DNA from: Candidatus Enterocloster faecavium
GTDB taxonomy: Bacteria > Bacillota > Clostridia > Lachnospirales > Lachnospiraceae
NCBI GenBank assembly: GCA_019118585.1
Contig: DWYS01000033.1
Location: 1 to 55,905, forward strand
Direction of reading: 5' to 3'
DNA length: 55,905 nucleotides
Below, in pieces: positions 1 to 55,905 of this stretch. Numbering within the stretch: the stretch's first letter is position 1; every line of letters starts with the position of its first letter. Made by a program: the position numbers and the translations under genes. The notes beneath the pieces are model-generated. The model had not been told where the DNA came from. It worked only from the letters and a program-made list of their open reading frames with translations, and did not search any database.

Positions 1-38
1 GTATTCCCAAAATGCCGCCTTTCAAGTGGCTGACTACC

Positions 39-67
39 ATTATAGCCGCATTTTTCGATAAAATCAA
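39..67 (-). promoter_or_regulatory. Sigma-A-type promoter pointing out of the left edge of the window
   Basis: Minus strand TTGATT-N17-TATAAT; the target gene lies beyond the window. Confidence 0.55.
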
Positions 68-180
68 ACAGATTTTTCCCACTTTTATGGGTATTTTTTA
101 CTGATTAACATAAAAATACAAGATATTGAAAGAAGGAAAATCCATCCCATCAATATCTTGTAAATCTCACAAAAAAAATT

Positions 181-705
181 TTAAAAGATCCAGGCGGAAA
201 ATATCGGATTTATAAGGATTTCAGCCCCGGCTCCACAGGCTGTAAAAAGGATCAGGAGGAGAAACGCCCCCAGACGCGCCCGTTTTTGTTCCCCTCCTGC
301 CCAGGAAGCCAAAAGCCACCAGACCACCCCGTAGATCAGCCATTGGGGAAACAGGCTCGCCAGAAATGCCGGAAGGCCCAAAATTCCTTTTCGGGCTGTC
401 AGCAGCGAAAGAGCCACCGCTGCTGACAATCCCCCATAGGCCGAGACCAGACAGAACAGCGGAATACTGCATACAGTCATTCCCATCAGCCATCCGGCTG
501 TCACCTGGAGCAGGCGGCACCGAAATACCCTGCCAAAAAGCGCCAGCGCCTCCCAGCCTCCCGGAATATTTGCCCGCCCCGTCTGACGCGCCTGCTCAAG
601 CACCACCGGCCACCCAAAAAAGCGGACCGCAGCCGTTCCAAGCAGAACGCCCAGCCCAAAGCTGAAAGCCAGCCAGTCCTGATACCTCCATCTTTTCACC
701 TGCAA
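181..705 (-). CDS. spoIIM: Stage II sporulation protein M-like membrane protein
   Basis: Hydrophobic 174-aa ORF with a 'FLASLFPQWLIY' segment like SpoIIM. Lies directly downstream of a NUDIX gene, as in Firmicute nudF-spoIIM synteny, and has a SigE-like promoter. Start codon uncertain (TTG 705 or GTG 699). Confidence 0.65.
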   Translation of the reverse strand: MQVKRWRYQDWLAFSFGLGVLLGTAAVRFFGWPVVLEQARQTGRANIPGGWEALALFGRVFRCRLLQVTAGWLMGMTVCSIPLFCLVSAYGGLSAAVALSLLTARKGILGLPAFLASLFPQWLIYGVVWWLLASWAGGEQKRARLGAFLLLILFTACGAGAEILINPIFSAWIF

Positions 706-738
706 AAGCAGCCACGACCTTTTAAGCCCTTTTAAAAC

Positions 739-767
739 ACTCTATGCTTCCGGGAAAGGGATTATGA
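739..767 (-). promoter_or_regulatory. SigE-type sporulation promoter
   Basis: Minus strand TCATAAT-N14-CATAGAGT matches the SigE consensus and spacing; spoIIM is SigE-dependent in Bacillus. Confidence 0.6.
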
Positions 768-1373
768 ACAGATGTCCAGCTCCTGGTCTCTTTTATCCAC
801 CGACCGGTACTTTCTGGCGTATGCCATGATCGCCGCGATGGTCTTTCCGTCGGTGATCTCGCCCTTGTAGATCATCTCTTCCAGGTCCTTCAAATCCCAG
901 GGCTCCACATTGATCACTTCATCCTCATCCAGATGCTGTCTGGACGGGATCAAATGATGCGCTACAAAAATATCGATGGCCTCATCGCAGAAGGCGACCG
1001 TGGTATTCAGGCTCATCAGATATTCCAGATGTTCTGCCCGAAAACCGGTTTCCTCCTCCAGTTCCCGGAAAGCACACTGGATCTTCGGCTCCGCCGGGTC
1101 ATCCAGCTTTCCCGCCGGAATTTCCAGAGTAAACCGGTCCAGGGCATTGCGGTACTGGCGGACCATGAGAATCCGCCCATCGTCCGCCACCGGCAGAACT
1201 GCCGCTGCTCCGTCATGGTGAATAAAATCCCAATGAGCCTTATGTCCGTTGGCCAGGACCACGTCCTCGTAAATTTTTAAAATATTTCCCTGATACTTCA
1301 GCTGCCGGTCCAGACGGACCACCGGAAGCTGCTCCTGACTCTGATCGTCCTTTTTTTCCTGATTGCCGTTCAT
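762..1373 (-). CDS. nudF: NUDIX hydrolase (ADP-ribose pyrophosphatase family)
   Basis: Nudix box GKLDDPAEPKIQCAFRELEEETG, plus 'VRQYR' and 'LDEDE' motifs typical of ADP-ribose pyrophosphatases. Confidence 0.85.
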   Translation of the reverse strand: MNGNQEKKDDQSQEQLPVVRLDRQLKYQGNILKIYEDVVLANGHKAHWDFIHHDGAAAVLPVADDGRILMVRQYRNALDRFTLEIPAGKLDDPAEPKIQCAFRELEEETGFRAEHLEYLMSLNTTVAFCDEAIDIFVAHHLIPSRQHLDEDEVINVEPWDLKDLEEMIYKGEITDGKTIAAIMAYARKYRSVDKRDQELDICS

Positions 1374-1393
1374 ACGCGTTTCCAGCTCCTTTT

Positions 1394-2191
1394 TTACTTA
1401 ATTTGTGTGCTCTTTTCATAGCAGGCATCGCAGGCCTTAATAAGAGCGCTCCTGAATCCCATCTCCTCCAGGGCCGACACTCCCTGAATGGTGGTTCCTC
1501 CCGGTGAGCACACCTCGTCCTTCAGCTGTTCCGGGTGCTTCCCGGTCTCCAGGACCATCTTGGCGCTCCCCAGAACTGCCTGGGCCGCCATCTGGCAGGC
1601 AGTGCTCCTTGGAAGGCCGTATTTTACACCGCCGTCTGCCAAAGCTTCGATCATCATGTAGATAAAGGCCGGCGAACTGCCGCTGACACATCCTACTGCG
1701 TTCATCAGCCGTTCTTCCACCACCGCGACCTTGCCGCAGGCCTCAAAAATGTTCTTCAGCTCCTGCTCCTCCTGCAAGGTCAGGCTGCCTTTCTCATAAG
1801 CCAGCCCTGTCATTCCCTCGCCCAGCATGGCCGGCGTGTTGGGCATAGCCCTGGCAAACCGCTTGTCATGGCCCAGCCGGTCCTTCAGAGAGCGGATGGT
1901 AATGCCGGGAGCCAGAGAAATGATCACCTGCTCCTGGCTGAGAACTCCCTCGATCTCTTGAAATACAGTCTCAAAATACTGAGGCTTTACCGCCAGGATC
2001 AGGTATTTGCATCTGGACGCACAGTCTGCGTTGGAGCTTCCATGGGGAACGCCGGTGCGGGCGCTCACCTCCTCCATCTTCTCTCTGTGAGCCGCCGTAA
2101 AGACCAGCTCCTCCTTCGGATAAATCTTCAGCAGTCCTTCCAATATGGCAGAACCCATGTTTCCCATTCCGATAAAACCAACTTTTGCCAT
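1394..2191 (-). CDS. proC: Pyrroline-5-carboxylate reductase
   Basis: GFIGMGNMG Rossmann motif, LAVKPQ, RAMPNTP, SGSSPAF, VCSPGGTT. Confidence 0.97.
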   Translation of the reverse strand: MAKVGFIGMGNMGSAILEGLLKIYPKEELVFTAAHREKMEEVSARTGVPHGSSNADCASRCKYLILAVKPQYFETVFQEIEGVLSQEQVIISLAPGITIRSLKDRLGHDKRFARAMPNTPAMLGEGMTGLAYEKGSLTLQEEQELKNIFEACGKVAVVEERLMNAVGCVSGSSPAFIYMMIEALADGGVKYGLPRSTACQMAAQAVLGSAKMVLETGKHPEQLKDEVCSPGGTTIQGVSALEEMGFRSALIKACDACYEKSTQIK

Positions 2192-2203
2192 TGTTCTCCT
2201 CCT

Positions 2204-3472
2204 CTAACGGTAATCCTTAAACAGCCCGCAGAAATCAAAGGTTGCGAAATAGTCGGACGGCGTTTCCGCCCGGCGGATCATCTCCACGGAACCATCCTCC
2301 TTCAGAAGGAGCTCCGCGGAACGCAGCTTTCCATTGTAGTTATATCCCATGGAAAAGCCGTGGGCACCTGTATCGTGTATTACCAGGAAATCCCCCATAT
2401 CGATCTTGGGAAGCATGCGGTCAATGGCAAACTTGTCATTGTTCTCGCACAGGGAGCCCACTACGTCATATTTATGGTCACAGGGCCAGTTTTCCTTTCC
2501 CATCACCGTGATATGGTGGTAAGCCCCATACATAGCCGGACGCATCAGGTTCACTGCGCAGGCGTCCACGCCGATGTATTCCTTGTAAATATGCTTTTCG
2601 TGAATCGCTTTTGTCACCAGGCAGCCGTAGGGAGCCAGCATAAACCGTCCCAGCTCCGTACACAGAGCCACATCTCCCATTCCGGCAGGAACCAGGACCT
2701 CTTCATAGACCTTGCGCACGCCCTCGCCGATCACGCCGATATCGTTTGGTTCCTGGTCCGGGCGGTAGGGAATTCCCACTCCTCCGGAAAGATTGATAAA
2801 GGCGATGTGAGCCCCTGTCTCCTCCTTCAGCTTCACTGCCAGCTCAAAAAGCTTTCTGGCCAAAAGGGGATAGTAGTCGTTGGTCACGGTATTGCTGGCC
2901 AAAAAGGCGTGGATGCCGAAACGCTTTGCCCCCTTGCTCTTTAAAATCTGAAACGCTTCAAAGATCTGCTCCGTGGTCATGCCGTATTTGGCATCTCCGG
3001 GATTGTCCATAATATCATTGCTGATCTTGAAAACCCCGCCCGGATTATAGCGGCAGCTGATGGTCTCCGGAATATAGCCAAGGGTTTCCTCCAGACACTG
3101 AATGTGGGTAAAATCGTCCAGATTGATGATAGCGCCCATTTCATTCGCATAGGCAAACTCCTCCGGCGGCGTATCGTTGGAAGAAAACATCACATCGGAG
3201 CCGGAAAAGCCGCAGGCTTTTGACATCATCAGCTCCGTCAGGGAAGAGCAGTCCGTACCGCAGCCGCACTCCTTCAAGATTTTCAGAATAAAGGGATTGG
3301 GCGTTGCCTTTACGGCAAAATACTCCTTAAATCCTTTGTTCCAGGAAAACGCCTCCCTCAGCCTTTTCGCATTTTCCCTGATCCCCTTCTCGTCATACAG
3401 ATGATAGGGAGTAGGATAGGTCTTCTCGATCTCTTTCAGCTGCTTTAGGGTAACAAATGGTTTCTTCTCCAT
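2204..3472 (-). CDS. lysA: Diaminopimelate decarboxylase
   Basis: PLP-lysine motif YFAVKA, plus NLSGG, GSLCENND, GAHGFSMGYNYN. Confidence 0.92.
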   Translation of the reverse strand: MEKKPFVTLKQLKEIEKTYPTPYHLYDEKGIRENAKRLREAFSWNKGFKEYFAVKATPNPFILKILKECGCGTDCSSLTELMMSKACGFSGSDVMFSSNDTPPEEFAYANEMGAIINLDDFTHIQCLEETLGYIPETISCRYNPGGVFKISNDIMDNPGDAKYGMTTEQIFEAFQILKSKGAKRFGIHAFLASNTVTNDYYPLLARKLFELAVKLKEETGAHIAFINLSGGVGIPYRPDQEPNDIGVIGEGVRKVYEEVLVPAGMGDVALCTELGRFMLAPYGCLVTKAIHEKHIYKEYIGVDACAVNLMRPAMYGAYHHITVMGKENWPCDHKYDVVGSLCENNDKFAIDRMLPKIDMGDFLVIHDTGAHGFSMGYNYNGKLRSAELLLKEDGSVEMIRRAETPSDYFATFDFCGLFKDYR

Positions 3473-3650
3473 AAATCCTTTTCATCCTTTCTTCGTGGTC
3501 GGACAAGGCTCCTCTGCCCTCCAGGTCCGCCTTGACATCATGCCCTCATGTCCGGAACGCATGCAAAAAGTCCGCCGGAGCACCTCCGGCGCCTACGGCA
3601 CCATTGTACTCCATGGCGGACTCCCTTGTCCAGTTATTCTTAAATTATTC

Positions 3651-3680
3651 GCAGCAGTTCACTGCGGCGTGAATCGCTGC
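3651..3680 (-). terminator. Hairpin immediately after the pyk stop codon (terminator or stability element)
   Basis: Imperfect inverted repeat GCAGCGATTCAC/GTGAACTGCTGC with only a weak U-tract. Confidence 0.4.
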
Positions 3681-3682
3681 CA

Positions 3683-5119
3683 TTACTCGATGGTCATAAC
3701 CCGCATAATATTGGTCTCTGTGGCCGCCTCATGGCGTCTGGCGTATGTCACCACACCGGCAGTGATCACCGTGGTGTCTCCAATGTGAACCAGACCGCGC
3801 TTTTTCAGCTCCTCCGCAGAGCTTTCGATCAGCTCATCGGTGGTATCCGCTCTTCTGGACCATACCGGAGTAACGCCCCACTGCAGCTGCATCTGGCGGA
3901 CGGTGGTCATACTGGGAGACATGCCGATAATAGTGGCGCTGGGTCTCCACTTGGAAAGCATGCGGGTGGTAAAGCCGCTGATGCTGGGCGCAATGATCGC
4001 TGCCGCATCCAGGTCATGGGCCGTAGATACGGACGCGAAGCATACAGCGTTGGAAACGTTCTTTGTATTGCTCTCGGAAACCTTGCGCAGACGGTAAGCC
4101 GCATAATCCAGATGGGACTCGGAATCCTCCACGATAGTGGCCATCATCTTCAGGGCCTCTACCGGATATTTGCCCATAGCGGTCTCTCCGGAAAGCATCA
4201 CTGCATCGGTGCCGTCATACACCGCGTTGGCCACATCCGTTACCTCTGCTCTGGTGGGACGGGGATTGCGGATCATGGAATCCAGCATCTGGGTAGCAGT
4301 AATAACCGTCTTGCATGCCTCATTGCACTTGCGGATAATGGTCTTCTGAATATAGGGGACCTTCTCCGGCGGGATTTCCACACCCATATCACCCCTGGCC
4401 ACCATGATGCCGTCACTGACCTCAATGATCTCGTCCAGGTTGTCGATTCCTTCTGCATTCTCAATCTTGGCAATGACTCTCATGTTGGAGCCGTGCTCCT
4501 CCAGAATCTCCTTGATCTCCCGGATGCAGTCCGCAGTCCGAACGAAGGAGGCTGCGATAAAATCAAATCCCTGACGGATTCCGAAGAGGATATCCTCCTT
4601 ATCCTTATCCGTAAGAGCCGGAAGCTTAATCTTCACGTTGGGCACATTGACCCCCTTCTTCTCGCCCAGCTCGCCGCCGTTTACGACTTTACAGACAATA
4701 TCCGTACCCTTAACTTCCACAACATCCAGCTCGATCAGGCCGTCGTCAATGAGAATCTTATTGCCCACAGCCACATCCTCATTCAGTCCGCTGTAATTGA
4801 TATGGGTAATGGTGTCATCCCCCACCACATCCCTGGTAGTCAGGGTAAAGGTCTGTCCTTCCTTTAAGGAAACCTTCTTTCCATCCTTTAAAAGTCCCGT
4901 ACGGATCTCCGGTCCCTTGGTATCCAGCAGAGCAGCCACCGGAATATCCAGTTCCTTGCGCACCTCCCGCAGAATCTCCAGACGCCCCAGATGCTCTTCG
5001 TAATCTCCATGGGAAAAATTAAACCGGGCCACATCCATGCCGTTTTTGACAAGCTCTCTCATAACATTCTTGTCATTGGTGTTGGGACCCATGGTACAAA
5101 TAATTTTTGTCTTCTTCAT
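3683..5119 (-). CDS. pyk: Pyruvate kinase
   Basis: KTKIICTMGP, ARFNFSHG, LDTKGPEIR, IAKIEN, MVARGDMGVE, TATQMLDSM. Confidence 0.98.
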   Translation of the reverse strand: MKKTKIICTMGPNTNDKNVMRELVKNGMDVARFNFSHGDYEEHLGRLEILREVRKELDIPVAALLDTKGPEIRTGLLKDGKKVSLKEGQTFTLTTRDVVGDDTITHINYSGLNEDVAVGNKILIDDGLIELDVVEVKGTDIVCKVVNGGELGEKKGVNVPNVKIKLPALTDKDKEDILFGIRQGFDFIAASFVRTADCIREIKEILEEHGSNMRVIAKIENAEGIDNLDEIIEVSDGIMVARGDMGVEIPPEKVPYIQKTIIRKCNEACKTVITATQMLDSMIRNPRPTRAEVTDVANAVYDGTDAVMLSGETAMGKYPVEALKMMATIVEDSESHLDYAAYRLRKVSESNTKNVSNAVCFASVSTAHDLDAAAIIAPSISGFTTRMLSKWRPSATIIGMSPSMTTVRQMQLQWGVTPVWSRRADTTDELIESSAEELKKRGLVHIGDTTVITAGVVTYARRHEAATETNIMRVMTIE

Positions 5120-5167
5120 TCTCTTCCTCCATTCCTGTGAATGTTCATCTGTCCTGAACAGTTGTCT

Positions 5168-6019
5168 TTATCTTTGAGAATCGGTATTTTGGGGCGTCTG
5201 CTCCAAATCCGATTTTTTAACATGTTTGTGCGTGTAAAGGTGGTCCATGCAGTATTCGTAATTGCCCTCGCACTTGGAGCAGTAGCGAAACTCCATTCCC
5301 GGACTGTCCTCATCCGTCCTTCCGCATACGGCACAGGTATGCCGCGCCCGGCTGACGGGACGCATCTGAACCTGAAAATCCCTCCTGCGCTTTATTTCCC
5401 TTGGACTGATCCTCCGGTAATTTCTGGTCATCAGGAAAAAGATCAGGAAGTTGGCCATCGTCATTCCGATTTCCACCTTGGTCCTGACGCCGCCGGTAAA
5501 GAACATCAGCACGTAGAAAAAGCCCTCAAAAGCCGCCAGCCATTTCGCCTTCACCGGAAGCACAAAATAGATAAAGAAGGTGTCATCGGGGAAGCTGACC
5601 GCGTAAGCGAAAAATACGGAAGCATTCAGGTAAGTGGTCGTCAGCAGCACTCTCTCATGAAACACCAGATAGAGCACCAGGGCTGCTGCCACATGGAACA
5701 GGATACCCATCAGGATATATACGTTAAAGCGGAAAGCTCCCCAGACCCGTTCCAGGGACCTTCCCAGGGAATAATACAGAAGAAATACGAAAACCGCAAA
5801 GAATAAACTGGTAGTAGGCGGATAGATGATGAAGGTGAAAATCCTCCAGATCTGGCCTCTCAGGATCATGGCTGCATCCAGACTCAGGTACATGGTATAA
5901 AAACCGGGAGCCAGATAGACAATTCCCAGGCCGATGAGATACAGCACAATAATATAGTACATCAGGTTATGAATGGCATACCGCCCGAACTTTCGTTCCA
6001 GTTTTTGGAAAAATCTCAT
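5168..6019 (-). CDS. Rhomboid-like/Derlin-like membrane protein with a C-terminal Cys/His zinc-finger
   Basis: 'GQIWRIFTF' WR motif and 'GRSLERVWG' motif of the rhomboid superfamily, about 6 TM segments, C-terminal CAVC..CSKC..CMDH..H cluster. Confidence 0.65.
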   Translation of the reverse strand: MRFFQKLERKFGRYAIHNLMYYIIVLYLIGLGIVYLAPGFYTMYLSLDAAMILRGQIWRIFTFIIYPPTTSLFFAVFVFLLYYSLGRSLERVWGAFRFNVYILMGILFHVAAALVLYLVFHERVLLTTTYLNASVFFAYAVSFPDDTFFIYFVLPVKAKWLAAFEGFFYVLMFFTGGVRTKVEIGMTMANFLIFFLMTRNYRRISPREIKRRRDFQVQMRPVSRARHTCAVCGRTDEDSPGMEFRYCSKCEGNYEYCMDHLYTHKHVKKSDLEQTPQNTDSQR

Positions 6020-6037
6020 TCTATCATCCTTTTTAAA

Positions 6038-6979
6038 TTAGAATAGGTCCTTTTTATTAAAAATATACGCCACAACCAGGGACAGCAGAATCGCAAGGCC
6101 CAGAACGATCAGAAATCCGAACGGACTGTCCGCAAAAGGCATTCCCTTGGAGTTCACGTTCATTCCATAGAAGCTGGCCACCATAGTGGGAATGGACATT
6201 ACAATGGTGACGGTAGCCAGAAATTTCATAACCGCATTTACATTGTTGGAAATAATGGAAGCGAAGGCATCCATGGTCCCGCTTAAAATCCCGCTGTAAA
6301 TGTTGGCCATCTCAATTGCCTGCTTATTCTCGATAATAACGTCTTCCAGAAGGTCTGTATCCTCCGGATATTTTTTCACCCGCTCAGTGCGCAGAAGCTT
6401 TTCCAACACCACCTCGTTTGATTTTAAGGAAGTAGTAAAATACACCAGCGACTTCTCCAGCTCCAGAAGCTCGATTAACTCCTCATTCTTCTGAGACTGA
6501 TGAAGCTTGCGCTCCACCACCTCGCTCTTCTTGTCAATGATCCGCAGGTACTGCAGATACTGGGTCGCGTTCCGGTACAGGATCTGAAGAATAAACCGGG
6601 TCTTCATAAAGGTATGAAAATCCCGGACCCTGCCGTCCATAAAAGAGGAAAGCACCGGCGTGTCCTCCAGGCAGACCGTGATCAGCACATCATTTGTGGT
6701 GATGATGCCCATGGGGATGGTAACAAACCAGTCCTTGCCGTTTCGTTCTTCAATAGAAGGAATATCCACCAATACCAGGGTGTAATTGTCCTCCACCTCA
6801 ATACGGGACCGTTCCTCCTCATCCAGAGGGGCCTTGATGTGATCCGGGTCAATCTGGCAGGCGTCCGCCACATCCATCACCTCAGAAGCGGTGGGATTGG
6901 TAAGCGCAATCCAGCATCCCGGCTGCATATCCGTCTTTTCATGCATCACTCCGTCTTCGGTTTTAAAAATGCGGATCAT
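6038..6979 (-). CDS. corA: CorA-family Mg2+ transporter
   Basis: YGMN signature followed by two C-terminal TM helices; long soluble N-terminal domain. Confidence 0.92.
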   Translation of the reverse strand: MIRIFKTEDGVMHEKTDMQPGCWIALTNPTASEVMDVADACQIDPDHIKAPLDEEERSRIEVEDNYTLVLVDIPSIEERNGKDWFVTIPMGIITTNDVLITVCLEDTPVLSSFMDGRVRDFHTFMKTRFILQILYRNATQYLQYLRIIDKKSEVVERKLHQSQKNEELIELLELEKSLVYFTTSLKSNEVVLEKLLRTERVKKYPEDTDLLEDVIIENKQAIEMANIYSGILSGTMDAFASIISNNVNAVMKFLATVTIVMSIPTMVASFYGMNVNSKGMPFADSPFGFLIVLGLAILLSLVVAYIFNKKDLF

Positions 6980-7014
6980 ACAAAATCTGCCCCCTTTCCG
7001 TCAATACCTTCTCA

Positions 7015-7043
7015 ATTATAGTGACTGCTTTCCTGTTTGTCAA
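7015..7043 (-). promoter_or_regulatory. Consensus sigma-A promoter for the corA-membrane protein-pyk run
   Basis: Minus strand TTGACA-N17-TATAAT, a perfect consensus 36 nt upstream of corA. Confidence 0.8.
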
Positions 7044-7269
7044 ATCCTATCCGGCGGGTTTTTTCAGCCTTCAAAAAAAATTCATATTCCGTTTACATGT
7101 TCTTTACTTTCATGTTTCGCTTTTATTCCCAAAAATTTCCGGACATTTGCTAAAGATGTATGAAAGCACTGAATCATACAGCATTTCCCATACTATGCCT
7201 TGACCTCCTGAATCCCGTCAATCTCCTAGTTGCGCTATATCAAATAACTTTCTGTCCCCCTGGAAAAAA

Positions 7270-7512
7270 TATGCCAATGCTGAGATCGCAGTTGACAGAC
7301 TGAACCAAGATTTCCCTGAAGCCTTAAAGCGTTCTATAATTCAATGGGCAGTACAGGGAAAGCTGATACCACAAGATCCATCTGATGAGCCTGCCGAGAC
7401 CCTTCTGAAGCGCATCAGAGCAGAAAAACAGTGATTGGTTAAAGAGGAAAAAATCAAGAAGGGCCAGCATGAATCTATCATTTTCAAACGTGAAACTTTC
7501 TATCATATTTAG
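7270..7512 (+). pseudogene. hsdS: Fragment of a type I restriction-modification specificity subunit
   Basis: Manual translation: YANAEIAVDRLNQDFPEALKRSIIQWAVQGKLIPQDPSDEPAETLLKRIRAEKQ*LVKEEKIKKGQHESIIFKRE. This matches the conserved HsdS spacer (LKKSILQ.A.QGKLVPQDP.DEPA..LL.RI). In-frame TGA at 7432-7434; no start codon. Confidence 0.8.
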
Positions 7513-7610
7513 GTAAAATTATTTTTACTTCCAACAGTAACCTGCAACTATCAGATCACAAAATTGCGACTATTTCAGCAAGAATCGCCCTGGTCCATAA
7601 AAAGCCGCAG

Positions 7611-7645
7611 AAATAGGTTGAATTTATCCTATTTTAGAATATAAT
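7611..7645 (+). promoter_or_regulatory. phd-doc promoter with an overlapping palindromic operator
   Basis: TTGAAT-N16-TATAAT; inverted repeat AAATAGG-N10-CCTATTT (7611-7634) covers the -35, typical of TA autorepression. Confidence 0.6.
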
Positions 7646-7675
7646 AAAAGTAACAAAAGCAAAGGAGGTTTCCCT

Positions 7676-7918
7676 ATGAATATCAATACAAACAATTTGG
7701 TCTCCATCACAGAGGCAAACCAGAACTTCTCCAAGGTGGCCCGCCTTGTAGATGAAAGCGGTGCGGTAATCATCTTAAAAAACAATGTCCCCCGCTACCT
7801 TGTCATGGAGTTTTCATCGGCTGAGCAGGAACAGTTTGCTGCTGATGAGGATGTCATGTCCATTTCCCGGCGTCTGATTGAAAAGAACCGTCAGGCCTAT
7901 GAGGTGCTAGCCAAATGA
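7676..7918 (+). CDS. Type II antitoxin, Phd/YefM family
   Basis: 'VSITEANQNFSKVARLVDE.GAVIILKNNVPRY' Phd fold; strong AAGGAGG RBS; ATGA overlap with the doc-like gene. Confidence 0.9.
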   Translation: MNINTNNLVSITEANQNFSKVARLVDESGAVIILKNNVPRYLVMEFSSAEQEQFAADEDVMSISRRLIEKNRQAYEVLAK

Positions 7919-8088
7919 TTCGGCTATCCAAATCACAGGTACTCCTAATCCACAACCAGTTAATTGCCGAAACCGGTGGTTCGCCCGGTCTGCGAGATGA
8001 AGGGATGCTGGACTCCGCGCTGAATACCCCGTTTCAAACCTTTGGAGGAGAAGATTTACTTCGCTGGGTTCTTTCACATCAGATTTAG
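7915..8088 (+). pseudogene. Truncated death-on-curing (Doc/Fic) toxin
   Basis: Manual translation MIRLSKSQVLLIHNQLIAETGGSPGLRDEGMLDSALNTPFQTFGGEDL then unrelated sequence and a stop (57 aa). This is a Doc N-terminus lacking the HPFxDGNKR catalytic motif. Confidence 0.85.
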
Positions 8089-8130
8089 CATCCTCTTAAT
8101 CAATTTTGCCCCCACATCCAAGAACATTTT

Positions 8131-8158
8131 CAGGGCCGGGTTTTCGCACCCGGCCCTG
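8131..8158. terminator. Intrinsic terminator hairpin between convergent genes
   Basis: Perfect 11-bp stem CAGGGCCGGGT/ACCCGGCCCTG. Confidence 0.65.
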
Positions 8159-8227
8159 TCCTTCTTCCTTTTTTTATCCTGTATCCTTAAAAGTGTTCCC
8201 TGCTTTTCGTTCCCGTATCCTGGACCC

Positions 8228-9298
8228 TTAGTAAACCCTTGCTCCCGATGCATCTACGTAATGTCCGTCGGGGGTGGTCCGGTTGGCGTACATGGCTCCG
8301 CTGGAGTCCATATAGTACCACTTGCCGTTGATAAAGTTCCAGCCCGTCTGCATGGCGCCGCTGGAATCCATATAATACCACACGTTGTTGATCAGCTGCC
8401 AGCCGCTCATCATAGCGCCGCTGCCCGGATTCAGATAGTACCAGTCTCCATCCACATACTGCCAGCCTGTGGTCATGTATCCGGAGCGGTCAAAATAATA
8501 CCAGGCTCCGTTAATCTCCTTCCAGCAGTTCGCCGGATAACCGCCGCCGCTGTAGGCGTACCACCATCTGCTGCCATCCGCTACCCATCTGCCGGTTCCG
8601 GCTCTGGCCGCCTCGTCCTCGTCTACATAGTATTCATCGGAATCGGAGGACCACTCGCCGGAGCGGTCATTGTAATCGGAAATTCCCCTTACCTTAAAGG
8701 TGTAATCCCCTTCTCTTGTGATACTTCCCGCAAAGTTGTAGTAGTTGTTCTCCGTCTCTACCGTAGTCACCGTGCTGCTCCCCCGGTACAGCCTCACCTC
8801 ATAGGTCTTGGCTCCGTCCAGATGGTCCCAGTGGGCAGTGGTCCCGTCCCACTCCAGGTTCTCCGGCGCGGTAAGCTTTCCGCCAATACGGTCCAGCTCC
8901 ACAGTCAGCACCATGTGGGAGTCGTCATCCTGCCGGTCCGCATCTTTAAATTCCGCCCCGCCTCCTTTTAAGTCAAAGTGGCTTTTGGACTCATAACCAA
9001 AGCGATAGCCATCGTTGGCGTCCAGCTCCACCCTCACCTCAGGCACATCTCCTACTGTCCAGGTATCGCCCGAATTGGTATATTCCGCGTAATCCACAGT
9101 AAACTGATTGCTGCTGGTCGTTACACGGATATCTCCGATCTCATCACCGCTGGTCGGCTCCTTGTCAAAGGAGAAATTCAGCGTTACCTTGTCAATTCGT
9201 TCCCGGTCATCCGCCGCCTGAACCGTAGCTGCGGCGGACAGTGCCATCACTGCGGCCAGCAGCAGTGCGCTGATTCGTTTTCCAGTGCGTTTCATCAT
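8228..9298 (-). CDS. Secreted protein with an FN3-like domain and C-terminal cell-wall/choline-binding repeats
   Basis: Signal peptide ending in AVQA-like site; 'APENLEW..AHWD..GAKTYEV..YTFKVRG' FN3-like segment; repeated 'TGW..INGxWYY..xSGAM' units. Confidence 0.85.
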   Translation of the reverse strand: MMKRTGKRISALLLAAVMALSAAATVQAADDRERIDKVTLNFSFDKEPTSGDEIGDIRVTTSSNQFTVDYAEYTNSGDTWTVGDVPEVRVELDANDGYRFGYESKSHFDLKGGGAEFKDADRQDDDSHMVLTVELDRIGGKLTAPENLEWDGTTAHWDHLDGAKTYEVRLYRGSSTVTTVETENNYYNFAGSITREGDYTFKVRGISDYNDRSGEWSSDSDEYYVDEDEAARAGTGRWVADGSRWWYAYSGGGYPANCWKEINGAWYYFDRSGYMTTGWQYVDGDWYYLNPGSGAMMSGWQLINNVWYYMDSSGAMQTGWNFINGKWYYMDSSGAMYANRTTPDGHYVDASGARVY

Positions 9299-9508
9299 AT
9301 ACGTCCCTCCTTGTTATTCATATATTTTGCTCATATTTCAACCTTTTGTATAAAAATATTATACAAAATCACACAATGGAATACTATTGATTTCACCTTA
9401 CAAGAATATTAAGTTTTTTTAACATTTGAATGCCGTTTTTTCCAGAATTTAACGTAACTTTTCCCAGAACAGCCAGATTTTTGTGCTGATTTTCATGCCG
9501 GCTTATAA

Positions 9509-9537
9509 TTGTATTCCTTCTTAATTTATGTTAAACT
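9509..9537 (+). promoter_or_regulatory. Putative sigma-A promoter for the activase gene
   Basis: TTGTAT-N17-TAAACT with a TG extended -10 element. Confidence 0.45.
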
Positions 9538-9662
9538 ATGATGCGCCGGCGGACTGCCGGCGGATGTTTCATTGTAACTGTTCAAGACGGTGCATCTTGT
9601 TTCACCGTCTGAGCTATTACGTTTCGATACAAAGGAGGTTTTGGGATCAACCCACGTTATTT

Positions 9663-12600
9663 ATGAGTTCATTACATACAAATTTAACACTAGGAATTGA
9701 CATCGGTTCCACCACCGTAAAAGTCGCCCTTCTGGATGAGAATCACAAAATTCTCTTTTCCGATTACGAGCGGCACTACGCGGATATCCAGAAAACTCTG
9801 GCCGGCCTTCTGCAGAAGGCTATGGACACCGTGGGGCCGGTCAGCGTTCTTCCCATGATTACCGGTTCCGGCGGACTGGCTCTTTCCTCCCATCTGGGCG
9901 TGCCCTTTATCCAGGAGGTGGTGGCGGTAGCCTCCGTCCTTCAGGACTATGCTCCCCGCACCGATGTGGCCATTGAGCTGGGCGGAGAGGACGCCAAGAT
10001 CATCTATTTCACCGGCGGCATCGACCAGCGGATGAACGGCATCTGCGCCGGCGGCACCGGCTCTTTCATCGACCAGATGGCTTCCCTGCTGCAGACCGAT
10101 GCTTCAGGGTTAAATGAATACGCCAAGAATTATAAGGCCATCTACCCCATCGCCGCCCGCTGCGGTGTATTTGCCAAGTCGGATATTCAGCCCTTGATCA
10201 ATGAAGGCGCCACCAGAGAGGATTTGGCTGCCTCCATTTTCCAGGCGGTAGTCAATCAGACCATCAGCGGTCTGGCCTGCGGCAAGCCCATCCGCGGCAA
10301 TGTAGCATTCCTGGGAGGCCCCCTTCATTTTCTTCCGGAGCTGAGGAAAGCTTTTATCCGCACCCTTCACCTGACGGGAGACCAGATCATCGCGCCGGAG
10401 CACTCCCACCTGTTTGCAGCCGTAGGCGCTGCCTTAAATCCCCAGGACGGGCAGGAGCCCCAGGAGCTGTCCTCCCTCATCGACCGTCTTTCCCACGGCA
10501 TCCAGATGGACTTCGAAGTTAAGCGCATGGAGCCTCTGTTTGTGGACCAGGCGGACTACGATGCCTTCTGCGAGCGCCACAACGGCCACAAGGTAAAGAC
10601 CGGAGATCTGGCTTCCTACAAAGGAAACTGCTATCTGGGGATCGACGCCGGCTCCACGACCACCAAGGTGGCCCTGGTGGGCGAGGACGGACAGCTCCTT
10701 TACCGGTTCTATGACAACAACCACGGAAGCCCTCTGGCCACGGCAATCCGTTCCATCAGCCAGATCAAGGAGCAGCTTCCCCCGGAGGCCAAGATCGTCC
10801 GTTCCTGTTCCACCGGATACGGCGAGGCTCTTCTGAAGGCAGCCCTTATGCTGGACGAGGGAGAGGTGGAGACCATCTCCCACTACTACGCCGCCGCGTT
10901 CTTCGAGCCGGATGTGGACTGCATCCTGGACATCGGCGGGCAGGATATGAAATGCATTAAGATCAAGGACGGCACCGTGGACAGCGTTCAGTTAAATGAA
11001 GCCTGCTCCTCCGGCTGCGGTTCCTTCATTGAGACCTTTGCCAAGAGCTTAAATTACAGCGTGGAGGATTTTGCAAAGGAAGCTCTTTTTGCCAAAAATC
11101 CCACGGACCTGGGAACCCGCTGCACCGTGTTCATGAATTCCAACGTAAAGCAGGCCCAGAAGGAGGGCGCCTCCGTGGCGGATATTTCTGCCGGATTGGC
11201 CTACTCCGTCATCAAAAACGCTCTGTTTAAGGTGATCAAGATCACAAAGGCCTCTGACCTGGGCTCCCATGTGGTGGTTCAGGGCGGCACCTTCTACAAC
11301 GATGCGGTGCTCAGAAGCTTTGAGAAAATTTCCGGCTGCAATGCGGTCCGCCCGGATATCGCCGGCATCATGGGAGCCTTCGGAGCCGCCCTCATTGCCA
11401 GAGAGCGGTATCACATGATTCCCGATGGCGAGGACCATTCCACCACCATGCTGCCCCTGGACAAGATCGTAAACTTAAAGTACACCACCTCCATGACCCG
11501 CTGCAAGGGCTGCAACAACCACTGCGTACTGACCATCAACCAGTTCGGCAGCGGCAGCCGCCGTTTCATCTCCGGAAACCGCTGCGAGCGGGGGCTGGGC
11601 ATCGAGAAATCCAAGAAGGAAGTTCCCAATCTGTTCGACTATAAGTACCACCGGATGTTTGACTACGAGTCTCTGCCGGAGGACGAGGCCTCCAGAGGAA
11701 TCGTGGGGATTCCCCGGGTCCTGAATATGTATGAAAACTTCCCCTTCTGGGCCGTTTTCTTCAAGAAGCTGGGCTTCCGGGTCATTTTATCCCCCCAGTC
11801 TACCAGACAGATTTATGAGCTTGGCATCGAGTCCATCCCCAGCGAATCCGAGTGCTACCCGGCCAAGCTGGTCCACGGACATATCAGCTGGCTCATCCGT
11901 CAGGGCGTGAAGACCATCTTCTACCCCTGCATCCCCTATGAGCGCAACGAGTCGCCGGATGCAGGAAACCACTACAACTGCCCCATGGTCACCTCCTATG
12001 CGGAGAACATCAAGAACAACGTGGAGGAGCTGGCGGAGAACAACGTCCGCTTCCTGAATCCTTTCATGGCCTTTACCAATGAGGAGATTTTGACCAATGA
12101 GCTGGTAAAGATCTTTGACAAGGAGTATCAGATTCCCGCCGCCGAGGTAAAGATGGCAGCCCACGCCGCCTGGGAGGAGCTGCTGGCCTCCCGCCACGAC
12201 ATGGAACAGAAGGGCGAGGAGACCCTGGCCTGGATGAAGGAGCACGGCCGCCGGGGAATCGTCCTGGCCGGACGTCCCTACCATGTGGACCCGGAGATCC
12301 ACCATGGAATTCCGGATCTGATCACCTCCTACGGTTTTGCCGTGCTGACCGAAGACTCTGTCTCCCACCTCGGAAAGGTGGAGCGGCCTCTGGTGGTGAC
12401 GGACCAGTGGATGTATCACTCCCGTCTCTACGCTGCAGCCAGCTTTGTAAAGACACAGGACAACCTGGATCTGATTCAGCTCAACTCCTTTGGCTGCGGG
12501 CTGGACGCGGTAACCACGGACCAGGTGGCGGACATCCTCACCCATTCCGGCAAAATTTATACGGTGCTGAAAATCGATGAGGTCAACAATCTGGGAGCCG

Positions 12601-13943
12601 CCAGGATCCGCATCCGTTCCCTCATCGCTGCCCTGCGGGTAAGAGACCAGAAGCACTATGAGCGCCATGTGGTGTCCAGCGCCTACAACCGGGTTCTGTT
12701 CACCAAAGACATGAAAAAGGACTACACTCTGCTGTGTCCCCAGATGTCCCCCATTCATTTTGATCTAATTGAGCCGGCCATCCGGGCCTTCGGCTACAAG
12801 CTGGAGGTGCTGCAGAATCATAACCGCAACGCGGTAGATGTAGGACTTCAGTACGTCAACAACGACGCCTGCTACCCCTCCTTAATCGTCATCGGCCAGA
12901 TTATGGACGCCCTGCTGTCCGGCAAGTACGACCTGGACCACACTGCAGTGGTCATGAGCCAGACCGGCGGCGGCTGCCGCGCTTCCAACTACATCGGATT
13001 TATCCGGAGAGCTCTGGAGAAAGCCGGTATGGGCCAGGTACCTGTCATCTCCGTCAACGCCAACGGCATGGAGACCAATCCGGGCTTTTCCATCACCCTG
13101 CCTATGCTGACCAAGGCCATGCAGGCGGTCGTCTACGGCGACATTTTCATGCGGGTGCTCTACGCTACTCGCCCCTACGAGAAGGAGCCCGGAAGCGCCA
13201 ACGCCCTTCACGAGAAATGGAAGGCCCGGTGCATCAAGTCCCTGTCCAAGAGGAGCGCGGCCATGATGGAATTTTCCAGAAATGTCCGGGGCATCATCCG
13301 GGATTTTGACGCCCTGCCCAGGCTGGATATCAAAAAGCCAAAAGTAGGCATCGTGGGAGAGATCCTGGTAAAGTTCTCCCCCCTGGCCAACAACCATATC
13401 GTGGACCTGCTGGAAAGCGAGGGAGCAGAGGCGGTAATGCCGGATCTGATGGATTTCCTCCTTTACAGCTTCTACAACAGCAACTTTAAGGCGGAACACC
13501 TGGGGACCAAGCGCTCCACCGCCCATCTGTGCAACGCGGGGATCGCTCTTTTGGAGTACTTCCGCAAGACGGCCAAGAAGGAACTTTCCGCCAGCAAGCA
13601 TTTTACTCCGCCTTCCAATATCAATGAGCTGGCACAGATGGCCAAAGGCTTTGTGTCCCTGGGCAACCAGACCGGCGAGGGATGGTTCCTTACCGGCGAG
13701 ATGCTGGAGCTGATTCACAGCGGAGTAAACAACATCGTGTGCACCCAGCCCTTCGGCTGTCTGCCCAACCACATCGTGGGCAAGGGCGTTATCAAGGAGC
13801 TGAGGCGCCATTACCCGCAGTCCAATATCATTGCCGTGGACTATGACCCCGGCGCCAGCGAGGTAAACCAGCTGAACCGGATTAAGCTCATGCTGGCAAC
13901 GGCTCAGAAAAATTTGAAGAAGGAGGCGGCGGCGACGGTGTAG
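9663..13943 (+). CDS. Fused 2-hydroxyacyl-CoA dehydratase activase-related protein (two ASKHA activase domains plus two dehydratase-like domains)
   Basis: Two GID.GSTT.K / ..GG.D.K / CA.G.GSF activase repeats, then C-terminal domains with 'ECYPAK', 'NSFGCG', 'ACYP' and 'QPFGCLPNH'. The start was moved from 9528 to ATG 9663, where homology begins. Confidence 0.85.
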
Positions 13944-13963
13944 GCCGCAGGATCCTGTAAAGC

Positions 13964-14015
13964 AAAAGAGATTCCCTTTCAGCAGTTTTGCGCTGCCGGG
14001 AGGGAATCTCTTTTT
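13964..14015. terminator. Bidirectional intrinsic terminator
   Basis: Stem AAAAGAGATTCCCT/AGGGAATCTCTTTT between the convergent activase and glyA genes. Confidence 0.8.
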
Positions 14016-14028
14016 ATTAATTATTTCT

Positions 14029-15288
14029 TTACTGATACAGCGGATACTTGTCACAAAGCTTCGTTACCTCATCGCGGATATAGTCGGCCTTGTTCTCAAA
14101 GTCTGTTGCAGCCAGCCAGATGCACTCGGCAATCTTGGCCATATCTTCCTCAACCAGCCCTCTTGTGGTGACGGCGGGAGTTCCGATGCGGACACCGGAG
14201 GTCACAAAGGGGCTTCTGGGATCATTGGGCACCGTGTTCTTGTTCAGAGTAATGTACACTTCGTCGCAGCGGTTCTGAAGCTCTTTTCCTGAAATTTCCA
14301 TTCCTCTCAGGTCAACCAGCATCAGATGGTTGTCCGTACCGCCGGTGAGGATCTTAAAGCCCTGCTTCTGAAGAGCCTCTGCCAGAGCCTTGGCGTTTTT
14401 CACAACCTGGTGCTGATATGCCTTGAATTCCGGCTTTAAAGCTTCTCCCAGGCATACGGCCTTAGCCGCAATGACATGCTCCAAAGGTCCGCCCTGGGTT
14501 CCCGGGAAGATGGCCTTGTTGAAGTTGAACTTCTCGGCGGCTTCCTTATTTGCCAGGATCATTCCGCCTCTGGGGCCTCTTAAAGTCTTATGGGTGGTGG
14601 TGGTCACCACATCTGCATAGGGGATGGGACTGGGATGCTCGCCTGCCGCTACCAGCCCGGCAATGTGGGCCATATCCACCATCAGATAAGCCCCTACCTT
14701 GTCGGCCACCTCGCGGAAACGCTTGAAGTCAATGGTTCTGGCATAGGCGCTGGCTCCGGCGATGATCAGTTTAGGCTTGGACTCAACCGCAATCCTCTCC
14801 AGTTCATCGTAGTCAATGTAGCCCTCGTCGTTTACACCGTAAGGAACAATGTTGAAATACAGTCCGGAGAAGTTTACAGGGCTTCCGTGAGTCAGATGTC
14901 CGCCGTGATTCAAATTCATTCCAAGAACCGTATCTCCCGGTTTCAGCATAGCCAGAAATACTGCCATATTGGCCTGAGCTCCGGAGTGGGGCTGTACGTT
15001 GGCGTAGTCGCAGCCAAACAGCTTCTTGGCTCTCTCAATGGCCAGATTTTCCACTACATCCACCCACTGGCAGCCGCCGTAGTAGCGCTTTCCCGGATAG
15101 CCTTCCGCATATTTATTGGTCAGTACCGTTCCCATTGCCATCATCACCGGCTCCGACACGATGTTTTCCGAAGCGATCAGCTCCAGGTTGCGTCTCTGGC
15201 GGGCGCATTCTGCCTGAATGGCCTCTCCCACTTCTTTGTCGTAGCCGGCGATCAAATCCATAACCTCATTAACCACTTGTGTACCCAT
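14029..15288 (-). CDS. glyA: Serine hydroxymethyltransferase
   Basis: [46 protein letters not shown]. Start placed at ATG 15288 behind AAAGGAAAGG (GTG 15276 is also possible); the ORF-track start at 15366 falls in the promoter. Confidence 0.97.
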
Positions 15289-15337
15289 CCTTTCCTTTGT
15301 TGCGTCTGTGAACTTGTTGTAATGATCCTTTTCTGCG

Positions 15338-15366
15338 ATTATAGCGTTGGATGGGAAATGTGTCAA
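15338..15366 (-). promoter_or_regulatory. Consensus sigma-A promoter of glyA
   Basis: Minus strand TTGACA-N17-TATAAT. Confidence 0.8.
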
Positions 15367-15548
15367 GTAAAAGGGGCCAGACTACAGCTAATTTTCTGTA
15401 TAATCTTCGCTTTTTATTAATATAAACTTCATATACTTTCTATATCATTCATATTTTATTCACATTTTCATCACATCTATCCTCTAATATGAATATTGTT
15501 ATCAAAATATGAACTTTTTGTCAACATATCAAAGGAGAGGAGATCATT

Positions 15549-15905
15549 ATGAAAAAGAATTTGAAGAAGTATGGGATTGCTGTTATGGCCGCCGCTATGC
15601 TGGCTGGTTCTGTAACTGCCTGCGGCGGAAGCGATGAGAAGGAGACGACCGTTGCCGAGACAGAAGCCGTAGAGGAGACCACCGAGGCCGCCAAGGAGTC
15701 CTCTGAGGAGGCGTCTGCTGAAGATGAGTCTGTTGAGGCAGAGGCTGAGGATGAATCCTCTGAGGCTGCCGAAGGCGAGTCCGATGCGGAGGCTGCTGAG
15801 GATGAGTCCGCTGAGGCTTCCGAGGAGGAGACCGCCGAGGCTGAGGCTGAGGAAACTCCCGCAGAGTCTGCAGAAGAAGAGGCCGCAGAATCGTCTGCCG
15901 AATAA
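15549..15905 (+). CDS. Small, highly acidic low-complexity lipoprotein
   Basis: AAGGAGAGGAG RBS; Lys-rich N-terminus, hydrophobic core and lipobox VTA-C; mature part is almost entirely E/A/S/D/T; followed by a terminator. Confidence 0.85.
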   Translation: MKKNLKKYGIAVMAAAMLAGSVTACGGSDEKETTVAETEAVEETTEAAKESSEEASAEDESVEAEAEDESSEAAEGESDAEAAEDESAEASEEETAEAEAEETPAESAEEEAAESSAE

Positions 15906-15928
15906 TCCAGAAGATACTTTAAGATTGT

Positions 15929-15986
15929 AAAAACTGCCGCTCCCACGGCAAACCGTCAAGGATTTGCCTGGGCTGCGGCAGTTTTT
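15929..15986. terminator. Bidirectional terminator between the lipoprotein gene and recJ
   Basis: Outer stem AAAAACTGCCGC/GCGGCAGTTTTT with an inner GGCAAA/TTTGCC pairing. Confidence 0.75.
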
Positions 15987-16077
15987 CTGCATTCATTGTT
16001 ATTAAATTTTCCCATTCCCCAGTCTCTAAATCGATGGACAATGCTGGCTGAAGGCTAGATTTCCAACACTTCAGGCT

Positions 16078-17805
16078 TCACCCCCGAAACTTCCAATTCC
16101 TCACCACAATCTGCACGGTCCTCCGCCCATTGTACTCATTCACGGTGGGATAATACACCACATCCATCCGGCGGCTGTTTCCCATTTCCTCCAGAAACAG
16201 ATCCCCGTCCGTAAACACCACCGCATCCAAAGCGGCGCCCCTCTCATTGACCAGCATGAGCTTCACCACATTCCGGTTTTTTCCCATGACCCGGGCGCTG
16301 CGGACCAGCAGATTCTTCTGGGCAAACTGGGGCTTCTCATTCCCCTGGCCGAAGGGTTCCAGCCGCTCCAGTTCCTCAATCAGGGCTTCATCCACATACT
16401 CAAAGGGCAGTGCAATATCAATCCACACCTTGGGGATAAAATCCTCCGGCGTCAGCTTCGCGTTCTCATTGAGCCTCCGGCGAAACTCGTCCACATTTTC
16501 CAGGGGCAGGGAAAATCCCGCCGCCATGGGATGTCCCCCGAACTTGGTCAGCAAATCCTGCACCTCCACCAGGCCCTGAAACATATGGTAGGCCTCGATG
16601 GAACGGCCGGAGCCCTTTGCCCCCTCCTCGGAATGGGTGAGGATCAGCGTGGGCTTGTGGTACCGCTCCCGAATCCGCCCCGCCACAATCCCCGCCAGCG
16701 ACTCATGGCAGTCCGGCAGAAATACCACCAGGACCTTATCCTCCATATAGCGCTCCTCCACCTGGACAGCGGCCTCGTCCACTCCTTTCTGGGTCATGTC
16801 CTTTCGCTGATCGTTCAGGTTCTTCAGCTCAAGTGCCCGTTCTCTGGCCTTCTCCTCGTTCTCCGCCAGCAGCAGAGCCAGGGCCAGCTTTGCCGTATAA
16901 AGCCTTCCCCCCGCGTTCAGGCAGGGTCCGATGACAAAGCCGATGTGGTAGGCGGAAATCTTCTCCGGGTCCAGCTGATTCGCCTCGATCAGCGCTCTGA
17001 GACCCAGATTTTTCGTATCCTTCAGCCTCTTAAGCCCTTCCTTCACCACGATCCGGTTTTCATCCTGGAGCTTCATCACATCTCCGACTGTGGACACCGC
17101 GGCCAGCTCCATCATATCCAGCCACTCCGCTCTGGGAATACCGGCCCGCTCATACATGACCTGGATCAGCTTGTAGGCCACCATAGCGCCGCAGATTTGA
17201 GGATAGGGATACATGCTGTCCCGCCGTTTGGGATTCACCAGCGCATCCGCAGGCGGGAGAAGGTCCTCCTCTTTTCCATCCTCCGACACGACTGTCTGGA
17301 TATCATGATGGTCCGTCACCACCACCGTCATTCCCAGTTCCTTTGCCAGGGCAATCTGGGAAATGGCGGCAATACCGTTGTCACAGGTGAGGATCGTGTC
17401 GATTCCATCTTCTGACGCGGCCTGGATAATGGACTCGTTGATCCCGTATCCGTCCTTCACCCGGTCCGGAATTTCATAGTCCACCTTTACACCCAGCCGC
17501 TTTAAACCCTGGTAAAGGATACAGGTGGAGCAGACGCCGTCAATGTCGTAATCTCCCACAATGCGGACCGGCGCCCCGGCTGAAATCTTCTGCTCCAGAA
17601 TCCCGGCAGCCAGCGTCAGATCCGGCAGCAGCTCAGGGCTGTGCATCTGGTCCACCGTACCGTTCAGATACCGCTCAATGGCCTCATCTCCAACCACATC
17701 CCGGTTGCGGATCAGCCTGGCCAAAATAGGGCTTATATGAAATTTATGGCCGATTTCCTGGAAATCGGCCTTTTTTGCGTACAACATCCATGTTTCTTCT
17801 GTCAT
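16078..17805 (-). CDS. recJ: Single-stranded DNA exonuclease RecJ
   Basis: DHH motifs GDYDIDG, TCDNG, TDHH and DHHA1 motif KFGGHPMAAG. Start ATG 17805 overlaps the brnQ stop (ATGA). Confidence 0.95.
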   Translation of the reverse strand: MTEETWMLYAKKADFQEIGHKFHISPILARLIRNRDVVGDEAIERYLNGTVDQMHSPELLPDLTLAAGILEQKISAGAPVRIVGDYDIDGVCSTCILYQGLKRLGVKVDYEIPDRVKDGYGINESIIQAASEDGIDTILTCDNGIAAISQIALAKELGMTVVVTDHHDIQTVVSEDGKEEDLLPPADALVNPKRRDSMYPYPQICGAMVAYKLIQVMYERAGIPRAEWLDMMELAAVSTVGDVMKLQDENRIVVKEGLKRLKDTKNLGLRALIEANQLDPEKISAYHIGFVIGPCLNAGGRLYTAKLALALLLAENEEKARERALELKNLNDQRKDMTQKGVDEAAVQVEERYMEDKVLVVFLPDCHESLAGIVAGRIRERYHKPTLILTHSEEGAKGSGRSIEAYHMFQGLVEVQDLLTKFGGHPMAAGFSLPLENVDEFRRRLNENAKLTPEDFIPKVWIDIALPFEYVDEALIEELERLEPFGQGNEKPQFAQKNLLVRSARVMGKNRNVVKLMLVNERGAALDAVVFTDGDLFLEEMGNSRRMDVVYYPTVNEYNGRRTVQIVVRNWKFRG

Positions 17806-19160
17806 GTTCTTTGTCCATCCTCTGCTTTCTCTGAGGGTTTCCCCCGAATGCTCCAAACTGCAAATCCGATCAAAATCCCTGCTGCTCCCGGAAGGATCCA
17901 CCCCAGGCCCAGTCCATAGCCCGGCAGCCAGCCCAGGACCGTCTCGATCGTCCCCCTGGCCGTCTCTCCTAAGGCCCCGCTCTGTTCCAGAGCATAAATC
18001 AGACTGACGATTCCTGTACAAAGCACAGCTCCTACATAGAGCTCCCTTCTTCCGCGGACGGCCCGGTCAGCCAGGGCCAGGAAAATCAGGATAATCGCTA
18101 CCGGATAAATGGCATTCAGCACCGGAACCGATACCGCCAGGATCTGAGTCAGGCCCGCATTGGACACCGCCATACTCACCAGGGCAAAAATCATAACCCA
18201 GCCCTTATAGCCGGGCGCCGGCACCAGGGTAACGAAATATTCACTGCAGCAGCACAGAAGTCCGACGCAGGTATTCAGGCAGGCGATAAGAAAAATCAGT
18301 CCCAGAAGCGTCATTCCCAGCTGTCCGTACAGACTGTCCGCTACCAGCGTCAAAATTCTGGCTCCATTATCCGCCTGCGGGAGAGCCCAGCCCATAGGCG
18401 TTCCGATGTAGGCCAGAGCACTGTAGATCAGCCCCATCAGGATTCCAGCCGCCGCCCCTGCCCAGATGGTCTCCCGCAAAATCATGTACTCTTCCTTCAC
18501 ACCCTTTTCCCGGATGTTCAAGCCGATCACTACCCCGAAATTCAGAGCTGCCATGGTATCCATTGTCTGGTATCCCTCCAGGAACCCGCGAACAGAAGGA
18601 TTGTCCGCATAGGCAGCCTGGGCCGGTCCCGGCACACCTGACGGCCAGATCAGGCAGCCTGCAAAGATCACGCCGATCAAGATCAGAAGTGCAGGGCAGA
18701 GAACCTTTCCCAGTGTGTCGGAAAGGCGCTCCGGCTTCGCCGCCAGAAAAGCGGAGGCCGCAAAAAAGACAATCGAATAGATCAGCCTGGCCAGCCGCTC
18801 CGTTTCCCCGCTCCGGCCAATATAGGGCAGCACCGCCATCTCAAAGGAAGTGCTGGCTGTTCTGGGGATGGCCAGACAGGGGCCGATGGACAGGTAGACC
18901 AAAAGCACAAAGAAAAAGGCAAATCTGCGGCTTACCCTTCCCGCAAGGTTTGGCAGGCCGCCGCTCAAAGCCACAGCAGCCACCCCCAGCACCGGAAGTC
19001 CTACTGCGCTGATCAAGAAGCCGGCCATAGCCGCAATGGTCTTTTCCCCGGCCATGGCTCCCAAAAAGGGCGGAAAAATCAGATTCCCCGCCCCGAAAAA
19101 CATTGAAAACAATGTAAATCCAATCAATAACCGGTTGTGGCCTGATAATCGGTTCTTCAT
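17802..19160 (-). CDS. brnQ: Branched-chain amino acid transporter (LIVCS family)
   Basis: FSMFFGAGNLIFPP, GP.LAIPRTA, GYQTMD, ACLNTCVGL. Confidence 0.95.
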   Translation of the reverse strand: MKNRLSGHNRLLIGFTLFSMFFGAGNLIFPPFLGAMAGEKTIAAMAGFLISAVGLPVLGVAAVALSGGLPNLAGRVSRRFAFFFVLLVYLSIGPCLAIPRTASTSFEMAVLPYIGRSGETERLARLIYSIVFFAASAFLAAKPERLSDTLGKVLCPALLILIGVIFAGCLIWPSGVPGPAQAAYADNPSVRGFLEGYQTMDTMAALNFGVVIGLNIREKGVKEEYMILRETIWAGAAAGILMGLIYSALAYIGTPMGWALPQADNGARILTLVADSLYGQLGMTLLGLIFLIACLNTCVGLLCCCSEYFVTLVPAPGYKGWVMIFALVSMAVSNAGLTQILAVSVPVLNAIYPVAIILIFLALADRAVRGRRELYVGAVLCTGIVSLIYALEQSGALGETARGTIETVLGWLPGYGLGLGWILPGAAGILIGFAVWSIRGKPSEKAEDGQRT

Positions 19161-19201
19161 ATGTGTACTCCAATTTTTTCTTTATACCAGCTTTGATCCC
19201 T

Positions 19202-20593
19202 CTATCCGTAGACCCACACAGAAGCAGCTGTCAGGATCGTCTGCAAAACCGCCATCATCACAAAAAGAGGCGTAATAAAGCGATACCATTTATTCACCGG
19301 CACTCCCATCAGGCCGCAGCCCAGGATACAGGCCGTTGGCCAAAACAGATCGGAAAATCCGTCTCCAAATATATAAGCCAGCACCGCTGTCTGTCTGCTC
19401 AGTCCCACCAGATCCGCCACTGGCGCCATAATTGGCATAGTGATGGTCGCCTGGCTGGAGGAACCGGTAATAAAAAAGTTGATGATATTCTGGATCACCA
19501 GCATCCCTACTGCAGACAGGCTCTTGCTGCTCCCGTCCAGCAGCTGGGACAGATAGTAAACGACCGTATCCGAGATCTGCGCATCCTGCATCACCAGCAG
19601 AATGCCTCTGGTAAACCCGATCACCAGAACAGAGGAAACCATGCTCTGGGTAGAACGTATAAAACTCTTGCAGATTTCAGTGGCCGAATAGCCTCCCACG
19701 ATCCCCGTTATGATCATCATCATCAGGAACAGAGCCGCAATCTCATCAATATACCACCCCAGCCTGGTCGTTCCATAGAGAAGCATACCGATGGTCGCTG
19801 CAAACAACAGCAGGGACAGCTTCTGGCGGAGGCTCATTCCATCCCCGGATATTTCCGGCATCGGAGGCGTATCCGTCGCCACCCCATACATCACGGATTT
19901 TTCCGGATGGGCCTTGATCCTGGCCCCGTACCACATGACATAGATGATGGAGACCGTCTGGAAGATCACAAAGCAGAAAATCCTATACCCCAGGCCCGAC
20001 ATGGCCGGCAGCTGGGCGATGCTCTCGGCAATTCCTACCGAAAAGGGATTGGTGGTAGCCGCCGCGAAGCCGGTCGCTACCCCTACGTAGACAATCGCGC
20101 CTCCCAGCATGACGTCGTATCCCAATCCCACGGCGATCCCTCCGAAAACAGGGATCAGTCCGTAGACCTCCTCAAAAATCCCCATGGTAGATCCCAAAAT
20201 GCCGAAAACCAGCATACAGACGGGAATCAACAGATGGGTACGGTCTCCCAGGCGGCGGATCAATACTTGGATCATCTGACTTAACGTTCCGTTCTCCGTC
20301 AGGATATAGATATAGCCATAGGCGAAGAGGATCAGGAACAGAATATCCGCCGCGCTGACATATCCTCTCTGGAGGGCCAGGAAAATGTCAAAAAATCCGG
20401 GCCGGACTCCCTCTGTATAGTGGAAGGAATCCGGAATTACCACCATCCGCCCGCTGGCGGCGTCCAAAACCCGCTCATACTCCCCGGCAGGGATCACGTA
20501 GGTCAGGGCCGCCGTAATTAACAGGATGATGGTGAGGATCACATAGGTGTGGGGCATATGAAAACGGGCCAGCTTTTCTTTTAACCTTCCCAT
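19202..20593 (-). CDS. YfcC-family (DcuC/ArcD-like) secondary transporter, paralog 2
   Basis: MPHTYVIL, IPAGEY, NPFSVGIA, NFFITGSSSQA, FGDGFSD.FWPT; many TM helices. Confidence 0.88.
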   Translation of the reverse strand: MGRLKEKLARFHMPHTYVILTIILLITAALTYVIPAGEYERVLDAASGRMVVIPDSFHYTEGVRPGFFDIFLALQRGYVSAADILFLILFAYGYIYILTENGTLSQMIQVLIRRLGDRTHLLIPVCMLVFGILGSTMGIFEEVYGLIPVFGGIAVGLGYDVMLGGAIVYVGVATGFAAATTNPFSVGIAESIAQLPAMSGLGYRIFCFVIFQTVSIIYVMWYGARIKAHPEKSVMYGVATDTPPMPEISGDGMSLRQKLSLLLFAATIGMLLYGTTRLGWYIDEIAALFLMMMIITGIVGGYSATEICKSFIRSTQSMVSSVLVIGFTRGILLVMQDAQISDTVVYYLSQLLDGSSKSLSAVGMLVIQNIINFFITGSSSQATITMPIMAPVADLVGLSRQTAVLAYIFGDGFSDLFWPTACILGCGLMGVPVNKWYRFITPLFVMMAVLQTILTAASVWVYG

Positions 20594-20606
20594 ACTGCTC
20601 CTCTCC

Positions 20607-21743
20607 TCAGCCTTTCATCCGCTCCCCTTCAATGTAGGTCTGAAGCACCTGGGTATCATAGGCAAAGGGATGGCTGCTCCAGATTACCAAATCCGCATCG
20701 TATCCCGCCTTCAGATCGCCCTTGCGGTCTCCGATCCTCAGGACCTGAGCCGGATTCCTGGTAATCGCTTTCAGAGCCTCCAACTCATCCATCCCCGCAC
20801 GGACTGACTGGGCCGCGTACACAGACAGATAATAAATGGGGGTCACATCATGATCGGCAGTCAGGCAGACCGGGATTGATTTTCCGCTAAGCACCCCTGC
20901 GGTCTCAAAACAGCGCGCCATGCTCTCCAGCTTGCTCCTCGGGTACATGGTAGGTCCTAAGATCACCGGATAATCAAACCCGGCCAGATAGTCCGCAATG
21001 GAAATTCCGTCCGTGCAGTGGATAATTACCAAATCCAGATCGTATTCCTGGGCAATGCGGATGGCAGTGCACACATCATCCGCCCTGTGTGCATGAGCAT
21101 GGAGAGGCATCTTTTTCTCCAGCACCAGGCACATATTTTCCATGCCAATATCCCGTTTGAAGTAGCTGCCGGCCTTTTGGGCTTCCTCTCTCTGATGGCG
21201 GTAGTCAAGCGCATCCTCAATGCATTTTCTGAGAAGATAGGCGTTGCCCATCCTGGACTTAAAACTGTACCCCGCATTTTTGGGGTTTTCTCCGAAGCTG
21301 CATTTCATGGCTGCCTTGCGCAGGACCACCATCTCGTCCGCCACTTTGCCCTTCAGGCTGATGACGCTGCAGACGCCTCCTACCACGCTGTCGCTTCCGG
21401 GGCAGACGCAGGCTGTGGTCACTCCCCCTTCCACAGCCGTTTTGACCGCCAGGTCAAAGGGGTTGATCCCATCGATCACTTCCAGATAAGGCATCAGGGC
21501 ATCGCTGTAGTCGTTGCAGTCATCTCCGATGGCTCCCCTGCCTTCTTCGCTGATGCAGATATGGCTGTGGGCATCGATCAGTCCCGGGGTAATGTATTTT
21601 CCCTCAGCTTCCACTACCGTCTCGCCCGGACCGGCCTGCAGCCCGGTGCCAATCTCCTTGATTTTTTTCCCTTCGATCCGGATATCCCGAATCACAAATC
21701 CGCCTTCTTCAAACAGCAGTACATTTCCACCCTTAATCAGCAT
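20607..21743 (-). CDS. Metal-dependent amidohydrolase
   Basis: ITPGLIDAHSH, KCSFGENPK, HAHRADD, IIHCTDG, TADH, GYDADLVIW. Confidence 0.9.
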   Translation of the reverse strand: MLIKGGNVLLFEEGGFVIRDIRIEGKKIKEIGTGLQAGPGETVVEAEGKYITPGLIDAHSHICISEEGRGAIGDDCNDYSDALMPYLEVIDGINPFDLAVKTAVEGGVTTACVCPGSDSVVGGVCSVISLKGKVADEMVVLRKAAMKCSFGENPKNAGYSFKSRMGNAYLLRKCIEDALDYRHQREEAQKAGSYFKRDIGMENMCLVLEKKMPLHAHAHRADDVCTAIRIAQEYDLDLVIIHCTDGISIADYLAGFDYPVILGPTMYPRSKLESMARCFETAGVLSGKSIPVCLTADHDVTPIYYLSVYAAQSVRAGMDELEALKAITRNPAQVLRIGDRKGDLKAGYDADLVIWSSHPFAYDTQVLQTYIEGERMKG

Positions 21744-21755
21744 ACAATCAACCTC

Positions 21756-23168
21756 CTAACAATATCCGATGGCTACCGCTATGGTCATGAAGATCACTTC
21801 CAGTACCAGCACGATCCCGAAAAACGGGGTAATAAACTTATACCATTTATTAATGGGCAGGCCCATCAGGCCGCAGTAAAGAGCGCAGGACGTAGGCCAG
21901 AACATATCCGCAAAACCATTTCCAAACTGATAAGCCAGAACGGCGATCTGCTTGCTGAGTCCGATCAGCTCAGCCGTAGGAGCCATGATCGGCATGGTGA
22001 TCGTTGCCTGGCTGGAGGAACCGGTGATGAAGAACTTGATGATATTCTGCAGAAACAGCATGCCGTAAGCTGCTACATATTTGCTGGTTCCGGAAAGCAG
22101 GGACACCAGATAATACACGATCGTATCGGAGATCATGCCGTCCTGCATCACGATCAGGATTCCTCTGGTAAATCCTACAATCAGCATGGAAGACACCATG
22201 GATTTGGTGGATTCGATAAAGGTCTTGCAGATTTCCGTAGCGGAGTAGCCGCTGGCAATCCCGGTGAAGATCATCATCATCAGGAACATAGCCGCGATCT
22301 CGTCAATGTACCAGCCCAGCTGGGTCGTGGCATACAGCAGCGTTCCCAGGGTAATAAAGAAGATGCACAGGCAGATTTTCTGTCGGGTATTCATCTTGGC
22401 TCCCGTCAGATCTTCCAGGCTCTTGTTCTGGACATAATCATTTTCCTGTCCGTACATGATGGACTTGGTAGGGTCAGCCTTTACCTTTCTGGCGTAGTTC
22501 AGTACATAGAGGATCGCCGCCAGCTCAAAGACCACCAGGATCACTACCCTGAGCCCCAGACCGGAAAACATGGGTACTCCTGCCACATCCTGGGCAATGC
22601 CGATGGTATAGGGGTTAAAGGTACCTGAAGCGTAGCCGATGATGACGCCCAGGCAGACCATTGCCCCTCCCACTACCGCATCATAGCCTAATGCCACGGA
22701 GATTCCGACAAACACAGGAAACAGGCCGTAAACCTCTTCAAAAATTCCCATTGTTGAGCTCAAAATTCCCAGGGTGATCATTACAATGGGAATCATCAGA
22801 TAAACCTTTTTGCCCACGATCCTCGCCAAAGTTCCCAGAGCCGTATCCATGGTGCCGTTCTTAACCATCATGTATACAAATCCATAAGCGAAAATGATCA
22901 GGAACATAATGTTGGCCGCATCCACATATCCCTTCTGAAGAGAAAGGAAAATATCAAAAAATCCAGGAGCTTTAATATCCACAAAATGGAAGCTGCCCGG
23001 AACGACTACCATTTTCCCTGATACCGGGTCCTCTACCCGCTCGTATTCCCCTGCGGGGATAATGTGGGTCAGGATCGTCATGATCACCAGGATCGTGATC
23101 AGGATTACATAGGTGTGAGGCATCTTCACCCGCTCATACCAGTGCTTTTTCTCTGTTGTGTCACTCAT
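21756..23168 (-). CDS. YfcC-family secondary transporter, paralog 1
   Basis: Same motifs as 19202-20593 (MPHTYVIL, IPAGEY, NPYTIGIA, FFITGSSSQA, FWPT). Confidence 0.88.
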   Translation of the reverse strand: MSDTTEKKHWYERVKMPHTYVILITILVIMTILTHIIPAGEYERVEDPVSGKMVVVPGSFHFVDIKAPGFFDIFLSLQKGYVDAANIMFLIIFAYGFVYMMVKNGTMDTALGTLARIVGKKVYLMIPIVMITLGILSSTMGIFEEVYGLFPVFVGISVALGYDAVVGGAMVCLGVIIGYASGTFNPYTIGIAQDVAGVPMFSGLGLRVVILVVFELAAILYVLNYARKVKADPTKSIMYGQENDYVQNKSLEDLTGAKMNTRQKICLCIFFITLGTLLYATTQLGWYIDEIAAMFLMMMIFTGIASGYSATEICKTFIESTKSMVSSMLIVGFTRGILIVMQDGMISDTIVYYLVSLLSGTSKYVAAYGMLFLQNIIKFFITGSSSQATITMPIMAPTAELIGLSKQIAVLAYQFGNGFADMFWPTSCALYCGLMGLPINKWYKFITPFFGIVLVLEVIFMTIAVAIGYC

Positions 23169-23203
23169 ATGTATGTCCCTCCTCGTTCGTATTCATCAGA
23201 CTT

Positions 23204-23212
23204 ATTATACCA
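23204..23212 (-). promoter_or_regulatory. Possible internal extended -10 promoter for yfcC-amidohydrolase-yfcC
   Basis: Minus strand TGGTATAAT about 36 nt upstream of the YfcC start; no clear -35. Confidence 0.4.
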
Positions 23213-23265
23213 AAGCATTTCTGCCATTTCTACCTGTTTTTCCAATATCTTCCGCCCGGCTTGCC

Positions 23266-24225
23266 TTAGAGCTCCCGCTGAAAGAACAACCGGCCGTTCT
23301 CCCCGTCCATCCGGCAGACAGTCCCCATCGGGATCGTACCCATAGGCTTTCCGTGGTCGGAGCAGACCCGGTACAGAACCGGAATCCGGTAATCCCGGAA
23401 CCGGTCATGAAGAAATTCCTCCAGGGAATAAGAACCATCGTAGCGGCTGTTGTCGCAGCCCTCAAAATTTCCCAGGACGATGCCCGCCGCGTATTCCATC
23501 ATCCCGGCATCTTCCAGATGGGTAATGTACATATCCAGCCGCGGAATGGTCTCCTCAATATCTTCCAGAAAAAGGATTTTTCCTCTGGTATCAGGCTGGT
23601 AGAAGGTTCCGATGGAACCTACGATCAACGACAGGTTTCCCCCGGTAATCTGCCCCCGGGCCTGTCCCTTTCTCAGTACGCCGACAGCCGGCTTCTCCGG
23701 AGGATTGAGAAATTCCACCTCCTGTCCCGGCTCCATCTCCATCGCCCTTCTCAGGCTCTCCCTGCTGTAATCGTCATATCCGGCCAGCATATTGGACACC
23801 ACCATCGGACCATGAAAGGTTACCAGGCCGCAAATCTGGTTGAGAACGGTGTGAAGATTGGTCAGATCACTGTACCCCACGAAAATTTTCGGATTTTTCC
23901 GGATCAAATCGTAGTCCAGATACTTCATAATGTGGGCGCTGCCGTATCCGCCCCGGACGCAGAAAACAGCCTTGATCTCAGGGTCCGCAAACATCCGGTT
24001 CAAATCCTCTGCCCTCTTCTTCGCATCCCCGGCCAGATAACCGTGAAAATCATACAGCTCCTTTAAACACGCTCCCATCGTCACATGGTAACCCATGCGC
24101 TCCAGCAAAGCGGCGCCGGCATCCCGCTTCTCCTCCGAAACGGGAAATGCCGGCGCTGCCAGCCCGATGGTATCGCCCGGTTTCAGCTTCTCAGGAAATA
24201 CCATAGGTTCTACCTCTCTTTTCAA
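23266..24225 (-). CDS. Peptidase S66, LD-carboxypeptidase (LdcA/YkfA-like)
   Basis: RGGYG, GYSD (catalytic Ser), FHGPM, GGNL, LFLED (Glu), and C-terminal 'DHG' (His). Start may be at 24225 or 8 codons downstream. Confidence 0.92.
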   Translation of the reverse strand: MKREVEPMVFPEKLKPGDTIGLAAPAFPVSEEKRDAGAALLERMGYHVTMGACLKELYDFHGYLAGDAKKRAEDLNRMFADPEIKAVFCVRGGYGSAHIMKYLDYDLIRKNPKIFVGYSDLTNLHTVLNQICGLVTFHGPMVVSNMLAGYDDYSRESLRRAMEMEPGQEVEFLNPPEKPAVGVLRKGQARGQITGGNLSLIVGSIGTFYQPDTRGKILFLEDIEETIPRLDMYITHLEDAGMMEYAAGIVLGNFEGCDNSRYDGSYSLEEFLHDRFRDYRIPVLYRVCSDHGKPMGTIPMGTVCRMDGENGRLFFQREL

Positions 24226-24258
24226 TCAAATCTGTGCCGCTTCGTACGGTCAAACCAT

Positions 24259-25917
24259 TTATTTAGATGCATGGACAAACATGGTATGTCCCAGCACGTT
24301 CTTTTCCAGTCCGCTGACAGTTGGCTTTACCAACAGCTGGGTATTGCGGAAGTACAGGGGCATGATGGGCATCTCCTCCATCAGCAGCTTCTCAGCCTCC
24401 GTAAAGATTTCCATTCTCTGGCTGTTGTCCGTCAGGTTCCGGCACTCCTCGATCATGGAATCGTACTCCAGGGCCTTGTCGCCGCTCCAGCGGTTCTCAT
24501 CAAATACGCGGGCCTGGGTAAAGCAGTTTAAGTTGGTGTCCGGGTCCAGATAATCTCCGGTCCATCCATCATATGCCACATCAAAGTTTCCTGCCGCGTG
24601 CTCATCCCAGTACACCTTATCCTCGTAGGTCACGATTTCCGTCTGAACTCCCAGGTTCTCCTTCCACATAGCCTGGATCACCTGAGCCGTATCCTTATTC
24701 TCCTGGCTGTTGGTCACCATCAGAGTCAGGACCGGAAGCCCCTCTCCATTGGGATAACCAGCATCCGCCAGCAGCTGCTTCGCCTGCTCCACATCCTCTG
24801 TAATCAAATCTCCTACCGTGGTGCGGAAATCGGTATCAGAGCCCTCATAGGGGATTCCATAGGGAACATAGGCATAGGCCGGCTTCGGCTTGGAGGGAAC
24901 TACGGAGTCACAGATGGTCTGGCGGCTGATGGCCATGGACAGCGCTCTGCGCACTCTCGGATCTGACAAATACTCCTTTGAGCAGTTGAAATCATAGTAT
25001 CTGGTTCCGATCAGATCGTAGGATTTCAGCTCATCGCTGTCACCGTACTGCTCAATCGCCTGGGTGGCAACCAATCCGTCGGCCATCGCATCGATCTCAC
25101 CGGAATTGTAGGCAGAGAGGGCCGCCTCCGGGGACTCAATAAATACTACATTGACCCCGTCCAACTCAACGGCATCCGCATCATAGTAGTTGGGATTCTT
25201 GACCAGAACATAACTGCTCTGAGGATTGATCTCAGACATCATGAAGGGACCGTTGCATACATAGGTATCTGCGGATTTGGTCCAAACCTCATCGCCTTCC
25301 ACCACATCCTGCTTTACCGGGAAGAAGTTGGTTCCTGCCAGCAGATAGAGGAAATAAGCCGTGGGGGATTTTAATGTAACCTCCAGCGTCTTGTCATCCA
25401 CTGCCTTTACCGCGACATCCTCCGCAGAGCCGCCGCCGGTGTTATACTCCTCTGCCCCCTGAATATAATACAGCTCCCAGGAAGCCGGGGAGGCGGTTTC
25501 CGGATTCAGCACCCGCAGCCAGGAGTACACAAAATCCTGGGCCGTCAGGTCGCTTCCATCCGACCATTTCATTCCATCCTTTAACGTAAAGGTGTAGGTA
25601 AGGCCGTCCTCGCTGACCGTGTAGTCCTCACAGAGAGCATTGGAAAGGCTTCCGTCCGCCTCCATGCGGAACAGTCCGGCAAACAGATTCTGCAGCACGT
25701 TGGAAGAACGGCTGTAATTGTTCATCGTGGGGTCCAGTGTCTCCGGTTCCTGGTCCATGGCATAGACCAGAACATTTCCGTCTGCAGAGGACTCCTCCGC
25801 CTGGCCCTGGGCACTTTCTGACGGAGCGCTCGTCTCAGAATTCCCTGAGCCGCCGCAGCCGGCCAGTGCCGCCGCCACCAAACCTGCACATAACAGTAAG
25901 CTGATTTTTTTCTTCAT
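24259..25917 (-). CDS. oppA: Oligopeptide/dipeptide ABC transporter substrate-binding lipoprotein
   Basis: Lipobox LAG-C; family 5 solute-binding motifs EPETLDP, SEDGLTYTFTL, WSDG..LTAQDF, NGPF, KNPNYYD. Confidence 0.92.
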   Translation of the reverse strand: MKKKISLLLCAGLVAAALAGCGGSGNSETSAPSESAQGQAEESSADGNVLVYAMDQEPETLDPTMNNYSRSSNVLQNLFAGLFRMEADGSLSNALCEDYTVSEDGLTYTFTLKDGMKWSDGSDLTAQDFVYSWLRVLNPETASPASWELYYIQGAEEYNTGGGSAEDVAVKAVDDKTLEVTLKSPTAYFLYLLAGTNFFPVKQDVVEGDEVWTKSADTYVCNGPFMMSEINPQSSYVLVKNPNYYDADAVELDGVNVVFIESPEAALSAYNSGEIDAMADGLVATQAIEQYGDSDELKSYDLIGTRYYDFNCSKEYLSDPRVRRALSMAISRQTICDSVVPSKPKPAYAYVPYGIPYEGSDTDFRTTVGDLITEDVEQAKQLLADAGYPNGEGLPVLTLMVTNSQENKDTAQVIQAMWKENLGVQTEIVTYEDKVYWDEHAAGNFDVAYDGWTGDYLDPDTNLNCFTQARVFDENRWSGDKALEYDSMIEECRNLTDNSQRMEIFTEAEKLLMEEMPIMPLYFRNTQLLVKPTVSGLEKNVLGHTMFVHASK

Positions 25918-26005
25918 AATAACCTCCTTTTTGCATATATGGCTGGGCTGTCAAAAAGTATCTTGACCCCCGTGATGCACGGATTGCTCCATGCCAACGC
26001 AGCGA

Positions 26006-27007
26006 TCATAATGGTTTGATGTTTGTATGATATAAGTGGCAGGCCACTTTGTGGCCGCCGCCAACATCCATAAGTTCCGGTTTTTCCTGCCCGCAGATCT
26101 CCCTGGCAAAGGCACATCTGGCCTTAAAGGGACAGCCTGGCGGAGGGTCAATGGGCGATGGAACGTCTCCCTGGAGCACAATCCGGCTGCTCTCTCTCGC
26201 CTGAATGGGGTCTGCCACCGGCACTGCTGAGATCAGAGAGCGGGTGTATGGATGCAGCATATGGTCAAAAAGCTCATCCACCGGGGCATACTCGATCAGG
26301 TTTCCCAAATACATTACGCCTACCTGGTGAGAAATATGACGGACCATGGACAGATCGTGGGAAATAAACAGGTAGGTAAAGCCAAATCGCTCCTGAAGCT
26401 CCTCCAGAATATTGATCACCTGAGCCTGGATGGACACATCCAGAGCAGAGATCGGCTCATCGCAGACGATAAACTCTGGCTCCGCCGCCAATGCTCTGGC
26501 GATTCCGATCCTCTGACGCTGTCCTCCGGAAAACTCATGGGGATAGCGGTTTAAGTGGTCCGGCTTCAGACCTACCATCTGGATCAGTTCCCGCACCCGG
26601 TCTCTGCACTCGGCCGGTCCGTAAAGCTTCAATGCCCGGATAGGCTCAGCGATAATGGACTCGACCGTCATTCTGGGGTCCAGGGAAGTGTACGGGTCCT
26701 GGAAGATCATCTGCATCTTTTTCCGGAAGGGCAGCATCTGCGTGTCCGTAAGGTCCGTCAAATCCTCCCCCTGGAAAATGATTTTGCCTCCCGTGGGCTG
26801 ATACAGCTTTAAAATCGTCCGCCCCACGGTAGTTTTCCCGCATCCCGATTCTCCTACCAGACCCATGGTCTTTCCTTCCGGGATGGCAAAGGACACGCCG
26901 TCCACCGCTTTCAACTGTCTGGGTTTTGAGAACAATCCATTTTTTACAGGAAAATACATCTTCAGGTCCTGTACCTTCAGGCATGTCTTTTCATTTTGAC
27001 CGCTCAT
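26006..27007 (-). CDS. oppF: Peptide ABC transporter ATP-binding subunit
   Basis: [29 protein letters not shown]-terminal GCPF..RC Cys cluster. Confidence 0.92.
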
Positions 27008-28008
27008 CCCAGCTTCACCTCCCCTCTTGCCGCCTTTACGGAGCGGTTGTGGAGCCAGCAGGCGCTCTCATGCTCCGGACCGATTTTGGTCAGCCCGGGA
27101 CAGAACTTCCGGCACAGTTCCATGGCATAAGGACACCGGGCCGCAAAGGGACAGCCCTCCGGAGGATTTAATAAGTCCGGCGGCGTTCCGTAGATCGGGA
27201 CCAGCTTTTCCCTGGTTTTCTTTGGGATAGAAGCCAGAAGGCCTGCCGTATAGGGGTGGCCGGTGCGGTAAAAAATATCCTCCAGGGAACCGGACTCCAT
27301 GATCAGGCCCCCATACATGACCAAAACCCGGCTGCACAGGCTGGAGATCACGCCCAGGTCATGGGTGATCAGAATGACGGACATGCTGCTCTGTTCCTTC
27401 ATCTGGCCGATCAGCTCCAAAATCTGGGCCTGGATCGTCACATCCAACGCTGTGGTCGGCTCATCTGCGATCAGAAGCTTGGGGCCGCAGCAAAGAGCAA
27501 TTGCAATCATCACCCTCTGCCGCATTCCGCCGGAAAGCTCATGTGGATACTGCTTCAGCCGCTTCTCAGGGCTTGGGATCCCCACCATTTCCAGAAGAGC
27601 CCTGGCTTTTTCATCGGCTTCCTTCCGCTTCATTTTCTTGTGGCGCATCAGAGGATTCCGTATCTGCTCGCCAATGGTAAACAAGGGATTCAGGCTGGTC
27701 ATGGGGTCCTGAAAAATCATGCCGATCTCATTTCCCTGGACCTTGCGCATCTCCTGGCTGGTTTTTCCCAGAAGGTCCTCCCCGTCCAGACGGATGGCCT
27801 CCGCCTCCATCCGGGCATTGTCCTCCAGAAGTCTCATGATGGAGAGCATGCTGACGCTTTTGCCGCAGCCGGACTCCCCCACAATTCCAAGACTCTCCCC
27901 CTTCTTCACATCAAAGGAAATCCCCCGCACCGCAGACACCTTTCCTGCCGCTGTGTCGAAGGCCGTATGAAGATTTCGCACTTCCAACAATAACTCGCTC
28001 ATGGACAT
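27004..28008 (-). CDS. oppD: Peptide ABC transporter ATP-binding subunit
   Basis: GESGCGKS, QDPMTSLNP, YPHELSGGMRQR, DEPTTALDVTIQ. Confidence 0.92.
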   Translation of the reverse strand: MSMSELLLEVRNLHTAFDTAAGKVSAVRGISFDVKKGESLGIVGESGCGKSVSMLSIMRLLEDNARMEAEAIRLDGEDLLGKTSQEMRKVQGNEIGMIFQDPMTSLNPLFTIGEQIRNPLMRHKKMKRKEADEKARALLEMVGIPSPEKRLKQYPHELSGGMRQRVMIAIALCCGPKLLIADEPTTALDVTIQAQILELIGQMKEQSSMSVILITHDLGVISSLCSRVLVMYGGLIMESGSLEDIFYRTGHPYTAGLLASIPKKTREKLVPIYGTPPDLLNPPEGCPFAARCPYAMELCRKFCPGLTKIGPEHESACWLHNRSVKAARGEVKLG

Positions 28009-28023
28009 TTCCTCCCGGGGATT

Positions 28024-28977
28024 CTACTTTTTCAGTCGCGGATCAAGGGCATCCCTCAGTCCGTCCCCTATAAAATTCAATGCAAAAATGGTGATGCTGA
28101 TGGCAAAGGCGGGAAACATCATCTGGTAGGGATAGGTAAACAGATATTCAATGGCATCATTTGCCAGAGTACCCCAGCTGGCCTTGGGAACCTGGATCCC
28201 GATTCCAAGGAAACTCAGGAAGGCTTCCTGGAAGATGGCCTGGGGGATCAGAAAGGTTACGGTCACGATGATGGAACCCATACTGTTTGGGATCAGATGG
28301 TGGATCAGGATCTGCCATTTGCTCTGGCCGCAGACCTTTGCCGCAAGGGCAAAATCCTGCTCCCGCAGGGTCAGGATCTGGCCACGCACCATCCGGGCCG
28401 TGGTAATCCAGAAGGTCAGGCACATGGCGATGAGGATACTCTGAATGGTATTGCCAAGAAACATCATGATCAAGATCAGATACAAAAGACTGGGAATTCC
28501 GCTCAAAATATCCACGATCCGCATCATGACCATATCCGTCATCCCGCCCATATATCCGGCGATCCCGCCGTAAAAGACGCCGATGACCATGTTGATGGCC
28601 GCCGCCGTAAAGCCGATGGTCAGGCTGATCCTGGCCCCGTACATGGTGCGGACGAAAATGTCCCTCCCCATCTTGTCCGTCCCGAAGGGATGAGCCAGGC
28701 TGGGCCACTCCAGCATATGTGCGAAATCAGTCTGGTCATAGGTATAGGGGGAAAACAGCGGCACAAAGATGGCCAGCAGCGTGATCACCACGATCACTCC
28801 CAGGCCGAACATAGCCAGTTTGTCCTTTTTCAGGCGGAGCCAGCAGTTTCTCCAGTAGGAGACGCTGGGCCGGTCAATCTCGTCCAGCTCCCGCTCGTCA
28901 TCCGCCAGCGGAGCCAGCAGCTCCTGAGGGATCTCATCCTCCATGGAGTATCCGCCCTGCTTCATATGATTTTCCAT
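28024..28977 (-). CDS. oppC: Peptide ABC transporter permease
   Basis: HPFGTD.MGRD, GARISL, EAFLSFLG.G, GDGLRDALDPR. Confidence 0.92.
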   Translation of the reverse strand: MENHMKQGGYSMEDEIPQELLAPLADDERELDEIDRPSVSYWRNCWLRLKKDKLAMFGLGVIVVITLLAIFVPLFSPYTYDQTDFAHMLEWPSLAHPFGTDKMGRDIFVRTMYGARISLTIGFTAAAINMVIGVFYGGIAGYMGGMTDMVMMRIVDILSGIPSLLYLILIMMFLGNTIQSILIAMCLTFWITTARMVRGQILTLREQDFALAAKVCGQSKWQILIHHLIPNSMGSIIVTVTFLIPQAIFQEAFLSFLGIGIQVPKASWGTLANDAIEYLFTYPYQMMFPAFAISITIFALNFIGDGLRDALDPRLKK

Positions 28978-28987
28978 TGAATGTCAC

Positions 28988-29914
28988 CTACTTTGTAATT
29001 TTCACTCTGGGGTCAATGATGGCATAGAGAATATCCACGATCAGATTGCATATGACAATCATCGTCCCCACAAATATGGTCAGTCCAAGTGTAACGGAAT
29101 AGTCCCGGTCGCTGATCGCGGAAACAAAGTATCTTCCAAGGCCGGGAATACTGAACAGCTTCTCAATAATAAAGGTTCCCGTCAGCAGAGCCGCCACCAT
29201 GGGTCCTACATAGGTTACCACCGGAAGGATCGAATTTTTCAGCGCGTATTTTCCAACCACCTGAAATTCCGGCACTCCCTTGGAACGCTCGGTACGGATG
29301 TAATCCTGTCTCATGGTTTCCAGCATGCTGGAGCGCATCAGCCTGGTTATGTAGGCGATCTGGGAAAATGCCATGCAGAATACCGGCAGAACATAATGTC
29401 TCCAGGAGGTCAGCCCATAGGACGGGAAGATCTTCCACTTTTCACAGAACAGATACATCATCAGCACGCAGACCACAAAGCTGGGAACCGACACGCCGAT
29501 GGTGGCAAAGACCATGGAACAGGCATCCGGCAGTTTTCCCCGCTTGACCGCAGCTACCATCCCCAGAGGGATTCCCACGGCCAGGGCTAAGATCACGCCC
29601 CAGGCGCCTACCGAAGCGGACACGGGGAAGCCGTTTGCGATCAGCTCGTTAACCGTCGTATCCTGCCGCTTAAAGGAGGTCCCCATATCTCCGTGAAGGA
29701 GATTATTCAGATATTTCACATACTGCACCGGAACCGGGTCGTTTAATCCGTACTTGTCCGCGATCTGGTCCAGAACCTTCTGGGGAACGTTCCTCTCCTC
29801 CGCCGGGCTGAAGGGCCCGCCGGGAATGGCATGCATCAGGAAAAATGTGATGGTCACCAGGACGAAAATCGAAACCAGTCCTGCTCCCAGACGTTTCAGA
29901 ATATATTTCAACAT
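28988..29914 (-). CDS. oppB: Peptide ABC transporter permease
   Basis: MLKYILKRL, PGGPF, QDYIRT..SKG, IE..F.IPGLG, DILYA.IDPR. Confidence 0.92.
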   Translation of the reverse strand: MLKYILKRLGAGLVSIFVLVTITFFLMHAIPGGPFSPAEERNVPQKVLDQIADKYGLNDPVPVQYVKYLNNLLHGDMGTSFKRQDTTVNELIANGFPVSASVGAWGVILALAVGIPLGMVAAVKRGKLPDACSMVFATIGVSVPSFVVCVLMMYLFCEKWKIFPSYGLTSWRHYVLPVFCMAFSQIAYITRLMRSSMLETMRQDYIRTERSKGVPEFQVVGKYALKNSILPVVTYVGPMVAALLTGTFIIEKLFSIPGLGRYFVSAISDRDYSVTLGLTIFVGTMIVICNLIVDILYAIIDPRVKITK

Positions 29915-30000
29915 ATGTTACCGCCTCCTGAAATTCCGGCCCTCCATTTCTGCCTTGGCCGCATAAAAAAACGATGCCCTCTCCCAACTTGAAGCGGCAT
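29908..30000 (-). other. Putative 30-aa leader peptide (uORF) upstream of oppB
   Basis: AAGGAGG-N7-ATG; MPLQVGRGHRFFMRPRQKWRAGISGGGNIC*; the stop codon overlaps the first codons of oppB. Confidence 0.4.
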
Positions 30001-30002
30001 CG
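29965..30002 (-). terminator. Terminator-like hairpin inside the opp leader (attenuator candidate)
   Basis: CGATGCC/GGCATCG stem followed by T7 on the minus strand, lying between the promoter and oppB. Confidence 0.55.
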
Positions 30003-30063
30003 CTTAACCTCCTTATCACTTCCGTTAAAAAATCATGGGCAAAAACCTGAACGGTTACGAAAA

Positions 30064-30092
30064 ATTATACCCACTGCGCTATTAAAAGTCAA
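30064..30092 (-). promoter_or_regulatory. Sigma-A promoter of the opp operon
   Basis: Minus strand TTGACT-N17-TATAAT. Confidence 0.75.
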
Positions 30093-30102
30093 TACAAAAC
30101 CA

Positions 30103-30131
30103 TTGATTTTTCCTTTTGCTCCCTTTATAAT
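30103..30131 (+). promoter_or_regulatory. Sigma-A promoter of dppA, back-to-back with the opp promoter
   Basis: TTGATT-N17-TATAAT. Confidence 0.7.
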
Positions 30132-30176
30132 CGGTAACAGTTCAGACCTTTAAAAGCCATAAAAGGAGCTCAAATT

Positions 30177-30971
30177 ATGAAAGTTTATATCAGCGCAGAT
30201 ATTGAAGGAACAGCCGGCACCACCTCCTGGGCCGCAACGGAGCTTGGGGACAAGGAACATGCGGCGGCGGCCAGGGAAATGACCCTGGAAGCCGTGGCTG
30301 CCTGCGAAGGTGCCCTTCAGGCAGGGGCTGACGAGATCTATGTAAAAGATGCCCATGACAGCGGCCGCAACATGGATTTGTCCCTGTTTCCAAAGGAAGC
30401 AAAGGTCATTTACGACTGGTCCCTGACACCGGATTCCATGATCGCCGGGCTGGATGATTCTTTTGACGCCGTTCTGTTTGTTGGCTACCATTCGCCAGCC
30501 GGCCTGCCCGGAAGCCCTCTCTGCCACACCATGAACCGCGACAACAGCTGGGTTAAGATCAACGGAGAGCTGGCCTCGGAGTTCACCCTCCACGCTCTTC
30601 TGGCCGCCTCCAGAGGCGTTCCTTCCGTTTTTCTCTCCGGCGACCAGGCCCTCTGCGGACATGCCCGCCGGCTGGTGCCCGGCTTGACCGCCGTTGCTGT
30701 CAAGGACTGTCTTGGAAGAGCCACCGTCAACCTCTCTTCTCAGATGGCCCTGGAGCAGATCCGTGAAGGAGCCGCCCGCTCTCTGTCCCGTATAGAAGGA
30801 TGTCTGCCAAAGGTTCCGGAGGAGCTGACTCTGGAAATCCGCTTCAAAGACTATTTCCGGGCCCTGAGAGCCTCCTATTATCCCGGCGTAATCCGGCTGG
30901 ATGACTTTACCGTCTCCTTCACCGCCCGCACCATAGACCAGCTGATGACTGCCCGGATGTTTATTCTGTAA
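30177..30971 (+). CDS. dppA: D-aminopeptidase, peptidase family M55
   Basis: MKVYISADIEG, DAH, FVGYH, L.HT, SGD zinc-site motifs. Confidence 0.92.
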   Translation: MKVYISADIEGTAGTTSWAATELGDKEHAAAAREMTLEAVAACEGALQAGADEIYVKDAHDSGRNMDLSLFPKEAKVIYDWSLTPDSMIAGLDDSFDAVLFVGYHSPAGLPGSPLCHTMNRDNSWVKINGELASEFTLHALLAASRGVPSVFLSGDQALCGHARRLVPGLTAVAVKDCLGRATVNLSSQMALEQIREGAARSLSRIEGCLPKVPEELTLEIRFKDYFRALRASYYPGVIRLDDFTVSFTARTIDQLMTARMFIL

Positions 30972-30988
30972 TTTTTTTCAAAAAACTG

Positions 30989-31017
30989 TTGACATTTCCC
31001 GAAACTTCCGCTATAAT
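30989..31017 (+). promoter_or_regulatory. Consensus promoter of the tRNA gene
   Basis: TTGACA-N17-TATAAT with an A/T-rich UP element. Confidence 0.85.
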
Positions 31018-31045
31018 TGCTTTTGCGCTGTTGAGATACAGCAAT

Positions 31046-31119
31046 GCGTCAGTAGCTCAGCTGGATAGAGCATACGGCTACGGACCGTAGTGTCGGGAGT
31101 TCGAATCTTCTCTGGCGCG
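31046..31119 (+). tRNA. tRNA-Arg (anticodon ACG); CCA not encoded
   Basis: Acceptor stem GCGTCAG/CTGGCGC; D-arm GCTC-AGCTGGATA-GAGC; anticodon arm TACGG-CTACGGA-CCGTA; T-loop TTCGAAT. Confidence 0.97.
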
Positions 31120-31123
31120 GATG

Positions 31124-31159
31124 AAAAGCCCTGTAAGTGTAAAGCTTGCAGGGTTTTTT
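31124..31159 (+). terminator. tRNA terminator
   Basis: CCCTGTAAG/CTTGCAGGG stem followed by T6. Confidence 0.85.
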
Positions 31160-31212
31160 GATTTTGTATCTCTGGCCGGCTTCCGGTCGTTAAAAAGTCA
31201 AACTTGCGTATC

Positions 31213-31241
31213 TTGCAAAAACAATCCGCATATGCTATAAT
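31213..31241 (+). promoter_or_regulatory. Promoter of the putative antitoxin sRNA
   Basis: TTGCAA-N17-TATAAT with TG extension and no downstream ORF before the terminator. Confidence 0.75.
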
Positions 31242-31246
31242 GCCGT

Positions 31247-31322
31247 TAGGCTAAAGGATATTGGTAATCCAATCACAGACGGCTAAACGAAAACCCCGGA
31301 GCGGCTACTCCGGGGTTTTCTA
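31247..31322 (+). ncRNA. Putative type I antitoxin RNA (RNAII-like, ~70-75 nt; ends approximate)
   Basis: Bounded by a strong promoter and terminator. Carries TAAAGGATATT..TCCAA.CACAGAC, a direct repeat of the toxin start region and therefore complementary to the toxin mRNA. Confidence 0.7.
31289..31320. terminator. Bidirectional terminator shared by the toxin mRNA and antitoxin RNA
   Basis: Perfect 13-bp inverted repeat GAAAACCCCGGAG/CTCCGGGGTTTTC with T-tracts on both strands. Confidence 0.88.
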
Positions 31323-31369
31323 TTCCCATTTTTGTATGGCAGGGTTTACAGCCATAGGTTCGTTACCGG

Positions 31370-31456
31370 CTACTCATCTTTGTCGAACCATTTGCTGACG
31401 AGGTGGCTAACCACACCAGCCATGACATTGATGATAAAGGATATTAGATGTTCCAA
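31370..31456 (-). CDS. Putative type I toxin peptide, Fst/Ldr-like (28 aa)
   Basis: AAAGGGGGTG-N7-TTG; MEHLISFIINVMAGVVSHLVSKWFDKDE* has one hydrophobic helix, an NxxxG motif, a Trp and a charged tail. Below the ORF-track size cutoff. Confidence 0.78.
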   Translation of the reverse strand: MEHLISFIINVMAGVVSHLVSKWFDKDE

Positions 31457-31503
31457 GCACAGACACCCCCTTTCCGTACCGGTATAGGGGCGGTAACATA
31501 AGC

Positions 31504-31532
31504 ATTATAACATAGCCGCAGTAATCCCACAA
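31504..31532 (-). promoter_or_regulatory. Promoter of the putative toxin mRNA
   Basis: Minus strand TTGTGG-N17-TATAAT with a TG extended -10. Confidence 0.7.
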
Positions 31533-31633
31533 TTCCAAAAGGGACCCGGGATTGATTCCGGCTCCATTCGCTATCAATCTGGATGCCGATGACAAAAACT
31601 GGATAGACCCTGAGCAGGAACGCACCATGGTCC

Positions 31634-32581
31634 TTACTCCCCCCGCTGCTCCCCTTCTTCAAAATTCCTCGTCTCATCCACAATATATACCGGCCGGTCC
31701 TTCAGTTCCGTAAAGAGGATGGCGATATACTCTCCGATGATCCCGATGAGAAAAAACATCATAGCAAACATAAAGCAGATCAGCACCACGATCGTGGCGT
31801 AGCCGCTGGGAGCCCCCCTGCGGGTCAGAATGGTGTAAACCATCACTGCCACTCCCAGAAGTCCCGAAAAAATCCCCGCATAAATTCCAAGCTTTAAAGG
31901 CATATTGGAAAAGCAGAGGATCGTATTAACGGAGAAGACAAACAGCTTTTTCAGGCTGTATTTGCTCTCCCCCGCCACCCTGGCCCTGGCCTCGTACTCA
32001 ATGTGGGTGCGGGCAAAGCCGATATTCTGCACATATCCCCGAAGGAACCGCACTTTCTCACGGTAGCTTTTCCTGAGAATTTCAGCGGCGTGACTGCTGA
32101 GCCCGAAGAAATCCGAAGCATTTGGCTCCAGATGGACATCGGAAATGTGATTGATCACCCAGTAAAAGCCGGCGGAAGTAATGTTCTTGATCAGCCCGGC
32201 TGTCCTGTTGTGCGTGCGGACCATGGTGATCACATGATAGCCTTCCTCGATCTTCTCCAGGATTTTCGGGATATATTCCGGCGGATGCTGTAGATCCGCA
32301 TCCATGCAGATCACCGCATCTCCCCGGCTGTAATCCAGGCCGGCAATCATGGCCGCCTCGTGGCCGAAGTTTCTGGAAAAGCTGACAATTTTCACTTTGG
32401 GATTCTCCTCTGCCAGCTCCTCTAAAATCTCCAGGCTCCCATCGCTGCTGCCATCGTTGACAAAGACCAGCTCATAATCCCAGTCCAGCCCTGCCAGCAC
32501 TTTTCCCGTTTCCCTATAAAATTCTTTCAGCGCCTTTTCCTCATTGTAGACAGATACCACAACTGAAACTTTCCTGTCCAT
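31634..32581 (-). CDS. GT2 polyprenol-phosphate glycosyltransferase (GtrB/YkoT/CsbB-like)
   Basis: VNDGSSD, FSRNFGHEAA, MDADLQHPP, two C-terminal TM helices, 'IGEYI..ELKDRP.YIV'. Confidence 0.9.
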   Translation of the reverse strand: MDRKVSVVVSVYNEEKALKEFYRETGKVLAGLDWDYELVFVNDGSSDGSLEILEELAEENPKVKIVSFSRNFGHEAAMIAGLDYSRGDAVICMDADLQHPPEYIPKILEKIEEGYHVITMVRTHNRTAGLIKNITSAGFYWVINHISDVHLEPNASDFFGLSSHAAEILRKSYREKVRFLRGYVQNIGFARTHIEYEARARVAGESKYSLKKLFVFSVNTILCFSNMPLKLGIYAGIFSGLLGVAVMVYTILTRRGAPSGYATIVVLICFMFAMMFFLIGIIGEYIAILFTELKDRPVYIVDETRNFEEGEQRGE

Positions 32582-32606
32582 CGCACCCTTCGGGCCCCTT
32601 TCTCTG

Positions 32607-33458
32607 TCACCATATCTGAATTTCCTGTGTGGAGTGAGTCGGCACCCGCTTTTCCCTGGGCGGGAGTTTCATATAGTCTCCATAGACCTCGGTCAGGATC
32701 GGGTCCCAGCCCCTCGGTACCATCAGCCGTGTGTCCTCAAAATCCATGTCCTCCACCCGGTCGCACCAGTCTTTGTCCACTGTCACGTACATAAAATCCG
32801 GCTGGTAGGTACTGTAATAGCGCAGCCTGCCCTTACTCTTCCTGTCCTTTTTGGAAATGGCGTCCTGGAGCCGAAAAATTGCCTTCATGGGGATCAGCCT
32901 TCCCACGCCGGCCAGACCGGCCACCATCACCTTCTGGGCCGGGGTATACTTTCCAAAATCCAAATGGAAGCGATGTCCCATGGCCAGGCCGTATACAGCC
33001 TTCTGGAGAAACTTGGTCCACCAGGCTCCAAGTTTCCCGGCAGGCAGGCGGTCGATGGTAAATAGATCCACCCAGATATGGTTCAGTTTTCCCTCATAAA
33101 ATGCCATCTCCGGCGTATCCCCATGGCACCGGCTGTTTTTATAGATAATCCGGGGGGTAAAATCATAGAATGCCCGTCCTCCCCGGAAGCTGTCCGGCTC
33201 CAGAAGCTCCATGTGCTCCGGCAGTTCTCTCCCTGCCACCTTCCGGAACGCCTCATACTGGCTCCTGGTCATGGCCACATCCGCATCGTCGTCCCAGGGA
33301 ATGAAACCGTGGTGTCGGACTGCGCCAATCAGCGTCCCCGCATCCAGCCCATAACGGATTTTATATTTCCGGCAGATTCGGTCAATCTCCTTTAAAATCT
33401 CCAGACTGGCCTCATGCACCGCCTTCATATCATATGCGGTATTGGCTGTTTGTTCCAA
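32607..33458 (-). CDS. LicD-family phosphotransferase
   Basis: GTLIGAVRHHGFIPWDDDAD and YGDYMKLPP motifs. Confidence 0.92.
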   Translation of the reverse strand: MEQTANTAYDMKAVHEASLEILKEIDRICRKYKIRYGLDAGTLIGAVRHHGFIPWDDDADVAMTRSQYEAFRKVAGRELPEHMELLEPDSFRGGRAFYDFTPRIIYKNSRCHGDTPEMAFYEGKLNHIWVDLFTIDRLPAGKLGAWWTKFLQKAVYGLAMGHRFHLDFGKYTPAQKVMVAGLAGVGRLIPMKAIFRLQDAISKKDRKSKGRLRYYSTYQPDFMYVTVDKDWCDRVEDMDFEDTRLMVPRGWDPILTEVYGDYMKLPPREKRVPTHSTQEIQIW

Positions 33459-33474
33459 AGCTGCGGCCTCCTTC

Positions 33475-34845
33475 CTAATGTCTTGCTGCCTCCAGGCCTT
33501 CCCGGACGGTCTTTGCCATATAGTCGATCATGGGCTCCGTCATGCCGGGATACAGACCCAGCCAGAAGGTATGTTCCATGATCCGGTCCGTGTTGGCAAG
33601 CTTGCCGCAGATGCGGTAGCTTCCCTCCCGCCCCCTAAGTTCATCGAAACAGGGGTGCCTGGTCAGATTTCCCGCAAAGAGCATCCGGGTCTGAACCTTA
33701 TGGCTTTCGATATAATTCACCAGTTTTCCCCGGTCCACGCCTTCTCTGCAGGTAATAAGGAAGCCAAACCAGCTTGGGTCGGAGCCGGGGCATGCCTCCG
33801 GAAGAATCAGGCTCTCCTCGGTCCCCTTTAATCCGTCCTTCAGCCTCCTGAAGTTCTCCCTGCGCCTCTCCGTAAAATGGGGAAGCTTTTCCAGCTGAGC
33901 GCAGCCAATGGCCGCCTGCATATCCGTCACCTTCAGGTTGTATCCAAAATGGGAGTACACATATTTGTGGTCATACCCCAAAGGCAGCTGCCCGTACACC
34001 CGGTCAAACCGGTGATGGCAGGTGTTATCCTGCCCTGGCGGGCACACGCAGTCTCTTCCCCAGTCCCGGAAGGAACGGACAATTTTATGGAGGAGCGGGT
34101 CATTGGTGTACACTGCACCTCCCTCGCCCATCGTCATATGGTGAGCCGGATAAAAGCTGGAGGTGCCGATATCCCCGATGGTGCCTGTAAAGCGGGTTTC
34201 CTCCCCTTCCGGTCCTTTTACGGTATAGAGGCTTCCCAGGGCATCGCAGTTGTCCTCCACCAGCCACAGATCATGGCGGCGGCAGAAATCCTTCACCGCA
34301 TTCAGGTCAAATGGATTTCCCAGGGTGTGTGCGATCATCACCGCCTTGGTCTTAGGAGAATAAGCCTCCTCCAGCATATTGACATCTATGTTGTACTGGG
34401 GAATGGTCACATCCACGAACACCGGAACCGCCCCGTACTGCACCATAGGCGCTACCGTGGTGGGGAATCCGCAGGCCACGGTAATCACCTCGTCCCCTCT
34501 CTTTACCCGGCGCTCTCCCAAAAGAGGGGAGGTCAGGGCCATAAATGCCAGCAGATTGGCTGAGGAGCCGGAATTGGTAACGGAGCAGAACCTCACATTC
34601 AAATATTCCGCCATCTTTTTTTCAAATTCATCCGTATAGCGCCCTGCAGTCAGCCAGAAATCCAGGGAGCTGTCCACCAGATTCACCATCTCCCGGCTGT
34701 CGTACACACGGGAGGCATAGGAAATCCGGTCTCCCTCCTCAAAGGGCTTCTTCTTGTTGTGAAAAGTCTCGCAGTATTCCGCCACCAGGTCCAAGATCTC
34801 CTGCCTGGCCTGGGACTCCGTCTTATTTTCAAACATGAATTTCAT
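33475..34845 (-). CDS. rfbH: CDP-4-keto-6-deoxyglucose 3-dehydratase (E1, RfbH/DdhC)
   Basis: NSGSSANL, HTLGNPF, EDNCDALG, SFYPAHH.TMGEGG (His in place of the Schiff-base Lys), RDWGRDC.C..G.DNTC Fe-S cysteines, YDHKY.YSH.GYNLK. Confidence 0.92.
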   Translation of the reverse strand: MKFMFENKTESQARQEILDLVAEYCETFHNKKKPFEEGDRISYASRVYDSREMVNLVDSSLDFWLTAGRYTDEFEKKMAEYLNVRFCSVTNSGSSANLLAFMALTSPLLGERRVKRGDEVITVACGFPTTVAPMVQYGAVPVFVDVTIPQYNIDVNMLEEAYSPKTKAVMIAHTLGNPFDLNAVKDFCRRHDLWLVEDNCDALGSLYTVKGPEGEETRFTGTIGDIGTSSFYPAHHMTMGEGGAVYTNDPLLHKIVRSFRDWGRDCVCPPGQDNTCHHRFDRVYGQLPLGYDHKYVYSHFGYNLKVTDMQAAIGCAQLEKLPHFTERRRENFRRLKDGLKGTEESLILPEACPGSDPSWFGFLITCREGVDRGKLVNYIESHKVQTRMLFAGNLTRHPCFDELRGREGSYRICGKLANTDRIMEHTFWLGLYPGMTEPMIDYMAKTVREGLEAARH

Positions 34846-34901
34846 TCTCCTTCATCGATTATACTGTTTTCGTCGGCAGCCGCTCTTGAACCCTTCCCGG
34901 A

Positions 34902-35963
34902 TCACAGGGAAAAGAATTCTTTAATCTGCCGGTCCATCGCCTTTGTCAGATCTTCCCCTACCAGCCACGCCTTATACCAGAGGACTGACCGTTCCACCGC
35001 CTGGCGGATGCCCGTTCTCGGCCTCCAGCCAAAGGTCTTCTTCACACGGGAGCAGTCCAGCTTCAGAAAATTCGCCTCGTGGGGCCCCCCGGCAAAATGG
35101 TTCTCCCAACGGGCGCCTTCTCCCCAGCACTGACAGAACAGCTCCACCAGTTCCCCGGTCGTTACGCAGTCGCAGTCATCAGGCCCTACGTTGTAGTATC
35201 CCTGCAGCGATGGATCCTCCCACTGAGCCATGGCAATGGTCAGGTACACTGCCAGAGGCTCCAGCACCAGCTGATAGGGGCGGGTAGAATGGGGATTGCG
35301 CACACCGATCGGCCTCCCCTCCTTCATAGCCCGGACGCAGTCGGGAATAATGCGGTCGTTGGCAAAATCTCCGCCGCCGATCACATTTCCCGCCCTGGCA
35401 GTGGAGATGGCGCAGCTTCCCTCCTGGAAAAAGGATTTCTGGTAGCTGTGGGTCACCAGCTCGGAGCAGGACTTGCTGTTGGAATATGGGTCATAGCCGT
35501 CCAGAGGGTCTGTCTCCCGGTAACCATACTCCCATTCCCTGTTTTCATAAACCTTGTCCGTGGTCACGTTCAAAAAAGAGCGGACACAGCCGCTTTTGCG
35601 GATGCACTCCAGCACATGGACCGTTCCCATTACATTTGTCTCATAGGTGTACACCGGGTCCTTGTAGGAGTCCCGCACAATGGGCTGAGCTGCCAGGTGG
35701 AACACGATCTCCGGCCTGGCCTCCTCAAAGACCTTCTCCAGATGTTCCAGATCCCGCACATCCCCAATCACGCTTGCAAGCCCGCTGCCGATGCCGGCGA
35801 TTTCAAACAGGCTGGGGTCCGTCGGCGGCTTCAGGCTGTACCCGGTCACCTCCGCTCCCGCCAGTGTCAGGATCCGGCACAGCCAGGACCCCTTAAATCC
35901 CGTGTGGCCGGTGACCAGCACCCGTTTTCCCCTGTAAAATTCCTCTAATCTTTTCCAATCCAT
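34902..35963 (-). CDS. rfbG: CDP-glucose 4,6-dehydratase
   Basis: VTGHTGFKGSWL, HLAAQP.VR.SY, TTDKVY, DPYSNSK, RAGNVIGGGD. Confidence 0.95.
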   Translation of the reverse strand: MDWKRLEEFYRGKRVLVTGHTGFKGSWLCRILTLAGAEVTGYSLKPPTDPSLFEIAGIGSGLASVIGDVRDLEHLEKVFEEARPEIVFHLAAQPIVRDSYKDPVYTYETNVMGTVHVLECIRKSGCVRSFLNVTTDKVYENREWEYGYRETDPLDGYDPYSNSKSCSELVTHSYQKSFFQEGSCAISTARAGNVIGGGDFANDRIIPDCVRAMKEGRPIGVRNPHSTRPYQLVLEPLAVYLTIAMAQWEDPSLQGYYNVGPDDCDCVTTGELVELFCQCWGEGARWENHFAGGPHEANFLKLDCSRVKKTFGWRPRTGIRQAVERSVLWYKAWLVGEDLTKAMDRQIKEFFSL

Positions 35964-35966
35964 CCC

Positions 35967-36749
35967 TTAATCCTTCCAAATCTTCCATGGTGCCTGTCCG
36001 GACTGCCACAGACTCTCCAGCTTCTTCATTTCCCTCTGGGTATCCATACACTGCCAGAATCCGTCGTGGTAGAAAGATTTCAGCTGTCCTTCCGCCGCCA
36101 GGCGCCGCATGGGCCCCTGCTCGAATACGGTGGTATCGTCCTCCAGATAATCGAAAATTCCGGGATTCAGCACCATGAAGCCGCCGTTGATCAGCACCCC
36201 GTCGCTTTCATCCTTTTCCCGGAAGGAGAGGACCGTATTGTTCTCGTCAATATCCAGCACGCCCTTCATCTGGCCAATGTTCACAGTGGTGATGGTGGCA
36301 ATCTTTCCGTGGGACTGGTGGAATTTCAGCAGCGCCGCCAGATCCACTGTGCTGACACCATCCCCGTAGGTCAGCATAAAAGGCTCATCCCCTGTAAAGG
36401 GCCGGATGCGCTTTACCCGGCCGCCGGTCATGGTGTTTAGTCCTGTATCCACCAGGGTCACCTTCCAGGGCTCCGCATAATTGTTGTGAACCTCCATCCG
36501 GTTATTTGCCAGATCAAAAGTCACATCGGACGTGTGAAGAAAATAGTCCGCGAAAAATTCCTTTACCACATACTGCTTGTACCCCAGACAGATTACGAAA
36601 TCATGGAATCCGAACTCCGAGTAATATTTCATAATATGCCATAAAATGGGCTTGCCCCCAATCTCAATCATGGGCTTTGGCTTTAAATGGCTCTCCTCGC
36701 TGATTCTGGTGCCGAATCCGCCGGCCAAGATAACCACCTTCATGTTCAT
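35967..36749 (-). CDS. rfbF: Glucose-1-phosphate cytidylyltransferase
   Basis: LAGGFGTRISEES..KPKPM, TMTGGR, LTYGDG, GFWQCMDT. Start at 36749 or 36743. Confidence 0.95.
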   Translation of the reverse strand: MNMKVVILAGGFGTRISEESHLKPKPMIEIGGKPILWHIMKYYSEFGFHDFVICLGYKQYVVKEFFADYFLHTSDVTFDLANNRMEVHNNYAEPWKVTLVDTGLNTMTGGRVKRIRPFTGDEPFMLTYGDGVSTVDLAALLKFHQSHGKIATITTVNIGQMKGVLDIDENNTVLSFREKDESDGVLINGGFMVLNPGIFDYLEDDTTVFEQGPMRRLAAEGQLKSFYHDGFWQCMDTQREMKKLESLWQSGQAPWKIWKD

Positions 36750-38164
36750 TCCTCCTCGCGGAACACATTCCAGTGATTCTCTTCCAAAATCTGGTATGCA
36801 TTCCTGATTTTATCATTCCCGTTCCAATATTCAAAAAAGTCCGCCAGCTCGTCTCCCTGAGCTTCAAATTCTTCATCCGTAAGCTTCGGAACCTCAAGAG
36901 CCCGCTCTGCCCTGGCCTCAAACCATTCCTTGCGGTATGGAGCCATTTCTAATTCATGATAAGTAGTATAACCATTTCCCAGAAGGATTGCAACCGAGAA
37001 TATGGCCGCCAGGGTGCGCCCCACCATCCAGAACTTCTGCTCAATCTGCAGAACCAGTGCAAAGGTCAGGAGAATCCCAAAGATTCCCACCTGAAACTGC
37101 AGGGTGTAGCGGGAGGAATTCAGGGCGTAGGACTCCTTCTCAAAAATATACCTGGTCAGAAATACCAGCAGATGATTCAGTCCTCCTCCCAGCAGCAGCA
37201 TCATAGGCATGATGGCCCGCTCGTAAAGACGGTAGCGGATATTCATCCAAAGAGCCGCAAGGTATCCGCAGATGACGAACAATCCGATTCCGTAGCAGGC
37301 CTTGTTGCTGAGAAGCCCGCTGTTCATCCAGTTGGTCAGTTCCTCCCCTCCCACCAGGATTCCCGCAAAGGACTTTAACAGAAAGCGGATGGGAAATGTG
37401 GGGTGATCCATCAGAATCACCCACAAAGGCCGCCCCGTATCCCCTGCATGTTCCTCGACCACATAGGAATTGCTGAGAACATAGAGCAGCAGGGGGATCA
37501 GCGCACAGAAGAACCAGGCTATAAACCATCTCTGCTCCTCCTTCTTTCCCTTCTGTCCGCAGCGGATCAGGCAGTACAGATAGGACACCAGCAGCACCGC
37601 CGCATAGCTTGCCCCGTAGGGTCCTGCGGCTCCCAGGATGATCAGCCAGGGCAGGATACAGAGCCTGGCCTTGTCTCCCTTCTTTCCCTCGCCGCTCCAG
37701 ACCCGGTCCAAAACCAGCTCGTGGTAGTAAAAGCCTGCAAAGGCGAGAAAATGGGCCCAGCCGCTGCCGTTGGTGATCATCTCCCACTTGTTCAGGCTGA
37801 ACATCACCGCCATGAGGATCACAAACCACATAAGCCCCAGCCTGCGCCTTTTGCAGTATGAACCGAACACCAGACCTGCCAGTCCCAGCCCCACAGCGCC
37901 CAGCACCCGGTCCAGGGTAACGGAAAATCCGAAAAATTCCACGTTGATGATCCGTTCCAGATAATTGATCGGGATTCTGGTCAGAACATCGGGAACCAGA
38001 AATTTCTTCAGATCATACACATCGGGCAGATAGCTGTTGACCAGCCGGATATAATCAGAATAAACCACATCGCAGGTGGACTGGGCAATATACCAGCACA
38101 CAAACACCGTTCCCAGAATGGGAAGCAAAATATAAATGAGAGATTTAAGCTTTTCTCTTTCCAT
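36746..38164 (-). CDS. Polytopic membrane protein, probable GT-C-fold glycosyltransferase
   Basis: About 11-12 TM segments; acidic 'DVVYSDY' loop after TM1; located in a glycan locus with a GtrB-like enzyme. Function is inferred. Confidence 0.55.
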   Translation of the reverse strand: MEREKLKSLIYILLPILGTVFVCWYIAQSTCDVVYSDYIRLVNSYLPDVYDLKKFLVPDVLTRIPINYLERIINVEFFGFSVTLDRVLGAVGLGLAGLVFGSYCKRRRLGLMWFVILMAVMFSLNKWEMITNGSGWAHFLAFAGFYYHELVLDRVWSGEGKKGDKARLCILPWLIILGAAGPYGASYAAVLLVSYLYCLIRCGQKGKKEEQRWFIAWFFCALIPLLLYVLSNSYVVEEHAGDTGRPLWVILMDHPTFPIRFLLKSFAGILVGGEELTNWMNSGLLSNKACYGIGLFVICGYLAALWMNIRYRLYERAIMPMMLLLGGGLNHLLVFLTRYIFEKESYALNSSRYTLQFQVGIFGILLTFALVLQIEQKFWMVGRTLAAIFSVAILLGNGYTTYHELEMAPYRKEWFEARAERALEVPKLTDEEFEAQGDELADFFEYWNGNDKIRNAYQILEENHWNVFREEE

Positions 38165-38210
38165 GACTTTACGAATCTCCTGTTTTCAGTAGCATTCAAC
38201 CGCACGACTT

Positions 38211-40067
38211 TTACTCCACGCTGGGGAACACCAGCGCCGCCAGACGGTAGTCGCTTCTCTGCTCCGTGGCATTCTGGCTGTAAAAATTAAAGGCAAACGT
38301 CAGCTGCACCCGCTCCCAGGGCTCTGCCTGGATCTGGGTATTGACGACGCTGGAAGTTAATGGAATCACCTTGGTCTCCCGGTCCCCCACGGTAATCGTG
38401 ATTTCCTCCCCGCCTTCCATGATGCCGGGGAACATAATCTCCAGGTTGATGATGCCGCTTGCTCCGGCCATCACCGTGATGCAGCCCCTCTCGTCCATCC
38501 AGTGGTCCTTGTAATAATAGCCGTACTGGGTGCTCAGCTTCATGGTGCGGACCGCCTCGGTAATGTCAATGTACTGGTCGTAGTCCGGGTCCTCCTGGAG
38601 GATGATCATGTTTTCATCCACCAGGCCAAAATCCCACACAGAGCTGATAAACTCCACATTGGTCAGCTCCTGGGTCCGATCCTCCTTTTGAAATACCTTA
38701 AAGAAGGTTCTGGCCGTAAAATCACTGACCTCATAGCTGTTGCCGATGATGTAGACCGTCTTTCCCTCCATATTTCCGTATTTCTCATGGGTCACCTCTG
38801 CCAGGGAATTGTATCTGGCCTGTTCCGGAAAAAAGTAGATATTGGGAAATGCATAGGTCCTCATAAACAGCTCCACCGGGAGCATCAGGACCGCATAGCC
38901 CAGCAGCAGGATTCCCCATGGAAAAAACCGCTTTAAGTAAAATTCCGGCTTCACCTCTCCGGTAAGAGCCCCGTACATATAGGCCATAAACAGCAGGGAG
39001 GCCGCCAGGGAAATGTAGATCCAGCGCATCTCAACCCGGATGGTCACACAGGCTGCCGCAATGGTCAGGCCGATGAAGACGACAAAAAGAGCACCGTTCG
39101 CCAGAAGCCTGCCTCTCTGGCCCTTGTCCTTCTGGCTGAGGATTTTCCAGATAAATCCGATCACCAGCACTGCGATCAGCAAATCCGCCAGCAGGATCAG
39201 AATCTTCACCGCCATGGGATTGCTGCCCCAGGGACAGCCGTTTAAGTAATCCGGCCCCGCATTGATCCCGAAGACATAGCCGATTTCACTGAGGGCATGT
39301 TGGAAGGCCTCCCCGATGGAAAACGTCTCCGCCACCTGGGTCCGCCCGGTCCCCGCCGGCATCACCGTTCCGATGGCAAAAAAACGGATCATCTGCATCA
39401 GGAGAAAGGAGCCAAGAGCCGCTCCCCACATAGGAAGCCTTCGGCATTTCTTCATCAGCAGAACGAAAAGCAGAAGAGGGAACAGAGCCATATACCGCTC
39501 ATGGACAAAGCACACCCCGAAATACAGGGCACAGGCGGCGTAAAATCTTCCTTCCTGCTTCTCCTCGTTAAGATACCGGAACAGATACCAGAGAATCCCC
39601 AGCCCCATCCAGAGAGCCATGGTCTCCATCAGCCCCAGCACCTGGCCGATCTGGTAGTAGGACAGGCGGCTGGCCAGATACATCAGGCCGCACAAGAATC
39701 CCGCCCCCTTGGAGCCGGAAAGCTTTCTGCCCATAAAATACATGGTCCAGGCCACCATAGTGTTCAGCACGATATTGATGGGAACAAACCAGTTTACATG
39801 CGTTCCTACAAACATCATCTCCAGCCATGCGGCCAGATAATGGAGGAAGCGGAACCGGGTGCTGCCCACCGGAAATACATACTGGAGAAAGCTCTGTTCT
39901 CCATAGCAGGACCAGAGATAAAGATCATCCATATAAAGGCCTTTAATCTCGATCCCCCGGTTCAGCCAAAAAGCAGCCCCCAGCAGGATTCCCATAAGAA
40001 TTACATGGTCTTTCCACTGGCTGTCCCTGCCTGTCCGGGCCCGTCCCTGATTTTGTGTCTTATCCAT
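38211..40067 (-). CDS. Polytopic membrane protein with a C-terminal extracellular domain, probable GT-C-fold glycosyltransferase
   Basis: 'YMDDLY' DD motif after TM1, many TM helices, soluble C-terminal region. Function is inferred. Confidence 0.55.
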   Translation of the reverse strand: MDKTQNQGRARTGRDSQWKDHVILMGILLGAAFWLNRGIEIKGLYMDDLYLWSCYGEQSFLQYVFPVGSTRFRFLHYLAAWLEMMFVGTHVNWFVPINIVLNTMVAWTMYFMGRKLSGSKGAGFLCGLMYLASRLSYYQIGQVLGLMETMALWMGLGILWYLFRYLNEEKQEGRFYAACALYFGVCFVHERYMALFPLLLFVLLMKKCRRLPMWGAALGSFLLMQMIRFFAIGTVMPAGTGRTQVAETFSIGEAFQHALSEIGYVFGINAGPDYLNGCPWGSNPMAVKILILLADLLIAVLVIGFIWKILSQKDKGQRGRLLANGALFVVFIGLTIAAACVTIRVEMRWIYISLAASLLFMAYMYGALTGEVKPEFYLKRFFPWGILLLGYAVLMLPVELFMRTYAFPNIYFFPEQARYNSLAEVTHEKYGNMEGKTVYIIGNSYEVSDFTARTFFKVFQKEDRTQELTNVEFISSVWDFGLVDENMIILQEDPDYDQYIDITEAVRTMKLSTQYGYYYKDHWMDERGCITVMAGASGIINLEIMFPGIMEGGEEITITVGDRETKVIPLTSSVVNTQIQAEPWERVQLTFAFNFYSQNATEQRSDYRLAALVFPSVE

Positions 40068-40083
40068 TTGAGAAACGCCTCCT

Positions 40084-40869
40084 CTAACTGTACTCCTTGT
40101 AAGCTGTGCGGTATCCTCTCATCAGCAGCTCCACCACCGGTCTGGGCCAGAACCGCTCAAACATCTCCCTCTCCTCCAGCTCTCTTTTATGGCTTCGGAT
40201 ACAGGCCTTGGTAGCGGCCCCGTCGTGGACCCGGTAATAGAGAAGGGGCCTCTCCTCACAGATCCAGCGTCCCGGCTCATTCGCCAGCCGAAACATGTTG
40301 TCCCAGTCCAGAACAAACGAGTAGTCCGAATGGATCAGCGGCTCCCCTATCTTCTTTTTGCAGTAGGTGGTAGCCGGGCAGCAGATGGAATTTCCAAACA
40401 TCAGGGAAAGCTTCTTCACCTGGGATAGATGGCTCAGCGCCCTTGCCCGCAGAGGCAGGCGCAGCAGACGCTTTACAAGCAGCAGCTTATCCCAGGAAAT
40501 AAGCCTTTCCCCCTTCACGATCACATAATCACTGGTAAATACGGTCAGATCCGGATAGGAGAGAACCGCCTTTGCCAGTTGTTCCCCATACTCCCTGTGG
40601 TAGAGATCATCCTGATGGGCCAAGGTAACGAAATCTCCATCCGCCTTCTCCCAGGCAAAGTTCCAGTCGTCCCGGATGTTGCTCTGTCCCTGCCGGACAT
40701 AAACCGGCACCCCGTACTTTTCCCCCATTTTGGTCAAAAAAGCGCTGGGGGTGGAGGTACAGATCATGATTTCAGATGGCCGCGTCTGGGCCTTCAGGGA
40801 ACGGAGGCAGGCCTCCAGATAAGGGGATTCCCCGTAGGCGCAGACGGCAAATACATGGGTGTATGACAT
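40084..40869 (-). CDS. Glycosyltransferase family 2
   Basis: 'YLEACLRSLKAQT', 'DWNFA', 'LAHQDD', 'DW', 'YYRVH' GT-A motifs. Confidence 0.85.
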   Translation of the reverse strand: MSYTHVFAVCAYGESPYLEACLRSLKAQTRPSEIMICTSTPSAFLTKMGEKYGVPVYVRQGQSNIRDDWNFAWEKADGDFVTLAHQDDLYHREYGEQLAKAVLSYPDLTVFTSDYVIVKGERLISWDKLLLVKRLLRLPLRARALSHLSQVKKLSLMFGNSICCPATTYCKKKIGEPLIHSDYSFVLDWDNMFRLANEPGRWICEERPLLYYRVHDGAATKACIRSHKRELEEREMFERFWPRPVVELLMRGYRTAYKEYS

Positions 40870-40901
40870 TGTGGTTTCTCCTCTTTGCGAAATCGTAATT
40901 A

Positions 40902-43900
40902 TTACGTAAAGTCATCCTTGATGATATCCCAGGTGCCGTCCAAGCTGAAATATTTCTTCATGTAATCCTGGGTTTTCTGCTCCATCTGGCGGCACAGGTC
41001 CGGATTCTGATAGAGGTCAATGGTCTGGCGGGCAAAGCCCTCCGCCGTGTCCTCGATCTTTAATGCCTGCTCCACAAAGGGGATCCCCTCCGCTCCGATG
41101 GAGGTGGTGATCACGGGAGCCCCGTTGTAGAGGGCCTCCAGCACCTTTCCTTTCACTCCGGCGCCGTAGCGCAGCGGCACCACTACCACACGGCAGGTGG
41201 CGTACAGACGCTCCAGTTCCTCATCGCTGACAAAGCCCTTGATCACGATTCCGTTGTCCGGCTGCTCCAAGGCCTTGATCTCATCCGTCACCTTGGAGCC
41301 CACCACATAAAACTTCACATCCGGCAGTTCTTTCCGGATATCCGGGAAAATCTCCCTGGCGAACCACAGCACCGCGTCCGCGTTAGGCGGATGCGCGAAG
41401 CCTCCCACAAACAGCAGTCCTTCCCGCTTCTCAAAGTCCTCGTTCAGCTTCTCCTTGAAGGTGTCGTAGACATAGAGGGAGATGGCTTTTGCCCGGATGC
41501 TGGCATCAATGGAATGGATCACATTGATCTCTACATAAGAGGGATAGTAGGACATATCTGCCTTGTACATCATGGAAAATTCCATGGACTTCCAGTAGTC
41601 CGCCTCCCGCTTGGTCTCAATCTTTCCGTCCAGCTCATATTCCCGGTTCAGGCGCAGGAAATGAAGGTCATGGCCGAAATAAATCACCTTGATCTTGGTG
41701 TAATCCTTAATAAAATCCACATACTTGGTGGCAATGTGGGGCCGGTTCAGATAGGCAAAGGAAATTTCATTTCCGTTTTTCTTCAGCCAGTCCCAGATTC
41801 CGGCAGCATACCAGTCACCGTAAAGGACCTCGATCCCCATCTGCTCCAGGGCAGTGGTGTACGGCTCCTCGTGGAGGAAATTGTCCCCCAAAAACTTCAC
41901 CACAAACCCCTTCTTCAAAAACATCTTCATATACAGGTAAGTGGCCTTGGAACCGGCATCCTTGTCAAAGGTAGGCACATAGTGGTCCACCACCAGGATC
42001 ATCTTTTTGCCCTGGCTGCGCTCCCTGGCCCTGAAGGGATTGGGGTTGCCGTCATTGACGCACTGGCTCTTTAGCTCCTTCGCCCACTTCTCCTTAAATT
42101 TCTCAGCGTTCTCCACCTGATAGCGCTTCAGCCCTGTGCCATTTACATCTGTTCCATTGGAAATCCCCTCAAAGTGAATGACCTTGGAGCGGGGCTGGTA
42201 CACCACCCGGTATCCGGCCTTTCTCACCTCAAAGGCCAGGTCCGTATCCTCATAGTAGGCCGGAGCAAACCGCTCGTCAAATCCGCCAATCTGCTGCCAC
42301 AGAACTCTGGGAATGAGAATGGCGGCGCCGGAAATATAGTCCACTTCCTTCACATAGTTGTACTCCGGCTTTTCCGGGTCATCCAGACGGCCATAGTTCC
42401 ACCCGGAGGCATCGCTCCAGATGATTCCTCCCGCCTCCTGAAGCCGCCCGTCGGGATAAACCAGCTTGGAGCCGGCGATCCCGATGGTGGGGTCCGCCTC
42501 CATCATACCCACCAGGGAGGACAGCCACCCCTCCGTCACTTTGGTGTCATTATTCAGGAAGAAAATGTATTTGCCCCTGGCCTTCTTCGCCGCATTGTTG
42601 CAGTTTTTCAAAAAGCCCTGGTTGGTGCTGTTCCGGCAGATGACCAGCCCGTCCACATATCGGTCCAGATGGGCGGTGGCATCCGTGGACACATCATCCG
42701 CAATGATTACCTCGTAGGTGACGTCCTTCGTATATTCCAGGATGGACTGAAGGCAGGCATAGGTATAGCCCACCTGATTGTAGCAGGGGATGATGATGGA
42801 AACCATGGGACCCTCCCATCCGTTCGCCCCCTCTTTCCCGTCTCCGGGCACCTGCGGAAATGAAAGACGGCCGTACTGCATATAGGCATCCCCGATCTGG
42901 AAATCTCCTTCGATCCGGTTTCTCCCCTCTGAAGTAGCGTAAAGACGGCCGTAGCGGACCGGGTGCTTGACGGTGTTAATCCCATAATTTAAAAGCTTCC
43001 GCTTCCTGGTTCCCTTGGGGAACGCCTTGTTGACCTGAACCCCCAGCTTTCTCCTGGCCTTAAACACCAGGGCCTCATGGCCGTTCAGGTAGGTAGCCAG
43101 CTTTCCCAGCTCATCGATCTCATGGCGCAGGTCCTTGATCATCACTTCCAGGTTGGTTACATGGTTGTTGGTCAGCCGCTGGACCTCCTGCTCCTTGCGG
43201 ATTTGGAGATTCTTCTCCTCCACCTCCGCCTGGAGCTGCAGGATCCGGTCCTTTGCCCGGGCCAGCTCCTCATCCCGTCCTTTCAGCTCTTCCAGCGTGA
43301 TCACCGGATGGCTGTATCCCGCCAGATAGCCCTGGTTTCCGTCCCCGTGGACGTATGCCTGGAAAGATCCTTCCATACCGGCATACACTGCGGCAAGCTC
43401 CTGGCTGATCCCAAACGCTTTGAGGAATTCCTGGACGGAGGAACAGTCCATTCTCCCCTGGTAGCGGTTATAGAAATAGTACAGCAGGCGGTAGCGCACA
43501 AAACCTGCCGGGATTGGAAAATCAAACACCCACTCGTAGTCGATGGCGCAAAGTTTCCCCTCCGCCTCCATCCAGTTTTCCAGCAAACCGTCCAGGTTGG
43601 TTACCGGGCTGGAAATGCCGCCAATATCCGGAATGGTTCCAAACACCTCCGTAAAGGCAGGAGTGACCTCAAAAGGTTCTCCCTGTTTCTCCGCCGGTCC
43701 CAGCAGAAAATCCAGGGCCTCCTTTATGGCTTCCACCGGGACCTTCCGGTCCTGGATCTCATCTGCCAGCTTCTGCTCCAGGGTACGTCCCTGAAGAAAA
43801 GCAAAGCGTGCCCTTCTTCCGTCCTCAGAAATCTCCGGCTTTAAGATATCCACCTGGGAATTGATTTTTTTCAGCTTCTCATACTTATCCTGAAAAGAGC

Positions 43901-44822
43901 GGATGTGGGCCGCTCCTTCCGGCTTTAAGGCCATTTTTTCTACGATGCGCTTTCCGCCCTCTTCCAGGATCTTCGTGCTGATCTGAAAGGCCGGCTTTCT
44001 GGTGCGGTTATACTTGGCAAAAATGACCCTCTGCTCCCTGGCTCCCTTGGAGGCCACTGCCAGAAAACTTTCCGCGAAGCGTTCAAAATCCCCTTCCCCG
44101 ATCAGCTGGTCATAGACCTGTCCTTCCGGAAGGCAGGCATAGCGTCCTTCCTCATAAGCCGTACAGGGAGACGGAAGGTCGCCCTGGGACGGCAGATACC
44201 GGTGGGAATAGACCGCCCCCGGAAGCCGGCCGTCCGGCACGGGATAATAAAATTCCGCCTGGTCCAGGCCGGCCCCCTGCAGGGCCCGGCGAAGCTGGCC
44301 CAACGTGCAGACTGCCTCATCTGTTGAACGGGGCGCGCCGGAAAGAGCAGGAAGCCCAAGAGAATTGGAACAGGCTGTGACCATGCGCCCGCCTTTTGCC
44401 AAAAATGGCACCAGCTCTCCCACCTGCTCCTCCAGGCTTTTTTCTACTGAAGGATGAAGAAGAAAAATCCACTGAAATTTCTCTTCCGGCTTGATCTGAT
44501 CGAGTTCCCGCAGGAAACGGATCGAACCCCTCTCCTGATTCCGCCTGCGGTTTACCTCGCTGTTCTCATCCAGCTTTTCCAGCACTGTCACCTGGCCGCA
44601 GCGTTCTGCCAGAAGGCCCGTCAGAGCCCCGTAGCCGGAGCCGATCTCCAGCACCTGGTCCTCCTTTGAAAAATCCAGCCATTCCAGCAGATTTTCCCTT
44701 CCCTCCGCCAGGGCGTAAAGGACCTGGGGCCGTTGGTCCTGGGCCAAAGCCTCGTCCAGCCCCTGACGGCTCTCTCCATATTCTTTCATTAAATCCAGGA
44801 TTTCATAGCTTATATCACTCAT
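40902..44822 (-). CDS. Multidomain glycan synthase: SAM methyltransferase + kinase-like + coiled coil + GT2 + GT4-like
   Basis: VLEIGSGYG (SAM motif I); 'NLDGLLENW...IDYEW' phosphotransferase-like segment; heptad stretch EELARAKDRILQLQAEVEEKN; SIIIPCYNQ/FLNND/YYEDTD (GT2); GGFAHPPN..GAGVKGK..EA (GT4-like). Confidence 0.8.
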   Translation of the reverse strand: MSDISYEILDLMKEYGESRQGLDEALAQDQRPQVLYALAEGRENLLEWLDFSKEDQVLEIGSGYGALTGLLAERCGQVTVLEKLDENSEVNRRRNQERGSIRFLRELDQIKPEEKFQWIFLLHPSVEKSLEEQVGELVPFLAKGGRMVTACSNSLGLPALSGAPRSTDEAVCTLGQLRRALQGAGLDQAEFYYPVPDGRLPGAVYSHRYLPSQGDLPSPCTAYEEGRYACLPEGQVYDQLIGEGDFERFAESFLAVASKGAREQRVIFAKYNRTRKPAFQISTKILEEGGKRIVEKMALKPEGAAHIRSFQDKYEKLKKINSQVDILKPEISEDGRRARFAFLQGRTLEQKLADEIQDRKVPVEAIKEALDFLLGPAEKQGEPFEVTPAFTEVFGTIPDIGGISSPVTNLDGLLENWMEAEGKLCAIDYEWVFDFPIPAGFVRYRLLYYFYNRYQGRMDCSSVQEFLKAFGISQELAAVYAGMEGSFQAYVHGDGNQGYLAGYSHPVITLEELKGRDEELARAKDRILQLQAEVEEKNLQIRKEQEVQRLTNNHVTNLEVMIKDLRHEIDELGKLATYLNGHEALVFKARRKLGVQVNKAFPKGTRKRKLLNYGINTVKHPVRYGRLYATSEGRNRIEGDFQIGDAYMQYGRLSFPQVPGDGKEGANGWEGPMVSIIIPCYNQVGYTYACLQSILEYTKDVTYEVIIADDVSTDATAHLDRYVDGLVICRNSTNQGFLKNCNNAAKKARGKYIFFLNNDTKVTEGWLSSLVGMMEADPTIGIAGSKLVYPDGRLQEAGGIIWSDASGWNYGRLDDPEKPEYNYVKEVDYISGAAILIPRVLWQQIGGFDERFAPAYYEDTDLAFEVRKAGYRVVYQPRSKVIHFEGISNGTDVNGTGLKRYQVENAEKFKEKWAKELKSQCVNDGNPNPFRARERSQGKKMILVVDHYVPTFDKDAGSKATYLYMKMFLKKGFVVKFLGDNFLHEEPYTTALEQMGIEVLYGDWYAAGIWDWLKKNGNEISFAYLNRPHIATKYVDFIKDYTKIKVIYFGHDLHFLRLNREYELDGKIETKREADYWKSMEFSMMYKADMSYYPSYVEINVIHSIDASIRAKAISLYVYDTFKEKLNEDFEKREGLLFVGGFAHPPNADAVLWFAREIFPDIRKELPDVKFYVVGSKVTDEIKALEQPDNGIVIKGFVSDEELERLYATCRVVVVPLRYGAGVKGKVLEALYNGAPVITTSIGAEGIPFVEQALKIEDTAEGFARQTIDLYQNPDLCRQMEQKTQDYMKKYFSLDGTWDIIKDDFT

Positions 44823-46539
44823 GACTGTTCCCCGTTCTCACATTTTCCATAAATCGCTCCACGGCCTCTGCCCGCTCCCGCTCCATTTCTTCCAAGTCTT
44901 CCTTCTTCCTGGAAGATACGGAAAGGTAGAGCTTCAGCTTGGGCTCTGTTCCGGAAGGCCGCAGGATCACCGTTCCCCCGTCCTCCAGCACATATTTCAG
45001 CACATTAGACTTCGGCAGTCCTTCCAGGCCCTGTTCATAGTCCAGGACCTGCTTTACCGCCAGCCCTCTGATATTTGCTCCCTTTGCCCGGAAGGCCTTC
45101 ATGATCTCCTCCATCTGCCGGGCTCCCGCCGAACCCTCAAACTGGTAGGAGTGCTGGGTCTCCAGACAGCAGCCGTATGTCTCGTAAATCCGGTTCAGCC
45201 GTTCCAGAAGAGACTCCCCCCTGGCCAGGTAAAAGGCAGCCATCTCGCAGATCAAGAGGGCGGCGTTTACCCCGTCCTTGTCCCGCACATAGGTGCCGCT
45301 CAGATAGCCGCAGCTCTCCTCAAAGCCAAAGATAAAATCCAACTCCCGGCCCGCCGCCTCCAGCTGTCCGATGTATTCTCCAATATATTTGAAGCCGGTC
45401 AGCAGATTTACCACCTGAACGCCGTAATGGGCTGCAATGGTCTCTGCCAGGGCCGTGGTTACGATCGTCTTGGCCATCACGGGATGTGCCGGCATGGTAC
45501 CGTTTTCCTTCCTTCTGGAGCAGATATAGTCCAGAAGCAGAAGCCCTGTCTCATTGGCGGAAAGGCGCTGATAGCCGCCTTTTCCATCCTTTACGGCAAT
45601 TCCAACCCGGTCGCAGTCCGGATCCGTAGCCAAAAGGAGCTCCCCCTTCAGCCTTCCGGCTAGGGCAATCCCCAAGTCCATGGCCTGTGGCACCTCCGGA
45701 TTGGGATAGGGACAGGTCGGAAAAGTTCCGTCCGGCTGCTCCTGCTCTTTCACCATATGGACATTGAAATATCCCATCTCCTTTAACACCCTCGTCACCG
45801 GCTCCAGGCCCGTTCCGTTTAAGGGGGTATAGACAATGGCCATATCCCGGCAGGCCTCTGTCTGCTCCGTGAGAAGAGACTGAGCCTTCACCGCCTCTAT
45901 ATAAGCAGTCACGGTGTCCTCCCCGATGACGGAAATGAGCTTTCCCTTCACCGCCTCCTCCAGCTCCATGCGCTTTACATCCCGGAACACATCCAGCCTT
46001 CCAATCCGCTCCGAGATTTCTCCTGCCGCCTGGCTGGTAATCTGGCAACCGTCGGCGCCGTAGACCTTGTATCCGTTATACCGGGCCGGATTGTGGGAGG
46101 AGGTAATCATAATTCCCAGACAGCAGGAAAGCCGCCGCACCGCAAAGGAAAGGCAGGGCGTAGGCATGAGCCTTGAAAAGATCTTCACCTCCACGCCATT
46201 TGCCGCCAGTACCTGTGCCGCTGTCTCCGCAAAAAGCCGGGATTTGATACGGGAATCATAGCTGATAGCCGCCCGCCGTTTTTCCTCAGGAAAATGGGCG
46301 CAGATATAATCAGCCGCTCCCTGGGTGGCCTGGGCCACCGTGTACAGATTCATCCGGTTGGTGCCCGCTCCGATGATCCCCCTGAGTCCCCCCGTTCCGA
46401 AGGACAGGCTCCGGTAGAAGGCATCCTCGATCTTCTCCGGTTTTCCCTCCATCTGCTTTAACTCCAGGGCTACATCCACATCCTCCGTGGCCTCCCGGCA
46501 CCACCGGCTGTAAACCTCTTCCATTTCTGCGTACTGCAT
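44815..46539 (-). CDS. Phosphoglucomutase/phosphomannomutase
   Basis: FGTGGLRG, ITSSHNP (phospho-Ser), DPDCDR, FEES.GY, RPSGTEPKLK. Confidence 0.93.
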   Translation of the reverse strand: MQYAEMEEVYSRWCREATEDVDVALELKQMEGKPEKIEDAFYRSLSFGTGGLRGIIGAGTNRMNLYTVAQATQGAADYICAHFPEEKRRAAISYDSRIKSRLFAETAAQVLAANGVEVKIFSRLMPTPCLSFAVRRLSCCLGIMITSSHNPARYNGYKVYGADGCQITSQAAGEISERIGRLDVFRDVKRMELEEAVKGKLISVIGEDTVTAYIEAVKAQSLLTEQTEACRDMAIVYTPLNGTGLEPVTRVLKEMGYFNVHMVKEQEQPDGTFPTCPYPNPEVPQAMDLGIALAGRLKGELLLATDPDCDRVGIAVKDGKGGYQRLSANETGLLLLDYICSRRKENGTMPAHPVMAKTIVTTALAETIAAHYGVQVVNLLTGFKYIGEYIGQLEAAGRELDFIFGFEESCGYLSGTYVRDKDGVNAALLICEMAAFYLARGESLLERLNRIYETYGCCLETQHSYQFEGSAGARQMEEIMKAFRAKGANIRGLAVKQVLDYEQGLEGLPKSNVLKYVLEDGGTVILRPSGTEPKLKLYLSVSSRKKEDLEEMERERAEAVERFMENVRTGNSHE

Positions 46540-46563
46540 GCTGTATGTCTCCTTCTGTCCCTT

Positions 46564-47877
46564 TTAGGGCTGCTGGTACTTGATCTTGTCGTGGGCGCTG
46601 ATCTCCTCCCCCAGCTGCACCTCAATCATCTGCAGGCGTGTATCCGCCTTCACCTTATGTCTGCAGCCTGCGGGGATCCGGATCACATCCCCCGAAGCCA
46701 CCTGCCGCTTCTCTCCGTCCAGGGTCACTTGGCCGGAACCGGAAATCACCGTCCACACCTCGTCCCGGTGTTCATGGCTGTGATAGCTCATACTCCTGCC
46801 CGGCAGAATGGTCACCCGGATGGTCAGGCTGCATTTTTCCACATCAACGATGCAGAACTCACCCCAGGATTTCTCCGCAAAATGAACCTGGCGGTTGATG
46901 GCGTCCACATAGGGCTTCATAAAATCGGAGCGCTCCCTGGTGGAAACCAGGATTCCCTCCGGACTGGCAGCCACCACCGTGTCCTTTAAGCCCATGCAGA
47001 GAATAGGCACGCTGAGCTCGTTGACAATGTGGACATTCTCACATGTCTCATCGCAGCTTCCCTTGCCGTAGATCCGCTCATCCATCTGTCCTGTCAGGGC
47101 ATTCCAGGTTCCCAGATCCTCCCAGCGTCCCTTAAACCGGAGCACTGCCAGATCCTTTTCTTTCTCCGCCACCGCGTAGTCGAAGCTGATCTTCACCGCA
47201 TCCTCATACCGGTCAAAGAGGTCCTGATAATCGGCAAAATCCAGGATCTCATGGGCCTTCTTCATCAGGTATCCCAGCTTGAAGGCAAAAACGCCGCCGT
47301 TCCACAGGGCGCCCTGGCGGATATATTCCCTGGCCGTCTCCGTATCCGGTTTCTCCTTAAAGGTAAGCACCTGGTCCACCCGCTCTTTTCCCCTGGGGAT
47401 AATATAGCCGTACTTCTCGCTGGGACAGTCGGGCTCAATGCCCATGAGGACCAGGCTGGCCCTCCCCTCTGCCGCCAGGCGCTCCAGTTCCTTCAACGCC
47501 TCAAAATAGCTCAAATCCACAAAAGGGTCCACCGGGCACACCACAACCGGCTCCTCCTCCCCCAGCTTCTTCACATCCCGCAGGTAAGCCGCCGCCAGGG
47601 CGATGGCCGGAAAGGTGTCCCTTCTGCAGGGCTCGATGCTGATGTCCACCCCGTCCCCCAGCTGGTTGCGGATGGAAGATACCTGGGCCTTGGCCGTGGC
47701 GATGGTGATATTGGAATCCGGGGCCACCTGGCGGATCTGGCGGTACACCCGCTCAATCATAGATTCCATCTGCCCCTGGTCATTCTTCAAAATTTTCACA
47801 AACTGCTTGGAGCGGATTTCATTGGAAAGAGGCCACAGCCTTTTTCCGGAGCCGCCGGAAAGCAAGATGATATTCAT
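46564..47877 (-). CDS. manC: Mannose-1-phosphate guanylyltransferase with C-terminal cupin (ManC-like)
   Basis: LSGGSGKRLWPLS..SKQF, EP..RDT, YGYI, FKEKP, WEDLGTW, C-terminal H.HRDE.W cupin. Confidence 0.85.
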   Translation of the reverse strand: MNIILLSGGSGKRLWPLSNEIRSKQFVKILKNDQGQMESMIERVYRQIRQVAPDSNITIATAKAQVSSIRNQLGDGVDISIEPCRRDTFPAIALAAAYLRDVKKLGEEEPVVVCPVDPFVDLSYFEALKELERLAAEGRASLVLMGIEPDCPSEKYGYIIPRGKERVDQVLTFKEKPDTETAREYIRQGALWNGGVFAFKLGYLMKKAHEILDFADYQDLFDRYEDAVKISFDYAVAEKEKDLAVLRFKGRWEDLGTWNALTGQMDERIYGKGSCDETCENVHIVNELSVPILCMGLKDTVVAASPEGILVSTRERSDFMKPYVDAINRQVHFAEKSWGEFCIVDVEKCSLTIRVTILPGRSMSYHSHEHRDEVWTVISGSGQVTLDGEKRQVASGDVIRIPAGCRHKVKADTRLQMIEVQLGEEISAHDKIKYQQP

Positions 47878-49286
47878 GACGTTTTTTCCTCCTGTCCTTC
47901 CAGTTTCTGCGCCTTTACCTGGGACTCCATGTCGTAAACGCCCACTGTATTTTTATTGGAAATCACCGTGATGCTGGTTACATCGTAGAGCCTGTGGTAC
48001 ACCACATGCTCGCCCTGCTCAAATCCGGTGCAGCTCATGCTCAGCAGGTACTCCCCTCCCTGAAGATTCATCTTCTGGGTAAATTCCACCACATAGGAAT
48101 CCCCCGCCTTCACCGGACGGATGTCTGTTCCTTCATATAAGGTATTGGTGCCCGTCAGCTCCGTTCCCTTCTTATCTTTAATCGTATAGGTAAAAATAGG
48201 GGCTTCCAGAGAAGCGTGGAAACGGATGCACTCCCGGATGGTAAACATCTCTCCCTTTAACAGCAGATTGGTGACATTGCCTCTCTCGTCCAGCAGTCCC
48301 AGATCGTAGATCTCCGCCCGTCCATCCCCGTACTCTGTCCGGTCCGGATTGATGGCCAGCTTGTCCCGCATAAGAGTGCCGTCCCCGCCTTCCAGGTCCA
48401 TTCCCCCGGAAAAATCCGACAGTTCCACCTGGCTCTCCTCTCCGGAAACCCCATTTTCCTTCTGCTCCGTTTTCCCGGCGTGTCCCTGCTTTCTCTCCTC
48501 TGCCAGCCGCAGCTCCTCCTTCAAGGCGTCCAGCTTGCCCGCCAGGATCTTCTTGTACATATCCACAATAGGACCGGGCTTGCCCTCCGCGATAAACTCT
48601 CCCTTATTCAAAAGCACTACCCGGTCGCAGTATTTGATGATGCTGCCCATATCGTGGGTCACCATCAGGATGGTGGTACCGCTCTTTCGGATCTCCTCCA
48701 TCCGCCGGTAGCACTTGGACTGGAAAAATACATCTCCCACGGAGAGGGCCTCGTCCACGATCAAGATCTCCGGCTCCACATTGATGGCCAGGGCAAAGGC
48801 CAGGCGGACAAACATACCGCTTGAGTAGGTCTTCACCGGCTGATACACAAAATCTCCGATCTCCGCAAAGTCCAGGATTTCCTGCAGCTTGGCATCCATC
48901 TCCTTTCTGGTGTAGCCCATCATGGTGCCATTCATGTAAATGTTCTCAATGCCGGTGTAGTCCATATTAAAACCCGCCCCCAGCTCCAGAAGGGCGGAAA
49001 TCTTTCCGTCTACCTCCACCTTGCCTGTGGTGGGGGTCAGAACTCCGGTAATGATCTTTAAAATAGTGGATTTTCCGGAGCCATTGGTCCCGATGATCCC
49101 CACGGTCTCCCCCTTTTTCACCTGAAAGGAAAGGCCGTTCAATGCGTAAAAATCTCTGTGATAATTTTTATGGGTAATGCTGACAGTCTCCTTTAAGCGG
49201 TCGATGGGCTTTTCATACAGCCGGTAGACCTTCGTCACATCCTCCACCCGGATTGCCAGACTCTGTTCCTCTTTATTTCCAGACAT
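47874..49286 (-). CDS. wzt: Polysaccharide ABC exporter ATP-binding subunit with Wzt_C carbohydrate-binding domain
   Basis: GTNGSGKST, LLELGAGF, PVKTYSSGMFVRLAF, DEALSVGD, then a 'YGDGRAEI...GEY' C-terminal beta domain. Confidence 0.92.
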   Translation of the reverse strand: MSGNKEEQSLAIRVEDVTKVYRLYEKPIDRLKETVSITHKNYHRDFYALNGLSFQVKKGETVGIIGTNGSGKSTILKIITGVLTPTTGKVEVDGKISALLELGAGFNMDYTGIENIYMNGTMMGYTRKEMDAKLQEILDFAEIGDFVYQPVKTYSSGMFVRLAFALAINVEPEILIVDEALSVGDVFFQSKCYRRMEEIRKSGTTILMVTHDMGSIIKYCDRVVLLNKGEFIAEGKPGPIVDMYKKILAGKLDALKEELRLAEERKQGHAGKTEQKENGVSGEESQVELSDFSGGMDLEGGDGTLMRDKLAINPDRTEYGDGRAEIYDLGLLDERGNVTNLLLKGEMFTIRECIRFHASLEAPIFTYTIKDKKGTELTGTNTLYEGTDIRPVKAGDSYVVEFTQKMNLQGGEYLLSMSCTGFEQGEHVVYHRLYDVTSITVISNKNTVGVYDMESQVKAQKLEGQEEKTS

Positions 49287-49536
49287 GCTTCATTCTTCCT
49301 CGTTTTTCATTAATCGCAGATTCACCCACTTTAGGCATAAGTATAGCATAGAACCCGAAAATTTAATACCACTTTTAAAAAATGTTAAGATTTCGGCCTC
49401 CTTGCCTTTTGGGAACTTTTGTGCTATATCAATTATGGTGACTTGGTCACAGATGCGGCCGTTAAAATATAGTATAGTAGAGCCATCGATACGAAATACT
49501 AAAAGAATCACATAGAAAGATACGGAGGAATGAATT

Positions 49537-49854
49537 ATGGCATTAGAACATCTGACAAGCAGCAATTTCAACGAGAAGATCAAAGCGTCCGGCGTTGTGG
49601 TAGTAGACTTCTTCGCAACCTGGTGCGGACCCTGCAAGATGCTGGCTCCCGTTTTGGAGCAGGCAGCAGACCAGATGAAGGACGTATCCTTTTATAAGGT
49701 AGACATTGACGAGGAGCAGGAGCTGACCAACCAGTTCAAGATCATGTCCGTTCCCACCCTTCTGTTCTTCAAGGATGGAAACCTGGTTGTCCAGAACAGC
49801 GGTCTGATCCGCATGTCTGAGCTGGAGCAGCTGATCGCAAAGGCCCGCGGATAA
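49537..49854 (+). CDS. trxA: Thioredoxin
   Basis: DFFATWCGPCK active site; MSVPT cis-Pro motif; GGAGG RBS. Confidence 0.95.
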   Translation: MALEHLTSSNFNEKIKASGVVVVDFFATWCGPCKMLAPVLEQAADQMKDVSFYKVDIDEEQELTNQFKIMSVPTLLFFKDGNLVVQNSGLIRMSELEQLIAKARG

Positions 49855-49890
49855 CGCGATATTTTCTTTAAATACGAAGTTTTAAGCATG

Positions 49891-49932
49891 AAAACGCCGG
49901 AACAGCTTCCACAAGTTGTCCCGGCGCTCTTT
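49891..49932. terminator. Terminator between the convergent trxA and ECF operon
   Basis: CGCCGGAACAGCTT/AAGTTGTCCCGGCG stem flanked by A/T runs. Confidence 0.6.
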
Positions 49933-49948
49933 CTGTTCTTGTTCCTGT

Positions 49949-50698
49949 TTAGTAGTGCAGCAGCACAAGTCCTGCCCCGATGGCCCCGTTTAAGGCCGCC
50001 AGAAACACCACATCGTACCAGTGTACCCTGGTGATATAATAATAGGTCCGTTTTCCATCCCCGTCGAATCCCTTGGATTCCATCGCCATAGCGATGCTCT
50101 CCGACCAGCGCAGGCAGTTGACCATAGCCGCAAAGAGCGGTTTGGTGGAAAAAAGCCCCGTTTTCATGCCCCGGACAGAAAAAGCCAGTTTGGCATTGCG
50201 GTACTCCTCCCCGATGTGGGGCATCAGGTGAAAAGCCGCCAGAATTCCATAGGCGAACTTGGGCTTCAGCCCGCACTGATGCATCAGGCTCTGGATAAAC
50301 AGCTCCCCGTCGGTGGTCAGGGAAAAGAGAATCCCCAGCATGGCAAAGGCCATGACGCGGGTGGAAAGCTGCATGGCGTTGTACACCGACAGGCTGGAGT
50401 TCATGGCTACCTGGAAATTTTCAGATCCGGCCACGCTTCCCCCGGTACCGCTGGAGTGAAGCAGACCTGTCATAAACAGGCTGGCAGCGGCAATGAAGGC
50501 AGGGATCAGAATCTTTCCCATGGTGGAAAGCCTGGCCCTGGAGAAAAACAGGAGCAGCACCAGACACAAACCGCAGACTGCCAGATTCAGGGTGACCAGG
50601 TAGGAAAAAGCCAGGATCAAACCCGCGATCAAAATGGCCACCGCCTTTAAAAATGGATTCAGTCCGTTCATAAAACGTGCATCAATTCTCTGCTCCAT
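49949..50698 (-). CDS. ECF transporter transmembrane T component (YkoC-like)
   Basis: 'LNP..K' start, 'SVRG' and 'AMESKGF' Arg motifs of EcfT. Start at 50698 (GGAGG RBS) or 50722. Confidence 0.88.
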   Translation of the reverse strand: MEQRIDARFMNGLNPFLKAVAILIAGLILAFSYLVTLNLAVCGLCLVLLLFFSRARLSTMGKILIPAFIAAASLFMTGLLHSSGTGGSVAGSENFQVAMNSSLSVYNAMQLSTRVMAFAMLGILFSLTTDGELFIQSLMHQCGLKPKFAYGILAAFHLMPHIGEEYRNAKLAFSVRGMKTGLFSTKPLFAAMVNCLRWSESIAMAMESKGFDGDGKRTYYYITRVHWYDVVFLAALNGAIGAGLVLLHY

Positions 50699-52193
50699 TT
50701 TGCCCTCCTTTCTCCTGCTCATCGCTTGAAACCCGAACCAGCTTCCGGTCCTTCACTTCATAAATCACGCTGCTGACCGCATGGGCAAGGGCACGGTCAT
50801 GGGTCGCCATCAGCACCGTAAGCCCATCTCTTCTGACCTTTTCCTGAAGCTCCTCCATAATTGCCATGGTGGACCGGTAATCCTGACCATAAGTAGGCTC
50901 ATCCAGCAGCAAAAATTCCTGATTTCCTGCCAGGGACGCCAGCACGGCAAGGCGCCTCTGCTGTCCCTGGCTGAGCATATAAGGGGAATATTTCCGGTAT
51001 TGTCCCAGCCCATAGCTCCTGAGCTGTTCCTCCACCTGCTCCTTTTGCTCTTTTTCATCTTTCTGAGGCTGCCAGCGGCGGTAACTCTCCTCTACTTCCT
51101 GATACACATTCTGAGTAATAAACTGATTTCCCGGATTCTGAAATACAATTCCCATATGAAGGAACCGTTCCTTGGGCCGGACAGAAGAAATTTCCTTCAG
51201 CCCTCCGCCAAAATCCGCCTTGATCGAACCTCCGTAGGCCCCTTTCCCCAAAAGCGTGTAAAATAAAGTGGTTTTTCCACATCCGGACGGTCCCAGCAGG
51301 GCAGTGATCCTCCCCTTCGGGATCACTGCACACGCTTCATCCAGCAATCCCTTTACCGAGGCCTTTTCCAGTACCAGAGCCGGCACCTCCGCTCCTTCCT
51401 CCTGCACCTTTTGTTCATAACGGCCCGGATAATAAAGTCCCTCCCGGTCGAATAGGGAGCGATGGCTTTCAAAATTTTCCCGGTTAATTCCCCTCTCCAG
51501 TATCTTGCCGCCCTTTCCCATCACGATGATCTCATCCGCCGCCGGCAGCCAGTAATCCAGGCGGTGGTCAATGGCTGCTACCGTAAGCCCTTGCTCCCGG
51601 TTCTGACGCACGATCCACTGAACAATTTCCCTTGCACCATCCTCATCAATGTTGGCAAAGGGTTCATCCATCAATATGGCTTTTGAACCCAGCAGAAAAA
51701 GGCAAGTCAAAGCAGCCTTCTGCTTTTCCCCTCCGGACAGCGTATAGAGCTTCCGGTCCAGAAAAGGCGTCATATCCATTTTTCCGGCCCACCGCTCCAC
51801 TTCTTCATCCATCTTTTCTACCGGCACACAGATATTTTCCAGGCAGAAACGCAGCTCCTTGCGAAGCGTATCCATACAGAACTGCAGATCCGGATTCTGA
51901 AACATCATGGACAGATAACGGCTCCTGGCCGCCGGACTCATCTCTCCTGCCGGCTGGCCGAACAGGCGGACCTGGCCCGAGGACAAGATCCCTCCGTTCT
52001 CCGGGTACAAGCCGTCAGCTACTGCCGCCATAGTGCTCTTGCCGCAGCCGCTGTTTCCCGCGATCACGGTTATTTTCCCCTGCGGGATCCGAATGCTGGC
52101 ATCCTCCAGCACATTGTGCTTCCCGTGCTCAAAATACCGGAAGGTCACATGCTCCAGCTCTATGGCCGGAACAGATGTAGGAATTTGATCCAT
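50682..52193 (-). CDS. ECF transporter duplicated ABC ATPase (YkoD-like)
   Basis: Two Walker A motifs (GNSGCGKST, GPSGCGKTT), FQNP twice, LSGGEKQK and LSQGQQRR, DEPTYGQD. Start ATG 52193 behind AGGAG. Confidence 0.9.
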   Translation of the reverse strand: MDQIPTSVPAIELEHVTFRYFEHGKHNVLEDASIRIPQGKITVIAGNSGCGKSTMAAVADGLYPENGGILSSGQVRLFGQPAGEMSPAARSRYLSMMFQNPDLQFCMDTLRKELRFCLENICVPVEKMDEEVERWAGKMDMTPFLDRKLYTLSGGEKQKAALTCLFLLGSKAILMDEPFANIDEDGAREIVQWIVRQNREQGLTVAAIDHRLDYWLPAADEIIVMGKGGKILERGINRENFESHRSLFDREGLYYPGRYEQKVQEEGAEVPALVLEKASVKGLLDEACAVIPKGRITALLGPSGCGKTTLFYTLLGKGAYGGSIKADFGGGLKEISSVRPKERFLHMGIVFQNPGNQFITQNVYQEVEESYRRWQPQKDEKEQKEQVEEQLRSYGLGQYRKYSPYMLSQGQQRRLAVLASLAGNQEFLLLDEPTYGQDYRSTMAIMEELQEKVRRDGLTVLMATHDRALAHAVSSVIYEVKDRKLVRVSSDEQEKGGQNGAEN

Positions 52194-52209
52194 CTTGCTC
52201 TCCTGCCTT

Positions 52210-52806
52210 TTAGTCCTCGTCAAAATTGTCGTACTGCTGTCCAATTGCATAGCCCTTCAGAACTCCGGCTTTTGCCAGTCCATCCGCCAGCTTCTTGGTA
52301 ATCACCCCGCAGAACAGCAGAGAGCTCAGCAGACGGATCACCAGCATAACCACGACCAGCCACAAATCCAGCTTATAGTAAGCGGATGTGTATATATTCC
52401 AGATAAAGCTGATGATCGTCGTTGTGGTGGAGGAGATCAGGACCGTCTTCATATCGTACTTTTTATACCCGCCGATGGCAAATCCAATCTCCGTTCCGAT
52501 CCCCTGAAAGAATCCGGTCAGAAATACTCTGGGGCCAAACATATTTCCCATCAGTACCTCCAGCAGAGCAGCCAGCATCTCCGCCACCACACCGGTTCCA
52601 GGCTTGCGGATCACATACAGGGCAAACATGCCCGCCATAAACCAGATTCCATATATAGGCTCATAGCCGGCCGCTCCCATTCCGAACGGGGCAAGCGCCG
52701 TACACAGGGCAGTCCCCACATAAACCATTCCCAGATACAAAAAGGAGAACAGTACTCCCGCAATTCCTACCATCAAAATGTCCTTCAGTTTCCAGTCGAA
52801 TTTCAT
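52210..52806 (-). CDS. ECF S component for thiamine/HMP (YkoE-like)
   Basis: W.LKDI, YGIWFMA, IRKPG, E.LMGN.FG, QG.G.E motifs; lies under a TPP riboswitch. Confidence 0.88.
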   Translation of the reverse strand: MKFDWKLKDILMVGIAGVLFSFLYLGMVYVGTALCTALAPFGMGAAGYEPIYGIWFMAGMFALYVIRKPGTGVVAEMLAALLEVLMGNMFGPRVFLTGFFQGIGTEIGFAIGGYKKYDMKTVLISSTTTTIISFIWNIYTSAYYKLDLWLVVVMLVIRLLSSLLFCGVITKKLADGLAKAGVLKGYAIGQQYDNFDED

Positions 52807-52852
52807 AATCTTCCATTCCTTTCCAATTTCTTCTGTCTGTTTTTCCGTCTGC

Positions 52853-53488
52853 TTATTCCGCCGTGGGGCTGTTGACCGACAAGGTGATTTCCAGAATATA
52901 ATGGCTCAGATTTGCCCCGCAGTAGGCAGTCGCCTTGTCAAAGTAGGCAAATAGGTCCTGCACATCTCCCTCCAGAATGGTGGCGTAATGGGAGGATTTT
53001 TCATATACGCCGCAGTCGATGGCCATGTTCACCACATCCGCAATATACTTCATATAATCCGGTACTCCCATTGGATAAAGGGCGATCTTGCAGGCTACCG
53101 GAAAATGGATATCTTTGATCTCCGGCTCGTTGAGCAGCACATCATCCTCCGCCAGAAAGCTCTCCGCATCCGTGTCGCCGGGACAGCCCTTGGAAACAGT
53201 GGCTTCCATGGTCATATGAACGCCCTCATGGTAGGCATGGACCATGCAGGCCTTTACCGCATCCAGCACATGCTCCCGCTTTCCCCGGTAGATGGTGGAA
53301 AGCTTGTCCGTGGTGGACCACACCTTGTCCGTATGTACTTTCTCAATGGCACCTAAAATCACATCCACGAAACGGTCCGTCATAGGGGAAAGAGAAAAGC
53401 GGCAGCCGGTAATCTCCTTCGTGGCCCCGCTGCAGCCGCAGGCGCAGGAACCGTAGGTTACATATGGTTTCTTTTCTTTTTCAGACAT
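52853..53488 (-). CDS. ykoF: YkoF-family thiamine/HMP-binding protein
   Basis: GCRFSLSPM..F...IL, TD.LST..RG, SKGCPGD, ALYPMG and C-terminal S.NSPT. Confidence 0.88.
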   Translation of the reverse strand: MSEKEKKPYVTYGSCACGCSGATKEITGCRFSLSPMTDRFVDVILGAIEKVHTDKVWSTTDKLSTIYRGKREHVLDAVKACMVHAYHEGVHMTMEATVSKGCPGDTDAESFLAEDDVLLNEPEIKDIHFPVACKIALYPMGVPDYMKYIADVVNMAIDCGVYEKSSHYATILEGDVQDLFAYFDKATAYCGANLSHYILEITLSVNSPTAE

Positions 53489-53547
53489 AAAAATAAGCCT
53501 CCTTTAAATTCCCGCGATTCTCGCAGCAAAAGAGGCTTTTCTTCGTC

Positions 53548-53637
53548 TTTCACTCCCTACGCCGGTGTGAACCGGATCAGGTTAACGGGTCCGGCTTAAA
53601 AGCCGTCTCAGCCGCTGTGCGACACCCCGGGAAAATT
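53548..53637 (-). promoter_or_regulatory. TPP riboswitch
   Basis: Minus strand GGGGTG..CTGAGA..ACCCGTTAACCTGATCCGGTTCACACCGGCGTAGGGA, the canonical THI-box, upstream of ykoF. Confidence 0.95.
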
Positions 53638-53674
53638 TCTATTTTAATTGGAACCAATTTACTTACGGTTCCTA

Positions 53675-53703
53675 ATTATAGTACCATCTTCCAGAAAATG
53701 CAA
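53675..53703 (-). promoter_or_regulatory. Sigma-A promoter of the thiamine ECF operon
   Basis: Minus strand TTGCAT-N17-TATAAT. Confidence 0.7.
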
Positions 53704-53725
53704 GTTTTTTGTGGTCTCTGCGTAC

Positions 53726-53761
53726 AAAAAAACCCCGGGAGAGCAAATGCTCCTCCAGGGC
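53726..53761 (-). terminator. tuf terminator
   Basis: CCCTGGAGGAGCA/TGCTCTCCCGGGG imperfect stem followed by a T-run on the minus strand. Confidence 0.7.
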
Positions 53762-53832
53762 TTAATTTACGCTTGGACACCGGTTTTCCCGTCCGGGAAA
53801 ACCTTATATGATGATGATCGATTCAGTCGAAA

Positions 53833-55026
53833 TTACTCAAGGATGGAAACAACTCTTCCGGAACCAACGGTTCTGCCGCCCTCACGGATAGCGAAACGAA
53901 GTCCCTGCTCCATCGCTACGGGATGGATCAGCTCAACGGTCATCTCTACGTTGTCGCCGGGCATGCACATCTCAACGCCAGCAGGCAGCTCGCAAACGCC
54001 GGTAACGTCGGTTGTTCTGAAGTAGAACTGCGGACGATAGTTGTTGAAGAAAGGAGTATGACGGCCGCCCTCGTCCTTGGTCAGTACGTACACCTGAGCG
54101 GTGAACTTGTGATGGCAATGAACGGAGCCGGGCTTGCACAGACACTGTCCTCTCTCGATCTCGGTTCTCTGTACGCCACGCAGCAGAGCGCCGATGTTGT
54201 CACCAGCCTGAGCCTGATCCAGCAGCTTACGGAACATCTCGATACCGGTTACAACGGTCTTACGAACATCCTCGTGGATACCAACGATCTCAACCTCGTC
54301 GTTCAGGTTCAGAGTACCACGCTCAACTCTACCGGTAGCAACAGTACCACGGCCAGTGATGGTGAATACGTCCTCAACGGGCATCAGGAAAGGCTTATCG
54401 GTCTCACGAACAGGATCCGGGATATACTCGTCAACAGCCTCCATCAGCTCGATGATCTTGTCGCCCCAGGGTCCCATGGGATCTTCCAGAGCCTTCAGAG
54501 CAGAACCCTGAATGATAGGAGTATCATCGCCCGGGAACTCGTACTCGTTGAGCAGCTCACGGATCTCCATGTCAACCAGCTCTAAGAGCTCAGGATCGTC
54601 AACCATATCGCACTTGTTCATGAATACTACGATATAGGGAACGCCTACCTGACGAGCCAGCAGGATGTGCTCTCTGGTCTGAGCCATAACACCATCGGTA
54701 GCAGCAACAACCAGGATCGCGCCGTCCATCTGAGCAGCACCGGTGATCATGTTCTTAACGTAGTCAGCATGTCCGGGGCAGTCAACGTGAGCGTAGTGAC
54801 GCTTGGGAGTCTCGTACTCAACGTGTGCGGTAGAGATGGTGATTCCACGCTCTCTCTCCTCGGGAGCCTTATCGATATTCTCAAATGCAACAGCCTCGCC
54901 AGTGCCGTATCTCTCATGCAGAGTCTTGGTGATAGCAGCTGTCAGAGTTGTTTTACCATGGTCAACGTGTCCAATGGTACCAATGTTACAATGGGGTTTC
55001 GTTCTTTCAAACTTAGCTTTAGCCAT
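53833..55026 (-). CDS. tuf: Elongation factor Tu
   Basis: [37 protein letters not shown]. Confidence 0.99.
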
Positions 55027-55101
55027 TTTATAACGTCCTCCTTAATTTGCGCCCTTATTTATTTCTGTCGGGCTATTATATTTAGTTTCAGGCTGTTTAT
55101 C

Positions 55102-55130
55102 ATTATATTCTATTTTCCTTTGATTTACAA
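55102..55130 (-). promoter_or_regulatory. Internal promoter between fusA and tuf
   Basis: Minus strand TTGTAA-N17-TATAAT. Confidence 0.6.
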
Positions 55131-55142
55131 GCCTTTTATCAC

Positions 55143-55905
55143 TTATTTCTTAACGTCGGAAAGCACTTTCTCCTGTACGCTCTTGGGAACCGGCTCATAG
55201 CGGTCAAAGAACATGGAGTAGTTGCCGCGGCCCTGAGTTCTGGAACGAAGGTCAGTGGAATAACCAAACATCTCAGAAAGAGGTACATAAGCCTTAACCA
55301 TCTTTCCTCCGCCGATATCCTCCATACCTTCGATGCGGCCTCTGCGGGAGTTGATGTCGCCGATTACATCGCCCATGTATTCCTCGGGCATGGTAACCTC
55401 AACCTTCATGATGGGCTCCAGCAGAATGGGGTTGCCCTTCTTCATCGCATCCTTGAATGCCATGGAACCGGCAATGTGGAATGCCATCTCAGAAGAGTCT
55501 ACCTCATGGTAGGAACCATCGTACACATCTGCGCATACGCCCAGTACGGGGAATCCGCCCAGCACACCAGTCTTGGCTGCTTCCTCAATACCCTCGCCAA
55601 CTGCGGGGATGTATTCCTTCGGAATGGCGCCGCCCACAACAGAGGAGGTGAACTTGAAGGTCTCCTCGCCGTTGGGATCCATAGGTGTGAAGTGTACTTT
55701 ACAGTGACCGTACTGTCCGCGTCCGCCGGACTGTCTCGCGTACTTGCTGTCCACGTCAACAGCCTTGGTAAAGGTCTCCTTGTAAGCAACCTGAGGAGCG
55801 CCTACGTTAGCCTCTACATTGAACTCACGCAGCAGACGGTCTACGATAATATCCAGATGCAGCTCGCCCATACCGGAGATAATGGTCTGGCCTGTCTCCT
55901 CGTCC
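55143..55905 (-). CDS. fusA: Elongation factor G, 3' portion (gene begins beyond the window)
   Basis: [52 protein letters not shown]; the frame is open to the window edge. Confidence 0.98.

What the first reader, a model, noticed from the sequence alone, without database searches (positions are those of the whole stretch)
31213..31532. Apparently complete par/Fst-like type I toxin-antitoxin module hidden between tRNA-Arg and the glycan locus
Seen: in 320 bp that the ORF track does not explain there are two convergent promoters (31213-31241 on +, 31504-31532 on -), a shared 13-bp bidirectional terminator (31289-31320), and a 28-aa minus-strand ORF with a strong SD (MEHLISFIINVMAGVVSHLVSKWFDKDE). 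A direct repeat places a near copy of the toxin start region (31435-31464) inside the short plus-strand transcript (31252-31280). Known: this is the architecture of the Enterococcus pAD1 par locus (RNAI/Fst toxin, RNAII antitoxin, direct repeats, shared terminator). Inference: an active chromosomal type I TA system. The peptide has NxxxG where Fst peptides have P/D/S/TxxxG, so it may belong to a divergent and poorly described clostridial family.
Basis: partly seen in the sequence, partly recalled or inferred. Interest (0 to 1): 0.85.

Follow-up and report, generated by a model that had tools for sequence, protein, structure and literature searches.

The report
Stranded Fst-family toxin-antitoxin cassette
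A 320-base cassette next to a tRNA gene encodes a small membrane-type peptide and a predicted antisense RNA that would silence it; it belongs to a gut-bacterial branch of the known Fst toxin family, often found in prophages, and this copy was likely left behind by one.

Summary
The module is real. Both promoters, the 13-bp terminator, the 28-codon ORF and the two repeat blocks are at the stated coordinates. A leader stem hiding the ribosome site and a 5'-3' helix are also present, with compensatory changes in relatives. Each predicted antitoxin pairs best with its own toxin's start region in 22 of 23 and 65 of 76 loci. The peptide is not a new family: a profile built from its relatives recovers two peptides that Fozo et al. 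2010 list as clostridial Ldr/Fst toxins. The NxxxG motif is private to this copy (relatives have A, T or S). Pfam and NCBIfam miss it. The clade occurs in 84 of 300 family genomes, and 32 of 50 distinct viral copies adjoin an endolysin gene. The closest syntenic relative lacks the module, so this copy is likely a stranded prophage remnant. RNA-library contigs cover it, strand unknown; toxicity is untested. Earlier scan notes described the holin-endolysin slot as an accessory hot spot; none matched this module. Verdict: new member of a known kind.

The parts
30989..31017 (+). Context: tRNA promoter, 12/12 consensus
31045..31120 (+). Context: tRNA-Arg(ACG), followed by its own terminator at 31122-31160
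31213..31241 (+). Antitoxin promoter (extended -10)
   Evidence: the same 11-nt extended -10 stretch in 59 of 76 homologous modules
31248..31324 (+). Predicted antitoxin RNA (RNA II-like), about 73-77 nt; ends inferred
31252..31262 (+). Repeat block a in the antitoxin (complementary to toxin codons 4-8)
   Evidence: 11/11
31268..31280 (+). Repeat block b in the antitoxin (complementary to the SD edge, spacer and start codon)
   Evidence: 12/13
31289..31320 (.). Shared bidirectional terminator hairpin; no YUNR U-turn in either loop
31335..31356 (-). 3'-UTR hairpin of the toxin mRNA
   Evidence: stem changes in step across homologues seen by eye, not counted
31362..31368 (-). 3' strand of the 5'-3' 'upstream helix'
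   Evidence: (P = 0.8)
31370..31456 (-). 28-aa Fst/Ldr-type peptide ORF (TTG start)
31435..31464 (-). Antitoxin target region on the mRNA (repeat blocks a and b)
31464..31471 (-). Shine-Dalgarno sequence, predicted paired in all folding intermediates tested (mean unpaired 0.12-0.17)
31486..31497 (-). Predicted mRNA 5' end: upstream-helix strand (31491-31497) overlapping the anti-SD strand (31486-31492)
31504..31532 (-). Toxin promoter (extended -10, weak -35)
31537..31565 (-). Hairpin upstream of the toxin promoter, weakly like the hairpins flanking phage holin-endolysin copies
   Evidence: 9 and 18 of 500 shuffles as high

Best explanation
This is a par/Fst-type type I toxin-antitoxin cassette whose predicted ~73-nt antisense RNA would block translation of a 28-aa membrane-type peptide, and this copy is likely a remnant stranded by a decayed prophage or similar element at tRNA-Arg. 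Steps: (1) A ~213-nt mRNA folds a leader stem over its own SD and a 5'-3' helix (predicted; compensatory changes shown). (2) The convergent RNA pairs through two repeat blocks across the SD edge, start codon and codons 2-8, and probably also through the complementary terminator loops (block complementarity shown, pairing predicted, loop contact inferred from pAD1 par). (3) If antitoxin synthesis stops, the peptide is made, inserts in the membrane and arrests growth (inferred from Fst/Ldr relatives, untested). (4) On prophages and plasmids this would work as an addiction module; here it would mainly maintain itself (inferred). Repeat sequences differ between copies, so the genome's two modules should not silence each other (predicted).
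For: Cognate antitoxin/start-region duplex is best in 22 of 23 distinct modules (-39.5 vs -17.7 kcal/mol non-cognate; 0 of 20000 permutations) and in 65 of 76 in a larger, partly overlapping set (top three in 76 of 76). Upstream helix: 4 of 7 pairs change on both sides; anti-SD stem has a C-G to U-A swap in 9 of 23; 98% of cells paired vs 31-58% in slid controls. Duplex -38.2 exceeds opening costs of 4.4 and 8.1 kcal/mol. The profile recovers peptides identical to two in Fozo's Ldr/Fst list (L229 E 3.7e-9, L231 E 1.5e-13), and both loci show the same terminator and repeat copy. Conserved Trp and charged tail. Mobile context: 32 of 50 distinct viral loci adjoin an endolysin; 11 of 66 genome loci do, and 11 more adjoin integrase, resolvase, Rep, Mob or T4SS genes; 4 plasmid records; the genome's second copy is in a prophage tail/holin region. 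Solo copies L007, L015 and L028 keep phage-flank stubs (E 1e-38 to 1e-63). The syntenic site in G036 lacks the module and G024 has a truncated copy after the same tRNA. RNA-library contigs cover the module in 7 of 7 runs laid.
Against: No toxicity, strand-specific RNA or transcript-end data. The peptide is at the low end of family hydrophobicity (best 19-mer 1.67 vs mean 2.17, range 1.53-2.82) and carries a private Asn, so it may be weakened. No U-turn in this copy's loops, and only 14 of 76 relatives have one on the toxin strand. No integrase beside it, no duplicate of the tRNA 3' end in the assembly and no holin or lysin stub, so prophage origin of this copy rests on analogy and a weak hairpin match. 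35 of 135 loci with flanks failed my terminator or promoter patterns and were not examined. Relatives are not independent, and runs were chosen because they hold the stretch.
Confidence: 0.8

Rival explanations
1. Same RNA switch, but this copy's peptide is weakened or harmless; the cassette is a decaying passenger.
For: Low hydrophobicity and private Asn. Decayed copies exist: early stop in L020, insertion in L218, toxin gene lost in L219 and L221, truncation in L217.
Against: ORF, SD, both promoters and both repeat blocks are intact and the antitoxin still matches its own mRNA. RNA contigs cover it.
Confidence: 0.2
2. A domesticated chromosomal stress or persistence module inherited vertically with the tRNA and glycan locus, like parEF0409 or Fst-Sm/srSm.
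For: It sits between core-type genes; many genome copies have housekeeping neighbours; 32 of 36 genus genomes carry some copy.
Against: G036, with the same peptidase-tRNA-glycosyltransferase order, lacks it here, as do the other syntenic loci checked. Sites vary widely and several solo copies keep phage stubs.
Confidence: 0.15
3. The family is a lysis or phage-defence regulator: its terminator and back-firing promoter gate endolysin expression, or host shut-off by an incoming phage releases the peptide (abortive infection).
For: 20 of 50 viral loci have the endolysin directly downstream on the same strand, 10 of them with a Pfam holin upstream, across four holin and four endolysin types.
Against: 12 of 50 lie after the endolysin instead. 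The module also sits by head, integrase and plasmid genes. Palindromes and duplicated flanking hairpins fit a general accessory slot. This copy has no lysis genes.
Confidence: 0.12
4. It is a member of the C. difficile prophage type I toxin family (NF047374) rather than Fst.
For: This peptide's only NCBIfam hit is NF047374 (E 0.018), and 6 of 23 members hit it (best 2.7e-4) vs 2 of 23 for NF033608.
Against: 15.5 bits against a cut-off of 60; the model is 51 aa. The antitoxin here does not overlap the ORF and acts through repeats, the organisation T1TAdb gives for Fst/RNAII and SprA1.
Confidence: 0.05

Closest known systems
Clostridial Ldr/Fst entries of Fozo et al. 2010 (PMC2887945, Suppl. Fig. 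S1A and the toxin table in supplementary file 4: C. bolteae, C. asparagiforme, Anaerostipes caccae, Anaerococcus)
   Same: Same clade: a profile of this family recovers two listed peptides exactly (9/28 and 11/28 identical to the window peptide).
   Different: Listed there as peptides only, in the parts I read; no RNA anatomy, antitoxin specificity, distribution or phage context.
Enterococcus faecalis parpAD1 (RNA I/Fst, RNA II) and parEF0409 (PMC7472228)
   Same: Convergent promoters, shared terminator, two repeat blocks over the initiation region, SD-hiding leader stem, 5' upstream helix, Trp plus charged tail; repeats variable between systems.
   Different: 28 aa vs 33 aa; A/T/S (here N) in place of Pro in PxxxG; no U-turn in this copy; below Pfam PF13955 and NF033608 thresholds.
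Staphylococcus aureus SprA1/SprA1AS and Streptococcus Fst homologues
   Same: par-like organisation with interaction outside the overlap; S/T/D-xxxG clades exist.
   Different: Different hosts; this peptide has an acidic-leaning tail and no Cys after the motif.
C. difficile prophage type I TA modules (PMC7699646)
   Same: Small membrane-type toxins in clostridial prophages, shown there to stabilise the prophage; weak profile likeness.
   Different: Longer, positively charged tails; that paper reports no homology to other TA families; score far below the NF047374 cut-off.

Membership tests
Fst/Ldr toxin superfamily | Conserved Trp after a hydrophobic segment, followed by a charged C-terminus | tested here: met
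   W23 invariant in 23 of 23; best 19-mer hydropathy 1.67; definition
Fst/Ldr toxin superfamily | P/D/S/T-xxx-G motif (majority feature) | tested here: inconclusive
   This copy has NxxxG, so not met; 50 of 109 relative peptides have S/TxxxG and 48 have AxxxG; the review calls it a feature of most, not all
Fst/Ldr toxin superfamily | Homology to published members | tested here: met
   Profile A3 recovers two peptides in Fozo's Ldr/Fst alignment at E 3.7e-9 and 1.5e-13
Fst/Ldr toxin superfamily | Curated HMM cut-off (PF13955, PF13940, NF033608) | tested here: not met
   No hit for the window peptide; 2 of 23 relatives hit each model weakly
par-like locus | Convergent promoters and shared bidirectional terminator | tested here: met
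   (sequence level)
par-like locus | Two direct repeats giving antitoxin complementarity over the initiation region | tested here: met
par-like locus | 5' stem-loop hiding the SD, and 5' upstream helix | tested here: met
par-like locus | YUNR U-turn in the toxin terminator loop (not universal) | tested here: not met
   Absent here; 14 of 76 relatives; the review notes not all homologues have it
type I TA system | Both RNAs expressed from opposite strands | tested here: inconclusive
   RNA-library contigs cover both regions; strand, ends and DNA carry-over cannot be told
type I TA system | Peptide toxic, neutralised by the less stable RNA | not testable with these tools
   needs bench work
C. 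difficile type I toxin (NF047374) | HMM cut-off 60 bits | tested here: not met
   15.5 bits

The most novel reading that the evidence does not exclude
A large, unannotated clade of Fst cassettes in gut Lachnospiraceae, each with a private antitoxin code, is a functional part of prophage lysis modules: it gates endolysin expression or aborts superinfecting phages. It also bridges the Fst/Ldr and C. difficile type I toxins. This stranded copy would then serve the host as a defence module, fed extra antitoxin by read-through from the tRNA promoter.
Probability: 0.12. Interest if true: 0.65.

Novelty: new member of a known kind. Interest (0 to 1): 0.33.

Why it matters
The system type is known, so the locus itself is modest. 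The useful result is about the clade. It is common in gut Lachnospiraceae (84 of 300 family genomes, up to 7 matches in one genome), is missed by current Pfam and NCBIfam models, and shows naturally orthogonal antitoxin-target pairs. It offers a test of whether Fst modules stabilise gut prophages, as type I modules do in C. difficile, and a possible source of counter-selection markers for hard-to-engineer commensals.

Tried and rejected
Rfam at gathering threshold: only tRNA and a TPP riboswitch in the window. Pfam, NCBIfam and PHROGs: no significant hit for the window peptide; Fst models found nothing here in the genome. PDB profile search: 2 chance-level hits. GenBank phage collection: no match. 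Exact look-up: 0 of 10 peptides in the 15-billion collection, possibly a size limit of that collection, so not read as novelty. Attachment-site duplicate of the tRNA 3' end: only the gene itself. The window-to-L100 flank match (E 4e-10) proved to be a different tRNA plus its terminator and was dropped as evidence. Modules 3.5 kb from tRNA-Arg in four genomes lie after a serine hydroxymethyltransferase-type gene (identified by eye), not in a tRNA island. MITE remnant in the flanks: no repeat in the genome. Toxin-side RNA contig ends at 31473-31482 in 4 runs could hint at a 5' end or cleavage, but two carry adapter and three other contigs cross the promoter; not used. No fold or protein-database search was run: the peptide is under the tools' size limits. 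Earlier-findings search by sequence returned nothing.

Full report
Observation. The plus promoter matches 10 of 12 consensus bases with an extended -10. The minus promoter has a perfect extended -10 but a 3/6 -35 and was not listed by the scan. The terminator has 13/13 complementary arms, and the repeat consists of two blocks (11/11 and 12/13) offset by one base. A leader stem keeps the SD paired at all six transcript lengths folded (mean unpaired 0.12-0.17), and a 7-bp helix joins the mRNA 5' end to the bases after the stop codon (P = 0.8).

Homologues and tests against chance. The genome holds one more copy, in a prophage tail/holin region. DNA matches occur in 34 of 151 genomes searched, the window's own included. 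The peptide profile hits 32 of 36 genus genomes and 84 of 300 family genomes. Named records carrying it are mostly Lachnospiraceae. Of the 28 full-length candidate loci parsed, 2 failed the parser, 1 has a stop at codon 2 and 2 were duplicates, leaving 23. In these the antitoxin 5' domain pairs best with its own start region in 22 of 23 (mean -39.5 vs -17.7 kcal/mol; 0 of 20000 permutations). In 160 further loci, 150 had a parsable ORF, 135 had enough flank, 114 a terminator and 100 an antitoxin promoter by my patterns. The 76 distinct ones gave the cognate best in 65 and in the top three in all 76. Five modules are shared between the two sets, and the 35 pattern failures were not examined. 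The repeats thus diverge between loci but stay matched within a locus, which is what selection on pairing predicts. The upstream helix has 4 of 7 pairs changed on both sides, and the anti-SD stem a C-G to U-A swap in 9 of 23; 98% of cells pair against 31-58% in slid controls. Kin are related, so these counts overstate independent events. The window's antitoxin pairs poorly with the second copy's mRNA (-18.1) and vice versa (-23.4).

Family. The window peptide has no Pfam hit and no NCBIfam Fst hit. Two of 23 relatives hit Fst and Ldr models weakly and 6 of 23 hit the C. difficile model NF047374 far below its cut-off. Fozo et al. 2010 (PMC2887945; passages, supplement file 1 part 2 and table rows seen) list clostridial Ldr/Fst peptides. 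My profile, built only from this family, recovers two of them letter for letter at L229 and L231, and both loci have the terminator and a repeat copy matched to their own start region (-25.3 and -39.9). Weaver 2020 (PMC7472228; parts 1-2 of 5 and passages) defines the signature (Trp, charged tail, mostly P/D/S/TxxxG) and the par anatomy, and notes that repeats vary between systems and U-turns are not universal. Soutourina 2019 (PMC6563280; passages) mentions these clostridial Fst-like sequences only as in-silico hits. T1TAdb (PMC8594479; passages) gives the non-overlapping organisation for Fst/RNAII and SprA1.

Context. Neighbours were called by a simple ORF rule and scanned with Pfam (106 upstream and 104 downstream proteins from 116 distinct loci). 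Of 50 viral loci, 20 have an endolysin directly downstream (10 with a Pfam holin upstream) and 12 directly upstream; several are near-identical phages. Of 66 genome loci, 11 adjoin an endolysin and 11 adjoin integrase, resolvase, Rep, Mob or T4SS genes; the rest have housekeeping or unnamed neighbours. Four plasmid records match. A 12-bp palindrome precedes 35 of 130 toxin promoters and three phage copies have clearly duplicated flanking hairpins. This fits earlier scan notes that the holin-endolysin gap is an accessory slot, so I do not read the position as proof of a lysis role. Solo copies L007, L015 and L028 keep phage-flank stubs. For this copy: G036 has the same peptidase-tRNA-glycosyltransferase order without the module, G024 has a truncated copy in the same orientation after the same tRNA, and seven other loci show the same tRNA-facing geometry, as do two prophage ends, against five with the opposite one. 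There is no integrase beside it, no attachment duplicate and no lysis stub; the upstream hairpin resembles phage-slot hairpins only weakly (9 and 18 of 500 shuffles). Prophage origin is therefore likely, not shown. Peltier 2020 (PMC7699646; abstract and passages) shows prophage stabilisation by type I modules in C. difficile, the closest functional precedent.

Expression. Seven RNA runs from two studies were laid, all as contigs and all chosen because they hold the stretch. All 7 cover part of the module. In X4 and X5 the pieces over it reach depth 20-36, against about 2-4 for other long pieces across 20 kb. Five runs bridge the tRNA terminator into the antitoxin region, a hint of read-through. 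Strand, ends and DNA carry-over cannot be told.

Against. Nothing shows toxicity. The peptide is near the family's minimum hydrophobicity and lacks a U-turn partner, and decayed copies are common.

Literature limits. Seven searches found no study of this clade's RNAs, activity or lysis-cassette position. Passages of a prophage survey in a related species (PMC11318856) do not list it, and PMC12821620 (passages) is irrelevant. Weaver 2009 and Kwong 2010 were seen only as citations, and T1TAdb supplements were not read; they may cover clostridial par loci.

Verdict. A real and apparently intact par/Fst-type cassette of an already listed but uncharacterised Lachnospiraceae clade. New member of a known kind; interest 0.33.

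Noticed in passing
L041, L047, L062, L066, L070, L079, L080, L093, L100, L133, L144, L169, L176: The module sits directly before endolysin genes of four types, often after a holin of four types, placing a terminator and a back-firing promoter upstream of the endolysin.
   Followed up: partly
L092:2400-3100, L237, L235, L229: Tandem modules; where parsed, each antitoxin matches its own toxin start region.
   Followed up: partly
L218-L221 (after a serine hydroxymethyltransferase-type gene): One site in four genomes shows a decay series: intact module, insertion in the toxin ORF, toxin gene lost with antitoxin side kept, terminator only.
   Followed up: partly
window 31045-31283: RNA-library contigs from five runs bridge the tRNA-Arg terminator into the antitoxin region; possible read-through supplying extra antitoxin.
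   Followed up: partly
upstream of toxin promoters, e.g. L041, L074, L133: A 12-14-bp palindrome precedes 35 of 130 toxin promoters; the four exact forms searched are absent from the window's genome.
   Followed up: partly
window 31634-49286: Surface-glycan locus: GT2 glycosyltransferase, LicD-like gene, CDP-dideoxysugar-type genes, a 1306-aa multi-domain glycosyltransferase and an ABC exporter subunit (only the GT2 checked by Pfam; the rest by eye).
   Followed up: no
window 53537-53639: TPP riboswitch upstream of a thiamine-uptake-type operon.
   Followed up: no
alignment A3: 6 of 23 members weakly match both the C. difficile type I toxin model NF047374 and phrog_738; a possible distant link between the families.
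   Followed up: no
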